DNA of 64,000 bases from Zygnema circumcarinatum SAG 698-1b (Eukaryota > Plantae > Zygnematophyceae), in contig CM074818.1 in NCBI GenBank assembly GCA_037447605.1, positions 756,617 to 820,616 of the forward strand. Direction: 5' to 3'. Under the pieces are notes generated by a model that saw only the letters and a list, made by a program, of their open reading frames with translations, made no database searches and was not told where the DNA came from. A program made the translations under genes and the position numbers. Within the stretch, counting starts at the first letter, position 1. The number at the start of each line of letters is the position of its first letter. This document shows positions 1-64,000 of this stretch, in pieces.

Positions 1-1007
<1,007 letters not shown>

Positions 1008-1035
1008 TGAAGCAACAATTGTGAAAGAAGATGAC

Positions 1036-4000
1036 CTGAATGATGGTGGCTGCCTTGGCCTCCTTCAAGCTGCGGAAAACCTTCCGTGCCGCCAAACCCC
1101 GCGCATTCGCTTGCAGGCAGAGAGCAGCCCAGCGGAGGGTTTCATACCTCCTCCTGCAAAGCCACCTTCGAGCATATTTCTGAATCTTAATAGCAGCAGC
1201 TCGTTCTCTGAGTCGAGTGAACCGTCTTCTGGCAAGCAGGCCTGCGAAAACGGTAAAAGGGATTCAGGATGTGACAGGAAGTTAAGATATTTCAAGGACA
1301 ACATAGAGGTTACAATTGCACAAACATATCATATGAAAGGTTTTTGAAGAAGACTCAAGATAAGAAGCGTTACAAGAACAGTACTGAAGGCAGCATAAAC
1401 CAAAAGAGGACAACCAACGAGAGAGAAATGATGTGCGAGTGCAAAAAAAGAAAATGTTGAAAATGAAAAGTATTAAAGGACATACCTCGCCATCTCGCCT
1501 GAGCTCTGATTGAAGCTGCTCGGAGGCGACAATATTCTTTTCGCTGCAAAAATGCCCTCAAAGAGCGCTGGATAGTTCGGGCAGCGCTGTTTAACTTTTC
1601 TTGTCGCATGGCATCCAGCTCCGCCATTTGACCGGCACGCAGAAAAACTTTCGTTTTTCCGATCTGGTAGGAATGAAGAAGGAACGCAGGAAACATAAGG
1701 TCTTTAGGGTTTGCCTTCCCATAACATGCTTAACATGGAATTCCTCACAACATGCATGCATGCAGTATATAGTAGGCTTCGTTCCGATCAGAATAAAAGG
1801 GGTCGGTTGCTCTTTGTCTCCTACAGCGACATGAAGCAAACAGCGGTCTGACAAAAAAAAGAAGACACTTTGGACTAACAGGGGATAGAGCGTTCCATTA
1901 GTCGAAGAAAAAAACACGAACTAGTGATAAGCACTTTGGTTTGTTTCATCTTTCCTGAGATACTGCTGACGAGTTAGCCTCTAACAAACATAGAAATATC
2001 CAGCAACATACGGAACCTAGTAGCGGTTGTCGAATTTCATTTACAGTTTGAGAGTAACTAACCAATTTAACCAAACTATTTCGAGCAACCCACCTGATAG
2101 TTCTGCATCTTTCTCCTTTTGAGGATTGTGTCCACAGCCTCCTTCTCATCCCTGCCATACCCCAAAACTCGAAATTCCCTAAGAGTTCCGCCTTCAACTA
2201 GAGTGAATAGGACACTTCTAAAACTAGAAATACAGGAATCATGATATCCTAGAACAATCCTGGTTTGAATTCTGCTTTTATTGTGCAGTTCAGACTATAG
2301 TATTGATACATTGCTCTGCAACTGCAAGTTTTAAAGTGTTCTACAGGCTCCATGAAATGTCAACAAAGGGAATGATGGTAACTACAAGTGTAATTGGCTT
2401 CTTATAACTAAAGGTGAGAGATCAGAAGCAATCACTCACTCCTGATACATCACGTCTGGTTCAACAATTCCAAAGCGGTCCAAAAATTCATCAAATGTCC
2501 TCCGAGTCGGATATCCAGCACAGCTGATTCGAACAGCTTCAAGCACACCCTGCACACAGAAGAATGTTGCTCGGTCAAAATAAGGCATAGAGAGGTACGA
2601 CAAAAAGCTTGTCATATAGTTAGAGGTTTTTAGGTTGGATTTTAGGAAAAATCTTTCTTGCAACTGTTCACAGATTGATGCTTTTGACGATATTTTGAAC
2701 AGGATCGCTATTCAAGGCCTCCAGTGTGCTGATTTATTAACTCATTATCATATCCAAAAACGCATATCTCCCTCTCATGTCTCTCCCTCCCCATTTCTTG
2801 CCCTCTTTCACACATATTTTCTTCCTCTCTTCTCCTTTGTTTTCTTTTTCTTTTATAAAAGATCAGCCTGCTCTTTGAGCACAATGAACATGCTGTTCAA
2901 AACATACATCGGAAGCTATCACCTTCACAAAAACATAACTCACCCCACATCGTAGTTGCTGCAGAACATTTGTTCTCTCAAACTGGCCAGGTTTATTGAA
3001 CGAGTTAGGCTTGATACAGCGGATGTAATGCGGCTCTGTTTCACTAAGAGTTTCCATCAAAGCTTGCAATTGTTGCTGCATTCACATGATCAACCAGTCA
3101 CTGGTCAGAAAATGGTCAAAACCAGCAAAGAAAACGATATGAAGCGAAGCTATAAGCCTTTCGATAGGAACTAATATATGTTAGTGAGATAAAAACGTAA
3201 GTGGAAAATAATAAGTGCTCAAAATATAGTGTCCAACACCTCCCTACAGAAACTCATGAATGAGTACATCCTTTATTACTCACCTTAAAACTGGATCCAA
3301 GAGAGGTAAACTTTGTCTTTGTCTTCTCTGCTTTTTGATTTGCATGAATCAAGAAGAGACCAGAGACAAAGACATCTTCAGATTCCAACATCAAAGACAG
3401 ATGTTCAGCCACTACATAGTCCTTATTTTTCTCCAGAAATAGCTCCGTCTTATAGTTCACCTGCTCCCTCCACCTCAAAGCTTAGCATCAGTCTGAAAGA
3501 AATCTTCTGCCTGTCATTTAAATTCAACTAATCAATCAGGAATGAGAAGCTTTTACAAAATTTTATTTCGCCCTACAGAAAGAGAAAACGAAGATGGGGA
3601 AACGAAGATGCAGGTGATAAACGCATTCAAGTACATATCTTAGTCATTCAACTTAGTCATCTTCTGAACTGAAGAGCCTAGAATCAACCAGCATATCTCT
3701 GAACCATCCTACGCTTCCATTTGCAGGACGTAGCCTTTGAACTTACCTCGCCTGCATAATGGTCAATTGTGAAGTCAGTGCGAGAAAGCTTAGGCTTTCC
3801 AAACCTCCTGTGGTGACCGAGAAGATTCTGATAGAGCTTTGTTGCAAAAGTTTCAAACGTGGCCTTTGGAAACATGCTGCAAATGACGTAGAAAAGAACA
3901 AAAAAAAACTGCCACTCAAAACCCATATATATCACAATCCATATTTGCCTTTCGAGTTTTGAGTGATGGGAGTGTTTGCTTTCAGGCTACAAGACATTTT

Positions 4001-7000
4001 TACAAAACAAGCACGAAGTGCTTTCAGAAAGAAACGAGTTTCAGGAAACGACAAAGCTTTGCCTCTCAAAATTCTAAGGATAAAGAGATTCTGCTCACTC
4101 CAAACGTTGCTCTGGAATTTGAATTTACAGTACTCGAAACTTAACATATTCTGATTGCTCAAAGGCTGCTTTTTGGACAATTACACGGTTTAAAACAAAG
4201 TTGATCATTTTCATGCGCAAACCCCATGTTTTCATCATGAAGAGGCACGTGATCAAACCCTAAGCAACAGCAGTGAGAAAAAAAAAAAAACATAAAACAT
4301 AGAAGTGCGGAAGATATGCCAGTTCATAAGGATATGTTTCTTAGTGCAATGTATGTTGTCACTGTCTTCTCATAAAAGCAGATATCAAAATTTGAAGTCT
4401 CACCATTGTTCATCCAGCAACGCAATGATTCCATATGGCTTCTGCAATACAGAAAAGCCATATCCCATTCATTAGAACAGTGTCTATAGCCATGCTTACT
4501 GTAACTACGAAAAAAAAAACTTTACTTTGGAAGCAAGTTTAAGCATGCTTGTTGTAGGAGATTGACCTTTTCAATGAGTTCCAACACATCTTGATTGTCA
4601 ACAAACTCAATATAACTCCAGTTGATCTCCTCCCTCTCATACTCCTCCTGCTCCGCTTTGAACACATGCTGCACCCCGAGAGAGAAGGGAGAAAGGAAAA
4701 AAAAAAAATCAAAGGCAAAAAGGCGTGTCAGGTGCTCTGTTCTTTGGCTGAAAAGATAAGATGTTAAGCAGGAACTGAAAGAACACAGAAAGAGAGAGAG
4801 ACTGTACTGACTTCTAAAAAATGCCAAGGTTACTGCATTCGAATGTTCAGGCTTCGTAGCAACCCTACCTGATTGAAGTGTTGCTGAAGTTTCTCATTGG
4901 CTAAGTTGATGCAGAATTGTTCAAAACTGCAAAAATGGGAAGCAGAAAAATGTCAGAACAGCAAAAAACAGCCGAAGGACAAATTTGAACCTCCTGCTGA
5001 ACCTACGGCTAGAAACGAAAGGGAGAGAGAGAGTGAGTGGGTTGCTTTAAGCAGTCTTCAACCCACTCAATTTGAGCAAAAGATTTGAAACCATGAAAAG
5101 GATGACCCTCATTTCCAGCACTCGTTGTCAAATTCCAACGATTCCAATTCGTCGAATTGGGGTTAAAAAATGGATCAAGCAAGAGGCAGTTCGTCATAAT
5201 CTCTACACCCCCCCAACATAAGGATAGCCTGTGATGGGAAGAATAGATCACCTATTTTCTTGAAAGCTCTCAAATCCGTAAATGTCCAGCACGCCGATCA
5301 GCGTTGTGGAGTCAGGATCTTGACCAATTGACTTATTCACTTTTTCGACCAACCTGGTCAACAAGCCATGAATACCGCCACACCACTTTTAGGGGGGGAG
5401 AAAAACAATGAATCGGAAAGAACAACACTCAACTGTCTGCAGATTTTGAAGATATCAGACCCTTACCAAGGATTATAAATTTTAAATCGAAAGTGCAAAA
5501 ATTCTAATGCTTAAATTTTGCATCGACTTAGAAAGGTTTGGTCCACCCAGTCTCTGAAAGCTGCTCAAAGGAAACCCAAATCCTAACAATTCAGTACATA
5601 GGAAAGGGTTCTTAGGGTTCTCAGGTTTTTTAAGTTTCCCTAAAAAACCAGTAAACTTCATCCTTTAATCCTTTAGAATCGAAAGGGTCCGAGTACAAAC
5701 CAGTCAAATAAGCGGGCATAAATAGTTTTTGCCAGAGTATCCCGATTAATGATAGCAGCTTCCGGGTCTAAAGTTCGGACAATGGACTCGTCTCTTGTAA
5801 CAATGGTTCGAGTGGTCAGTGCATTTTTAAGGCCCGTTAAAGGACACCTGTAATCCACCGCCCGATTTGATAATTGGTTAGTTTTAGATGAATCCAATTA
5901 GATCTAATTATCTAGTTTTCAAGGCCCTAAGAATCGCCAAAAGAGAAGAGGACTGAACTGTTCCAGCTGATGAGACACTCAACAAACAATCAACTAAGCC
6001 GGAAGTTTGAAGCTTTGTGGAAAAAAAAAAAAGGCTGTCAAAAGTCCTGGCAACTGCACAAATGGAGAAGTCCAAGGAGCCAATGCAATACACATAGAGA
6101 GAAGAAAGTGGAAAGGTTAAGAGTCTGACTTCAACAATTCAGCACAAGCCTCCAGATGAAACTCTGCCTTCTCATCCGCAATTTTGGAAGAATCCGTCTC
6201 TTGTCCGGGCAAGAAAGTGACATTTCCTAGGTGAAGAATGGCAGCCACCACTCTGAATATGGCTTCCTGTGCCCATGTACGAACACCGATCCTAAATGAT
6301 TAGAGATACGATTTCAGCCGTTCTAGAAGCTCCCAGTATCTAAGGATTACCTACCTACGGTAAAGATCCGATTAAGAAGCTATCGATTAAGAGCCTCCGT
6401 ATATCCCTCAACGCCTCATCCATAACTTAGCCCACCACACTCGTGTTTCTCAATACATTACTGATTATACTATGACAGGCATTAAGTTAAAGATCATTGT
6501 AAAGCTGCAGAAGGGATCAAATGTGTACTACGACGAAGGGCCATGCATGTCTATGCATGGTATGTGCACAATAATGTACAGAGTGAGCAATTGGTGCCCA
6601 TGAATTGTAAGCCTACAAAGTGCATTTTTTGCAATCACTCACCTGCTCCTCTGGACTCACTCCTACAACACTCATTGCCCGTTTTGTCTTCAAGTACTCA
6701 GAAGCATTGCTCTCCTTGCCAGGAATCTCTATACAGGAGCTTTGATTGAGATAGTGGAAACTTTCTGCAGGACCAAGCTTGTACAGCTCCGCTTCCTGCA
6801 AGCAACGATGAACAAGCAAACATTCAATTTCGTGTGATTGTTTTTCCAGTAAAGTGCATAGTAAATATGTTCTACACAAAAACATCCGCTACTTCTTCCA
6901 AGAAGAGAAGGAATTGATTCGAAAAACAATTTCAGCGGGAGTGAGCGGGAGAAGAGGGAGGTGAACGAGAGAAAGGGAAAGTGAGAAAGTAAACAGCATA

Positions 7001-10000
7001 TGAGAGACTCCGTATATGCGGAGTGACCCTCATAGTACAACCTTATAAAGCAGAGAATTTCTAGCTACCAACCTCTGGAGAGGCTCCAGCGCAGAGTTGA
7101 TAGAAGCAGTGATAATTTCGCTCGGGATTGGATATCTGCACAACTCTAGAGCGCTCCAAAAGATATGTCCGAACAGCGGCTCCCGAAATTCTCTGGCTTT
7201 TGTCAAACTGAATCTCCACAAACTTACCGAAGCGACTGCACACAGCAGAGACAACAATAGAAAAAGGAAACCTTCAGAGACAGACAGCAAGATGGTGGTT
7301 CTTACAATATCCAAACATTGTAGGTTGTGAAACGTACCTCGAATTGTCATTCCGGACAGTTTTCGCATTTCCAAAGGCCTCCAGCAGTGGATTTGACTGC
7401 ATTTCACCAAAATACGAGAGATTAGGAAACAAATCGATTTTTAGAAAGACTGAAGGTTGCAAGATTCCTTGCTAGGACTTTATGAGTCGCCCAAAGTCAT
7501 ATAATGAAGTCGTCAGCGGAAGAATACATGATGTGCGGAACTCTCTCTCCTCTCTCGCTCACTCCTTTCCCTCTCTCCTCCCTCCTCTCCCTGCTCCCTG
7601 TTCCCCTCTCCCCGATTCCCCTGCCCCGCTCCCCCCTCCCCGCTCCCACCTTCCCTCCTCCACTCTCACACACTCTAATTTTCACTCCTCCCCCTCGTCT
7701 CGCTCTCTCTCCCATTCCTCAATCCTTCCCCTCGCACTCTCCCTCAAAAATCTCTTTGTGTTAAAATACCGCGGTGCGGATGAAGCTTCAGTGAATGCTG
7801 AAGAATGCATCAGGCATAACACCAAGACGATTGTTCTTATTAAGACGTTCTTTCTCCCTGCCACTTGTCTTTTTGCTCCTCTCTGCTTGCATGTGTAGGG
7901 GAGTGTGGCGAAGGAAAAGGGGGAGGGGGGGTCCAGACAGGACCAAGTATGCATAAAAAAGAACAGAAGCAACATCCTGCAAAACAATGAATACTGAAAA
8001 CTGCCTCTCTCCCTCTCCCCCCCTCACTCTCGCCCTGCCCCTACTCTCACTCTCGCCACTCGCTTTCAGTCTTCCTTTCTTCCTCAGCTTCCTCTGTCTC
8101 TCTTCCGTACATCCTCCATCATTCTCTCAAGCTCTCCATGAGCTCAATCTTAATCTAACTCCCTCCCACTCTTCTCATGTCCTCCTCTTTCTTCTCTCCG
8201 CAATATGATATCTCCACGTGTCATCTTCTCCCCCAGTTCCCACCTAGTCCCATTGTCTTGTTCCGTTTCTTGCTTTCTCAAAAGCTCTGCTCCCCTCTGT
8301 CCTTTCCTGTCCTTTTTTCCTCTCTCCGCTTTCCCGCCGTCCCCTTGTCCTTTCTTGCTCCTTCGCACTCCTTCCTTTCCACTCCTCCCTCCGATCTTCC
8401 TTCTATAACTCCTGCTTTTCCCCTGTCATCTTCCTCTTCACTGATCCCCTTCCCTTTTTATCCTCTCCCTCTCCATCTCCCACTCCCTTTGGCTACCGTT
8501 CGCTCCACATTGAACTCTCCCTTGATGTCTCTTTTTCCTCTCACCCTCTCCTGACTCCCTCAACTCATCGTTGCCTAAGCCTACGATCGCATGCCCCACT
8601 CTCTCTTCTCTGACCTCCTCTCTCCCCTCTTCTCTCTTCTCCCTCTCCTCTTCCGTCCCCTTCCCCCCTGCGTCCCTCCCTCCCTCCCACCCTCTCGCAC
8701 ATCCACTACCTTCACTCTCTCTTCAGTCTTCCCCTTCACTTTCTTTCACAACTGCTCCCAGACTCTCAATCCCGACCACCGCTTTCCCTTTTCTTCAAGT
8801 TATCTCCCATTTACTCCCTCTCATCCTCACCTTTTCTCTCTCTTCCCTCTACCTCGTCCCCTCCTCCATTCCTCTTTCCCTCCGACTCATGCCTGACTTC
8901 CCCGCTCAACTCCTTCCCTCTTTGTCACTCCCTATTTTTTCTAGCTCTCCGTCTTCCCCTTCCTCTCCCCTTCCCCTCTCCCTCTCCATCCCCCTTCCCT
9001 TCCCCTCTACCTCTCCCCCGCTTTCTCCCCACTCCCTCTCTCTTTCTCTCCCCTTCTCCCTTCCTTTCCGTGCTGCCCTTCTCTCTTCCTCTCCCTACAG
9101 CTTATCTCCCTATCTCTCTTTCCCTCCTATCTCTGAAACAGGGCGTTCCCGCATGCACCTCCAGCACTTGCGACTCCACTGTCCTGCCGTCGGACTCCAC
9201 GCGGCCGCCCATGTAAGCGAGGTATTGCATTATCAGTTTTGTAGTTTCCGTCTTTCCAGCACCACTCTCTCCGCTCACCAGAATGGCCTGGCTCTTGTCC
9301 TCGTCTGTCATGGCCCTGTTTGAGAGGGAGAGAGTGAGAGAGAGAAAACGAGAGATCATAAAGTCAGCTTCAATTAAAAATCGCAATTTAACTTTGACAC
9401 AGATTCAGCATTTTAATTCAAACCTCATCATATTCAGGTTATGAACAGAATGAGGTCACACTCGCAGATACTTTGTGCCGAGCCATAATTACCATGTGTC
9501 TATCTCCAAACTGTACCGACACTCACTTTCTCTCTCTGACAAGGTGCTCTACTTTCTTTCCCACATACATACCCTCAATTCTAGCCCTTTGTGTTTTCTG
9601 GAATTCATCCGAACCGATACATGCAGTGAAAGGGGGATGGACCACTATTCTGGCCGCAGACTTTCCTCGCATGAGTTAACTCTAACCCTAACCCTGACCT
9701 CAAGCAACCCTAAGCTTACCCCTCATTATAAGAAGGACTATGCTTACAGCGACCACGCTAAGAGAATGCTGACCTGAATGCGCTTTCAGCAATAGCAAAC
9801 ACGTGAGGGCTCAGCTCCCCAAGTTTAGCCCCTTTGTATTGTTCCATCATGGAGCTGTCATACAAATGCGGCAGCTTTGTGAAGGGATTCACTGCAATCA
9901 GGATGTTGCCCGTGTAGGTCTGCCAACGATTGAAAGAACAAAACAATAAATAAGGTGAAAAAAATAATAATTTGAAAGAAAGCAAAAATATATCCGCTTG

Positions 10001-11098
10001 AGTAAGGCTGCTGTGAATGGTTGAGCAAATGCTGGTTTCTGAACTTTCACTTTCATCCATCAGGAGAAAAGAAAGACTTCACTATGCCTGAAGCTCAAGT
10101 AAGCTGAGAATAACAAATTATTCATGAAAAATGGACCAAACTGTGCATAGAATGACAGAGATAAGGTAAGGTACTAGTACAAATGCAAGAAAAAACATCA
10201 ACTCGAACGAATATAAAAAAAAAAAAAAAGCAAAAGCGAGTCTAAACATAAATACAACAACTGATGCAAGAACCATGATCAGACATACACAATAAAACCG
10301 ATAATGACAACCTCCTGTACACAAGTCTCAAGTTATAATTACAATTCCACATTATACATTATTCCAATTACACGTTCTGGATGCAAAATGAGGCGAGAGA
10401 CACACATATATTTCATCAAGTGAATATCGTGCTTCCAAATTATGCAGAACTCCGGGCTCATGCAAGTACGCCAATTTGGTCATATCATCGATTCCTCCAT
10501 TTGGGGCGTCTTGGTCTTTCGGCTGCAGCCTCGACAGAGGCGTCCAAACCTGCAACCGCCCCGCCTCAAAAATGTTCATCAGTTCATCACAGAAAGGAGG
10601 ACATTATGATGTTGAGTATTCATACATTACCGTCTGCCTGTCAAATTGATTATACGACAGAAAAGAATCCCAAAAAAAAAGTTGAAACTTGCATGAGAAT
10701 TAATCGAAATGTACAGAAAAACACTTTTTTATACACGCGGGGTACAAGTAGAGAGCAAAAAGTTCAGCAGCAGCAGCAGCAGTCAGCCATGGCTGTGCTT
10801 AAGAGAACTGCCGCTTGAAAAAGCTCGCGAGTGACACTCCCAGTATCACAACGAATGTATACAGAAAGGAAAAAAAAAAACGGTGAAGTATGAATAGCAG
10901 AAGATTTCTCGGTCTATTTCCAACGTTAAGGACGTCAGGCTTAAGTAAGAAGGAAGGCCTTTCTCGGCGCTCCACAAAAGGCTTCTCGCCGTCACTCGGG
11001 TGACTGAGCCAGCCAGTTCTCACCTTTTCCTCCTCCTTCTTCTTCTTCTTCTTCATTGTTACTCCCCACATATCCTGCACTCCCATATCTTGTTAAGC

Positions 11099-11145
<47 letters not shown>

Positions 11146-12121
11146 TCTCTCTTCCCCCACTTCTTTCCTTTTTCTCTGCAACTATTCCTTGCGAGAAGAA
11201 CATCACGTGCTCTGTCTCTGGCAATTAGGCTTTGCCACGGCTGCCATACATGCATGCATGTAAATAACCTGCTCTCACTCTCTCTCACTTTTCTCCCTGC
11301 AACTATTGCTTGCGAGAAGAACATCACTTGCTCTGTCTCTGGCAATAAGGCTCAGCCATGCCTGCCATGTGTACATGTACACATACACGCATACATACCT
11401 GGATATTTACATGTATACATACATGTATACATGCGTACATGTCCATAACTGCATACATACATACATACATACATGCATGTATGGATATACATATATTGCT
11501 TTGAAGCCTCACCGTGGATGTTTCATGGCCGGTGGAGTCTTCGATTTTTTTCACTTCGGCTTTATCTCCCTTGACGTCGAGGACGATGCCCGAGGCCCAC
11601 GCGCAGTTCGAGTCCTCCACCCACACGGCCGATCCGACTCCGACGTTCCCTGGAGCCTGCAAGACACAGAGGAAAAAAAAAAAAAAGGATGGCAAAAAAA
11701 GAAAGAATTATGAAACAATAAATAAAAGGTTTCAAGAATGTAATGCAACGTGTTGAGCAGCAGCAGCATGATGTTAGAGATGTTTCAATCATTCAAAAAA
11801 GCGATGGAAGAATGTCGATTTCGGATGAAAGTGTGTCACGCTCCGCTGAACCTGGACCGTATCTGGTGCAATGTTCATTGCTTATCACGCCGAAAATTGC
11901 TCTTCATGTGGAAGGTTTGCAAGATGGAAACCTCGCTTGCGATCAGTTTCCAAGCACAAACCAGGTTTTTGAGCTCTGCCTTTAGAAAATGGAGCAGTTT
12001 CACACACACACATCCTTCCGTCCTGAGACGAACTCACATACATAGTTCCAGCTCTAAATGCATCAAGAAGCACCACATCCAAGGTCTGCAGCACTACAAA
12101 TATTTCCCAAGCCCTTACCAT
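1036..12121 (-). CDS. Class XI myosin (SH3-like N-terminus, motor domain, IQ motifs); coiled-coil and DIL tail exons not in window
   Basis: Exons (minus strand, GT-AG, phases consistent): 12119-12121 (probable ATG-only exon, ATG|gtaagg), 11513-11656, 10406-10549, 9774-9919, 9159-9315 (P-loop GESGAGKT), 7338-7396, 7073-7235 (NDNSS|RFGK), 6643-6795, 6130-6266, 5701-5847, 5252-5353 (DIYGFE), 4869-4926, 4567-4668, 4404-4441, 3747-3876, 3284-3460, 2944-3075, 2440-2549, 2094-2151, 1486-1663, 1036-1241 (IQ motifs, e.g. [14 protein letters not shown]). Confidence 0.96.
7500..9120. repeat. CT/GA-rich low-complexity DNA in myosin intron 5
   Basis: Long polypyrimidine (plus strand) stretch between exons at 7396 and 9159; it produces spurious Ser/Pro/Leu ORFs. 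Confidence 0.8.
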
Positions 12122-13272
12122 TGCGTCACCACAGCACGCTTCTCCAATCAATACGTATTCAGATTCCTCCCAAAACAGTCCCTACCACACAATAAACCTT
12201 CCAACCTTAGCTCCTCCAAAACCCTACAATCGAACAAAGGCACGCCTCCCCTCCTTTTGTCCTCCTGCAATTCTCTCTCTCAAGACGGGCGCAGATCCCT
12301 GCGACCTCTACCTCTCAAACTCCGCAATAAATTCCTGCCCTGCCCCGCCGCATCCTCCCCTCCATCCGTCTTCCCAAGAGGCGGCAGCAGCCATGGCTGC
12401 CCTCCCTCCTGCTCCCCTGCCAGCCCTCCTGCACACCTGCTCCTGCGCACGGTTCACCGCACGGTTCACCGCATGGTTCTCCGCGCGGTATTCGAAACGG
12501 CACTATTTTGGGTCAGGTATCTCAAAAGTAGAGAATTTCAAAATTTCATAAACTAGAATTGGTATCCTTATCATAGACAAAATATGATAGAAAAGAAACG
12601 CAATGTACAGATCCTTGAAATATGTCCTATATTTGATTTTTCAAATCTAAAATTCCCTAATTCAATAATCCGCTTCGCTGGACTCGTCAGGCAACCGAGA
12701 AATCAGAAATGGGCGCTATACCCCCTTTGTACTTCAAACCAAACGGACGCAGTTTGCAACCGTCCGACCTGCGGGTTTTTTGCTGGTTTTGAGAATTTTG
12801 CGCAACCGATCACCCTCATGAAAATTTTTGAATGACTGAAACAATCGAGAGCTGCCACGTCGTGGACTTTCTCAGTTTTCGGGCAGATTCCTCTGAATTT
12901 GAACTGGAACGGACTTTTTCTGGCTGCCCGAATACGTGTGGGTCACCGTACGGACAAACCGTACAATTTATTTATTTTATTTAGTTTTTATAACGTTGGA
13001 GCGCCCGCTTTGTCGGGACGCGGAGCTTGGACGGATTCGAAAAGATCCGTTGAGGGGGAAAAGGCCGACAATCAATGGAACGCAACCACTCGTTGGTTTG
13101 CCAACCATTGGCAACGATTGGCTGGGTCGCCAGGGCATGCCATGGCATGGTATCGCATCGCATCGCAGGGCATGGGGAAAAATCTATAACAGGCCCGTAC
13201 TTCAAAAGTTCAAACTGTATGTCGTCTATGTTTGCATGTGGGCCCCACGGAGGCGTATTGGGGCACATGGGC

Positions 13273-13687
13273 GTTGGAAGTATGTTTGAGATCCGTACAA
13301 TCGGACATAGAGTCGTACGGGACTTTTGTACTGTACGAAAGTAGTGTACGAAACTATACGGACGGTGTCACGTGTTGAGTGTTAGCAAGTGATGTGAATC
13401 CCTAGACCCTTTGATCGTATCGTTCATGTTGTTCATCATGGTATCATGCTTTTGGCGACTAGGTTTTAGGAAGGACATATATAAGACTATTATTTTCTGT
13501 GTCTTTGTCAACCGGAGCTTTGAGGGAAAGCATAGGATGCTTGAGCTCTTGTTCAATTTTCGAATAAAGTTTAGGGGATATATGTGTTATACCTTGAATG
13601 ATTGAAATTGTTGAAAATGTCTAGGAAACGAAAGTCTCATTAAGATGAGATGGAAGAAACTGAGAGATAATAGAGCCCAGTTCAACA
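13273..13687 (+). mobile_element. Probable solo LTR inserted in repeat copy 1
   Basis: About 415 bp absent from the copy at ~20475. Begins GTTGGAAG and ends TTCAACA (TG...CA-like), with TATATAAG and AATAAA inside. No clean TSD. Confidence 0.4.
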
Positions 13688-13762
13688 AAGAACACGTTGT
13701 AGATGGGCGGGCAATGGAAGGAAGCAAGGAAGGATAGTGGGCATGAGAGCAAGGGGAGCGGT

Positions 13763-14063
13763 CATGGGGTAGCATGCCCATGATGGAGTACCATGCCCAT
13801 GATGGGGTAGTACGCCAATCATGGGGTAGCATGCTTGTAGTGGCGTAGCATGCCCATGATGGAGTACCATGCCCATGATGGGGTAGCACGCCAATCATGG
13901 GGTAGCATGCTTGTAGTGGCGTAGCATGCCCATGATTGGGTAGCATGCCCATAATGGGGTAACATTCCCATAGTGGCGTACCATGCCCATGATGGCGTAG
14001 GATGCCCATGATATTGTAGCATGTCCACGATTTGGTACCATGCCCATAATGGGGTACCATGCC
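13763..14063. repeat. 19-bp minisatellite (CATGCCCATGATGGGGTAG)n
   Basis: About 16 degenerate units with a twice-repeated ~76-bp higher-order unit; only about 4 units in the sister copy (20550-20625). Confidence 0.85.
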
Positions 14064-14836
14064 TTGAAGTGGCTAGTTTAGAGGATGACATGGGGGTGTA
14101 GCAAATTGAAACATATTCAAAGAGTTATTCCCTCAACTTTAAATCCTCCAACCAAGACAGAAGGTTCTGACCCAAAGTTGAAAAGGGAGCAGCATTGTTG
14201 GCAAAAAAAATATAAATGGGTTTGTGTGTGTGTGTTTTCACATCACTTTCATATACAAACCCCTAAGCATCCTAAAGCCTAATTCACCTCTACTCATGTG
14301 TAGAGATGAGAGCATTCCACATATCAAAGGGGCGTGGTGGCATATAATTTGTTAGTGCAAAGGGGACTCTAAGAAGAATAAACACATGCCCGGATGAAAC
14401 TCAAAACTTTTCTTCACTTCCTTGGGCCACATACCGCTTCCCTTGCAATATGCCTTCTCATCTAGCCCTCGCCATGTTTCGCACAGCGGAAACTAAACGC
14501 GCCACCTACAAGAACACTTCTTATGGTCTTGGCTCCTTCAGACTCCATGCTCCTCCAATAGTCTCCTCTTTTGGAGCGACACACCCCCCATACAATGGTC
14601 GCCTCCACTCATCCGCCACGCCAACCTAACACAAGGACTCAACATGAAAAATGACACAACAATAAGGAGAAAGCTCACGGCCCTAAAACTCCTTAATAAT
14701 CATAAATGTAATACAAGCTCCTTAAGAAATCTACATAATTCCTTTATGCTAGATTCTCCTCCTCACATGAGCACTATATTATCTTCTGATAAATATCTTA
14801 CACCCAAAATACTATAGCCAAGCACTTCATGCCTCC

Positions 14837-15288
14837 TGTAGCGAAACGCTATACATGTGTTGTATGGCCTAGTACTTACATCCGCGGTTGCCTTTTAATG
14901 GTAAAGCACTGGTGTGGGTACCGGGAGGTCTTGTGTTCAAACCTTGCAGTTGGCAGGTTTGTTACATTGGTATCAGAGCCAGTGCCCGGTATTTGTAATC
15001 CACCCTAAAAACACCGTGATCTCTGAGCATGGTACGGAACCCGTTCCTTAGTGGCCTGAGGGGCTAAGGCCGTAGTCCATGTGTTGAAGGAGCTTGAACG
15101 CTGCTCGTGAAAACCCTTGAGTGCGCTCGAGGACGAGCCCGGTTTAGGTGGGGAGGAATGTAGCGAAACGCTATACATGTGTTGTATGGCCTAGTACTTA
15201 CATCCGCGGTTGCCTTTTAATGGTAAAGCACTGGTGTGGGTACCGGGAGGTCTTGTGTTCAAACCTTGCAGTTGGCAAGTTTGTTACA
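14837..15288 (+). mobile_element. TRIM (non-autonomous LTR retrotransposon), intact, with tRNA-like LTRs
   Basis: 130-bp LTRs at 14837-14966 and 15159-15288 (TGTAG...TTACA, 1 mismatch); PBS TGGTATCAGAGCC at 14968-14980 (initiator tRNA-Met); polypurine tract GGGGAGGAA at 15150-15158; 5-bp TSD CCTCC on both sides; 192-bp non-coding interior. Confidence 0.94.
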
Positions 15289-16990
15289 CCTCCAAAAACT
15301 CCTCTACCTCAACACATGAGGGACACACCACCTAACGCCTTCACTAAAGCTTAGCATGATGAGAGATAGTTCTTTCACGACCTTGCTACTCAAGGTTAGA
15401 CTCCTCTAGGCCTCAGCCTTCGCATAATATTCCTAAAAAACAAAGGTCCAGTAACATAACATCCAGAGGGAGTGAGTGAGTGAGAGGGCCAAGCTTGTTC
15501 AACGGCAGCCAACGTGACGTGACCACCACTGTCACATCACGGCCGCACTAGCAAGTGTATGCATTCAACAGCCAGCGTCCAACAGCAAACTACGCGACCT
15601 CACATAAACCAATGCCAGCACCGACCTACGCTAGGCGTTCCGTACTGTTCTGCCGCTCATCCGTACACGTCTGCCGCCCTGCAAACCCTGACCTCGGTCC
15701 CTTTCCCTTTCAAGTTGTCCTCGTCAAAACTGAAGGCCCACTGAGGATCCACGTGGCTCCTTCTCATTTGCTGCCGACATCTCAAATCTCTCGATATTGC
15801 GCGAACCCATGCGTCAGCATAGCGATGCGAGGCGGCGTCGCTGTCTATGTTTGTCGCGACAATAATGTAAACGTAGCCAGTCAGCCTCGCGCACCAAAAT
15901 CTGCAGCGTCCGTACATTTCAGCGTTGTCGTTACAATCACTCGCGTCGATGCGGTCCGCGACATCGATTCCAGGCGCATTCCAGCACCTTTGGTACAATC
16001 TAAGCCGAAGCCATCCTTAGACTTACCGTACCGTGCCCTAATGATAGGAGCACCACCCATGTTCGGTCTAGACCAAACATGATCATCCATGCATAGACAC
16101 TGTCACTGTGACCTGTACCACATTGTACATTCTACACCAACACATTGATCTCCCGGACAACATACATGCGAGGAACGAAGTACCAACACTTAGATGTACC
16201 CTATACATCAACATAATACACAAGTTAGGGTTCAACCTGCACCCTGAACCTGAAAAATTTGAGACCTATAGGGGCACTGCGGCTGAAACGGAAAATGTGC
16301 TTCTCTCTCTTTCTCTCTCTCCCTCCCCTTCCCACCCACTCACTGGGCAGTCAAAAACTTCTAGAGATCAGTCCTGCACCCAAACAAGGAGCCGCTACTT
16401 CCAGAGTACGACGGAAGATCTACTCCAATCATACATTAATCAAAAGCACAACCTTAATTGTTAGGATTAGAATTTATCTTCAAAGATTTAGGGTTTTACA
16501 ACCTCCTCCACGTTGGTTCGGGGTTGAAGGATGGGGCTAGGGTTAGGATTAGGACTCGAGGTAGAGTATTAGGGTTATCCGGAGTCCGAGGGCTCACCGG
16601 GGGGCCGCCCGGTCGGCGTCCAATGCACGGCACGGGCTATCGGGCGGTAGCGCGGAAGGACAATCTTGGCCCAGCGCGGAATGCGTTCCCGCTCTCCCGC
16701 TCGGCCGACGGCGCCGAACCGGCGAGGGCGCTGCATGCGCTGATTGATTGCGACGTTTGATGGAACCGCGCTCTCCATCTCGACTGACGGCGCCCGCCTG
16801 AGCGCTGCGCCGAACCGGTGAGGGCGATGCATGCAACTGATTGATTGCGACGTTTGATGGAAGCGCTCTCCCACTCCCTCTCCCTCACCCTCTCCCTCTC
16901 CCTGTCCCTCTCCCTTTCACGCCCACTCCCCCTCTCCCTCGCCTTCGCCTTCGCCTTCGCCCTCACCCTTTTCCTTCCCCCCCTGCAGCC

Positions 16991-18840
16991 ATGGCGGCAA
17001 ATGCCGTCGTGTTGCGGGACGAGATTTTTTATGTGGCGGAGGAGCAGTAAGTAGAGGGAGGGGGGATAGGGAGAGAGAGACCAGGAGAGTGAGGGAGAGT
17101 GGGAGGGATAGAGGAGGAGGGGAGGGAAGGAGGGAGGCGGAGAGAGAAAGAGGGATAGGAGGGACGGACGGAAAGCAAAAAAAATAATTATAATTGAAAA
17201 TATAATTTCAGGATCTGTTTCAGGGTTCAACTTCCGGTTCATGTGCGTAAAAAAAAATTAGGAACGGGTTGGAATGTTGTATTTAGGGTTTGCATTGCAA
17301 CTGAGAATGCAATGGTGTTGAATGCAGAGTCGAAAGAGTCATATTTGGAGCAGGCGGCGATGGCGAACGCAACTTAACCATGGAGGAAGAGCAAGACCTG
17401 CAAGGTCAAAATGATTGTACCAGCACTGACATGAGGAGATATAAGTGTCTAATCTTTTTGAACAAAGTAACACGGAATGTAAATAGAATATGCGAAATTC
17501 AACCTTTTCGAATTGGAGCAAGTGGACTAGCTGGAGAATGTCTGTCATGGTTCCATTACCAATTCCATATACGTTGGGCGAAGTTGAAGCTTTCAAAATG
17601 AAATGCGTGAACTTGCTATTGATATGTTTTTGAAGGAGAATGCAGAAATTTATGACAAAGTTCATCAGGCCAAAGACCACATCTGGAATTACATGCAGTT
17701 GGGATCGTTCGTTCTGTTCACAACTCTGTACATCGTGGTTTTGTATTTGCAAGCGAACTCATTACTCACTTACGAGATTTCTACTTCTCATCAAGCCCTA
17801 CTTCCTCCGGTGAGAATTTCCTCACATGCTTCGCCGATATTCACAGGGTATTATTTTCGGAATTTTTTTTCTGTCTCTTTCTTTCTGTCAATACCCTTGT
17901 CCTTTTGCAACTCCCTTGGCTCCCTCTCACTGGTCTGCCACGCCTCCCTCTTTCCCTCTCCTTTCCTTGTCATGTCATCTTTCTCTCTCCTTACTTCATA
18001 TGGCAATGGAAACCATATACTCCTTCAATTTTTTAGTAAGATCCTTGGAAACCCTGAACAGCTACATATCAAACATTTGACCAGTCGAGAAAACCTCGAA
18101 TCTTCACTGTCATGCATGAAGGCTGGATGATGCACCAGAAGGAGTTATTGCTCTTCAGGCTTATAACTTGGGGAGGTGGAAGTGACTTGGGAGGGGAAGG
18201 TGGCGTAAATCCTAATGTCAACCTTTTTTTTATTCATTGAGTGTACGGTATGAAGTAGTTTACGGTGTCTGCTTGCAGGGCGCAAGTGGAACTGTTCCAG
18301 TCATATTTTCCGACGGCCCTTCCGAAATATACGATTGGCTAAATGAATCGTTCATTCAGGTTTGCTGGATCTTTTCTCCCTCTTTCCCTCTTAATTTTTT
18401 TCCCTACATGTGTTTTTCTATCGTCCTTTGTGATACGCATAGACTCGTTTTTTATCTTTTATTCTCTGGGGACTTGAGGATTGATGAGATTCTAAGATGA
18501 GTTACGTGGGCACGAGCTGCAAGATCAAGATTCGACTGGCAAAGATTAGGGTTGGGTCTGCATGATTAGATTTGGCGTGTCATATTTTGACTATTGAAGT
18601 TCCTGAAATGTGTGGGTTTGGCGTGCAGACGGTGTGGGCGGATCCATTATGCGGCAACGGCATCTGCGAGTCGCCGACGGAGCACGTACAGTTCGGACGG
18701 TTTGGCTGTTTGGCGGACTGCGGCAAGTTCGCGAACACAACAAGGGTCGTGCTCAGCCTCTCTAACGACTTCGCGTCGCCGCAGGAGCAGGCTGCCACCT
18801 CATGGAACCTCTGCATGTCGCGCCCCGTCGGGCTCTGCTG
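16991..18840 (+). pseudogene. Partial paralogue (exons 1-5) of the PKD2-like gene at 47238; truncated or cut by the assembly gap
   Basis: Exons 16991-17046, 17328-17404, 17646-17809, 18279-18359, 18629-18840 keep an open frame and match exons 1-5 of the full copy (S1 helix, LCGNGICESPTEH..FGRFGCLADC). Followed by CT repeats and a 100-N gap at 19662-19761. Confidence 0.8.
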
Positions 18841-19761
18841 GTGAGGCTGCTACTCGTCAACCCTGCTGCAGGGAGTCAGAGCAAGTAGAAAGAATGTGTG
18901 GATTGGACTAGAGTTATTACGGGAATGTGTTTCAAAATTTCGTTGAGCTGCGGACAGATTTGGAACTTCTATTCACCGCGACCTACTCTCCCCTATCTCC
19001 TTCCCCGCTCTCTCAGCTCTTTTGATCTTTCCCGTATCTCTCTCTCTCTTTTTTGTTCCTCTTTCTCTCCCTATCCAGCTCTCCTCGCTCACTTCCTTTT
19101 CCTCTCCCCTCGTCCAGTCCTCCCCTTCTCCTCTCCCTTGCCCTCTTCCCGTTCTCCCCTCTCCCTCTCCAACTTATTATCATTTTCCCCTCTCCCCTCG
19201 CCTTCGCCCCACGCCCCTAGCCCTCCACCCTTCTCCCATCTCTCCATCTCTCTCTCCCCTCTCCCCTCTCCCCTCTCCCCTCTCCCCTCTCCCGTCTCCC
19301 CTCTCCCCTCTCCCCTCTCCCCTCTCCCCTCTCCCCTCTCCCTCTCCCTCTCCCTCTCCCTCTCCCTCTCCCTCTCCCCTCCCCTCTCCCCTCTCCCCTC
19401 TCCCCTCTCCCCTCTCCCCTCTCCCTCTCCCCTCTCCCCTCTCCCCTCTCCCTCTTCCCTCTTCCTCTTCCCTCTTCCCTCTTCCTCGTCCCTCGTCCCT
19501 CTTCCCTCTTCTTCCCTCTTCCCTCTTCCCTCGTCCCTCGTCCCTCGTCCCTCGTCCCTCGTCCCTCGTCCCTCGTCCCTCGTCCCTCGTCCCTCTTCCC
19601 TCTTCCCTCTTCCCTCTTCCATCGTCCCTCGTCCCTCGTCCCTCGTCCCTCGTCCCTCGTCNNNNNNNNNNNNNNNNNNNNNNNNNNNNNNNNNNNNNNN
19701 NNNNNNNNNNNNNNNNNNNNNNNNNNNNNNNNNNNNNNNNNNNNNNNNNNNNNNNNNNNNN

Positions 19762-19975
19762 AAGCTCCTCCTGAGAGTTCTCCCTCTCTCCGAGCTGCAC
19801 AACGTGCCTGCGCGTCTCCTTCAGGATTTCCTTCGCCTCATTCTTTAGTCCCTACACCAAAGCTTCCAACGAGCTGCAAAGGCGAAACCACAAAAAATCT
19901 CAAGCTTAAACAATGACTTACCAGGCAAAGCAACGTACAAATATGAAGAGAACACAACTCTTCAGGTGTAGCCTC
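19762..19975 (-). pseudogene. Inverted fragment of PKD2-like exon 25 plus preceding intron, frameshifted
   Basis: Reverse strand reads tttgcag|LVGSFGVGTK then, after a frameshift, NEAKEILKETRRHVVQLGERENSQEEL, matching VVGSFGFEGPENEAKESVKETRGHVVKLGEREYSPEEL at 62052-62165; the intron matches ~61960-62051. Confidence 0.85.
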
Positions 19976-19984
19976 AAAATCTTT

Positions 19985-21013
19985 CTCGTTGGTTGGTTGG
20001 ACCCTGCCAACCATTGCCAATGGTTGGCAAAGCGGCCACTCAACAATGAAGATCCACTAACATTGTTGTTGTTGTTGCCTTCGGCTACGCAAATCTCTTA
20101 TCAAACTACTGATTGGCTCTACGCAAGCAGCAGATCCACCATTCTTTACAACCCATTCCTCAAGCTCCATGATCCATCCATATCACCTGTCCATCGCAGT
20201 CCTGATCTCTCATCATCAGAAGTAATTGAGCGACTCTTTGTTCCGGGACTCTTTGCCTCAAAATCTTTCTCCTTGGTTGGTTGGACCCAGCCCACCATTG
20301 CCGATGTTTGCCAACCATTGGCAATGGTTGGCTGGGTCGCCAGGGCATGCCCTGGCATGGCATCGCATCGCATCGCATCGGCATGGGGAAAATCCATCAC
20401 AGGCCCATATTTCAAAGTTCATATGTCGTCGATGTTTGCATGTGGGCCCCACGGAGCCATGTTGGGGCACATGGGCGTGGACCGAACACGTTGTGGATGG
20501 GCGGGCAATGGAACCAAGGAGGAGTGTGTGCATGAGAGCAAGGGGGGCGGGTCATGGGGTAGCATTCCCATGATGGGGTAGCATGCACATGATAGGGTAG
20601 CATGTCCACGATGGGGTACCATGCCTTGGAGCGGCCGGTTTAGAGGATGACATGAGGGTAGCGAATTGAAAAAGATTCAAAGAGATAAATCCTGAACTTT
20701 AAATCCTCCAACCAAGGCAGAAGGTTATGAACCAAAGTTGAAAAGGGAGCAACACTGCTGGCAAAATAAATATAAATGGGTTTGTGTGTGTGAGTTTTCA
20801 CATCACTTTCATATACAAACCCCTAAGCATCCTAAAGCCTGATTCACCTCTACTCATGTGTAGAGTGGAGTGCATTCCACAGATCGAGGGGGCTCCGTGA
20901 CATAAAATTTACAAATTAGGGTTCAACCTGAACCCTGAACCCTGAACCTTGAACCCTGAACCTGAAAAATTTGAGACCCATAGGGCCATTGCGGCTGAAA
21001 CGGAAAATGTGGT

Positions 21014-21053
<40 letters not shown>

Positions 21054-21330
21054 CCTCCCTCCCCTTTCTCCCACTCACTCCTCGCAGTCAGAAACTTCCA
21101 GAGATCAGTCCTGCACCCAAACAAGGAGCCGTTACTTTCAGACTATGATGGAAGGTCTACTCCAATCATACATTCATCAAAAGCACAACCTTACTTGTTA
21201 GGATTAGAACTTTTCTTCAAGGATTTAGGGTTTTACAACCCCCTACGGGTTGGTTCGGGGGTTGAAGGATGGAGCTAGGGTTAGGATTAGGACTCAAAGG
21301 TAGAGGATTAGGGTTAGGGTTAGGGTGTAA
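19985..21330 (+). repeat. Dispersed repeat/segmental duplicate, copy 2
   Basis: Homologous to 13065-16570 (direct) and, for 20030-20245, to 63170-63415 (inverted). Ends in GGGTTAGGGTTAGGG. Confidence 0.8.
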
Positions 21331-21550
21331 CAGATGTTAGAGTCCCGAGCGCCACGTGGCGGCTCAAGGGACACAGAAGCCCTTAAGGACCTTCATCGCG
21401 ATTAGTACTGACTAAGTAATGATTCCAAAAACGGTTCCCTCAAGCCCTATGTGTCTAAGAAAAAGATCCAAACATTAAAAACAGAAAACAACAACGCAAA
21501 AAAAAAAAAAAAAAAAAAAAAAAATGACTGACCTTGAAAGGAGAAGAACT

Positions 21551-24500
21551 CTAGCAGTTCGATTTTGCCATGTCCTCCACAGCTTGAGCACCTTCCAAGG
21601 GTCTCCTCTCCTCTAAAACGTTCCCACTCTCACTCCCTCTCGATCTCCCTCCCTTTAGCTTCGCCAACTGATACATAGAACATCCGATGCTAGAATAAGT
21701 CAGCCCGAAAACTAGATCGGCAATCGTTGGGTGAAAAAGTTGAATGCGCTGAAGGAGGCTTAGGATAAAAAGCAAAAGCTGTACATAACGAAAAATATTT
21801 TCAAAATTTGGATGATTTTGTGCGAATCTGAAATATAGAACAAACCCTAATAGCCCCTCCCTCCCCTCCCTCCCAACCTACCTGCCTCCCTCCACCCCCC
21901 TCATCCATCCCCTCTCCCTCCCACCCCCTTCCCCACCTTCCCCCTCAACCCCTTCTACCCCCCTCCCCCCTCCCCTCCCTCCCTCCCGTCTCCCTCCCCT
22001 CCCTCCCCCCCTCCCTCCCTTCCGTCCCCTCCCTCCCGTCCCCTCCCGTCCCCTNNNNNNNNNNTCCCTCTCTCTCCCCCTCTCTCTCCCTCCCTCCCTC
22101 ACCTGCGTCTCCAGCTCCTGCACTCTCTGCAGAGAGGTGCTTTCCGCCTGCGCCCTGAGCTCCTTTTCGCTTTCGAGCTGCTCCGTGAGTTGGTAGCGCA
22201 GTTCGGCCATTTCCTGAGTCATGTCCTCCGCCTCGTCCAGGGCTCGAGCCTTCTCACGCTGAAGCTGAGCCTGCCCTTCTCTCCCACATTCTTTACATAT
22301 TAGAAAATTATTTCATAGGAATTGAAATGAAAAGGGTGTCTTAGAAGGCGAGGAGATTCAGAAAGGCCATTTTTTGTTTGTTTGGTTTTTTTGTTTTTTG
22401 GGGGGGGGGGGGGGAAGGGAAGAGGTGTAATTTTTGACCTTGAGCGATTCTTCCCCGTTTTCAAGTTCCTCTACTCTCGCCTTCAAGGTTTGGACCTCTT
22501 CCTTTGCAGCTTCTGCCTCAGCCTTCGCTTCCTGCACTTGAAAACTGCTTACTTATAAAACAGCAGTTTCAGGGCATCGAATGTATATGAGATCCCTAAG
22601 AACCCTAAAAACACAGTGACAGACAGAGAGAAAGACACAGAGAGAATGAGATATGGAGGGAAGGGAGAGAGTGAGAGAGAGACACAGAGAGAGAGTGATA
22701 TAGACGGGAGAGAGAGAGTGAGCGAGAGAGAGGGTGGGAGAGAGAGCGTATGCAAGCAATTGTGGAGAGGGAGTGCAGGGTGATGGGAACAAAAGAGATG
22801 CGAGAAGGGAGACAGATAGAGAGAGAGAGGGGGAGTGGGAGAAATGCTACCTTAAGAGCTGATTCTAATTGCTTCACCACACCCATTTGGAGGCCCAAAT
22901 GCGCTTCTCCCCACTCTGACATATTCCGTACAGCTCCTCCTTCAGAGAGAGGGGTCGCTTCCTGTTAGGTTCCCATATCCCATCGACACGTGTCGCAGTT
23001 TTACGCGTTTTCAACATCATTAGAGAGAGAAAAAGAGAGAGAGGGAGAGGGGAACGGAGGGAGAGAGGGCAGAGAGGAACAGAGGTGAAGAGGGGCACCA
23101 AGAGAGAGTGCGAGAGCGAGATTTTCGCGTAAGAAAGCGAACATGGCAGGTATACCTTTACATAGAAAGTGGTAATAGAAAAGAAAAACAGGAGGGAGAG
23201 AGGAAGGGAGGGAGGGAGGGAGGGAGGGAGGGAGGGAGGGAGAGGAGCAACTCCTTACAGGTGGAGTAAGTGGCGAGGCTGGCGGTACAGGTAGAGGGGC
23301 TCGTCCATCCGCCAATGTCAGATTGCCACGTGGCACATCTTCAGCCAAACTCGCCTCGTCCGCATCCTGACTCGTGGCACTGTTGCCCCCTCCCCATTGG
23401 CGGAGAAAACAGATACGACAAACTCATAGTGTTCAAGATTATACATAATAACACAATACAATCTGTACAAAAAGATACAATGTTAATTGCTGAAAAGCAT
23501 TTCCTTTCGCCAAAAATATCTACATCATCTTCACCTCTCTGCATTTCGTCAAGACATGCGCCGAAAGGGCTAAAGACAACAGAGTTTTTTGCGTTGCATG
23601 TACGGGTTCAATAGTCTTTTGTTAGTATTTACATTCCCTCTCATTCGGTAAACCTAAAGACCATCAGAACCCGGGAAACTTGAAAATGTAAAGTTGAGAG
23701 CAGGATTTGCTAAAGCAGGATTTGTAGACTGACCTTAGAAATTCAGAAGCTTCGGAAGAATCTTCTGGAAGCTCCTTTACAATCTGTATTTCCGTTGTAT
23801 TTAAGACTGCTGGTTTTGAACTTTGAAGATTATCTGAAGCAGCAGCCCCCCTATTCCCGGCTTTCAAAGACTTTAGAGTGCCCTAAAGAGTGCCTTAACT
23901 CTTCTTAAGTGAAACCCTAAAAGAACATTGAAACTTTGAATCAGAAGTGATTTTAATCACTTCAGAAAACAAGGTCAAATTAAAAGAAAAAGTGAATAGT
24001 TTCAACTATTATCACACCTCCATCACTTTGTAATTTCCGCTGCCGAAAAAGCTCAAATCGAAGAGCTTCGGAAAGAGCCAACTCTGCTCTTAATCTCTGT
24101 ATCTCTCTCTGACAACCATCCCTTCAAACTTTACAAACTTCAGAAATCTTAGAATTTCACACTCCTTAAAGCCTTCTCATGAATGTAGGAGAAAAAAACA
24201 AAAAAAAAATCAAATGGATAGGGGTTTTAGGTCCCTCCCTTTCTATGTCGACAAGGAAATGAATATTATTCTATCTTAAAACGGTAGGTTGGTCTGCATA
24301 CTTGGAGAGCGAAAACATCCTCCTCCCCATAGTGGTCCAGTCTCTCCTCCATCTCCGCCAGCTTCCCTCCCATCCGCTCTACCTCTCGTGCCTTTTCCGC
24401 GTACCTCCTCCTCCATTCCTCTGCACAGCCCTCCATGCAGCTCTTGAGGGACAAGTCAGGGTTGAGAGAGGTGAGAGAAGTGAGAGAGGTGAGAGAAGTG

Positions 24501-24614
24501 AGAGAGGTGAGAGAAGTGAGAGCGGTGAGAGAAGTGAGAGAGGTGAGAGAAGTGAGAGAGGTGAACGAAGTGAAAGCGCTGAGAGGGGTGGAAATGAGAA
24601 GGGAAGTGAGAGGG

Positions 24615-24666
<52 letters not shown>

Positions 24667-25904
24667 GAGTTGAACCTTCGAAACCACTACTCTAAGAACC
24701 AAGGCAACATACAGATACAAGCACCCTCCATCACCATCAAGTGAACAAGACAGTCTGCTGACTGAATGAATTCAGCTCTACAATGGGCCAATTAGCTTTT
24801 AGCCAATTCCCTACGCTAAAAGGGGTCCTTCAAACGCTTAGTGGGAATTACCACATCGAGCTGCAGTAGCTCTGAGTTCAACCTTCAATATGGAGACCTG
24901 CTCCTGAGTCTCCTGCAGCTGCTGCATTATGGAGTCTTGCAGGGCAAGAAGCTGCCAACATTTCCGACAGGAGCAGTTATAAGTGTAGGTTTGTCTAAAA
25001 TATGAGGAAATCTGGCAACAGTTAAACGGCAGACGAGAAAAAGAGTTGCAAAAAATGACTTCGTGCAGGGCTTTACCAACATAACCTGCAAAACTTTATA
25101 GGAAGAAACTGTTGTTCAATGGCTGAATGAAACTATTGAAGAGCATCGTGTAGAAGAAAATAAGAATGCACGGAGAGATCATTTTTTTAGACACATGTTG
25201 CAGAGGTGCACAAACGCATCGCATTTGATTTTTCAACCATTTTTAGGCGACGAACTTTTCAGAGTTTTTGGGAGATGTTGTTGAAAGAGTTGAAGAGTTG
25301 GAGCCCACCTCCGTGCTCTCATTCCTCATCTGCTCGTGCAGCAGCATATCCTCCAGCACATCCTTTTCCTGACATACCTGCAAGGAAAGATGGTTTTCCA
25401 CAGAAAGGGGTGAATTTAAGCAAAACGGGGGGGAAGACAGTGAAAAAGATAATGGGAAAAATGAAGAGGGGAGGAGAGGGAGAAAGGCAAAACTGAGGGA
25501 AGGAGAGGGACAAGAAAGTGGAGAGAGGGTGAAGGGGATGAGAGAGAGGTGAGAGGAAGGGGAGGGAGAAGAGATGAGGGGTGAAGAGAGAGAGAAAGGC
25601 GGGAGATGAGAGAGAGAAAGAGAAGGTGAGAGAGAGGAGTGGATAGGAAGGGCCGAGAGAGAGAAGAAGAAGTGTGAAGACAAAGTGAAGTGGAGCACGG
25701 TGGAGAAAAAGTGGGGAGAGACAGAGAAACAAAGAATAGAGGAAGTGCGGGGAGAGAGAGGGAGAGAGGGAGGATAGAGAGAAGGAGAGCAAGGGAGCAA
25801 TAAGTGGGAGCAGAGAGGGGAGGTGGGAGACCGGACATGCTCACCTCCATGTACTTGTTAAGAAGCTCCCCATGAGATAGCCCCACTACTGAGGAAAAGT
25901 CCAT
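21551..25904 (-). CDS. Multi-exon coiled-coil protein of unknown function (~350-400 aa)
   Basis: Exons include 25845-25904 (MDFSSVVGLSHGELLNKYME), 25309-25377, ~24857-24953 (LLALQDSIMQQLQETQEQV), ~24015-24110 (REIQRLRAELALSEALRFEL), 22439-22531 (EAKAEAEAAKEEVQTLKARVEELE), 22103-22270, last exon ending TAG at 21551. The frame of the ~24300-24440 exon is ambiguous. Confidence 0.7.
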
Positions 25905-26384
25905 CCCCTTCCCTCAAATCACCTCCTCCTCCTTCCTGTTTGACCGCTCACAACCAAACCAACAGACGAAAGAAATAAATAATTTCTCGGAAAAGGCATG
26001 TAGAAAAGGAAATAAAGGTCAGGANNNNNNNNNNAGGGAGGGAGGGAGGGAGGGAGGGGAGGGAGGGAGGGAGGGAGGGAGAGAGGGAGGGATCACGAGC
26101 CCAAAAGTAAAGCCCATATTCAAACGAGTCCCCATTGGGGTACCAAACAAGCACAGCTTTTATTTATTTTCCTTCCTACTTCTTCGTTCCTTAGCATCGG
26201 TGGAAAACAGCAGCATTGGTGGTTCATGCGAGCATCCATGCACCCCAAAAACATGCAATTAACACACTACCAATGCTAGAGGGTTTCAATCGTTAAAAAA
26301 ACAAAAAAAAAAAAAAATGTAGAAAGGGAAAATCGAAATCCGTACTTCTTTTAAGTGAACATCAGGAAAACAAACAGGATGGGT

Positions 26385-26620
26385 TCCACTGTTTATTCCA
26401 CTTTTTATTCCACTTTATCCCACCCTTTATTCCACTCTTTATTCCACTGTTTGTTCTACTGTTTATCCCACTCTTTATCTCACTGTTTATTCCACTGTTT
26501 GTTCTACTGTTTATCCCACCCTTTATTCCACTCTTTATTCCACTGTTTGTTCTACTGTTTATCCCACTCTTTATCTCGCTGTTATTCCACTGTTTATCCC
26601 ATTTTTATTAAAATAAAATG
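26385..26620. repeat. Tandem array built on a ~12-bp TTATTCCACT(G/C)T unit
   Basis: Repeating ttattccactgtttgttctactgtttatcccactctttat upstream of the coiled-coil gene. Confidence 0.8.
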
Positions 26621-27198
26621 TCCAATTACAGGGTGTTTCAAGTTTTCCTTCACACATTCCTCCAACATTCTGTCAATGAATTACTAGTTCCCACAGGGCC
26701 CCTCCCACCTGCTTGCCTTCTCCTCCTTCTCATCAGCGCCTCATGCATGCATGCATGCAAGGCCCCTCTCCAACCCTAATTTTAGCCCTAAAAGTACACC
26801 CACCGACCTACCCCTACTTCCTCCTCTGACTAAACCGCTGACGCTCGCCTTCAACCCCAACTTTAATTTCAGCAGAGTCCATCACAATGTTCCTTGACCT
26901 AATTCTCTAAAAACTCAAACTCTAAAGCTTGCGCAGACTTGAAGTTTGAACCCTAATCCGCACGCTGACTCGAAGCCTAACCCTAAAATTGACAGCAGTC
27001 ATGTCAAGTGGACTCTTAACCCTAATCTAGCGATGCGCAAGCCTTTACGAAGCCCAAATTCTAACCCTGTGACGTTGATCCGGTATCGGTAGACCTTGCT
27101 TTTGCATGTAACCCTAATCCTTGCCCTAATTCTTGCCCTCACTTCCGGTTTAACATCATGTCATAGCTCTCACACATTTTTATCTATTTTCTGAGTCG

Positions 27199-27311
27199 AA
27201 CCCTAACCCTAATCTAACCCTAACCCTGATCTTAACCTAACCCTAACCCTAACCCTAACCCTAATCTAACCCTAACCCTCATCTTAACCCTAATTTTAAC
27301 CCTAATCCTAA
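27199..27311. repeat. Interstitial telomere-like (CCCTAA)n array
   Basis: About 18 perfect or degenerate CCCTAA hexamers, with scattered units from ~26950. Confidence 0.85.
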
Positions 27312-27760
27312 AATGAGAACAACTGTTGGGTCCCTTCTGCACCTCATGCGAAGTTCTTGGCCTTCGGCTGCCCCAACACTGAACCTAGACCTCCAAGCGC
27401 CATTCCGTGTCGCAGTTCCGTAACGCGATTGGATGTTCACATCGAGCCCCTGTTTTACACTCAGTAGAACAATCCAGCATATTTTTCCACCGACTCGTCG
27501 CCACAGCGAACCGTTGCACAGTTCAACAAAGCATTCAGTTAATTGTTAAGCAGCATAGAAGTTGTAGACACGTGTTTCCCTTTTATGCTAAAGTTCTCGT
27601 TTTGGTCACAGTTAGCGTTTTATTCAAAGAAGTATACAGAAGCGGTTCCATTTATTCCGTATATTTTGAAGTCCCAAAGTCGTAGGCCGTACCTATGGTC
27701 CGTACATATCACAACGTGTTGAAGTCCCGCACTTAAAGTCGCCGCGGTCCGCAGCGGAGC

Positions 27761-28760
27761 ACAGAAACAAAAAGAGACAAAATATATTGGGTAGTGATAT
27801 TTCCACCCCTTTTTTGGATCCAAACACCCCTTCCCGGCCGGGCAGATTTCAAAAAGGATTAAAAACGGAAAATGCTTTTTTCACACCTTTCTGGAATCGA
27901 TACCCACCCTCCATCGGCAGATCATATATTTTGCGAAACAAGGAAAATGATAACCCGTCACCCCATTTTGAATATCCCGCCTACCTGATTTTTTTTCACG
28001 CGTGCGGTCAATCGCAGCCGTCGATTTCCTCGCATATCGCAACACGACAGATCACTATTTGATCTGCAGCCGGGCTCGGTCACAGCGAATGGCACTTGCC
28101 CACGTATCCCGCCAAAGTCGTCTCAAAAGTTTGTCCGTACAAATGTGGTACGGTCGCAACTTTGAGGAACCCAAAATTTCATACATTGAGAGCTTGAACC
28201 AATCAAACGTTTCCACGTCGACATGTAACACCTGGCAGATGTTGATTGGCTAGAAGCTGACAATGACGAGATCTCGGGCCGAGGGACGCAAGCACTCGCA
28301 GGTGCGATCCGGCTTTGACGGGACTCGTGGGCGCTTTCCATTCGCTGAGATCGAGCCCGGCTGCAGATCGAACGGTGATCTGCAGTGGTGCGATCTGCGA
28401 GGGAATCGACAGCTGCGATTGATACGCACGTGTGAAGGACGGACACCCGCGAACGATCTCGGCGGACGGATCTTCCGCTCCGAGCGGATTCGGGCAGGCA
28501 GATATTTCTTTCCCTCTAAAAAAAAAATTCAGGGAGGCGGGATACAGTATTCAAAATGCAGTGACGGGGTATCATTTTCCTTGGTTAGAAAAAATAAAAT
28601 CAGCCTACGAAAGGTGGGTATCGATTCTAAAAAGGTGTGAAAAAAACATTTTCCGTTTTTAATCCTTTTTGAAATCTGCCCGGCCGGGAAGGGGTGTTTG
28701 GATCCAAAAAAGGGGTGGAAATATCACTACCCTAATTTTTTTGTCTCTTTTTGTTTCTGT
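27761..28760. mobile_element. ~1-kb foldback / MITE-like element
   Basis: Outer arms 27761-~27925 and ~28590-28760 are inverted copies (ACAGAAACAAAAAGAGACAAAA..GGGTAGTGATATTTCCACCCC); inner arms ~28000-28120 and ~28320-28432 are also inverted; non-coding. Confidence 0.75.
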
Positions 28761-28799
28761 TTGTTTTTTTACTACTCAATATATTTGGACATGTTAGGG

Positions 28800-28987
28800 G
28801 GAGTCAGACCTTGACCATCGCCAAATCAATTTCGTAAGCCTGTCGGGCGAATTAAGCATTGGCAGGTACGCATTTCGGTACGGCTATGTACGGTGGAGCC
28901 GCGGATCCCGACCCGGGATTCGTACACGAACCTTTTACTGTATGAGGAATTCGGGAATTTCGTAAGCGATGGTCAAGGTCGGACTCC
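28800..28987. mobile_element. Short MITE
   Basis: 22-bp TIRs GGAGTC(A/C)GACCTTGACCATCGC; terminus resembles the MITE at 43450; TSD not resolved. Confidence 0.55.
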
Positions 28988-29579
28988 TTCTGTTTGAAAC
29001 TAAATCAAATACGGCCAAGCAATCCGATTATGCCGTCTGTCGTTAGCCAGCCGCCTGCCATCTGTCCCCTTCTGGAAGTCCGGCAGTTATTGAAAAAACA
29101 GAACAAGTACTTTTCTAAAAGCCCGAGTACCAAAGAACCAACAGATAGTAGTACTAATTATTTGTTTGGTTTAGACCTCCTGGTGGAATCCAGGCTGGCC
29201 CTAGCGACTGTGTGGACCCTTTCATCACCTTCAATGGACAATTTGACTGTACGGAAATCTTGATTGTTGTCGTACTACTGGAGAAGGACGTATGGATGTG
29301 ACGTGGTGCCTCGACTGCTTGGTGTCAAATTTTGGAAATTAGCAAACAGCCAAAATATGGTCAAACAGGTCAAACTGAGTCTCGTACCTTGCCGACTGAT
29401 TGTGTACTGTACCTTGACCGGATACTCGGGAATTTCACGTGACCGTACAGTTGTAGTTTGTTTTTTAGGGGTACACATAACTGTCCGCTGCGGCCGAAAC
29501 AAAAATTTGAAATTTAGAAATGCGGAACCTTTGGTTATTTTCAATCGAAATTTCTGGCATAAAAATGTCTGCATCTCCC

Positions 29580-31140
29580 CCTTTTATTTTGGAAAGTACT
29601 ATTTACAGTGTTCTTTTTCAGAAAACAGTCACTCTTTCGCCGGGCAGCTTGTACAAAGGATTTTTTAGCGAAAAATGCTGTTTCATACTTTTTAGAATAG
29701 ATACAGACCTTTTTTCGTTGGGTGTACGGATGGTGATTTGAATGTACGAAGGCCGCGTCTACAATGTAAGGGCGCAACACGTGGAGCGACATGATTGGAC
29801 GGGGCAACAGATGACGTGACAAGTATGCTTGGGACCGTGACGTGACGAAACGAGACGCGAAAAAAGTGGAGTCCGCGGACGGCAGTCGGAAATGGCGCGA
29901 AAAAAAACTGACAGACTTTAAAAACCCATTTTAGGGTTTTTGCGTGCGTCTGCCGCACCTCCTCTGTACAGTTCGCGCAGGCAGCAGGAGATGAGATCCC
30001 TCACACGTAGAGGATCAATTGGAGACTGCTCTGATGCAAGCCTCTTGGATAGGCTTTAGTAATCATTCAGGCATTGGACCAGGCAAGGTGTTGATAGGGA
30101 TGATAGAAGCATTCAGGCAGCAGAAGGAGAGCGGGATGAAGTGAACAGGATGTTGGACATATGAAATGACAGAATTTTCTTGAAGCGTACCCCGGCCATG
30201 GTGTGGCTGGGAATTTTCTGTATATCAAAAAGTCTCCTTATAGACACTCAAAAACCGTAAAATGGGTTTTTAAAGTTTGTCAGTTTTAATTCCCGCCATT
30301 TCCGACTGCCATCCGCGGACTCCACTTTTTTCGCGTCTTGTTTCGTCACGTCACGGTCCCAAACATACTTGTCACGTCATATGTTGCAGCGACCAATCAT
30401 AACGCTCCACGTGTTGCGCCGTTATACCTTGTAAAGGCGGGCGCATTGTACAGTGGGGGGTCCTCGTATTTACCACCCCAAGGAGTGCGTCGTCAATATT
30501 TTCGCCCCAATTTTGCCGAAACCACTTTTTTGTACGGTAACTTGTGTTAGCCGTACTGTTCGTACTGTTCGTACTGCCCGTACTGTCCTTATTATCTGTA
30601 CTAGCCGTTACGGGCTTACGCAAAACGCACCTGATCTCCCCGCTCGTGCCGCCGTAAGAGGCGCTCGCTCCTCTCCCCGACTTCTTGACTTAGATACGAT
30701 ACGGTACGATACGATACGGTCAATATGATACGAAACTCCCCGATGGTTGGATAACGACAGTATGTACGACAGTATATGCGTCACGATATGTCACGATACG
30801 ATACGATGCTAAATGATACAGTACGATATGGTACGATATGGTACGGTACGATACGTACGGTTCAACATGAACTTTAACATAATACCGCCCGTCTATTCGT
30901 AACACGAACCTTATATATGCAAATTTAATATTTTCGCCTCATTTTGCCCGGAACCAGGGTGGAAAATATGAGGACCCCCTACTGTACATTCAAAATCACC
31001 ATCCGTACACCCGACGAAAAAGGTCTGTATCTATTCTGAAAAGTATGAAACAGCATTTTTCCCTAAAAAATCCTTTGTACAAGCTGCCCGGCGAAAAAGT
31101 GACTGTTTTCCCAAAAAAGACATTGTAAATAGTACATTCC
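29580..31140. mobile_element. Foldback element with ~360-bp arms, right arm interrupted by a MITE
   Basis: ~29580-29945 is the reverse complement of ~30250-30448 plus ~30987-31140; ~300-bp unique spacer. Confidence 0.7.
30451..30984. mobile_element. Tc1/mariner-type MITE
   Basis: TIRs CAGT(G/A)GGGGGTCCTC, TA duplicated on both sides; the empty TA site is preserved in the opposite foldback arm (~29750); internal (ACGAT)n repeats. Confidence 0.75.
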
Positions 31141-31724
31141 TTTATTTATTTTTTTATTTATTTTTTTTTTATTCCCGACTCCCGACTCAACCATTTTTTT
31201 CCCGAACCACAACTCAGAAATAGATAAAAAAAATAATAATTCAATAGAATATAATAAGATATCAGTTTGTTTGAAATGATTTCTTTATTTCGAATTTTCA
31301 CTGAAAGTCAATTTTCTGTACCAAATTTCCCGGTGGTACGGTCAGTCGTGTAAGGCACGGCTTGTGTCAAAGCGGTTTCCGTACCGTACGAGACCGTACT
31401 TTCATACCAGACATCATGGAATTTGTACGGTACGGTTAATAAATTTTTGTCTGACACGCACTGTACACCGACTTCCTTGAGCTGACCGCGGTTCATCGCA
31501 AAACCCCCGTAAAACATTTCTCCGTCCCAACTCGACATAAAACAAATTACTTTACTGGGCCGTCACTCCGATCCAAGGCCTGTCACGGTATTTTTTCCCT
31601 GCCCGCTCCCAACAATTTTTCCATTTCTCATTTTTCTCGTCCTTCCCAGGGTAGCCGCCCGAGCCCCCGTCCCCCCCGGCCGCCAACTCAGATCCGGTCC
31701 CGCACAGCCTGCCATTCCGAAGCC

Positions 31725-34700
31725 ATGGCTGCCACGAGGGAGGCGGCGCCGCCATGGATGCGGCCATGGCGGATCCTCCTCGTTGTGCTGCTGAGCGTAG
31801 GGGGGGAGTGCCACGTGGCACAGGAAGAGGACACGTGGCAAGTGGAGGTGGAAGCAGGCCTCAAGGCTCTGCGGCGCCATGGCGGGTTCGGGGAGGCGGC
31901 ATGGGCGGGCGAGGAGGTTGTCTGGGCGGCGGGGCGGGGAGGGAGAGGGAGGACGCTGCTCGCGCCGACAGACAGAGCGGTGGAGGGCGTGGAGAGGGGG
32001 GAGCTGCGCAGGGCCATGGGGATGCATCTCCTGCGGGAGAGGCTGCCGTTCCAGGAGCTGAAGGTGAGAAAGGGGGGGAGAGGGAGAGGGAGAGTGAGGA
32101 AGAGGGAGAGGGAGAGAGAGGGAGAGGAAGAGAGTGGGGGAGAGGGTGTGTGGGAGGGAGTGAAGGGAGAGGAAGAGAAAGGGGGAGGGGGAGGGTGAGG
32201 GCGAGGGGGAGGGGAAACGGTGGCTGAGTGAGGATTTGGGGAGTAGCAAGGGATTGTAGGGAGGACGTGGAGGGAGAAGCGGCGAGGAAAGAAGAAGGTT
32301 AGGGTTGGGGAGGGAGAGGGTGAAGGGCAGAAAGCGAGGAGGGGGGAGAAGGAAGAGAGAGGGAGTGGGGAGTCGGAAGGGAATGTAGGGAGGACGAGGG
32401 AGGGAAAGTGGGGAGGAATGGAGAGGGAGAGACCTGTGGGAGAAAGGTGGAGAGGGAATGTGGGGTGGGAGACAGAGGGAAAGACTAGGGGGAGGGGGTA
32501 GGCGGGGGAGGGATTGGGGAGGGAATGGGGATTGGAGAGCGAGAAGACTGGAGAGGGAGACGGCAGGAGAAGGTGAATGGGAGGCAGAAAGGCTCAGGGT
32601 AGGGAGAGAATGTGGGGAGAGAGACGGAGGGAGAGTCTAGGGGGAGGGATTGGGGAGTGGGAGAGAGAGAAGAGTGGAGAGGGGGATGGCAGGAGAAGGT
32701 GAATGGGGGGCAGGAAGGCGCAGGGTAGGGAGAGAATGTGGGGAGAGAGACGGATGGAGAGACGAAGGGGAGGGATTGGGGAGTGGGAGAGCGAGAAGAG
32801 TGGAGAGGGGACGGCAGGAGAAGGTGAAATGGGAGGGAAAAGGGCGCAGGTTAGGGAGAGAATGTGGGAGGGAGACGGAGGGAGAGACTAGGGGGTGGGA
32901 TTGGGGAGTGGGAGAGCGAGAAGAGTGGAGAGGGAGACGGCAGGAGAAGGTGAATGCGAGGCAGAAAGGCGCAGGGTAGGGAGAGAATGTGGGGCGGGAG
33001 ACGGAGGAGAGGGGGAGAGGTAAGGACCATGGTAAGAGGAGTGGGAAGTGCGGAGGAAATGTGGGGAGGGAGGTGAAAGGAGTGTGGATGGAGATTGAGG
33101 GAGAGGGAAATGGAGTGAACAGTGAATATTGGGAGGGGGAGAGGGGTGGAGAAGGTATAGGAGGGGAAAGGAGAGGGGGCAGGGAAGAATGAAATGAAGG
33201 GGAATGTAGGGTTTGAAAACGAAAGGAAATATGAGGGAGCTGTAGGAGGAGGGAGGGAAGAGAGAGGGAGGGGAAGAGGGAGAGGAAACGAATGGAGGGG
33301 GTCGAGGATTGGAGAGCAGGAGGGCGGGGAGGAAAAGAAGGGGAGGGAGATGAACGAGAGACGGCAGGAAAAAGAAAAAAAATGGAGGTGAGGACGGGTA
33401 ATCAGTTGAACATGGTATTCCTATAGTTTTTTTTGCTTGTAGTCACATAATGTCGTCCGTTAGTGACATAGTGACTTTTATGTTTACGAGGGTGTTTCCG
33501 CCAGGGGGGTGTGAACACAGAGCATGTCACTTGTATGCTGTTCTTGAGAATCCGACAAGACATTCTTTTGAATGCAGGCCATTGGATCGGGAAGATGGGA
33601 GATTCCTACTCTCTCGAATGTTCCTGTCTATGCCTCGGCTAAGCCTCCTATGCATTGTTCCATCGACCCAATGTCTGATACTCCACCCGGAATAATCTTC
33701 AACAATATCTCCAATATATATGTCGGACCCAGCCTTGTAATTCATGGAATTGACCGTACATTGGTTTCTCCTTCAATCTTAAAATCCTACTCCTCAATCC
33801 CTCGAGCAGAATCGCTCGAAAACTTGCAGCCTCTCTCTCTCTCCCGTCACCTCTTGCAATCTTCTGAAGCACCACCGCTAGTGGGAAAGCATCCACCTGG
33901 TGTGGGTGGGCACCCTCCGGGTGTGGGAAGGAGAGGACCTCGGGGAAGGCATCCGCCTGGTGTAGGGCGCCGTCCTCCTGGAACTGGTCACCACCCTCTT
34001 GGAACTGGTCACCACCCTCCTGGAACTGGTCACCACCCTCTTGGAACTGGTCACCACCCTCCTGGAACTGGTCGCCACCCTCCTGGAACTGGTCGCCATC
34101 CTCCTGGATTCGGGCGCCACCCTCCTGGAACAGGGCACCACCCTCCACGTTCTGGAAAGCGATGCCACAAGGACCCAACTCGCTGTCTCCGTGTCGATTA
34201 CAATCCCGTGCTCCTTAGCGATCCGGGCGCGACCACCTGCTGCAGGTACGCTGAATTCATGATTTGTTTCACTGTACCTCCTCTTCTTTTAAAAACCATT
34301 TCAAAGTCCTATCTGGGCTATTGTCTTTCTTTTTTGATGTGTTTCTCAACTGCGGATCTTAACGCCTCCCTTTTGATGTGTGCAGTAAGACCTGTGTGAA
34401 CATTCAGACGGATAGCAAACATTGTGGGGCCTGCTTCGTCCGGTGTAGCCGGGGAGTGTCCTGCCTAGTTGGGAAATGTAACGAGACACTAACTCCCCCC
34501 ATACCAACGAGTCCGTCTCCCCCACCCCCACTTACTATTAGCCCATCTCCTCCATCTCCAGTGACTACGAGCCCCTCTCCCCCACCCCCAATATCCATTA
34601 CCCCAACTACTCCACCTTCAGTGACTTCAAGCCCCTCTCCCCCACCCCCCATAACCGTTACCCCAAATCCTCCACCTCCACTAACTACAAGCCCCTCTCC

Positions 34701-37700
34701 CCCACCCCCCATAACCATTACCCCAACTCCTCCACCTCCAGTGACTACAAGCCCCTCTCCCCCACCCCCCATAACCATTACCCCATCTCCTCCACCTCTA
34801 GTGACTACGAGCCCCTCTCCCCCACCTCCCATAACCATTACCCCAACTCCACCTCCAGTGACTACAAGCCCCTCTCCCCCACCCCCCATATCCATTACCC
34901 CAACTCCACCTCCAGTGACTACAAGCCCCTCTCCCCCACCCCCCATATCCATTACCCCAACTCCACCTCCACTAACCACCCCCTCATAACCGTTACCCCA
35001 AATCCTCCACCTCCACTAACTACAAGCCCCTCTCCCCCACCCCCCATAACCATTACCCCAACTCCTCCACCTCCAGTGATCACAAGCCCGTCTCCCCCAC
35101 CCACCATAGCCATTACCCCATCTCCTCCACCTCTAGTGACTACGAGCCCCTCTCCCCCACCTCCCATAACCATTACCCCAACTCCACCTCCACTAACCAC
35201 GAGTCCCTCTCCCCCACCCCCAATAACCATTACCCCAACTCCACCTCCAGTGACTACAAGCCCCTCTCCCCCACCCCCCATATCCATTACCCCAACTCCA
35301 CCTCCACTAACCACGAGCCCCTCTCCCCCACCCCCCATAACCGTTACCCCAAATCCTCCACCTCCACTAACTACAAGCCCCTCTCCCCCACCCCCCATAA
35401 CCATTACCCCAACTCCTCCACCTCCAGTGATCACAAGCCCGTCTCCCCCACCCACCATAGCCATTACCCCAACTCCTCCACCTCCAGTGACTACGAGCCC
35501 CTCTCCCCCACCTCCCATAACCATTACCCCAACTCCACCTCCACTAACCACGAGTCCCTCTCCCCCACCCCCAATAACCATTACCCCAACTCCTCCACCT
35601 CCAGTGACTACAAGCCCCTCTCCCCCACCCCCCATATCCATTACCCCAACTCCACCTCCACCCCACACCCCCCATAACCGTTACCCCAAATCCTCCACCT
35701 CCACTAACTACAAGCCCCTCTCCCCCACCCCCCTTAACCATTACCCCAACTCCTCCACCTCCAATGATCACAAGCCCGTCTCCCCCACCCACCATAGCCA
35801 TTACCCCATCTCCTCCACCTGTAGTGACTACGAGCCCCTCTCCCCCACCTCCCATAACCATTACCCCAACTCCACCTCCAGTGACTACAAGCCCCTCTCC
35901 CCCACCCCCCATAACCATTACCCCATCTCCACCACCAGTGACAACGAGCCCCTCTCCCCCACCCCCCATAACCATTACCCCAACTCCTCCACCTCCAGTG
36001 ACTACAAGCCCCTCTCCCCCACCCCCCATAACCATTACCCCAACTCCTCCACCTCAAGTGACTACAAGCCCCTCTCCCCCACCCCCCATAACAATCACCC
36101 CAACTCCTCCACCACCAGTGACTACGAGCCCCTCTCTCCGACCACCCATAACCATTACACCATCTCCTCCACCTCCACTAACTACGAGCCCCTCTCCTCC
36201 ACCCCCCATAACCATTACCCCAACTCCACCTCCAGTGACCACGAGCCCCTCTCCCCCACCCCCCATAACCATTACCCCATCTCCTCCACCTCCACTGACT
36301 ACAAGCCCCTCTCCCCCACCCCCCATAACCATTACCCCAACTCCACCTCCAGTGACTACGAGCCCCTCTCCCCCACCCCCCATAACCATTACCCCATCTC
36401 CTCCACCTCCAGTGACCACGAGCCCCTCTCCTCCACCCCCCATAACCATTACCCCAACTCCACCTCCAGTGACTACAAGCCCCTCTCCCCCACCCCCCAT
36501 AACCATTACCCCAACTCCTCCACCTCCTGTGACTACAAGCCCCTCTCCCCCACCCCCCATAACCATCACCCCAACTCCTCCACCTCCAGTGACTACGAGC
36601 CCCTCTCTCCGACCACCCATAACCATTACACCATCTCCTCCACCTCCACTAACTACGAGAGCCCTCTCCTCCAACCCCCCATAACCATTACCCCATCTCC
36701 ACCACCAGTGACAACGAGCCCCTCTCCCCCACCCCCCATAACCATTACCCCAACTCCTCCACCACCAATGACTACGAGCCCCTCTCCCCCACCCCCCATA
36801 ACCATTACCCCATCTCCTCCACCACTAGTGACTACAAGCCCGTCTCCCCCACCACCCATAACCATTACTCCAACTCCTCCACCTCTAGTGACTACGAGCC
36901 CCTCTCCCCCACCCCCCATAACCATTACCCCATCTCCTCCACCTCCAGTGACCCCCCCCATAACCATTACCCCAAATCCTCCACCTCCAGTGACCACGAG
37001 GCCCACTCCTCCACCTCCCATAACCATTTCTCCATCTCGTCCACCTCCAGTGACTACAAGCCTCTCTCCGCCACCCCCCATAACCATTACCCCATCTCCT
37101 CCACCTCCAATGACTACAAGCCCCTCTCCCCCACCCCCCATAACCATTACCCCATCTCCACCACCAGTGACAACGAGCCCCTCTCCCCCACCCCCCATAA
37201 CCATTACCCCATCTCCTCCACCTCCACTGACTACAAGCCCCTCTCCCCCACCCCCCATAACAGTTACCCCAACTCCTCCACCTCCAGTGACTACGAGCCC
37301 CTCTCCCCCACCCCCCATAACCATTACCCCATCTCCACCACCAGTGACCAGTCTCCCCCACTAACCATTACCCCTCTCCTCCACCTCCACTAACTACGAG
37401 CCCCTCTCCTCCAACCCCCATAACAGTTACCCCAACTCCTCCACCTCAAGTGACTACGAGCCCCTCTCCCCCACCCCCCATAACCATTACTCCAACTCCT
37501 CCACCTCCAGTGACTACGAGCCCCTCTCCCCCACCCCCCATAACCATTACCCCATCTCCTCCACCTCCAATGACTACAAGCCCCTCTCCCCCACCCCCAT
37601 AATAGTTACCCCAACTCCACCTCCAGTGACTACGAGCCCCTCTCCCCCACCCCCCATAACCATTACCCCATCTCCTCCACCTCCATTGATCTCCACCACA

Positions 37701-40700
37701 AGCCCCTCTCCCCCACCCCCCATAACCATTACCCCAACTCCTCCACCACCAGGGACTACGAGCCCCTCTCCCCCACCCCCCATAACCATTACCCCATCTC
37801 CACCTCCAGAGACTACGAGCCCCTCTCCCCCACCCCCCATAACCATTACCCCATCTCCTCCACCTCCAGTGATTACAAGCCCCTCTCCCCCACCCCCCAT
37901 AACCATAACCCCATCTCCACCACCAGTGACTACGAGCCCCTCTCTCCCACCACCCATAACCATTACCCCATCTCCTCCACCTCCACTAACTACGAGCCCC
38001 TCTCCTCCAACCCCCATAACAGTTACCCCAACTCCTCCACCTCAAGTGACTGAGCCTCTCGACCCCCTCATTACTCCAACCCTCCACCCCCCATCTCCCC
38101 CACCCCCCATAACCATTACCCCATCTCCTCCACCTCCAGTGACTACGAGCCCCTCTCCTCCACCCCCCATAACCATTACCCCAAATCCTCCACCTCCAGT
38201 GACCACGAGGCCCTCTCCTCCACCTCCCATAACCATTTCTCCATCTCGTCCACCTCCAGTGACTACGAGCCACTCTCCCCCACCCCCCATAACCATTACC
38301 CCATCTCCTCCACCTCCAATGACTACAAGCCCCTCTCCCCCACCCCCCATAACCATTACCCCATCTCCACCACCAGTGACAACGAGCCCCTCTCCCCCAC
38401 CCCCCATCCAGTGAACCACCCCCCATAACCATTACCCCATCTCCTCCACCTCCAGTGACTACGAGCCCCTCTCCTCCACCCCCCATAACCATTACCCCAA
38501 ATCCTCCACCTCCAGTGACCACGAGGCCCTCTCCTCCACCTCCCATAACCATTTCTCCATCTCGTCCACCTCCAGTGACTACGAGCCACTCTCCCCCACC
38601 CCCCATAACCATTACCCCATCTCCTCCACCTCCAGTGACTACAAGCCCCTCTCCCCCACCCCCCATAACCATTACCCCATCTCCACCACCAGTGACAACC
38701 CCCCATAACCATTACCCCATCTCCTCCACCTCCACTGACTACAAGCCCCTCTCCCCCACCCCCCATAACCATTACCCCATCTCCACCACCAGTGACTACG
38801 AGCCCCTCTCCCCCACCCCCCATAACCATTACCCCAACTCCTCCACCACCAGTGACAACGAGCCCCTCTCCCCCACCCCCCATAACCATTACCCCAACTC
38901 CTCCACCTCCAGTGACTACGAGCCCCTCTCCCCCACCCCCCATAACCATTACCCCATCTCCACCACCAGTGACAACGAGCCCCTCTCCCCCACCCCCCAT
39001 AACCATTACCCCTTCTCCTCCACCTCCACTGCCCCCATAACCATTACCCCATCTCCTCCACCTCCAAAGACTACGAACCCCTCTCTTCCACCACCCATAA
39101 CCATTATCCCATCTCCTCCACCTCCTAGGATCCCATCTTTCCCACCCCCGGTTACCATTATTTCAACACCCCCTCCACCCGTTATTGTGACTCCATTCCC
39201 TCCGCCACCTCCACCAGCCATATTCCCCCCGTCGGAGGCACCTACTCCCGGACCTACTCCTTTCGAGCCCCCGACTCCATCACCAGCTCGCGGACCCTCG
39301 CCATTTTCGCCCCCGACTCCATCACCAGCTCCCGGACCCTCTCCATTTGCGCCTCCCCAACCACCAGCTCCCGGACCCTCTCCATTTCGAGCCTCCGACT
39401 CCACCACCAGCTCCCGGACCCTCTCCATTCGCGACCCCGACTCCATCACCTGCTCCCGAACCCTCTCCATTTGCTCCCCCGACTCCATCACCAGCTCCCA
39501 GACCCTCTCCATTTGCTCCCCCGACTCCATCACCAGCTCCCGGACTCTCTCTCCATTTAAGCCCCGACTCCATCCACCAGCTCCCGAGACCCTCTCCATT
39601 TCGCCCCGACTCCATCCACCAGCTCCCGGACCCTCCATTTGCTCCCCGACTCATCACCAGCTCCCAGGACCCCTCTCCATTTGCTCCCAGGCTCATCACC
39701 AGCTCAGGACTCTCTCCATTTAAGCCCCGACTCATCACCAGCTCCCGGACTCTCTCCATTTGCGCCCCCGACTCCATCACCAGCTCCCGGACCCTCTCCA
39801 TTTGCGCCCCCGACTCCATCACCAGCTCCCGGACCCTCTCCATTTGCGCCCCCGACTCCATCACCAGCTCCCGGACCCTCTCCATTTGAGCCCCCGACTC
39901 CATCACCAGCTCCCGGACCCTCTCCATTTGCGCCCCCGACTCCATCACCAGCTCCCGGACCCTCTCCATTTGCGCCCCCGACTCCATCACCAGCTCCCGG
40001 ACCCTCTCCTTTCGAGCCTCCCCAACCACCAGCTCCCGGACCCTCTTCGCGCTCCCGGACCCCGCTCTCTCCATCACCTGCTCCCGGACCCTCTCCATTT
40101 GCGCCCCCGACTCCATCACCAGCTCCCGGACCCTCTCCATTCGCGCCCCCGACTCCATCACCAGCTCCCGGACCCTCTCCATTCCAGCCCCCGACTCCAT
40201 CACCAGCTCCCGGACCCTCTCCATTTGCCCCGACTCCCCGACTCCATCACCAGCTCCCGGACCCTCTCCATTTGCGCCCCCGACTCCATCACCAGCTCCC
40301 GGACCCTCTCCATTTGCGCCCCCGACTCCATCACCAGCTCCCGGACCCTCTCCATTTGCTCCCCCGACTCCACCAGCTCCCGGACCCTCTCCTTTCGAGC
40401 CTCCCCAACCACCAGCTCCCGGACCCTCTCCATTTGCGCCCCCGACTCCATCACCATCTCCCGGACCCTCTCCTTTCGAGCCTCCCCAACCACCAGCTCC
40501 CGGACCCTCTCCATTTGCTCCCCCGACTCCATCACCAGCTCCCGGACCCTCGCCATTCGCGACCCCGACTCCATCACCTGCTCCCGGACCCTCTCCATTT
40601 GCTCCCCCGACTCCATCACCAGCTCCCGGACCCTCTCCATTTGCTCCCCCGACTCCATCACCAGCTCCCGGACCCTCTCCATTCGAGGACCCTCCCATTC

Positions 40701-42634
40701 TCCCCGATCCATCACCAGCTCGCGGACCCTCTCCATTTGAGCCCCCGACTCCATCACCAGCTCCCGGACCCTCTCCATTTGCGCCCCGACGACTCCATCA
40801 CCAGCTCCCGGACCCTCTCCATTCGAGGCCCCGACTCCATCACCAGCTCCCGGACCCTCTCCATTCGAGTCCCCGACTCCATCACCAGCTCCCGGACCCT
40901 CTCCATTCGAGTCCCCGACTCCATCACCAGCTCCCGGACCCTCTCCATTCGAGTCCCCGACTCCATCACCAGCTCCCGGACCCTCTCCATTTGAGGCCCC
41001 GACTCCATCACCAGCTCCCGGACCCTCTCCATTTGAGGCCCCGACTCCATTGCCAGCTCCTGGACCTTCGCCATTCGAGCCCCCGACTCCATCACCTTCT
41101 GCCGGACCCTCTCCATTTCAGCCTCCCACTCTACCACCATCTCCCGGACCCTCTCCATTTCAGCCTCCCACACTACCACCAGCTCCCGGACCCTCTCCAT
41201 TTCAGCCTCCCACACTACCACCAGCTCCCGGACCCTCTCCATTTCAGCCTCCCACATTACCACCAGCTCCCGGACCCTTTCCATTTCAGCCTCCCACACG
41301 TCCACCAGCTCCCGGACCCTCTCCATCTGAGCCACCCACTCTACCACTTCCTCCCGGACCCTCCCCATTTGAACCACCCACACCACGGCCAGCTCCCGTT
41401 CCCCCGCCATTTGAGCCTCCCACGTTACCACCAGCTTCCAGACCCTCTCCATTTCAGCCTCCAATGCTGGCACCAGTTCCCGGACCCACTCCTTTTAAGC
41501 CACCCACTCTAACACCAGCTCCCGGACCCTCTGCATTTGAGCCTCCGACTCGCCCACCAGTTCCGATACCCTCTCCTTTCGAGCCCCCGCCAACTTCAGG
41601 GCCATCTCCTGATGAGCCTCCTCCGCTGCCACCATCTTTGGAACCTCCTCCATATGAGCCCCCTCCTGTTTTTCCCCCTGAAGGACCTGTTCCTAGCCCC
41701 CCTGCTTATGAACCTTCTCCATTTCTCCCCCCCAATATGCAACTTTCTCCTCCCATCCCCCCTCCATCATTGCCCTTGCATCCTTCTCCCCCGCCTCCTG
41801 CGCCTGGCCCATCCATACCGAAAAGCTTTAACCTTGTAGGCGAGAGTTTCGCCACCGGCGCTGGCAAAATGTTGGTGTTTGCACCTGTCATTCTATCAGA
41901 TCCTGTGGTTCCCACTCGTACCTCCCCAATACCCGTAACAAAACTCACTACGCCTCTGCAGAAGTCCGGTAATTTTGTTACGTTTTTGCAATTACTCCTG
42001 GAACTGAGAGTTGGAAGTAGTTCTCTAATGAATTACATCACAAGCCTTTCATGTGGGACCATACTTGCTCCAACCGATGCGGCATTCACGAAGCAGCACG
42101 GAGCCATTGTTGAGTATGTAAGCAGGGCAAGGACGGAAGATCAGATCAGCGCCTTCACTAACATCATGCTATATCATGTCCTTCAGCCTCAGCTCAATTA
42201 TACAGATCTCCAGGTGAGAGCACTTAAATCCTTTGCTTTTGAGTAACTCTGTAAAATATATCTAAGGTCGTTTTCATTGTGTTGTTTTGCCAAATGCCAA
42301 CGTATGTCATTCAAGGTATGAGTTTTGACTTTACTGAGTTCTGGCATTTCTCTGTTTAATTGCTGCTGTGCAGGCGTCCGGGCCATCTGTCGTAGTAGCC
42401 ACTCGTCTTGGAGATTGGAAGCTGCATGTTGAGAATGAAGCAGGAACAGCAGTGAAGTTCTCGAAGGTGAACGGAGAGGCGGACTTTGGCGCCTATGTTG
42501 TCTTCCCAGACCTTGTGAAGGAGCCCTGCTTGAGCCTTCATGGAATTGATGATGTTCTTATTCCTGAGGCTTCAAGTTATCGAAGAGGAACACAAACTGA
42601 GGAAGAGGGAGAGGGACAGGACGAGGGAAAATAA
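31725..42634 (+). CDS. Giant chimeric fasciclin-like / STIG1 / proline-rich (extensin-AGP-like) secreted glycoprotein, ~3,000 aa; frameshifts within the repeat exon
   Basis: Exons 31725-32063 (signal peptide, FAS1 H1 TLLAPTDRA), 33578-34245 (FAS1 H2 [13 protein letters not shown] repeats, start of STIG1 [12 protein letters not shown]), 34386-42213 (STIG1 [19 protein letters not shown], Pro-rich arrays, second FAS1 [14 protein letters not shown]), 42374-42634 ([10 protein letters not shown], stop). Confidence 0.85.
32530..33010. repeat. ~115-bp GA-rich tandem repeat in intron 1 of the fasciclin gene
   Basis: About four units of ggagagcgagaagagtggagagggagacggcaggagaaggtgaatgg...gtagggagagaatgtgggg. 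Confidence 0.75.
34500..39120 (+). repeat. Coding tandem array, 57/60-nt unit, [14 protein letters not shown](T/S)PPP(P)(V/L)
   Basis: Roughly 75-80 units in exon 3; synonymous third-position variation (ACA/ACG, CCA/CCT) in the Pro-rich frame. Confidence 0.9.
39250..41600 (+). repeat. Coding tandem array, 42-nt unit, APGPSPF(A/E/Q)PPT(P/L)(S/P)P
   Basis: Roughly 50 units directly following the first array, AGP-like AP/SP/TP dipeptides. Confidence 0.9.
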
Positions 42635-43364
42635 AGATGTAACCATTGAATAAGTTGATTGGAGCAAATTCTATGTTAGTAAAGAAAGTGTAGTAGTAAT
42701 GCTTAAGTAGGTTTATGAGGGCAACGGAGCGAGAGTGAGAGGTAGACAGGCAGGGACTAAGGGCGGACTGGTCACTTTGGAAAGGATGACAGAGAAAAGT
42801 CTCTGTACATCATACTTTATGGTTTCTTCCCTTTCATTTTATCGTCGTTGCTACTTAAAGATTTTCTTATTGTTATTTGTACCATTTTTGTCGTTAATAA
42901 TCGTCATGAGAACTTTGAATTCGTCGTGTTGACTCGACGGGGCTCCTTACATTTTATTTGCAGCATTGTGCTTTAGATCATATAGATCCAGCTCGCAGCT
43001 TATTAATGGCACACCTGGAATTTAATTTTTCCGACGTCCTGCTTCAGATAGCGCATGCAATTGGCGGTGTCCTATGGATGCACGGATCAATGTTCCATGA
43101 TAGAATTTAACCATGACCACACTAAGGCCGAGAGGTCCTCGTCGCCGCGCGCGTCACCGCGTCATCCCCCTCTCCCCCTCTCACCTCTCTCCTCTCCCAC
43201 TCCCTCTCCCTCTCCCCCTCGATCTCCCTCTCCCTCTCCCTCTCCCTCTCCCTCTCCCCCTCCCTCTCCCTCGCCCACTCCCTCTCCCTCTCCCTTTCCC
43301 ACTCCCACGCCCTCGCCCTCTCTCCTCTCCCACTCCCTCACCCTCTCCCTTCCCCCCTCTCCCC

Positions 43365-43985
43365 CATCTCGCAGTCTTTCTGTCAATATAGTATCGGATA
43401 CAATATCTGGTTTTCCGGTATAGTGATAGGTTGTTTCATTAGTTCTATTAGGGGGTGTCAGACTTAACAAAATCTTACGAAAAGCGTTACGAAAAAAAAG
43501 GTTACGAAAGTACTCCGCCGCAGGAGGATCGCGATTATACTGGAGTACTCGTTCTGATGTCAAACTTACGAACACGCGTACTGAATTTTTTTAAGTCTGA
43601 CACCCCCTATTGAGCGATATTCTTTGTGCTTTGTCTGAACGAGATTATAGGGTTTTCTCATCATTGCGAGTTTCGAAGCTTTTGGGGATTCAAGTTGGAG
43701 GCTATTTTGTATTTTTTCTCACATTTCTGAAGTTTTTAGGGTTGCTGAATCTCACAATATATATTTTGAAGGGCTACTCTTGACCAGGACATACTGTTCC
43801 ATGCAAACGGACGTTTTCTCAAAAAAAAAAAAATCGTCGGTTATATACACGTCCTTGCCTGTTCTCCTCCCCCCTGCCGTCCTTTTTTACCTTTCTACTC
43901 TCTATTTTTTTACTCTCCCACGCTCTTTCACTCTCTCTCACGCTTTCTCACTCTCTTCCTCGCTCTCCCTCCCTCTCTCGCCCCT
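43365..43985 (+). repeat. Displaced copy of PKD2-like intron 23 sequence
   Basis: Matches ~61118-61560 (catctcgcag..ctgtcaata..gtatcggat..ccggtatagtgatag..ttgaccaggac..tatacacgtcc) with no flanking exons. Confidence 0.75.
43450..43608. mobile_element. 159-bp PIF/Harbinger-type MITE
   Basis: TIRs AGGGGGTGTCAGACTTAA; 3-bp TSD ATT (43447-43449, 43609-43611); empty site visible at ~61196-61205 (agttctattcggcg). Confidence 0.8.
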
Positions 43986-44079
43986 CTTTGTTTGCTTGTT
44001 TGAATAGTTTTAGCCAACTTCTTTAAGGCTTTGTGCTTCTACTTTCCTTCTTCACAACCTTTGCAACTATGCTACATTT

Positions 44080-45470
44080 CTTTGCTGCTCAAAGTCTCTA
44101 GACTTGCACCATCTCTTTCTTACTCATTGCCACTAAGGATCTCCAGCTCAGGTGATCTAACCTCTTGTGCCATAAATCAACATTTGCAGTATATGCTTTC
44201 AATACATGTGACTCTATAAAATGTCTTCCTCTCTTGCCACTTGAACATCTCACTCTGTACAAATTTCCATTGTCATACGCCTCCAAGGCTAGGCGGCCAT
44301 TTGATCTTCTCACTGTGCATCTGTCTCCAAAGAAATTGACATTCAGACCATTTTTGGCAACCTGCCTTACAAACATTAAGTTCTTTTCAAGGCTGGGAGC
44401 ATACAGAACCTTTGACACGAGAACTTCCTCCTGCTATGGTCACACCATGAGGTTCAGCTTCACAGCCACGACTTCATCCACTATCTCCTCTCCTCCATTG
44501 GCTACTCGAAGAATCTTTGGAGCTGCCAGCTTCCTCATCTCCACAAATTCATTTTTATTGGCACATATATGATGTGATGCGCCAGTATCCACTATTCAAT
44601 CTGCTGTTTGCGCCTTCTCCTCCAAATTATTGGTTGACTCCTCATTCTCCTCTACACCTGCTTGAAGACTTTTCACTGAAGCTGTAAGTCCTCTAATTCC
44701 ACCTTGTCTACCAAAGCCGCCTCTTCCTCTACCTTGTGGTTTATGAAAAACAATCTCAAGCCATATGCCCTGGCTTTCCACACACAAAGCATCCTTCTCC
44801 CTTCGTGTCTTCACTCTATCCATTAGCACCTCTCCAAACTCCTCTTCCACCACCTGCACCATTTCCTGCACCGGAACTCCTTGAGCTGCTCCAGCAATCC
44901 TTTGCAAGATGTCCTGGTTTCCCACAATTATAGCATGATGCCTGTTGTGCCTGCCCTATGCGTCCTCCGAGTCCACTTGATGAACCTCCACAGAAAACAC
45001 CCCCTCTTGCTCCACGACCTCTTCCTCTACCTTGTGGTTTATGAAAAACAATCTCAAGCCATAATAATAATTGCCATAATTGGCCGCATAAGCATCCACC
45101 TCTTCTCCTCCATATGTACCTCCACTTTCACTATGAAAGGCCTCACTAAGTTGAGATCTATGACCTACAAATTTCTGCATCCTTTGCTTGTTATATTGCT
45201 CTGATTTAGCTGCCCTCATGCACCAACCAGCTCTTTGTCACTCAGCTTTTATACCACATTGTGAAGGGAAATGACGCATTCTCATTTACAGCATACTGAT
45301 GATGAACACACCACACATTCCCATTGGACCTGCACAGAACTCATAATCACTTTCTTTATTTCATCAGAGGTCTCAATACAACTCACGTCATCCTCCTTTC
45401 GCTCATCCTCTGTTACTCAGCATCTGCGCAGCTCTTCTTTTTCTACTCACTATCTAAGCTTCCAGAGCAC
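44080..45470 (-). mobile_element. Degenerate Ty1/Copia retrotransposon fragment (gag zinc knuckle, protease end, GAG-pre-integrase)
   Basis: Minus strand: CFVCGKPGHMA*DC knuckle with a stop (~44755-44800); VLYAPSLEKNLMFV...DLWHKRLDHLS (44098-44418). No RT and no clear LTR. Confidence 0.75.
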
Positions 45471-46864
45471 TCTTTCCTGAATCATCCTTCTTGAACCTCG
45501 TACATTTGCGACGCTTCGCCTGACACTTCTCGTCCTCCTCGGACCTTCCTGAAAGTACTCACACGCGATATCCCTTTCACACCTAATCTCCGTACACATG
45601 TCCGTACACATGTCCGTACACCTTCCGTACACCTTCCGTACAACCCGTAGCATCACAATCCATCACACCTTTCCAGGGTTCTTCTAATAGGGGAGATCCC
45701 CTAAATATCGTAAATAGCTTATTTATGTAAGATTTTGAGATTAGTTTACGTGATTTCAACTTAAATACCACACAAGCCCCAAAAAAGCATTTTTTTGGTT
45801 AAAAACAAAAAGGAAATGAATTGCATTTGCAACCACGATAGCAATGATGTATATGAACTTTACTTGTTGGTATAACAACACGGCTTTAGAAACTGGTGCA
45901 ACCTCTTCGACTCTTATAGATTGGTAAATTTTACCAATCAATTAGAACAACTGTGCATTTGGCAATCACAACATATAGTTGCTTATTCAAAAACCCAATT
46001 GCACGAAAACTTTGTAGATCCAATCCTAAGCTCTCTATTTCCTTTTCCATCCATCATTAATTACTCCAAGTATCACTTTAGAATCCATCATAGTCTTGAA
46101 ATTTCCTCACAAAAACTCTATTCCAAATCATAACCTCTGAAATTCTAGGTGTAGTCACAAAAGAAAAACTGAAATAGGAATTAAAATTAGAAATGAAATG
46201 AAAAATGGTCTCACTCCCTTAGGAGTTTTAGGTTGAAGAAGACAGCTATAGAAGTGATGCAAACTACTCAAAGAGACCCTCGAAGAACGTTCAAACTATC
46301 AAACTGTTTGCAATGAAGAATGCCTTCCAATGAAAAGTCTGTCAACCTCTTTCGAAACTCGTCTTTCTCCCATCCAATTACTGAAAAATCAGACTCGACA
46401 GTAGCAGTGTTGGGAAATGATGAACGTCCTTACGTGCACGGTTTCGTCCGTACAGTCCATATTTACGTGTTTTTACAAAACCAAGTTAGGGGACAGTCCC
46501 CTATCTTAAGCCGAAATCCCCTATTTGACGAACCCTGCACCTTTCCCGTGCGGGGTGAAGTCATCATCACTTCGAATTTCACTTCTTGTCAATTCAGAAT
46601 TGCGCTTCCCACCGTGTCTTCGCCCCCTTGTTCCAAGCTTATTTACCCAAATTGGATTGCCTTTTCCACCGCCTCCACAACACCCCTTCCCTCACAGGCT
46701 CCAAAGTTTCATGCTCCGATACCACATGCGGCGGACGCTCCTCGGCTCAAGAGTGCCAGCGCCTAGCGAGCCTGGGAGGGTGCTCCGCCGGTCACCCCCC
46801 GCCGAACCTTCTGCATAGATCGACAACAGCAATGCTGCTCTGCTGGCGGTTAAGACCCGTGCAA

Positions 46865-47170
46865 TGCACGGCACCGCAACCGGGGAGCGCGGAAGATGTT
46901 TTGTCGCGATGCGCGTCACACGCGCCCAAGCGCGAAAAATGTTTTGTCGTGTTTGGCCTCACATCCCTTGGCCCAGCGCGGAAGATGTTTTGTCGCGATG
47001 CGCGTCACACGCGCCCAAGCGCAGAAAATGTTTTGTCGTGTTCGGCGTCACACCCCTTGGCCCAGCGCGGAAGATGTTTTGTCGCGATGCACGTCACACG
47101 CGCCCAAGCTGGGCACGGAAAGTGTTTTGTCGTGTTGCGCGTCACACTCCCCCTTTGGCCAAGCGCGGAT
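46865..47170. repeat. CpG-rich tandem repeat (~90-bp unit of two ~45-bp halves) immediately upstream of the channel gene
   Basis: Repeats of cccagcgcggaagatgttttgtcgcgatgcgcgtcacacgcgcccaagcgc...; the TTGGCCCAGCGCGGAA core also occurs upstream of the paralogue (~16665). Confidence 0.75.
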
Positions 47171-47237
47171 GTTCCTGCTTTCCCACTCCTCACTCAACCT
47201 CTCCCTCTCCTCGCCTTCGCCCTCCCCTCCTGCAGCC

Positions 47238-50200
47238 ATGGCGGTGCAGGACGTCGTGATGCGAGACGAGCTTCTTTATGTGGCGGAGGAGAAGTAAGTA
47301 GAGGGAGGGGGGATAGGAGAGAGGGACCGGGAGAGTGAGGGAGAGAGGGAGGGATATATTGAAAAGGGGAGAGAAGGAGGGAGGCGGAGAGAGAGTGAGA
47401 GGAAGGGATAGAGAAGGGGAGGGAAGGAGGGAGGCGGAGAGCGAGGGAGGAGGGATAGAGGAGGGGAGGGAAGGAGGGAGGCGGAGAGTGCGAGAGGGAG
47501 GGATAGAAGAGGGGAGGGAAGGAGGGAGGCGGCGAGAGAGAGAGGGAGGGATAGAAGAGGAGGGGAGGGAAGCAGGGAGGAGGAGAGAGGGAGAGAGAAA
47601 GAGATAGAGGAGGGGAGGGAAGGAGGGAGGCGGAGAGAGAGAAAGAGGGAGGGATAGAGGAGGGAGGAAGGAAGGAGGGAGGCGGAGAGAGAGAGAGGGA
47701 GAGATGGAGGAGGGGAGGGAAGGAGGGAGGCGGAGAGAGAGAGAAAGGAAGGGATAGAGGAGAGGAGGGAAGGAGGGAGGCGGAGAGAGAGGGAGGGAGG
47801 GATAGAGGAGGATGGGAGGGAAGGTGGGAGGCGGAGAGAGAGAAAGTGGGAGGGATAGAAGAGGAGGGGAGGGAAGGAGGACGGTGGAGAGAGATAGAGG
47901 GAGGGATAGAAAAGGAGGGGAGGACAGGAAGGAGGCGGAGAGAGAGAGAGGAAGGGATAGAGGAGGAGAAGGGGGATGGAGGGAGGCGGAGAGAGAGAGA
48001 GTTAGGGATAGAGGAGGAGGGGAGGGAAGGAGGGAGGTGGAGAGAGAGAGAGAGGAAGGGATAGAGAAGGGGAGGGAAGGAGGGAGGCGGAGAGAGAGAG
48101 AGAGTGAGTGATAGAGGAGGGGAGGGAAGGAGGGAAGCGGACAGAGAGAGAGGAAGGGATAGAGGAGAAGGGGAGGGAAGAAGGGAGGCGGAGAGAGAGA
48201 GAGGAAGGGATAGAGGAGAAGGAGGGAGGCGGAGCGGAGAGAGAGAGAGAGAGAGAGGGAGGGAGGGAGTGAGGCAGAGACGGAGCGAGGAGGGATAGAG
48301 GAGGAAGGGAAGGAAGGAGGGAGGCGGAGAGCGAGAGAGAGAGGGAAGGATAGAGGAGGAGGGGGGGGGAGCGGGGAGGCGGAGAGATAGAGAGGGAGGG
48401 ATAGAGGAGGGGAGGGAAGGAGGGAGGCGGAGAGCGAGAGAGAGAGGGAAGGATAGAGGAGGAGGGGGGGGGAGCGGGGAGGCGGAGATAGAGGGGAGGG
48501 ATAGAGGAGGGGGGGAGGCGGAGGGAGGTGGAGAGAGAGAGAGGGAGGGATAGAGGAGGGGAGGGAAGGAGGAAGGCGGAGAGAGAGAGAGAGGAGGGAT
48601 AGAGGAGGGGGAGGGAGGGAGGGATAGAGGAGGGGAGGGAAGGGGGGAGGCGGAAAGTGAGAGAAAGGAAGGGATAAAGGAGGAGGGGTGGAAGGAGGGA
48701 GGCGGAGAGAGAAAGAGGAAGGGATAGAGGAGGGGAGGGAAGGAGGGAGGCGGAGAGAGAGAGAAAGGAAGGGATAGAGGAGGAGGGGATGGAAGGAGGG
48801 AGGCGAAGAGAGAGCGAGAAAGGGATAGATGAGGGGAGGGAAGGAGGGAGGCGGAGAGAGAGAGAGAGAGGGAGGGATAGAGGAGGGGAGGGAAGAGGGA
48901 GGCGGAGAGAGAGAGAGAGGGAAGGATAGAGGAGGAGGGGAGGGAAGGCAGGAGGCGGAGAGCAAGAGAGAGGGAGGGATAGAGGAGGGGAGGGAAGGAG
49001 AGAGGCTGAAAGAGAGAGAGGGATAGATAGAGGAGGGGAGGGAAGGAGGGAGGTGGAGAGGGAGAGAGAGGGAAGGATAGAGGAGGAGGGGAGGGAAGGC
49101 AGGAGGCGGAGAGAAAGACAAAAAGAGAAGGATAGAGGGGGGGGAGGGGGGTTGCGGAGAGATAGAGATTGAGGGATAGAGGAGGGGAGGGAAGAAGGGA
49201 GGCGGAGAGAGAGAGAGAGGAAGGGATAGAGAGGAAGGGAGGGAAGGAGGGAGGCGAAGAAAGAGAGAGGAAGGGATAGAGGAGGAGGGGAGGGAAGAAA
49301 GAAGGCGGAGAGAGAGAGAGAGGAAGGGATATAGGAGAGGAGGGAATGAGGGAGGCGGAGAGTGAGAAAGAGGGAGGGATAGAAGAGGGGGAAAGGGAGG
49401 GAGGGAGGCAGAGAGAGAGAGAGAGGAGGTATAGAGAGGGAGGGGAGGGAAGGAGGGAGGCGGAGAGAGAGAGAAAGGAAGGGATAGAGGAGGAGCGGAT
49501 GGAAGGAGGGAGGCGGAGAGAGAGAGGAGAAGGGATAGAGGAGGAGGGGAGGGAAGGAGGGAGGCGGAGAGAGAGAGAGAGAGAGATCGATAGAGGAGGA
49601 GGGTAGGGAAGGACGGAGGCGGGGAGATAGAGTGAGGGAGGGATAGAGGAGGGGAGGGAGGGAGGGAGGGAGGCGGAGAGAGAGAGAGAGGGAGGGATAG
49701 AGGAGGAGGGGAGGGAAGGAGAGAGGCGAAGAGTGAGAGAGGGAGGGATAGAGAATGGGAGGGAAGGAGTGATTTGGAGAGAGAGAGAGAGAGGGAGATG
49801 AGGGACGGATGGAAAGCAAAAAGAAATATAAATCGAAAATTTAATTTCAGGATCTTTTTCAAGGTTCAACTTACGTTTCATGTGTATGGGAAAATATTTG
49901 GAACGGGTTGGAATGTCGTGTTTAGGGTTTTCATTGCAGCTGAGAATGCGATGGTGTTGAATGCAGAGTCATATTCGATACAGGCGGCGATGGCGAACTT
50001 AATGTTACCATGGAGGAAAAGCATCACCTGCAAGGTGAAAATGATTGTGCTAGAAATTACATGAGGAGATATGAATATCTATTCTGTGTGTTCAAAGGAA
50101 CACGGAATGTAAATAAAACATGCAAAATTCGACCTTTTCCCATTGGAGCAAGTGGACTTGCTGGAGAATGTCTGTCGTGGTCCATTTCCAATCCCAAATA

Positions 50201-53200
50201 CGTTGGGCTAAGTTGAAGCTTTCAATATGTAATGTGGGAACTTGCTACTGATAGGTTTTTGAGGTGAATGCAGAAATTTATGAAAAAATTCATCAGGCTA
50301 ACAACCACATTTGCAAGTACGTTGAGTTGGGATCGTTCGTCCTGTTCACGGCTCTGTACATCACGGTGTTGTACTTGCAAGCGAACTCATTTCTCACTTA
50401 TGAGATTTCTACTTCTCATGAAGCCTTGCTTCCGCCGGTGAGAATTTTCTCACATGCGTCGCCGGCACTTACAGGGTATTAGGGTTGCAGCTTTCTCCCT
50501 GTCTCTTACTCTCTCAATACTCTTCTCCTTTTGCAACTTCCTTGGCTCCCTTTCACTAGTCTGGTCTGTCAGACGGGGAGAGAGAGTGGTAGCATGCATT
50601 TCTTGCTTTCCTTAAGTTAAGAGTGATTACTAGAGTTACAGTACAGGCGCCCTTCCTTGCTATCGGCGGTCACCGCGGTTACCGTACAGGCGCCCTTCTT
50701 TGCTCGCGGCTGTCACCGCGGTCACCGCTGTCGACGGCGGCGAGCCAGCCCGGCAGCCGTACTGCACGTGGCATCGAGCGGAAATAATGGATTCTTAGAA
50801 ACCCTAAACGGCTACACATGAAACATTTTACCGTTCGAGAAGCATGCACCATAGGAGTTATTCCTCTTCAGTCTTGTAACTTGGGGAGGTGGAAGTGACT
50901 CGGGAGGAGAAGGCGGCGTAAATCCTAATGTGAACCGTTTTCTTTATTCATTGAGTGTACGGTATGAAGATGTTTAAGGTGTATGCTTGCAGGGCGCAAG
51001 CGGGACTGCTCCAGTCATATTTTCCAACGGCCCTTTTGACATATACGGTTGGCTAAATGACTCGTTCATTCAGGTTTGCTGAATCATTCTCTCCTTTTCC
51101 CTTGTTATTTTTCCGCTTTTTCTATCGTCCTTTGTTATACGCATAGACTCCTTTTTTATCATTTATCCTTTGCGGAATTTAGGGTTGATGAGATCCTACG
51201 ATGAGTTACGTGCGTGAGAGCTGCAAGATCAGGATTCGACCGGCAAGATTAGGTTGGGTCGGCATGATTAGGGTTGGCGTGTCATATTTTGATTATGAAG
51301 TTCCTGAAATGTGCGGGTTTGTCTTGCAGACGGTGTGGGCGGACCCATTGTGCGGCAACGGCATCTGCGAGTCCCCGACGGAGCACGAACAGTTCGGACG
51401 GTTTGGCTGTTTGGCGGACTGCGGCAAGTTCGCGAACACAACAAGGGTCGTGCTCAGCCTCTCTAACGACTTCACGTCGCCGCAGGAGCAGGCGGCTGCC
51501 TCATGGAACCTCTGCATGTTGCTCCCCGTCGGGCTCTGCTGGTGAGGCCTGCTGCTCTTCAACACTGCTGCAGGGAGTCCGAGCAAGTAGAAAGAATGTG
51601 TGGATTGTACTAGTTTCATTGCGAGAGTGTGCTCCAAAATTTCTTTCAATTGCGAACAGATTTGGTAAATCTATTCACCGTGATCTACTCTCTCCTCTCT
51701 CGTTCCCCGCTCTCTCAGCTCTCTAAGCAGTTTTTATCTTTCCCATATCCCTCTATCTTTCCTCTTCCTCTTTCTTTCACCCTCCTCTTCTCGCTCACTT
51801 TCTTTCCCTCGCCCCTCTTCCTCTCCTTCTCCCCTCGTCCCCTCCTTTGCCCTCTTCCTGTTCTCCCCTCTCCCTCTCCCTCTTTTTATCCGTTACCCCT
51901 CTCCCTCTCCCTCGTTTTATCCGTTACCCCTCTCCCCTCTCCCCTCTCCCNNNNNNNNNNCCCCTCTCCCCTCTCCCCTCTCCCCTCTCCCCTTCGGCCT
52001 CTCCCTCGCTCACTCTTCCCTCCATATTCATCTCCGATGAAGAGCTGCACCATTCATATCTTAAGTACACCCCTAACCGTTTATGTGCACCCCTGAGTTC
52101 TGAATGTTTTGCCTTCTCGGCCATTGGGCACTACAATATAGCGAAGCTGTATAACCCTTTGAAGAGTGCAAGGCAGTGTTTTCAACCAACGCTCAAAAAG
52201 ACAGTCGAAGAAATCCTTATCTTGGGGCCTTAGAGTTCCTTGACTTTACTTCCCCAGGTATTCAAGTGACCAGGTCTTTTTGGAGCTCCATCAGGAAAAC
52301 AACGAGATCCAATTGGACCTCCCTGATGGCGACTGGAAGCTTCAGCTCAATGCACCCTCGGGAGGAGTGAAGGGGCAGATCACCATGGCGGGCAATGAGA
52401 CGGATCTGCTCCGTTTTGGAGGCTGCAATGAGACTCAGCCGCTGTTCGATGCATGCAGAGAAGTAGGCACCTGTCCTTCTTAAGGGATTTTAGGGTTTCC
52501 TGCTTTTTAGGGTTTGGTACTTCAGTGACCTCGAGGAACATATTTTTAGGGTTTGCAGAATGTGAGGGGAGAGGAGAGAAGTGGAGTGTTCCACTTTGTG
52601 TCAGTACAGTTGGAACTGACAATCAGCTAAAGATTGTGTTTGTAACCTGTGTTGTGTAACGCCAATGCGAAGCTTAGGGTGTTCTTGCGTGTGATAGTGA
52701 AACCGTTGTGAGCGTATTCGTCTTTAACTTCCTGTTTTCCTTGTCCTTGAATACTCAGTTCTCTTATACCTTCTTCAAACTGATAGACTCTGACGATGGC
52801 TTTTTGGTTGTACTTTGAAGGCTTGTGCGTCGATCTCGACATGCATTCAAACATATTGCGAGCCATCAGCTGATTATTCTGGTGACGTGAATCTCACCAT
52901 ATCAGCAGCATTTTTGGACTGTGCCACTGTATGCGCTTCGACTCCTGAAGCACTGTTGAACCTGAACGTGACGTCATGCAGCGACGATGTACGGCTCTCA
53001 ACCCTAAACTCCAAAGCTTTGAGTTTTTTTTTTTTCCAGTTCTTCGGATAATCAGGGAATCAAGAGAATATTTTGAACTGACGTTTCTTTCTTTCGATAT
53101 CCAGAAATGTAGTGTTGACAATTCCATTTTTTATTTTTATCTGTTTGCCTGGGTGGTGTTTACCAGGTTTTGCATTCTGGGAATCATTCGCTCCTCCAAA

Positions 53201-55447
53201 CGGGAACTCTCAATTGCACTTGTTGGTCGCCTTTTCCTTCTTCCCGCTTTTGTCTTTCCCCTTTTTTCTTTTAATCCTCGATGTTCTTAAGCATCATCTG
53301 TGTTAAACTCGTCCATTTAGCCTCTTAGTGCTTCTGCATACCTAGATTTTGCTGGAGCACTCTGAATATTACTTTCTAGTGTTGGAGAAGTTTAGAGTTG
53401 GAGTATTAGTAACCGAGGGAGGCAATGATCCATTTGGAGCAGGGCCAAAAAGTGCTGCTCCTGCACCTCCGCCTGCCCCGTCTTCAACAAGATCAAGTCC
53501 GCCACCTCCAGTCTCACCAGTGAGTGCTCACTCGTTTTTTCCCTCTCACTAACTCTACCCTTCTCTCCCTCTCCCCAGTTCTCTCCTACGTCTCTCACTA
53601 CCGGCTCTCAACATTTGAAAACCCTCAATCCGAAATTCTAACCCTTCTCGGCATACAGACGGCTGGCGGCCGCCGACTCCAGTCCTCCGACGATGAATAC
53701 CTGCAGGAGTGCACGGGTGACTCCTCCCTCCGCCTCCTCCTCCTGAACGCATTCTCTGTCTCCCTTCCTGCCCCTCCCCCAGTCCCTCCCTTCCGACCCC
53801 CGATTCTAACCTCCTTATCTTCTCCCCATTCACCTTCCCTCCCTCCACAGCGGCCGCACCCTCCACATCCGACGCCCAGGATCGCATCTGGTCCGGTCTG
53901 GGCCGCGACGACTTCGAGCGCACGAACCGCATGGAACTGGCCGTGAGGCGCGCAGTCATGACATTGATAAAGGACACGTGTGTTGGGACATATAAATTCT
54001 TCAACAATCATGACACCGATAATATGACAGCCTTCATGAAACTTTACATGGGAGCCTCCAACTTAACAGTTTCGGAGTCTTTCGACTATACTCAATTTAC
54101 AATTGACACCTCAGTATACGGCTTGCTCTCGGCTTTGTACAAGGCACACTCGTGAGTGCGGGAACAGACCACAAAGTTCCAAAAAGCAAGAAACTTAGGC
54201 TTTCTATGAGCCCTCCCACTCGAAAATCCCTAAGATTTTGAGAAACAGCGGAACCTTGGAGCTTTCTAAGTGCTTTCACAACCATTAGAGAACTCGACCA
54301 CTAGAAGACTTTTAAAAGTGAGCTTGTTTGTATTTGCAGCGACGTTCCATTTTTTGGTCAAGATCAAATCAATCGCATTATCGACATCCTTGTTGCAGCC
54401 ATTGCTTCGGTTGGCACCTTCAAAGATAATTATTCGGTAGATCTCGGAAACTGGCTGCATCGCATGGACAATTGTCTCGCAGATTCGTATAAATACACTT
54501 GCCGTGCAGGTGACCTTAAAACATCTGATCAGTTTACTTTGGTTGTTTTTGATTCCTGAATATTTTTTGTCTTTCCAAATTCTTTTTAGTCCTTTAAGTT
54601 GCTCTTAGAATCTATCAGTCGGTTCGGACGACTTTGTACACCTTGTATAAAGGTGGAAATGAATTTTCTACAAATAGGAATTCTAGATTTTAGAGCACGT
54701 TAGATTTTTCATGGATGTGCGTACTTTCTGACGAAAATCTGACAATCAACGTTTTTCCAAAAAATGATTTTTTTTTGCAGCGGATCACATTCTTCCGTGG
54801 TCATCGGGCTCCCAACTGAACACCACCATCTACGTGGGAGATACTGTGGAGTGGGTCTGGTCTGACGACAACCCGCACTCCATAGCAGGTGCTCTCTCTC
54901 TCTCGATCTCCATCTCTCTTTCAGCTCTCTCTTTTACTCCCTCACTCTCTCCCTCGTCCATTCGCTCAGCCTCCCTTTCTCTCTCCCTACTACTCCCCTC
55001 TATTTCTCATCCTCCCTCCCTCCCTCCCGTTTCTTGAGTCTCTCCCTCTCCTTCCCTTCCTCCCTCCGTCCCTTCCTTGCTCCCCCCTTCTCTTTTCGCA
55101 CCCTGCGTATCCTTTCGTCGTCCCTCTCGCCGTGTCCATGCCTCTCTCCCTCCCTTCTCCTCCTTCATCCCTCCCTCCCGTTGCCTTCCTCCCTCCCACC
55201 CTCTCCCGCCATCAACCACTCCCTCCTTTTCCCATCCCTTCCTCCCTCCCTCGCCCATCCAGAGTCGAACAGTTCGAGCCTCACCTTCGGCAACGAGCTT
55301 GACTGGATCTTTGATGGCTTTGGCTCCCGACGTTTTGTGGTTTCGAGAAAGACGAAGTGCTCCCCCGACAACCTTGACGTCTACGGCCTCGTACCTTGCG
55401 TTCTTGGTATGTATGCATGAACGTATGTATGTATGTATGTATGTATG

Positions 55448-55478
<31 letters not shown>

Positions 55479-58400
55479 TGTGCGAACGAGTATGCTAACC
55501 TTATGGTTCCGGAGTCTTCAAGTAATCAGGATTTGGAGTAATTGGAGTCTGAAGGCGCTCAGGTTACTAAGTTATTATTGTGCTGTTTGTAAGCTCGAAA
55601 GGTGGCTACGGTTTTAGAGTGGTTACGTTGTCCTCGGCATAGTTCCAAGCAGAAATGCGAAATCGCTTTGCGCAAGCAATGGTCAGCAATGTGATGCAGG
55701 GGAATCTCTTTCTGATCCGATATATTATGTTGTGGATGTTCTACCCGGCAGAAATTCCATCATCGGAAGACTCTCCCACATTCACATACAGTTACCAGTT
55801 CACTAGTGATGAGTTTCCCGATCTTCCCCGTGTTATTCAGTACTCGTCACGAGGCTATGGCGACTCAAATAACGGATACCTCACTATTCTTGAAAGGCCA
55901 AATAGCCCTCCATGTGAGAACCTAAGAACCTTGAACGACTAAAACCTTTCACATGTTCAGCTTTCTGACGACATATTTCATGTACTTGAAATGGCTCCGC
56001 TTGTCTGCTGAAAGAACATCGCGTTGGACACCTTTCAGCTTGTTCAACCCCTCGTTCTACTCAGAGACCCTTTCATTCTTACAATTTGAAATATTTCCTG
56101 TTCATTTCCTTGCAGATGTTAGCAACAGAACGTATGAAAACTTCGTCCCCATCAATTTCCAGTGCTCCCAGGACTGTACCCTGAGCAAACTGAGCAACGG
56201 CAAATGTGAACCGGAATGCAACAACTACTACTGCGCTTTTGACGGGGGAGACTGTTCCTGCCCTTTGGACGAGAACGGCCTCCCTTCCTGCGCCTGTCCG
56301 GTCGGGCAGACAAGAGGAGACGATGGAGGTAAGAAACCTTAAGAATCTTGAAAACTGCTTAAAGCTTTGGTAACCTTAGAACGGTTCCCCTGTCTCTCTC
56401 CTCTCTCTTTCCTCTCTCCCTCCTTCTCCGCTCTCTCTCCTCCTTCAGTCCTTGTCACGATTCTCTACGTTCCTCAACACCTTTCACTTGCTCTCACTCT
56501 CGTCGTCTCCTCTCTTTTTTTCACTCTTTGTCCCTCTCTCGCCTTCGCCTTCCGTTTTTCGTCTCTTTCTATCTCCTCTCCTCCTCCGCTTTTTCCCTCT
56601 CTCGCTCACTCTTCCACTCTTGCCTTGTCCTCCTTCCTCTTTCCTTCGCCCTCTCTCCCTTCCTTTCCTTCCTCCACTCTTACCGTGAAGCTCCACACTT
56701 ACCCTGTTGCCCGCATTTCTGCAATGCATTAATAGTTGTGTTTTTTTTTTTTTTTTGCTGCAGTGTGCTGTGTGGGAGGAGCCATTGGTTCAGACTTAAA
56801 ATTTACTTTTTCCCTTCGAACCTACGGAGAAAGTTTGTCCGAGTCCAATGCAAATTTTGCTCCCTCAAGTACCACCCCTCTCACTCGCACAGTTGCCATT
56901 CAAAACAGGTAGATATTTAGATTTTCAAGACTCAGAAATCCAGATGCAAACAGCCTGAATACTTGTCATCTCCCAAAATTTCTGTTTCTTTGTTCAGTAT
57001 TCAACGATTCGGTGATTTTGAAGAGTGTCGATCCGTAAACTAGAGAGAAAACTCAATTTGCTGCAGAAAACTCAGTTTTGAGGAGGATTTTCAGGAGGGC
57101 AGAGGGGGGTTAAGAGAAGCAGAGAAGATTTGTTAGGGGGGTGGGAGGGCAAGGAGGGAGGAAGAGGAACAAAAATATATATGTTTTGTTTTTGCGCTGC
57201 AGAGTGGTAATTGGACTACTACTTTCTCACGAGAGGACAAGGGGAGATCTGAAGTGGTGTGACGAGGGAAAGTAAGCAGTTCTATGCTGCCCCTTCTACT
57301 CTTAGTGTGTCTTTGATTTATATAATAATAATTAAAATGTGCTTATGAAATCACTATTAGTATTAAGTGTTATTACTCTTTTCTACCTCCTGGAATCGTA
57401 GAAGCCTTAAAATTCCTCAAAACGTGAGAGCATTCAAGGCCAGCTTGATAAGAATAGAAATTCTAAATCTCTGAAACCCTAATGAAACCCTGAAGTTCGG
57501 GTTTTGAAACTCTCATTTTTTGCTCAGGAACCCTTTATTTGGGGTATCACACCCTAATAACATGCACTGAAACCTTTCCACTTAGCACCATATGTGCTAA
57601 ACGTAGTAAGATAAGTTAGTAGCTATGAAATTTAGAAAAGATAAGAAAATCACAAGTGATTTCTCACAGGTAATCATTTGTAAAGGTCATCTTTGACGCT
57701 CAATATGGAGAATGGTTAAGAGCACACATGGTAGGGGCTAACGTTACGGAAATGATTGCAGAGGTGGCGGTTGCCAGAAAACTAGAAACAACTACCCACG
57801 AAATTATTAAATCAGTGCACCCTCACCAGCTATTACAACAGCTTAGCTTCCTGAAACTTAATAACCGTCAACATAAGATAGGTATACATCTTATTGGTAA
57901 TGAAAGAGAAAAAAGACCGAGTAGACGATTCGTTGCACGCGAAGGAATCACGTTAGAGCAGTGCATCCTTTTTGCTCAAATTTACTACTTTCTGATCGTT
58001 TTGCTCCTGCAGATTCAGCCCAATCACTAAGAATTTGGCCATTTGTAGCAGAAATCTCAACTTGTCATGGGGAGTGGCATCTCCCTTTTTACCGAATTCC
58101 GTTCTTTACAACAGCACATATGCAGACGAGCAGAGCTCCAGATTTCAGGAATTAATGTGTTGTACGGAGGAACGGGAAGCGGAATTTAATCCGAATGGAA
58201 CTCCGTACGGATTTCGACCGGCTGCAATTGAGGTAATTTGTGTCTTTAGGGTTTGTAGGGAAGCAAGATCTTTCAAGCAGATTTTTCCGTATTTCCTAGT
58301 AAATATATGTCATTTCTAGAACCAGATACTTTCATCTTGAGCCTTTGAACCTGTTTGTATCTAGAAAGATGTTAAGCCAAGTTGGAAATTTCGAGATGTG

Positions 58401-61400
58401 CAACAAAATGTAAGCACGTTCAAGAGATTTTTGAAGGACTGTTTTCAAAACCCTGACTTTCAATGAGTTTGGCGACTTTGCAGGGATCTTTTGATTTTGG
58501 ATTCCGTTACATTTTCGACGTAAACTTGGGAAATGAAGCTGCAACGGCACTGCTGCAATACTTGACCGACGGATTCTTTTACGACACTTTTACGGAATCT
58601 GCTTCCGTTCAGCTTCTCACATATAACCGTAAGGCTGCTCGCCAAGATCGCGCAAGAAAAAAATGCTACAGACTCATTTTTTTTGGAATTTTTCCGTTGC
58701 ATATTTGTTTAACGTATCGCTTGAAATAATGACATTTCAGCTGCAATCCTTCTTTTTTATTTGAAACTGATCTTCTCCCTTGCTCTTCCTGAGTGCAGCT
58801 AAGACGAGATTCTTCACACTTACGCAAGTCAAGTTAGACTTTCAATACGGTGGAAAAATTGTGGCATCATCGAACATAGACTCTGTTAAGCTTGAAGTGT
58901 ATTCTAGCACGCAAGACTGGGTGAGGTTAGGGCTAGAAATTGTATTTGTTTTGGGATTAATCTATTCGATTTTCGACGAACTGAGGGAACTCATGAAGGC
59001 GTATTTGACAAGGGGCAATTTTTTGTACCATTTTACGAGCATTTGGAATTATATCGACGCTCTTTCCCTCGGGATTATGACCACCGGAGTCATTCTCTGG
59101 TGAGTTCTATGAGCCCTAATTCTACAGCGCAAAGGTTCACAGAAAGCCTGATGTTGGGGCGGGGAGAGAGAGTGGAGAGAGAAGTACAGAGAGGAGAGAG
59201 AGCCCAAGGACATGACGTGAAGTGGCAGAGAGAAGATTAGGTGATGGTTATGAGATAATACGAAGAGCCTTAGAGTGTGTAAGGACGAGAAATAGGGGTG
59301 GTGAAAATGATTATGGGAGGGGGGAGTGGCAGAGAGTGGGAGTGGGGGAAGGGCGATGAGAAGAAGAAAGTACGAGAAAAGGAAATATGAAAAGTAGTGA
59401 AGTATGGGAGAGCGAGAAAGCAGGTCTGCGAGAAGAGAGAAGAGAGTGAAAGAGAACTGGAAGACGGAAAGAGAGTGATTGCATGGCATTCGGAGGATTT
59501 GGAAACTCAACCTTTTCCATACTACATTCTCTTGCTATAGGGTCTTACTTCTGACTGCCTCTAAAAACCTCCATCTTGCTACTTTCCTTTTCCCTCCTTC
59601 CACTCCTGCCCTCCTCCCTTGTACCCTCTCTGTCACACTCACTCTCTCTTCCTCTCTCCACTTTTCTCTCTTCCCATACCCCCTCCCTCTCTAATTATCT
59701 CCCCCTTCCTCCCTCCATCCCTCTCTCCATCTCTCTCTCATCTCACTCTCTCTCTCTCTCCCTCTCCCACTTCTCACACACTCTCCCTCCCTCCTCATAC
59801 CCAGGTTGAATTATGTATTTAGAAACGCCCGGCGCTTCAATACGAACATCAAGTACAGTATCTACGGAACGGAGCCGGGCCAATTCCTTCAGCTGCTGCC
59901 CGACACGCAGCTGCCCGAAGCCCTGAAAGTTTTCACTGATGTCGAAGAAATCATCTACATCCGCACGTACTATGTGGCCCTGCAGGGCATCAAGTACGAA
60001 CCCTAAAACTCCGAAATCCTAAAACTAAAACCAAGCCCAAGCCCAAGGCCAAACCCCTCAACTCTAAAATCCCAACCGAACTCAACTGTTCGAAACTGAA
60101 AGACTTGACCAAATCAAACCCTAAAACTCGCCTTTTCTTGCTCTTTTTTCGTTTGGGGTAAAATATGAAAATGCAGCATTTTCTTAATGGTTCTCCGCAT
60201 CTTGAAGCTGATGGATTTCCAGCCGCGTATGGGCACTATTACTCGCACCATAGCCGTAGCCTCCATCGATCTCATCCACTTCCTCATAATATTTTCGGTG
60301 ATTTTCCTCGGCTACGCGGTGTACGGTCACGTGGTTTTTGGGCACAATCTTAGGCAGGTGAGTTTGGAAGGGTTCAGAGTTTATGTTTTAAGGGAGTGTT
60401 GGGCTTAAAAGGGTTGAAGGGGTTACAAAGTGGCTTCGGGTTTGTATGGGGTTCTGGGATCTCAGAGGTCTTCAAGGCTTTAAAGGGCGGCTATAACTGA
60501 AAAGTTCGGATTTGTGGGGCAATTGGGTTCTTAGAGGCTGAAGAGAGGGCGAAAGCGAGTGAGGGAGTGGAGTGAGAGAGGGGAAGAGAGTGGGTATGGA
60601 GTGGCGGGGGGGGAGGGGGAAAGGGTGGGGAGTAGCAAAGTAGGATACGAGAGAGAGAGGGAGGGGTAGAGAGTGGGGGGAGGGCGGAAGGGGGACGAGT
60701 GAGAGAGGGGGGGAAGTCAGGAAGTGTCGGAGTGAAGGGTTCAAGAGAGTAAGGGAGAGAGAGACATGGTCACTCCGGAAGTAGCTCTGTAAGCTTCCTT
60801 CACATAGAGCGAATAGAGAAAAGCATGCTCCCACGACCTCTCCCCGTCCCCCTTCCACTACCCCTCTCTCACACCCCACCTCCTCCCCCTGTCCTCCCTC
60901 CTATTGCAGTTCAGCACTCTTGGTCGGTCTCTGATCACCATGTTCAACGTCCTCGTGGGGGATACCTCCGTGTCCGACTACTTTATAGAGCTCAAAGGGT
61001 GGGAGCTGGCAGCGGCCGTACTGCACTGGTGGTCGTATGTGCTCGTAGTGAACTTCATCACTTTCAACCTCCTTATTGCCATCATTATCGAAGCATATAT
61101 GGAAGTCAGGGTAAGAAACATCTCGCAGTTTTTCTGTCAATATGGTATCGGATATCATGTCAGGTTATCCGGTATAGTGATAGTTTGTTTTATAAGTTCT
61201 ATTCGGCGATATTGGTTGTGCTTTGTCTGGACGAGATTTTAGGGTTTTCCCATCATTGCGAGTTGCGAGGCTTTTGGGGATTCAAGTTGGAGGCTCTTTC
61301 GTATTTTTTCTCACATTTCTAAAGTTTTTAGGGGTACTAAATCTCACAATCTTATTGTAGGTTTTTTATATGCTGAAGGGCTTCCCTTGACCAGGACTTA

Positions 61401-63015
61401 TTATTCCATGCAAACGGACGTTTTCTCAATTTTCTTTTTGTATTTTCGTTGGTCATATACACGTCCTTACCTATCCTCCTCCCCCATTCCCTCCCCTTTT
61501 ACCTTTCTTCTCTCTATTTTTTGACTCTCTCTCCCTCTCACGATTTCTCACTCTCTCCCTCCCTCTCTCGCCCATCTGTCTCTCTCTCTCTCTCTCTCCC
61601 TCTCTCTCCCTCTCCCTCCCGCAGAAATACGCGGAAGAGGCCCCCTCCATGCCGGGGGAGGTTTGGTGGATCTTGCGCGCCACGCTGCGCCGCCTCCTCT
61701 TCAGTCCGTACAAAACGGACGCCAAACTCCTCCGCGACCTCCGCCGGCTCGGAGCCAACGACCAGCACAATGTCTCGCAGAGGATTGTGCGTGCTTGCGA
61801 TTTTCCACATAGTTTCAAGTTTTTAGCTTTTGACTTTTGTTCATGCTCGTAACGTTTTTCTGGACTCGAATTCTTTTCTTTCGTCTTTCTGATTTTTTTT
61901 GCTTTTTCCAGGATTTAGGATTTGCGGTTGAGGACGTTCAGTGGTTAGCTGTATAACACCTGAATAATTGTGTTCTCGTCATATTTGTATGTTGCTTTGC
62001 CTGGTAAGTCATTGTTCAAGCTTGAGATTTTTTATGGTTTGGCCTTTGCAGGTTGTAGGAAGCTTTGGTTTCGAGGGACCGGAGAATGAGGCGAAGGAAA
62101 GCGTGAAGGAGACGCGCGGGCACGTTGTGAAGCTCGGAGAGAGGGAGTACTCTCCGGAAGAGCTTTCGAGTCTCTTGATGCGAGCGCAAACAAAAGCGGT
62201 AATTTTTTTTGTTTCAAAGAACAATTGAAGAACAAGTGAAGGAGTTTACTGCGACCTTTGTTATGCATGGCACGCTTTTCTGCTCGTTAAGTCGAGCTGG
62301 GGTGCTTTTGGTTTAATGTGATTTTGAAAATTCACAGAATTTGTGTACAAAAGAACAACTTCAACGAGTCTAAGGAATCCCTATACCTTATAGCCCTTCA
62401 TTTTTTAGTTTGCGCTTTTGGTTGATTTTCCGCTTTTCCTCTCCCCTTCAAACTCTCGCACCGTTTCTTGTTGTCCTTCCATTCGCGTCTATATTCTGAC
62501 CCTTCATCGTTTTCTCTTTCTCTATCTCTCTCTCGCCCTCTCTCGCTCTCCCTCTCCGGCCTTTTTTTGGGTATCTTAAAGCAGGGCATTGCAAGCTCCT
62601 CCAAGCCGGACCATCTCGCGGATGTGATTTTGGAGCAATTCGGAGAACACGTAGCGATTTCGACGGAGAAGCACGGCGATGATATGCAGGAGCTTAAAGT
62701 ATGAAAAATTATAAACCAAACAATTCGAAAGTGCCAGAAATCAGAAAGGCAGAAATGGCAGAAACCACAAACTTCAATGCAGAAATTTTCTTTAGAAAAA
62801 ACTCAAAACCCAAACCCTAAATCCTTAAAATACTCACCACGCTTGAAAGCGTCTTTTTTGGTTTTTTCCAGGAAACCTTGAAAACAGTTATGGCAAGCCT
62901 GCAGATCCAATCCGAGCGACTTGAACGCATGGAGCTCAAGCTTCAATCTGCGACCGTCCCAACGGAAAACGGCACTGCAGAAGATGGAACGGCGGAGGAG
63001 ATTGTCAGAGATTAG
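47238..63015 (+). CDS. PKD2: Polycystin-2 (PKD2/TRPP)-like cation channel with expanded extracellular loop (Cys-rich motif, cupredoxin-like, LNR), 1,433 aa
   Basis: 27 exons, 4302 nt, one open frame: 47238-47293, 49967-50034, 50274-50437, 50993-51073, 51330-51541, 52258-52462, 52821-52988, 53346-53519, 53659-53716, 53851-54151, 54340-54509, 54781-54888, 55263-55406, 55752-55913, 56116-56328, 56764-56908, 57203-57271, 58013-58232, 58484-58628, 58799-59099, 59805-59993, 60177-60357, 60910-61110, 61625-61786, 62052-62198, 62585-62698, 62872-63015. Motifs: S3 SIWNYID, S4-S5 RILKLMDFQPRMGTITRTI, pore FSTLGRSLITMFNVLVGD, S6 FNLLIAIIIEAY. The symbol is a family-level call. Confidence 0.9.
47300..49800. 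repeat. 2.5-kb polypurine minisatellite (~45-bp unit) filling intron 1
   Basis: Almost pure G/A repeats of ggagggatagaggaggggagggaaggagggaggcggagagagag. Confidence 0.92.
57677..57827 (+). pseudogene. lpdA: Bacterial-type dihydrolipoamide dehydrogenase C-terminal fragment (50 codons) inside intron 17
   Basis: Translates FVKVIFDAQYGEWLRAHMVGANVTEMIAEVAVARKLETTTHEIIKSVHPH, the E3 dimerisation-domain pattern ending at the HPHP active-site motif; no flanking E3 sequence. Confidence 0.8.
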
Positions 63016-63169
63016 AAGACACGGTCATGATAAACACTGCCACATAACTGAAAACTCAGGAGAGAATGTTTTTGGAATATAGCAGAACGGAGGCGCGACG
63101 TAGAACGTGCCTGAAAAAATGTTGTATCTAATGGAGGGCGAATCTGGGGTTCATTTCATGTTGAAACAA

Positions 63170-63415
63170 TTTTATTTGGATGGGTCCCGGAACAAGGAGT
63201 CGCTCAATTACTTCTGATGATGAGAGATCAGGGCGATGGGCAGGTGATATGGATGGATCATGAGGAATGGGTTGTAAGGAATGGTGGATAGGTGGTTTGC
63301 GTAGAGCCACAGAGAGGGTGATCAGATATTTGCCTAGCAGAAGAGATCAACAACAACAATGTTAGTGGATCTTCATTGTTGAGTGGACTCTTTGCCTCAA
63401 AATCTTTCTCCTTAT
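63170..63415 (-). repeat. Inverted partial copy of the 20030-20245 repeat
   Basis: Shares gagtcgctcaattacttctgatgatgagagatcagg...caacaacaatgttagtggatcttcattgttgagtgg with the reverse complement of copy 2. Confidence 0.8.
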
Positions 63416-63617
63416 GATCAATATCGTGTGCATGCGTGTCCCTTATTCGAACCCATGGATTTACTTTCTCATATTCGAAGTGGTTTTAGTGGAATTCAAC
63501 ATCTGTTGGGATTCAATCTCTGCTTGCTATTATTCATCACACTTATATACTTCTGAAAAAGTCTGTGAAGCCTGTCTTGACCACTAAGCTTTCAGCCTGC
63601 ATAGTCAACCTTAGTTA

Positions 63618-63682
63618 GGCAGTGTTTATCATGACCATGTTTTCTAATCGCTGGCAATCTCCTCCGCCGTTCCATCTTCTGC
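63618..63682 (-). repeat. Inverted 65-bp copy of the channel gene stop-codon region (62977-63041)
   Basis: 61/65 identical; reads AEDGTAEEIASD* versus AEDGTAEEIVRD*. Confidence 0.85.
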
Positions 63683-63684
63683 TT

Positions 63685-64000
63685 TTTTGCAATGCAACTT
63701 GGAACGGAAGAGCACCATCATCAACATGAGCAACAACTGACTGAAGCAACGGACAATCAGCAACAAGGAAACGCGAACCCAAAATAAGAGCAACAAGACC
63801 CCAACTACCCAAAAACGCAGTAAGCGCCACACGAACAGTCGGGATGAGTCCCAAACCGCCCGCCGAAATAGGGAGCGAAGCTTGCATACGTGCAAGCGGG
63901 CCCTCCAGCCGATCAAAAATACCAAGATCCAAAAGGCGATGACATACAGAAGACTAGCGCTCGTCAAAAGATTGCAATGTCTCAAGGAAAGGGTGGAAGG
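63685..64000 (-). mobile_element. Non-LTR retrotransposon RT C-terminal relic (CRE/NeSL-like)
   Basis: Minus strand ...ARMQASLPISAGGLGLIPTVRVALTAFLGSW resembles the post-RT LP.x.GGLG / AA(F/Y)L.SW region of restriction-like-endonuclease LINEs; runs off the window edge. Confidence 0.55.

Follow-up and report, generated by a model that had tools for sequence, protein, structure and literature searches.

The 64,000-nucleotide window analysed here, meaning the whole stretch of Zygnema circumcarinatum DNA, carries a complete and apparently functional gene of this streptophyte alga; it encodes a six-helix cation channel subunit of the polycystin-2 type (TRPP). By homology the gene is assigned to the green-lineage PKD2 family, of which the studied member is Chlamydomonas PKD2 (CrPKD2). 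Relatives in other algae near land plants have the same design, which makes it a variant of the known green-algal PKD2 found across the lineage and not a one-off. The best explanation overall is probably that of an intact TRPP channel whose ectodomain acts as a matrix binding and tethering platform. The gene model comprises 26 coding exons and spans 50010-63015 on the forward strand; every intron is GT-AG, all phases agree and the 4,131 nt give 1,376 codons and a stop with no internal stops. The features are given below, with P numbers denoting relatives of the gene.

17052-19317, forward: partial paralogous copy of the 5' end of the gene (blastn, 82-84% to 49698-52022)
start exon, 17648-17809 (S1), 18279-18359 and 18629-18838 (Cys-knot), forward: exons of the partial copy, 85-95% identical
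50010-50034, forward: start-codon exon (MEEKHHLQ and one base; accATGG context, GT donor, phase suited to the next exon)
50274-50437, forward: exon with transmembrane helix S1 (hydropathy peak at LGSFVLFTALYITVLYLQA)
50993-51073, forward: first ectodomain strand and helix after S1 (aligned family-wide)
51330-51541, forward: Cys-knot motif exon, W.DP.CGNGICE.P.E...GRFGC.ADCG ... SWNLC (family-wide conservation)
51542-52257, forward: intron 5, with an assembly gap at 51951-51960 in a CT-rich low-complexity tract (GT...AG ends)
52258-52462, forward: exon finishing the conserved beta-sandwich module, PDG.W...GGV.G (family alignment)
52821-53716, forward: variable linker of three exons, 52821-52988 (Cys-containing), ~53418-53519 (Pro-rich) and 53659-53716 (open frames, GT-AG sites)
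53851-54509, forward: probably helical region of two exons, 53851-54151 and 54340-54509 (tblastn, 27-30% identity to P0001, P0005 and P0014)
54781-55913, forward: putative copper-less plastocyanin-like domain of three exons, 54781-54888, 55263-55406 and 55752-55913 (clade alignment, AlphaFold of a relative, fold searches)
56116-56328, forward: one LNR (Lin-12/Notch repeat), then a Cys-rich stretch, C.CP.GQTR..DG(.CC) (Pfam PF00066)
56764-58628, forward: body of the polycystin (TOP) domain, four exons, 56764-56908, 57203-57271, 58013-58232 and 58484-58628 (family profile)
58799-59099, forward: end of the TOP domain, S2 and S3 (PDB phmmer, hydropathy peak)
59805-59993, forward: S3-S4 linker exon (hydropathy)
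60177-60357, forward: S4-S5 exon, E22 (Pfam PKD_channel, 46 bits)
60910-61110, forward: pore helix, filter (LVGD) and S6 exon, E23 (Pfam PKD_channel, 23.2 bits)
61625-63015, forward: cytoplasmic C-terminal exons 61625-61786, 62052-62198, 62585-62698 and 62872-63015 (tblastn to P0001 1164-1243 and to P0005; consistent splice sites and phases)

The identification of a PKD2/TRPP channel, made in an earlier note on this DNA, is borne out by the curated PKD_channel and Ion_trans profiles, the latter reaching 25.5 bits in the channel exons. In a phmmer search of the PDB, exon 58799-59099 matched PKD2L1 (5z1w, 2e-4) and PKD2 (5t4d, 1e-3), and a family profile including the TOP exons matched chain X of 9B4H, Chlamydomonas MST3, at 1.1e-28 and the structures of PKD2L1/PKD2 at between 1e-19 and 1e-16. 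Within the TOP body, NRVVIGLLLSHER crosses the 56908/57203 exon junction; P0004, P0056 and further relatives have a Pfam Polycystin_dom match in the corresponding position. The selectivity filter is LVGD, as against the family consensus LLGD. The last exon (62872-63015) is heptad-like (LKTVMASLQIQSERLERMELKL) and no EF-hand was detected by Pfam in the C-terminal exons. Human PKD2 and PKD2L1 (5T4D, 5MKE, 5Z1W, 6DU8) resemble the gene product in the six-helix TRPP core, in the position of the TOP domain, which lies between S1 and S2, and in a pore helix whose filter is of the GD type; the animal loop, however, has ~200-220 residues and holds the TOP domain only, whereas the loop here has ~700 more and four extra modules.

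S1, the TOP domain and the channel core are all in one chain, and the S1-S2 loop comprises ~890 residues, the ~700 extra residues separating the TOP body from the first TOP elements, which follow S1. The insert runs from a Cys-knot and beta-sandwich through a Pro-rich, extensin-like linker, a probably helical region (53851-54509), the cupredoxin fold and one LNR to a Cys-rich stretch. Each feature named in the earlier note (S1, Cys motif, Pro-rich linker, cupredoxin-like segment, LNR and TOP strands) was found where it had been placed. Its figure of ~900 residues for the loop also stands, but its contrast with animal PKD2 carries less weight, a giant loop being the published norm for green-algal PKD2 (PMC2064795). 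The novelty of the architecture is thereby reduced.

At the N-terminal end of the loop, the S1 exon matches, by tblastn, the S1 region in P0001, P0004, P0005 and P0014, and the helix of exon 50993-51073 is predicted in a structure model of P0001:58-236. The Cys-knot exon, which holds the CGNGICE...FGCLADC motif, is among the best-conserved ectodomain stretches in chlorophytes, Prasinoderma, Palpitomonas and Hondaea, and matched no Pfam family. For the beta-sandwich module, the AlphaFold model of the corresponding P0001 stretch has a pLDDT of 80 overall and ~90-95 within the sandwich, for which a fold search gave generic beta-sandwich matches only (Z <=5.5). In the linker that follows, 52890-52985 weakly matches P0001 243-274 with Cys positions retained, and the Pro-rich exon contains an SPPPP motif and AP repeats; relatives have Pro/Ser-rich linkers in the equivalent position. 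The region 53851-54509 opens with a conserved IW..LG, common to relatives, and had no significant Pfam family.

Modelling supports a cupredoxin fold for exons 12-14 in which three of the four copper ligands are lost: the first (His in NPHSI) is kept and Ser, Gly and Asn stand at the Cys, His and Met places. IYVGDTVEWVWSDDNPHSI lies in exon 54781-54888 and FTYSYQF in exon 55752-55913. The fold, proposed earlier without its C-terminal Cys/His/Met ligands, is upheld by structure prediction of the nearest relative, P0001, which shares 27-49% identity with the gene across these three exons, by two independent fold searches and by a weak match of the family profile of these exons to plastocyanin (E 0.018). 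Exons 12-14 align to the modelled domain (P0001:455-712), the beta core of which has a pLDDT of ~90; Foldseek ranked plastocyanins and amicyanins top, and VIA-align superposed the model on plastocyanin 7zqe_M with Z 9.5 and rmsd 2.1 A over 91/98 residues, the following ~30 matches being cupredoxins or multicopper-oxidase-type domains. No cupredoxin family was matched by Pfam exon by exon. The predicted domain shares with plastocyanin and amicyanin the eight-stranded Greek-key sandwich, with Chlamydomonas plastocyanin as best fold match, and the G-D-T-V-x-W ... P-H motif, but has an extra loop of ~50 residues with two conserved Cys and, unlike plastocyanins and phytocyanins, lies inside a channel loop and not in a soluble or GPI-anchored protein. 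Early nodulin-like proteins are extracellular plant phytocyanins without a copper site, and the domain here would resemble them in both respects; no phytocyanins were among its top fold matches.

The LNR is borne out by Pfam Notch PF00066 in exon 15 (33.4 bits, cut-off 21.2, E 6e-8) and by PDB phmmer matches to the Notch1 NRR (5e-6), GNPTAB and PAPP-A, and its six Cys and the N-G, C-N-N and D-G-G-D-C positions are readable in the sequence. This portion of the AlphaFold model has low confidence (pLDDT ~55-60). The Cys-rich tail shows a weak likeness to the factor X EGF domain (E 0.1-0.3).

A HMMER search with the S2-S3 exon 58799-59099 returned 145 relatives, with a best identity of 48% over that exon, from Mesotaenium, Closterium, Mesostigma, Chlorokybus, Prasinoderma, Edaphochlamys, Bathycoccus, Cymbomonas, Tetraselmis, Palpitomonas and Hondaea among others. 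Among 34 full-length relatives, Pfam finds PKD_channel in 32 and the LNR in 16, and the alignment shows a clade split between LNR with cupredoxin-like domain and coiled coil, chlorophyte PKD2 having a long coiled coil in place of the pair. The LNR and cupredoxin-like layout recurs in Mesotaenium, Closterium and transcriptome proteins, and the Mesostigma homologue has the LNR. Judged by their sequences, the Mesotaenium endlicherianum (ME000306S05267, P0004; ME000005S08552, P0033), Closterium (CAI5470656.1, GJP79153.1) and transcript-derived P0001 proteins are the true family of the gene, with equal module order, G..V.WVW.D..PHS[IL], one LNR and C.CP.GQTR..DG.CC; they differ in length (1,188 to 1,996 residues) and in their linkers, and P0004 has the Cys-knot module twice. 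The Mesotaenium and Closterium homologues are annotated as hypothetical or unnamed only, and no paper on the cupredoxin-like/LNR modules or on these streptophyte homologues was found in the literature searched.

CrPKD2 has a 1,085-residue S1-S2 loop that is cleaved in its C-terminal half, only fragments entering cilia (PMC2064795, PMC10846610). The protein serves as an anchor for mastigonemes and is itself attached to the axoneme (PMC7265326). It is for CrPKD2 only that cleavage, a ciliary location and the anchoring of mastigonemes have been shown (PMC2064795, PMC7265326). It is likewise a green-lineage TRPP with a first extracellular loop in the range ~900-1,085 residues (orthologue: Edaphochlamys KAG2499695.1, P0057), carries, like the gene here, the conserved module of Cys-knot and beta-sandwich behind S1, with 44% identity in the Cys-knot exon, and agrees in TOP body and pore. 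In contrast, the CrPKD2 type has a mid-loop Cys motif followed by a coiled coil of ~170 residues, with no LNR by Pfam, where the clade of the present gene has the cupredoxin-like domain, LNR and Cys-rich stretch. In Chlamydomonas, MST3, SIP and PKD2 form a heteromeric polycystin-like channel (PMC11015965). Among solved structures, the PKD2-like domain of MST3 (9B4H) matches the TOP profile of the gene family best, but MST3 lacks S1 and has a giant N-terminal hydroxyproline-rich ectodomain (PMC11015965). SIP supplies there the TOP elements that in the present gene lie in exon 50993-51073 (PMC11015965, PMC10846610). It is a separate single-pass protein, whereas the gene here is unsplit.

The product is likely to be an extracellular-matrix-tethered, calcium-permeable channel. 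Four subunits would form the calcium-permeable pore (filter LVGD), and the ectodomain would be a binding and tethering platform, neither a redox nor a proteolysis-guard device, in which the copper-less cupredoxin and a calcium-stabilised LNR may be rigid protein- or glycan-binding modules and the linker, likely hydroxyproline-glycosylated, may extend into the wall or matrix. Extracellular polymers that are pulled or displaced could then act through the TOP domain on the gate, comparable to Chlamydomonas PKD2 with SIP and MST3 anchoring mastigonemes. Relatives of the gene are present in the Zygnematophyceae, which are not known to have flagella, and the ciliary mastigoneme role of CrPKD2, which has neither LNR nor cupredoxin domain, is therefore not simply transferable. 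Of the coupling of wall, mechanical or proteolytic signals to calcium entry that the earlier note put forward, the mechanical or tethering part is a plausible reading by analogy with the PKD2-SIP-MST3 complex (PMC7265326, PMC11015965).

It is conceivable, at perhaps a third of the weight given to tethering, that the ectodomain is no sensor but a scaffold, its modules mainly serving folding, export and the assembly of tetramers, or of heteromers together with partial polycystins of the SIP or MST3 kind, with gating by other cues such as voltage, calcium or lipids. SIP, PKD2 and MST3 are mutually dependent for processing and ciliary entry in Chlamydomonas (PMC10846610, PMC11015965), and the Cys-knot and beta-sandwich directly after S1 are the part duplicated by SIP. 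Furthermore, SIP consists of S1, the first TOP elements and the Cys-knot, which is the content of the first four coding exons of the gene and also of the SIP-like partial copy 32 kb upstream, where ORFs and GT-AG sites are preserved; 3' of this copy lie a 100-N gap and a minus-strand partial copy of exon 25 (19762-19851). Nevertheless, the cupredoxin-like domain and LNR are conserved across the gene, its Zygnematophyceae homologues and transcriptome relatives, and the LNR in Mesostigma too, which exceeds the needs of a linker or chaperone role.

Doubtful, and less probable than a scaffold, is a Notch-like mechano-proteolytic switch, in which the LNR shields a site in the loop until force or ligand exposes it and a protease cuts, activating or releasing the channel. 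The LNR is canonical, with the full six-Cys repeat and conserved Asn/Asp positions of the Notch NRR, and it sits in the half of the loop equivalent to that in which CrPKD2 is cut (PMC2064795, PMC10846610). The only green-algal PKD2 known to be cleaved, however, belongs to the LNR-less clade. The Notch regulatory region has three LNRs around an HD domain, concealing the cleavage site; the present loop has a single LNR, and Pfam found no NOD/NODP or HD-like family in the ectodomain exons or the 34 relatives, which argues against the protease guard proposed earlier. The LNRs of PAPP-A and GNPTAB, which occur singly or in pairs, are modules for binding or specificity and not protease guards, and the single-module use here is closer to these than to Notch.

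It is very improbable that the gene is decaying or mis-modelled, its reading frame joined up by chance or belonging to a recent pseudogene in a region with duplication and many gaps: the partial rearranged duplicate, several gaps and one weak acceptor, at the Pro-rich exon (sole in-phase AG, 53416-17), would fit such decay, but they stand against 26 canonical exons of consistent phase, 1,376 codons without a stop, curated Pfam matches above their cut-offs and exon-by-exon identity of up to 67% to P0001, with junctions at contiguous residues. P0001 is an unbroken 4,011-nt ORF on Logan contigs of 4.3-4.5 kb from two runs, taken as transcript assemblies. The best-supported start, ATG 50010, agrees with its N-terminus (MEDRQVLAELY...), and the 17 kb copy retains the start exon as well. 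For the ATG farther upstream, at 47238, in-frame joining is impossible, and it was rejected. The extent of 50274-61110 and the length of 1,433 residues given earlier are accordingly replaced by a gene that starts at 50010, runs past 61110 to the stop at 63013-63015 and encodes 1,376 residues. The exons on either side of intron 5, which holds the gap, meet in the codon TG|G for a conserved Trp and correspond by tblastn to P0001 residues 89-161 and 162-230 with no residues missing between, and the paralogous copy (18130-19317) aligns across 51951-51960 without a break, to 52022.

The identification of the gene at 50010-63015 as a PKD2/TRPP-type channel, which the earlier note had made from the sequence, is borne out by matches of both single exons and family profiles. 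The Pfam family PKD_channel (PF08016, cut-off 22.4 bits) is matched at 46.0 bits by exon 60177-60357 and at 23.2 bits by exon 60910-61110, and Ion_trans was reached at 25.5 bits in the same exon-by-exon Pfam search; Polycystin_dom was not reached by any single exon of the window. The exon running from S2 to S3 matches the solved structures of PKD2L1 and PKD2 (E 2e-4 to 1e-3) over the end of their TOP domain, the polycystin domain between S1 and S2, and the profile of the family alignment from just past the Lin-12/Notch repeat (LNR) to S3 (A4, which includes the window exons) matches PKD2L1 and PKD2 structures at 1e-19 to 1e-16. The best match of all to A4 is the PKD2-like domain of Chlamydomonas MST3, a partner of PKD2 in the mastigoneme complex (PDB 9B4H chain X, 1.1e-28). 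The protein has six transmembrane helices and a large S1-S2 loop of about 890 residues; four of the helices were placed at Kyte-Doolittle peaks, and S3 and S4 were positioned from alignments with PKD2L1 and with the Pfam model:

50274-50437, + strand, S1
58799-59099, + strand, S2
60177-60357, + strand, S5
60910-61110, + strand, S6

The pore loop reads NVLVGD, where the family consensus is LLGD, and with phmmer this exon matches PKD2 weakly (E 0.09); NVLVGD may be the equivalent of the L-G-D filter in the PKD2 and PKD2L1 structures. The first TOP strand and helix directly follow S1 and the body of the TOP domain starts at NRVVIGLLLSHER..C..KF, indicating that the roughly 700 extra residues of the loop are an insertion within the TOP domain. 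The gene encodes a TRPP subunit in one chain; the pore is intact, binding-type modules have been inserted into the TOP domain, and the identity and architecture are assigned with high confidence.

The gene is eukaryotic and intron-rich, with 26 coding exons on the + strand that were assembled from stop-free frames and GT-AG sites, from the ATG at 50010 to the stop at 63013-63015. All acceptors are AG, all donors are GT, all phases fit and the 1,376 codons contain no internal stop; the exons were concatenated by a local script for phases and stops only, and homology searches were conducted exon by exon or with database relatives. The length of 1,433 residues given in the earlier note is replaced by this model and was probably reached by the addition of upstream exons, which could not be joined in frame. 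The N-terminus MEEKHHLQ, joined to EIYEKIHQ..., matches that of the nearest relative's protein (P0001, 1,336 aa), the residues of which are contiguous across the window's exon junctions. The Pro-rich exon has a weak acceptor, the sole in-phase AG lying at 53416-17, and its exact start is approximate. An upstream ATG at 47238 (MAVQDVVMRDELLYVAEE.), conserved in a partial copy of the gene at 17 kb, has no in-frame GT-AG join to 49931 or 50274 and is therefore treated as 5' UTR or unrelated. Two further candidates were rejected: an extra exon at 53169-53227, which gives rise to a stop on joining to the Pro-rich exon, and a short final exon at 62338, dropped for 62585-62698 and 62872-63015, which carry the ORF on to the stop with consistent GT-AG phases.

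An N run at 51951-51960 sits in a CT-rich low-complexity tract of intron 5 (51542-52257). It is argued that this gap hides no coding sequence for three reasons: first, the TG at the end of the preceding exon and the G at the start of the next form a conserved Trp (...PVGLCW-Y...); second, the two flanking exons correspond to residues 89-161 and 162-230 of P0001, unbroken; and third, the paralogous copy spans the gap, with 18130-19317 aligned to 50844-52022.

After S1 comes a module that all branches of the family share. In an alignment of the region after S1 from 25 relatives (A3), Edaphochlamys, Bathycoccus and Tetraselmis among them, exon 51330-51541 with the Cys motif forms one module with 50993-51073 and 52258-52462. 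Its signature, W.DP.CGDG.CE ... GRFGC.ADCG ... SWNLC ... PDG.W ... GGV.G, is present in the window gene, and the module extends through chlorophytes and Prasinoderma to Palpitomonas, a cryptist, and Hondaea, a stramenopile. In a model of the module (pLDDT 80), a helix is joined by a loop rich in disulfides and a beta-sandwich; Foldseek returned no specific solved relative of it below E 0.04, VIA returned generic sandwiches with Z up to 5.5, and Pfam gave no match for exons 5-14. In Mesotaenium endlicherianum (P0004) the Cys-knot module occurs as a tandem duplicate, at residues 171-243 and 291-360, both copies being 53-54% identical to exon 51330-51541. The Pro-rich exon contains SPPPP and Ala-Pro repeats, and linkers rich in Pro and Ser stand at the equivalent place in relatives.

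The cupredoxin-like segment of the loop is encoded by three exons:

54781-54888, + strand, cupredoxin-like segment, first exon
55263-55406, + strand, cupredoxin-like segment, second exon
55752-55913, + strand, cupredoxin-like segment, third exon

Given that no Pfam cupredoxin family (Copper-bind, Cupredoxin_1 and similar) was found at E up to 1 in these exons, the homologous stretch of relatives was examined; among 34 full-length relatives none of these families was found at E up to 0.001. The three exons align well with 13 relatives over the cupredoxin-like and LNR stretch (A2), and an AlphaFold model of residues 455-712 of P0001, calculated with A2, has a beta core with a pLDDT of about 90 and a less confident inserted loop and LNR part; the fold is thus that of a relative to which the window's exons align. 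Searched against the PDB with Foldseek, the model matches plastocyanins, amicyanins, AcoP and laccase domains first (E 4.6e-4, TM up to 0.71 by target). VIA, which is independent of Foldseek, places Chlamydomonas plastocyanin first (7zqe_M, Z 9.5, rmsd 2.1 A, 91/98 residues), followed by two plastocyanins with Z of 8.8 and 8.2 and then about 30 cupredoxins or domains of multicopper-oxidase type. When LNR and EGF proteins are set aside, the A2 profile finds only plastocyanins, amicyanins and one other type-1 blue-copper protein in the PDB, the plastocyanin match being weak (E 0.018) and lying in the G-D-T-V-x-W...P-H region. Since the model, both structure searches and the profile agree, the predicted cupredoxin fold, a Greek-key beta-sandwich, at 54781-55913 is supported, in line with the earlier note. 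Its further claim that the C-terminal copper ligands are missing is confirmed by A2: one of the four ligands is left, the first His (NPHSI), and in the C-terminal loop YSSRGYGDSNNGY Ser, Gly and Asn stand in place of Cys, His and Met. In the Closterium homologue P0012 a Cys and a Met are kept and the His is not.

The Notch-type repeat that had been read in exon 56116-56328 is clear. Pfam PF00066 is matched at 33.4 bits (E 6e-8, cut-off 21.2) over positions 3-36 of 36, the exon matches the LNRs of Notch1-3, GNPTAB and PAPP-A in the PDB, aligning to LNR-A, -B and -C of Notch1, and the six-cysteine pattern C-x2-DC-x7-NGKCEPECNNYYCAFDGGDC can be read directly, as can the Asn-Gly, Cys-Asn-Asn and Asp-Gly-Gly-Asp-Cys positions whose Asn and Asp residues are putative calcium-ligand sites. 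A Cys-rich stretch after the repeat, C.CP.GQTR..DG.CC, has a weak likeness to an EGF module (E 0.1-0.3). A role of the LNR as a Notch-style protease guard is unlikely for three reasons: first, the channel loop has exactly one LNR, whereas the negative regulatory region of Notch consists of three tandem LNRs and an HD domain that buries the cleavage site; second, no NOD, NODP or other HD-type family was found by Pfam in the ectodomain exons of the window or in the 34 relatives; and third, the one algal PKD2 known to be cleaved has no LNR.

A HMMER scan of the S2-S3 exon against 1.84 billion representatives gave 145 proteins, the best being P0001 at 48% identity, and in many of them S2 lies at residue 1,000-1,200. 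Names, looked up for 30 of the 145, include the streptophyte algae Mesotaenium endlicherianum, several Closterium, Chlorokybus and Mesostigma, the other green algae Prasinoderma, Bathycoccus, Cymbomonas, Tetraselmis and Edaphochlamys, whose protein is the orthologue of Chlamydomonas PKD2, and, outside the green lineage, Palpitomonas and Hondaea. PKD_channel was found in 32 of the 34 full-length relatives and a Pfam-significant LNR in 16, with a cupredoxin family in none. By alignment, the window gene falls in a clade with Mesotaenium, Closterium and unnamed transcriptomes that has the motif G..V.WVW.D..PHS[IL], one LNR and the Cys-rich stretch; in Mesostigma an LNR (22.6 bits) is present and the motif absent. 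Proteins of the chlorophyte type, among them the Chlamydomonas orthologue, instead carry another Cys motif and a coiled coil about 170 residues long, which lie in the second half of the loop; the window's clade lacks both and has the LNR and the short Cys-rich stretch at that position. Given that the module after S1 is shared and the coiled coil replaced, the window gene is placed in the wider green-algal PKD2 family and outside the Chlamydomonas-type subgroup.

The window's own protein was not found in the word-indexed protein collection, in which queries with P0001 and A1 gave 9-11 relatives. P0001 is an uninterrupted ORF of 4,011 nt on Logan contigs of 4.3-4.5 kb (L001 and L002, from runs SRR8128907 and SRR8128902), and it shares the short N-terminus, the cupredoxin-like motif and the LNR of the window gene. 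These contigs are read as transcript assemblies, and if they are, the architecture is transcribed in a relative.

The claim that this architecture is unusual holds in part. The first loop of Chlamydomonas PKD2 was described by Huang et al. (2007) as atypically long (1,085 residues), with cleavage taking place in the C-terminal half (PMC2064795); the giant loop is therefore a documented norm, and the same layout is present, unnamed, in public protein sets, the LNR being already visible in the precomputed Pfam annotation of Closterium proteins. The channel gene does not represent a new type of system. What appears undescribed is the set of modules in the streptophyte clade: neither an LNR nor a cupredoxin in an algal polycystin was found in four papers on the Chlamydomonas proteins (PMC2064795, PMC7265326, PMC10846610, PMC11015965) or in wider literature searches. 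Mastigonemes are anchored by PKD2 in Chlamydomonas (Liu et al. 2020, PMC7265326), for which alone loop cleavage, ciliary location and mastigoneme anchoring are experimentally known (PMC2064795, PMC7265326). SIP is a single-pass paralogue of the PKD2 N-terminus and is needed for processing (Das et al. 2024, PMC10846610); in the mastigoneme structure the PKD2-like domain of MST3 has no S1 and is completed by SIP, and it has been proposed that both stem from fragmentation of a PKD2-like gene (PMC11015965).

By analogy with the PKD2-SIP-MST3-mastigoneme complex, the protein may work as a tethered mechanosensor, a tentative reading to which we give somewhat less than an even chance. The subunits would form a tetrameric, calcium-permeable channel with an ectodomain that attaches to polymers outside the cell. 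In it, the copper-less cupredoxin and the calcium-stabilised LNR would serve as rigid interaction modules and the Pro-rich stretch as a glycosylated spacer; displacement of a polymer would then be passed to the TOP domain and from there to the gate. Flowering plants, to our knowledge, lack TRP channels, and their closest algae are a place where the ancestral toolkit is still readable: streptophyte algae keep a PKD2-type channel with an outer loop built differently from that of Chlamydomonas, holding a domain that resembles a recruited copper-less plastocyanin beside a predicted calcium-binding Notch-type repeat. Zygnematophyceae are not known to form flagella, and for algae including this group the gene provides a candidate matrix-tethered mechanosensor with defined domains and a question of cleavage as experimental handles. 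It also adds a data point on the possible origin of split polycystin partners such as SIP.

The partial copy near 17 kb covers the 5' end of the channel gene, and the content of its first part is that of Chlamydomonas SIP:

17052-19317, + strand, partial paralogous copy of the channel gene 5' end, 82-84% nucleotide identity
17648-17809, + strand, S1 exon of the copy, which follows a start exon
18279-18359, + strand, next exon of the copy
18629-18838, + strand, Cys-knot exon of the copy
19762-20249, - strand, partial copy of exon 25 (19762-19851) and copy of 63184-63396

ORFs and GT-AG sites are intact in the start, S1, 18279-18359 and Cys-knot exons, and exons are better conserved than introns (85-95% against 77-84% identity). 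The copy runs into a CT-rich tract and then a 100-N gap (19662-19761), past which the minus-strand piece lies. It may represent a SIP-like gene of recent origin, a duplicate that has decayed or an error of scaffolding. A bolder proposal, considered improbable, is that the plastocyanin-like domain and the LNR together clamp the TOP domain in a way that depends on calcium and responds to force. They would be a plant-lineage counterpart of the Notch regulatory region, made of different parts, and would control loop cleavage and through it channel opening, with the young copy at 17-19 kb showing the birth of SIP-type subunits from PKD2 5' ends.

A GA-rich tandem array of 2.5 kb (47300-49800) lies directly upstream of the channel gene's start, with 33 overlapping matches to a 212-nt reference, mostly 48-51 nt from start to start, and a GC skew of about 0.9; a shorter GA-rich array lies ahead of the 17 kb copy, and complementary CT-rich tracts occur in many introns of the channel gene. 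At 46886-47200 an 89-nt unit is present in four tandem copies, the first two 94% identical, just before the conserved short ORF (MAVQDVVMRDELLYVAEE.) that is present before the 17 kb copy too; the channel gene may have its promoter or 5' UTR here. A 78-88% identical copy of the intron 23 core (61119-61573) lies 17.6 kb upstream, at 43365-43973, in the interval that separates the channel gene from the neighbouring wall-protein gene; it is a dispersed repeat or else a further relic of the duplication that gave the 17 kb copy. Plant-type telomere-like heptamers, TTTAGGG or CCCTAAA, are dispersed singly or in pairs through the introns and flanks of the channel gene, for example at:

52480-52550, telomere-like heptamers
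58240-58260, telomere-like heptamers
59995-60140, telomere-like heptamers
61240-61260, telomere-like heptamers

What the first reader, a model, noticed from the sequence alone, without database searches (positions are those of the whole stretch)
57600..57960. Bacterial lpdA fragment embedded in intron 17 of the channel gene
Seen: 57677-57827 encodes 50 stop-free residues of E3 dehydrogenase, with abrupt ends, inside an intron whose flanking exons (57203-57271, 58013-58232) splice in frame. From recall, KVIFDA.YGEWLG.HM.GA.VTEMIAE..VARKLETT.HEI.KSVHPHP is the Bacteroidota form and differs from plant mitochondrial and plastid E3. G-to-R in WLRAH suggests decay after insertion. Adjacent AT-rich DNA (~57600-57676, ~57828-57960) may be further foreign pieces. 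Inference: recent bacterium-to-alga DNA transfer, possibly break-repair filler from an associated or endosymbiotic bacterium.
Basis: partly seen in the sequence, partly recalled or inferred. Interest (0 to 1): 0.7.

Follow-up and report, generated by a model that had tools for sequence, protein, structure and literature searches.

The report
Dead bacterial lpdA scrap in algal intron
A 151-letter dead piece of a bacterial energy-metabolism gene (lpdA, most like Bacteroidota) really is built into a normally spliced intron of this green alga's ion-channel gene, a small fossil of bacterial DNA getting pasted into an algal chromosome.

Summary
Window 57677-57827 (+), 151 nt, is a stop-free piece of the C-terminal dimerisation domain of dihydrolipoyl dehydrogenase (Pfam PF02852, E 1.8e-10; TIGR01350 positions 391-440 of 461).

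- **Origin:** it is 82-90% identical in protein to Bacteroidota LpdA. Of the 80 best genome hits, 78 are labelled Bacteroidota. It scores only 15-23 bits against mitochondrial E3 of pea and yeast.
- **Ends:** both ends are abrupt, and the flanks show no significant homology.
- **Not an assembly artefact:** contigs from three separate DNA studies cross both junctions with zero differences, at host-like depth. None branches towards a bacterial lpdA.
- **Intron:** an RNA-type run shows the GT..AG splice 57271->58013 that removes the piece.
- **Donor and decay:** best DNA identity to any sampled bacterium is about 80%, and most differences are at third codon positions. Three of 72 near-invariant sites have changed, including the invariant Gly to Arg. 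So the donor is an unsampled lineage and decay since insertion is light (about 4%).
- **Neighbouring DNA:** it shows no bacterial homology. Two short stretches (57584-57621 and 57848-57882) also occur elsewhere in the host genome.

The best reading is capture of a stray bacterial DNA fragment during break repair; that mechanism is inferred, not shown. The scan has noted similar Bacteroidota scraps (sufB, infB, gpmI, EF-G) elsewhere in this same genome.

The parts
57677..57827 (+). 151-nt pseudogene fragment of a Bacteroidota-type dihydrolipoyl dehydrogenase (lpdA/E3). It covers dimerisation-domain residues about 391-440 of 461, on the same strand as the host gene.
   Evidence: Family matches. 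82-90% aa identity to Bacteroidota. Best nt identity about 80%. Exact bounds.
57272..58012 (+). Host intron (GT..AG, 741 nt) that contains the fragment.
   Evidence: Splice joint 57271->58013 in an RNA-type run, depth 278. A retained-intron contig covers 57691-57953 at depth 19.
57203..57271 (+). Upstream host exon of the PKD-type channel gene.
   Evidence: RNA contigs cover 57200-57271. Open frame 57204-57269.
58013..58232 (+). Downstream host exon of the PKD-type channel gene.
   Evidence: RNA contigs run from 58013 onwards. Open frame 58014-58232. PKD_channel and LNR domains occur in other exons of the same gene.
57584..57621 (.). 38-nt stretch that has a second copy at another host locus. 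That copy has one extra A after 57598 and different flanks.
   Evidence: Loose ends on both sides and about twice the depth in three DNA runs. The depth ratio to single-copy DNA is about 1 in all three.
57622..57676 (.). 55-nt AT-rich spacer (29% GC) of unassigned origin, directly left of the fragment.
   Evidence: No homology to lpdA flanks. Single-copy depth. GC.
57828..57847 (.). 20-nt spacer of unassigned origin, directly right of the fragment.
   Evidence: No homology.
57848..57882 (.). 35-nt stretch of a dispersed host repeat. Depth is about 5-10 times single copy, and several variant contigs run on into other flanks.
   Evidence: Depth bin 57846-57892 and the loose ends at 57848 and 57882 in X1, X5 and X6.

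Best explanation
A 151-nt piece of the lpdA gene of a bacterium of the phylum Bacteroidota (order unresolved, lineage not yet sampled) became integrated into the alga's nuclear chromosome, inside an intron of a PKD/TRPP-type channel gene. It has no function. It is only about 11% of the gene, lacks the catalytic disulfide, the FAD/NAD domains and the C-terminal Glu of the His-Glu pair, is spliced out with the intron, and has begun to decay. Shown: bacterial origin, abrupt ends, continuity with host DNA in independent data sets, the splicing, and light decay. Inferred: the mode of entry. The most likely route is capture of a stray extrachromosomal DNA fragment at a chromosomal double-strand break by end joining, as happens with organelle DNA (NUMT/NUPT) and filler DNA in plants. 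It may have been captured together with short host-derived snippets that now flank it.
For: - Identity: PF02852 E 1.8e-10; TIGR01350 positions 391-440.
- Origin: the 80 best genome hits are 82-90% identical in protein, and 78 of 80 are labelled Bacteroidota, 37 of them Cytophagales. The metagenome scan gave the same range. Short named proteins are Bacteroidia, Bacteroidota or Cyclobacteriaceae LpdA. There was no viral relative.
- Selection history: 20-26 of the 30-34 differences to the nearest relatives lie at third codon positions. That divergence therefore arose under selection in bacteria.
- Decay: only 3 of 72 near-invariant nt sites are changed. R15, A31 and T40 are never seen in 160 homologues.
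- Reality: 630-nt contigs covering 57248-57877 with 0 differences occur in two 2019 studies (X5, X6). A 275-nt contig covering 57603-57877 occurs in a 2023 study (X1). In X1 its depth is 21.4, against 12.7-25.4 for neighbouring unique contigs. No listed loose end lies at 57677 or 57827.
- Intron: GT..AG joint at depth 278.
- No transposon ends or target-site duplication. No other lpdA part or bacterial-like piece appeared elsewhere in the window when it was compared with the 160 fetched bacterial loci.
- Mosaic neighbours: 57584-57621 and 57848-57882 also occur elsewhere in the host genome.
- Mechanism by analogy: mosaic organelle insertions by end joining (PMC6215612), NUMT-mediated break repair (PMC2567098) and filler DNA in plant NHEJ (PMC3289645).
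Against: - No donor closer than about 80% DNA identity was found, so junction microhomology cannot be examined.
- No empty site in a paralogue, strain or sister species was recovered, so the insertion event itself is not reconstructed.
- The read evidence is from k-mer contigs, not single long reads. All runs carry one species label and may be one culture lineage.
- The 151-nt length equals a common Illumina read length. This is suspicious at first sight, but it is answered by the independent contigs that cross both junctions.
- The three odd residues could have existed already in a fast-evolving donor.
- The flanking host-like snippets might predate the insertion and not be part of a filler mosaic.
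Confidence: 0.82

Rival explanations
1. Assembly or contamination artefact: a read of about 150 nt from a culture-associated Bacteroidota bacterium was stitched into the intron during assembly, polishing or gap filling.
For: The length of 151 nt equals a common read length. The scaffold has N gaps at 19662-19761, 22055-22064, 26025-26034 and 51951-51960. Algal cultures are often not axenic (general knowledge).
Against: Contigs built separately from three DNA studies cross both junctions with 0 differences at host-like depth, and none branches into bacterial sequence. An RNA-type run of a fourth study holds 57691-57953. The nearest N gap is 5.7 kb away.
Confidence: 0.03
2. A duplicated scrap of the alga's own gene: the host has a functional lpdA of Bacteroidota type from an older horizontal transfer, and this is a DNA-level pseudogene fragment of it.
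For: Functional bacterial-type genes are reported in this genome by other notes of the scan (unchecked). The fragment's GC of 44% is close to that of the host exons, 46-48%.
Against: No second contig of at least 90% likeness covers 57677-57827 in the DNA runs, and no highly expressed matching contig appears in the RNA-type run. No near-identical protein was found in the protein collections. The window holds no other lpdA part. Several other short pieces of Bacteroidota housekeeping genes are noted in this genome, which fits raw DNA influx better than one domesticated gene. An older, diverged parent gene is not excluded.
Confidence: 0.05
3. Remnant of a once larger bacterial insertion, or of a carrier such as a transposon or virus that had picked up the gene. 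Most of it was later deleted or decayed beyond recognition, leaving only the most conserved 151 nt.
For: The 30 nt upstream are marginally more similar to lpdA than chance (mean identity 0.32 against 0.24, P about 0.08). The neighbours include a dispersed host repeat at 57848-57882. An 864-bp two-gene Bacteroidota piece is noted elsewhere in this genome (unchecked).
Against: Decay inside the piece is only about 4%, so adjacent bacterial DNA of the same age should still be recognisable. Identity nevertheless drops from about 76% to background within one codon at both ends. There are no terminal inverted repeats or target duplications. The piece is single copy. No viral relative was found.
Confidence: 0.08
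4. The piece has been co-opted, for example as a cryptic exon, a small ORF (57728-58030, 100 codons from an ATG) or an intronic regulatory element.
For: An ATG-started 100-codon ORF exists on the sense strand. Intronic RNA covering 57691-57953 is present.
Against: The intronic contig has a depth of 19, against 278 for the spliced joint, which is typical of pre-mRNA. No joint uses the piece. The ORF runs on into unrelated intron sequence, and the exact ORF is absent from the protein collection. Invariant residues are altered.
Confidence: 0.02

Closest known systems
Rickettsial gene-like DNA in the nuclear genome of the green alga Volvox carteri (Kawafune et al. 2015, PMC4324946)
   Same: Non-functional bacterial DNA is integrated in the nuclear genome of a non-phagotrophic green alga and was detected by similarity to bacterial housekeeping genes.
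   Different: The Volvox case is about 9 kb with four genes, from Rickettsiaceae with known living endosymbiotic relatives in related algae. Here the piece is one 151-nt scrap from Bacteroidota. It lies in a streptophyte alga, inside an intron, and no living donor is known.
Nuclear Wolbachia transfers and other endosymbiont-to-host DNA integrations in insects and nematodes (my own knowledge; reviewed in PMC5664097, which I did not read)
   Same: Dead bacterial DNA of varied size sits in eukaryotic chromosomes and is validated by reads that span the junctions.
   Different: Those donors are germline-resident endosymbionts that are nearly identical to the insert. Here the best match is about 80% in DNA, and an intracellular donor is not shown.
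NUMT/NUPT insertions and filler DNA at repaired double-strand breaks in plants (PMC6215612, PMC2567098, PMC3289645)
   Same: These are short, abrupt-ended insertions of non-nuclear DNA without transposon hallmarks. They are often mosaics of unrelated snippets, often lie in introns or open chromatin, and decay neutrally.
   Different: The source here is a free bacterial genome, not an organelle of the same cell. The empty site and junction microhomologies could not be examined.
Bacteroidota dihydrolipoyl dehydrogenase LpdA (TIGR01350; PF02852 dimerisation domain)
   Same: 50 residues align without gaps at 82-90% identity, including the conserved run ending in HPH.
   Different: Only residues about 391-440 of 461 are present. 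The invariant Gly is changed to Arg, and the piece ends before the Glu of the His-Glu pair. It is a fragment of the gene and not a member of the enzyme family in any functional sense.

Membership tests
Dihydrolipoyl dehydrogenase (E3, LpdA; TIGR01350) | Pyridine nucleotide-disulphide oxidoreductase dimerisation domain (PF02852) above the gathering score | tested here: met
   41.4 bits against a cut-off of 25.3, but only profile positions 50-99 of 110 are covered.
Dihydrolipoyl dehydrogenase (E3, LpdA; TIGR01350) | Full-length equivalog score with the FAD/NAD-binding domains and the redox-active disulfide | tested here: not met
   TIGR01350 scores 46.6 bits against a cut-off of 408.8, at positions 391-440 of 461 only. 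No other lpdA part was found anywhere in the window by tblastx against 160 bacterial loci.
Dihydrolipoyl dehydrogenase (E3, LpdA; TIGR01350) | Conserved residues of the C-terminal active-site region, and the invariant Gly before the H-x-x-G motif | tested here: not met
   Gly (160 of 160 homologues) is Arg here, and Val (159 of 160) is Ala. The piece stops right after HPH, so the downstream Glu is absent.
Nuclear integration of bacterial DNA (dead lateral transfer) | The sequence is of bacterial, not host or organellar, ancestry | tested here: met
   82-90% aa identity to Bacteroidota, against 15-23 bits to pea and yeast mitochondrial E3. Plastid-type E3 was not compared directly. No cyanobacterium is among the 80 best genome hits.
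Nuclear integration of bacterial DNA (dead lateral transfer) | Both junctions with host DNA are present in independent sequence data at host copy depth | tested here: met
   Contigs of X5, X6 and X1, from three studies, cross both junctions with 0 differences. In X1 the depth is 21.4, against 12.7-25.4 for neighbouring contigs. These are contigs, not single reads.
Nuclear integration of bacterial DNA (dead lateral transfer) | The donor is a known associate or endosymbiont of the host | not testable with these tools
   No contig in the three DNA runs branches from the junctions into a bacterial lpdA. The best public match is about 80% in DNA.
End-joining capture / filler DNA (NUMT/NUPT-like) | Abrupt ends, with no terminal repeats or target-site duplication | tested here: met
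End-joining capture / filler DNA (NUMT/NUPT-like) | A pre-insertion (empty) site that shows break repair with microhomology or a small deletion | not testable with these tools
End-joining capture / filler DNA (NUMT/NUPT-like) | Mosaic of unrelated snippets joined at one site | tested here: inconclusive
   57584-57621 and 57848-57882 also occur at other host loci. Whether they arrived together with the bacterial piece is unknown.

The most novel reading that the evidence does not exclude
This scrap, together with the other short pieces of Bacteroidota housekeeping genes that the scan has noted in the same genome (sufB, infB, gpmI, EF-G and a two-gene piece), may come from one donor lineage. That donor would be an unrecognised present or past intracellular or tightly attached Bacteroidota partner of this zygnematophyte-type alga. 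Its DNA would have leaked repeatedly into the nucleus, leaving a datable fossil record of the association and showing the raw influx from which functional bacterium-to-streptophyte gene transfers are drawn.
Probability: 0.15. Interest if true: 0.8.

Novelty: new member of a known kind. Interest (0 to 1): 0.45.

Why it matters
Functional gene transfers from soil bacteria into the algal ancestors of land plants are much debated, and contamination is the usual objection. Here is a cleanly validated piece of bacterial DNA in a streptophyte alga that was dead on arrival. It lies inside a spliced intron and is confirmed in independent sequencing studies. It therefore shows that bacterial DNA does physically enter these nuclei, without any selection to explain its presence. 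On its own it is a small curiosity. A census of such scraps in this genome could measure the rate, size spectrum, age and donor range of the influx.

Tried and rejected
- **Closer donor:** I scanned GTDB genomes, JGI metagenomes, 1.84 billion protein representatives and short proteins. Nothing exceeded 90% aa or about 80% nt identity.
- **Odd 'chimeric' top hits:** P0149 shares the rare V19 and an Ala at position 40, and P0124 looked similar. I followed them as possible parallel insertions in other eukaryotes. Their contigs are bacterial, with frameshifted or cut genes, and are only 72-74% identical in DNA. Rejected.
- **Extension of homology into the flanks:** blastn, tblastx and a register test found none.
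- **Flanking AT-rich DNA as pieces of neighbouring bacterial genes:** there were no hits in 160 loci with up to 5 kb of flank.
- **Virus or phage carrier:** none found.
- **Transposon hallmarks and RNA families:** none found. One 17-nt imperfect direct repeat (57807-57823 and 57953-57969) is judged to be chance.
- **Plasmid collection:** only an irrelevant 42-nt Neisseria match.
- **Placement within Bacteroidota:** a 151-column tree is unresolved. It has 1 starred branch of 78, and the nearest rows are L012 and L001.
- **Exact look-up of the 100-codon ORF:** it is absent from the protein collection.
- **Literature on zygnematophyte-Bacteroidota associations or bacterial scraps in these genomes:** nothing specific was found.
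- **Joined exon model:** I neither built nor searched one. The frames were checked exon by exon.

Full report
**What is there**

Window 57677-57829 on the + strand reads as 51 codons without a stop. It matches the pyridine nucleotide-disulphide oxidoreductase dimerisation domain (PF02852, E 1.8e-10, 41.4 bits against a cut-off of 25.3). Among NCBIfam models, the best match is dihydrolipoyl dehydrogenase TIGR01350, at positions 391-440 of 461 (E 2e-12). Against 1.84 billion representative proteins the best E-value is 2.4e-20. A stop-free run of this length in DNA of the intron's composition has a chance of about 0.03.

**Whose gene it was**

- A scan of one genome per bacterial and archaeal species returned 573 confirmed relatives. 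The 80 best are 82-90% identical over residues 1-50.
- Of those 80, 78 are labelled Bacteroidota: 37 Cytophagales, then Chitinophagales, Saprospirales, Sphingobacteriales, Bacteroidales and Flavobacteriales. The two exceptions are metagenome bins, labelled Roseobacteraceae and Bifidobacteriaceae. I suspect they are mis-binned contigs.
- A metagenome scan gave the same ceiling of 90%. The few named short proteins are partial LpdA of Bacteroidia, Bacteroidota or Cyclobacteriaceae.
- Solved mitochondrial E3 of pea (1dxl, 15 bits) and yeast (1jeh, 23 bits) are far weaker matches.
- I could not compare a plastid-type E3 directly. No cyanobacterium is among the best genome hits.
- A 151-column tree does not resolve the order within Bacteroidota. 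It has 1 starred branch of 78, and the nearest rows are L012 and L001.

**Exact limits**

I compared the window column by column with 160 homologues. First and second codon positions match the bacterial consensus from 57677 to 57827 and stop matching within one codon on either side. The 30 nt upstream (P about 0.08) and the 23-45 nt downstream (P about 0.75-0.95) are no more similar than random intron segments in the same register. The piece is therefore 151 nt with abrupt ends.

**How decayed it is**

- The best DNA identity to any sampled bacterium is 79.5-79.9% (L141, L076).
- Of the 30-34 differences to the nearest relatives, 20-26 are at third codon positions. That divergence accumulated under purifying selection in living bacteria, so the donor lineage is simply unsampled.
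- Bacterial pairs at the same DNA identity share on average 46.1 of 50 residues. The fragment shares 42-45 with its nearest relatives.
- Three interior residues are never seen in 160 homologues: Arg for an invariant Gly, Ala for Val (159 of 160), and Thr for Gly/Ala/Ser.
- At 72 near-invariant nucleotide sites the fragment differs at 3, about 4%.
- I read this as light neutral decay after insertion. A fast-evolving donor could explain part of it. Converting it to years would need a mutation rate that I do not have.

**Is it really in the alga's chromosome**

The stretch 57200-58240 is held by runs of at least seven studies, all with one species label. I laid the contigs of three DNA runs from three studies, plus one RNA-type run, on 57000-58400.

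- In X5 and X6 (two studies of 2019), a single 630-nt contig covers 57248-57877 with no difference. That span runs from the end of the upstream exon, through 405 nt of intron and the whole bacterial piece, to 50 nt beyond it.
- In X1 (2023), a 275-nt contig covers 57603-57877 with no difference. Its depth is 21.4, against 12.7-25.4 for the neighbouring unique contigs.
- No listed loose end lies at 57677 or 57827, so no contig branches from the junctions into a bacterial lpdA. This argues against a chimera. It also argues against a nearly identical living donor in these cultures.
- The contig breaks at 57848-57882 are caused by a short multi-copy repeat. Overlapping contigs (57853-58025) continue into the downstream exon.
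- The 151-nt length, equal to a common read length, made me suspect a gap-fill artefact. These independent contigs dispose of that.
- Limits: these are k-mer contigs, not single reads. Eight further loose ends were not shown. All samples may descend from one culture.

**Host context**

The RNA-type run X12 carries the joint 57271->58013 (GT..AG, 741 nt skipped) at depth 278. It also has a retained-intron contig covering 57691-57953 at depth 19. Frame 57204-57269 is open and, with 2 + 1 split bases, continues into the open frame 58014-58232. I checked this exon by exon and did not build or search the joined sequence. Other exons of the same + strand gene carry PKD_channel (60187-, 60904-) and an LNR domain (55953-). 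This agrees with the separate note on this gene. The number 'intron 17' was not verified.

**The neighbourhood of the piece**

- The intron is AT-rich: 29-40% GC, against 44% in the piece and 46-48% in the exons.
- 57584-57621 has a second copy at another host locus, with one extra A, different flanks, and a depth ratio of about 1 in all three runs.
- 57848-57882 belongs to a dispersed repeat at about 5-10 times the single-copy depth, with several variant contigs.
- The 55 nt and 20 nt directly beside the piece are unassigned.
- There are no terminal inverted repeats, no target duplication and no Rfam match.
- tblastx of the whole window against the 160 bacterial loci found only this piece.
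A mosaic of snippets, as in filler DNA, is possible but not shown.

**Mechanism**

- Shown: bacterial origin, abrupt ends, single copy, continuity with host DNA, removal by splicing, and partial decay.
- Inferred: a stray bacterial DNA fragment was ligated into a chromosomal double-strand break by end joining. Organelle DNA and filler DNA enter plant chromosomes in the same way (PMC6215612, PMC2567098, PMC3289645).
- The closest published algal parallel is the 9-kb rickettsial segment in the Volvox carteri nucleus (PMC4324946).

**Rivals**

- Artefact: refuted.
- A scrap of the host's own Bacteroidota-type gene: there is no second matching contig in DNA or RNA, but an old diverged parent gene is not excluded.
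- Remnant of a larger insertion or of a carrier element: the sharp drop of identity at about 4% decay, the lack of transposon ends and the absence of a viral relative speak against it.
- Co-option: there is no splice use, and only low intronic RNA.

**Relation to earlier notes of the scan**

The same genome has other short Bacteroidota-like scraps on other pieces: sufB 157 nt, infB 257 nt, gpmI 211 nt, EF-G, and an 864-nt two-gene piece. I did not test these. They prompted both the read-length artefact check and the 'single donor' reading given as the novel case. They are leads and do not count as support.

**Verdict**

This is a genuine, well-validated, non-functional insertion of bacterial DNA. 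It is a new member of a known kind of event, of moderate interest alone and of greater interest as part of a genome-wide census.

Noticed in passing
window 57188-57303 and 58013-58239 (variant contigs): A second copy of at least these two channel-gene exons exists in the same organism. It has 4-7 differences per 70-116 nt and is present in DNA runs. In the RNA-type run it is spliced at the same joint, at depth 101 against 177. Its intron shares 57272-57303 and about 57400-57446 but skips 57304-57399. No copy of the lpdA piece at 90% likeness or more was laid for it, so it may serve as an empty-site comparator.
   Followed up: partly
window 55000-55300, 56400-56700, 59200-59800: There are long, strongly strand-skewed polypyrimidine or polypurine low-complexity tracts (GC skew down to -0.95 and up to +0.75) in introns of the channel gene. 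They produce long spurious Ser/Pro/Leu-rich ORFs.
   Followed up: no
window about 55440-55520: A microsatellite with a short TG/TA-rich unit, seen as a repeated 'MYVC' translation in two ORFs.
   Followed up: no
window 19662-19761, 22055-22064, 26025-26034, 51951-51960: Runs of N (100, 10, 10 and 10 nt): scaffold gaps. One lies inside the channel gene region, 5.7 kb upstream of the fragment.
   Followed up: no
window 57807-57823 and 57953-57969: A 17-nt imperfect direct repeat (82%). One copy lies at the 3' end of the bacterial piece and the other 146 nt downstream in the intron. It is probably chance, but it could be a microhomology used in repair.
   Followed up: no
L161 (ENA contig, 41.9 kb, coverage 0.12) and L162: Several top 'chimeric' LpdA-like proteins in the representative library come from bacterial contigs whose genes (clpB, lpdA) are split by frameshifts, probably through low-coverage assembly errors. 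They are not eukaryotic insertions.
   Followed up: yes
run X1, loose end at window 57287: A contig of X1 runs on into the letters CTGTCTCTTATACACA, which I recognise as a Nextera transposase adapter end left in the public contigs.
   Followed up: no
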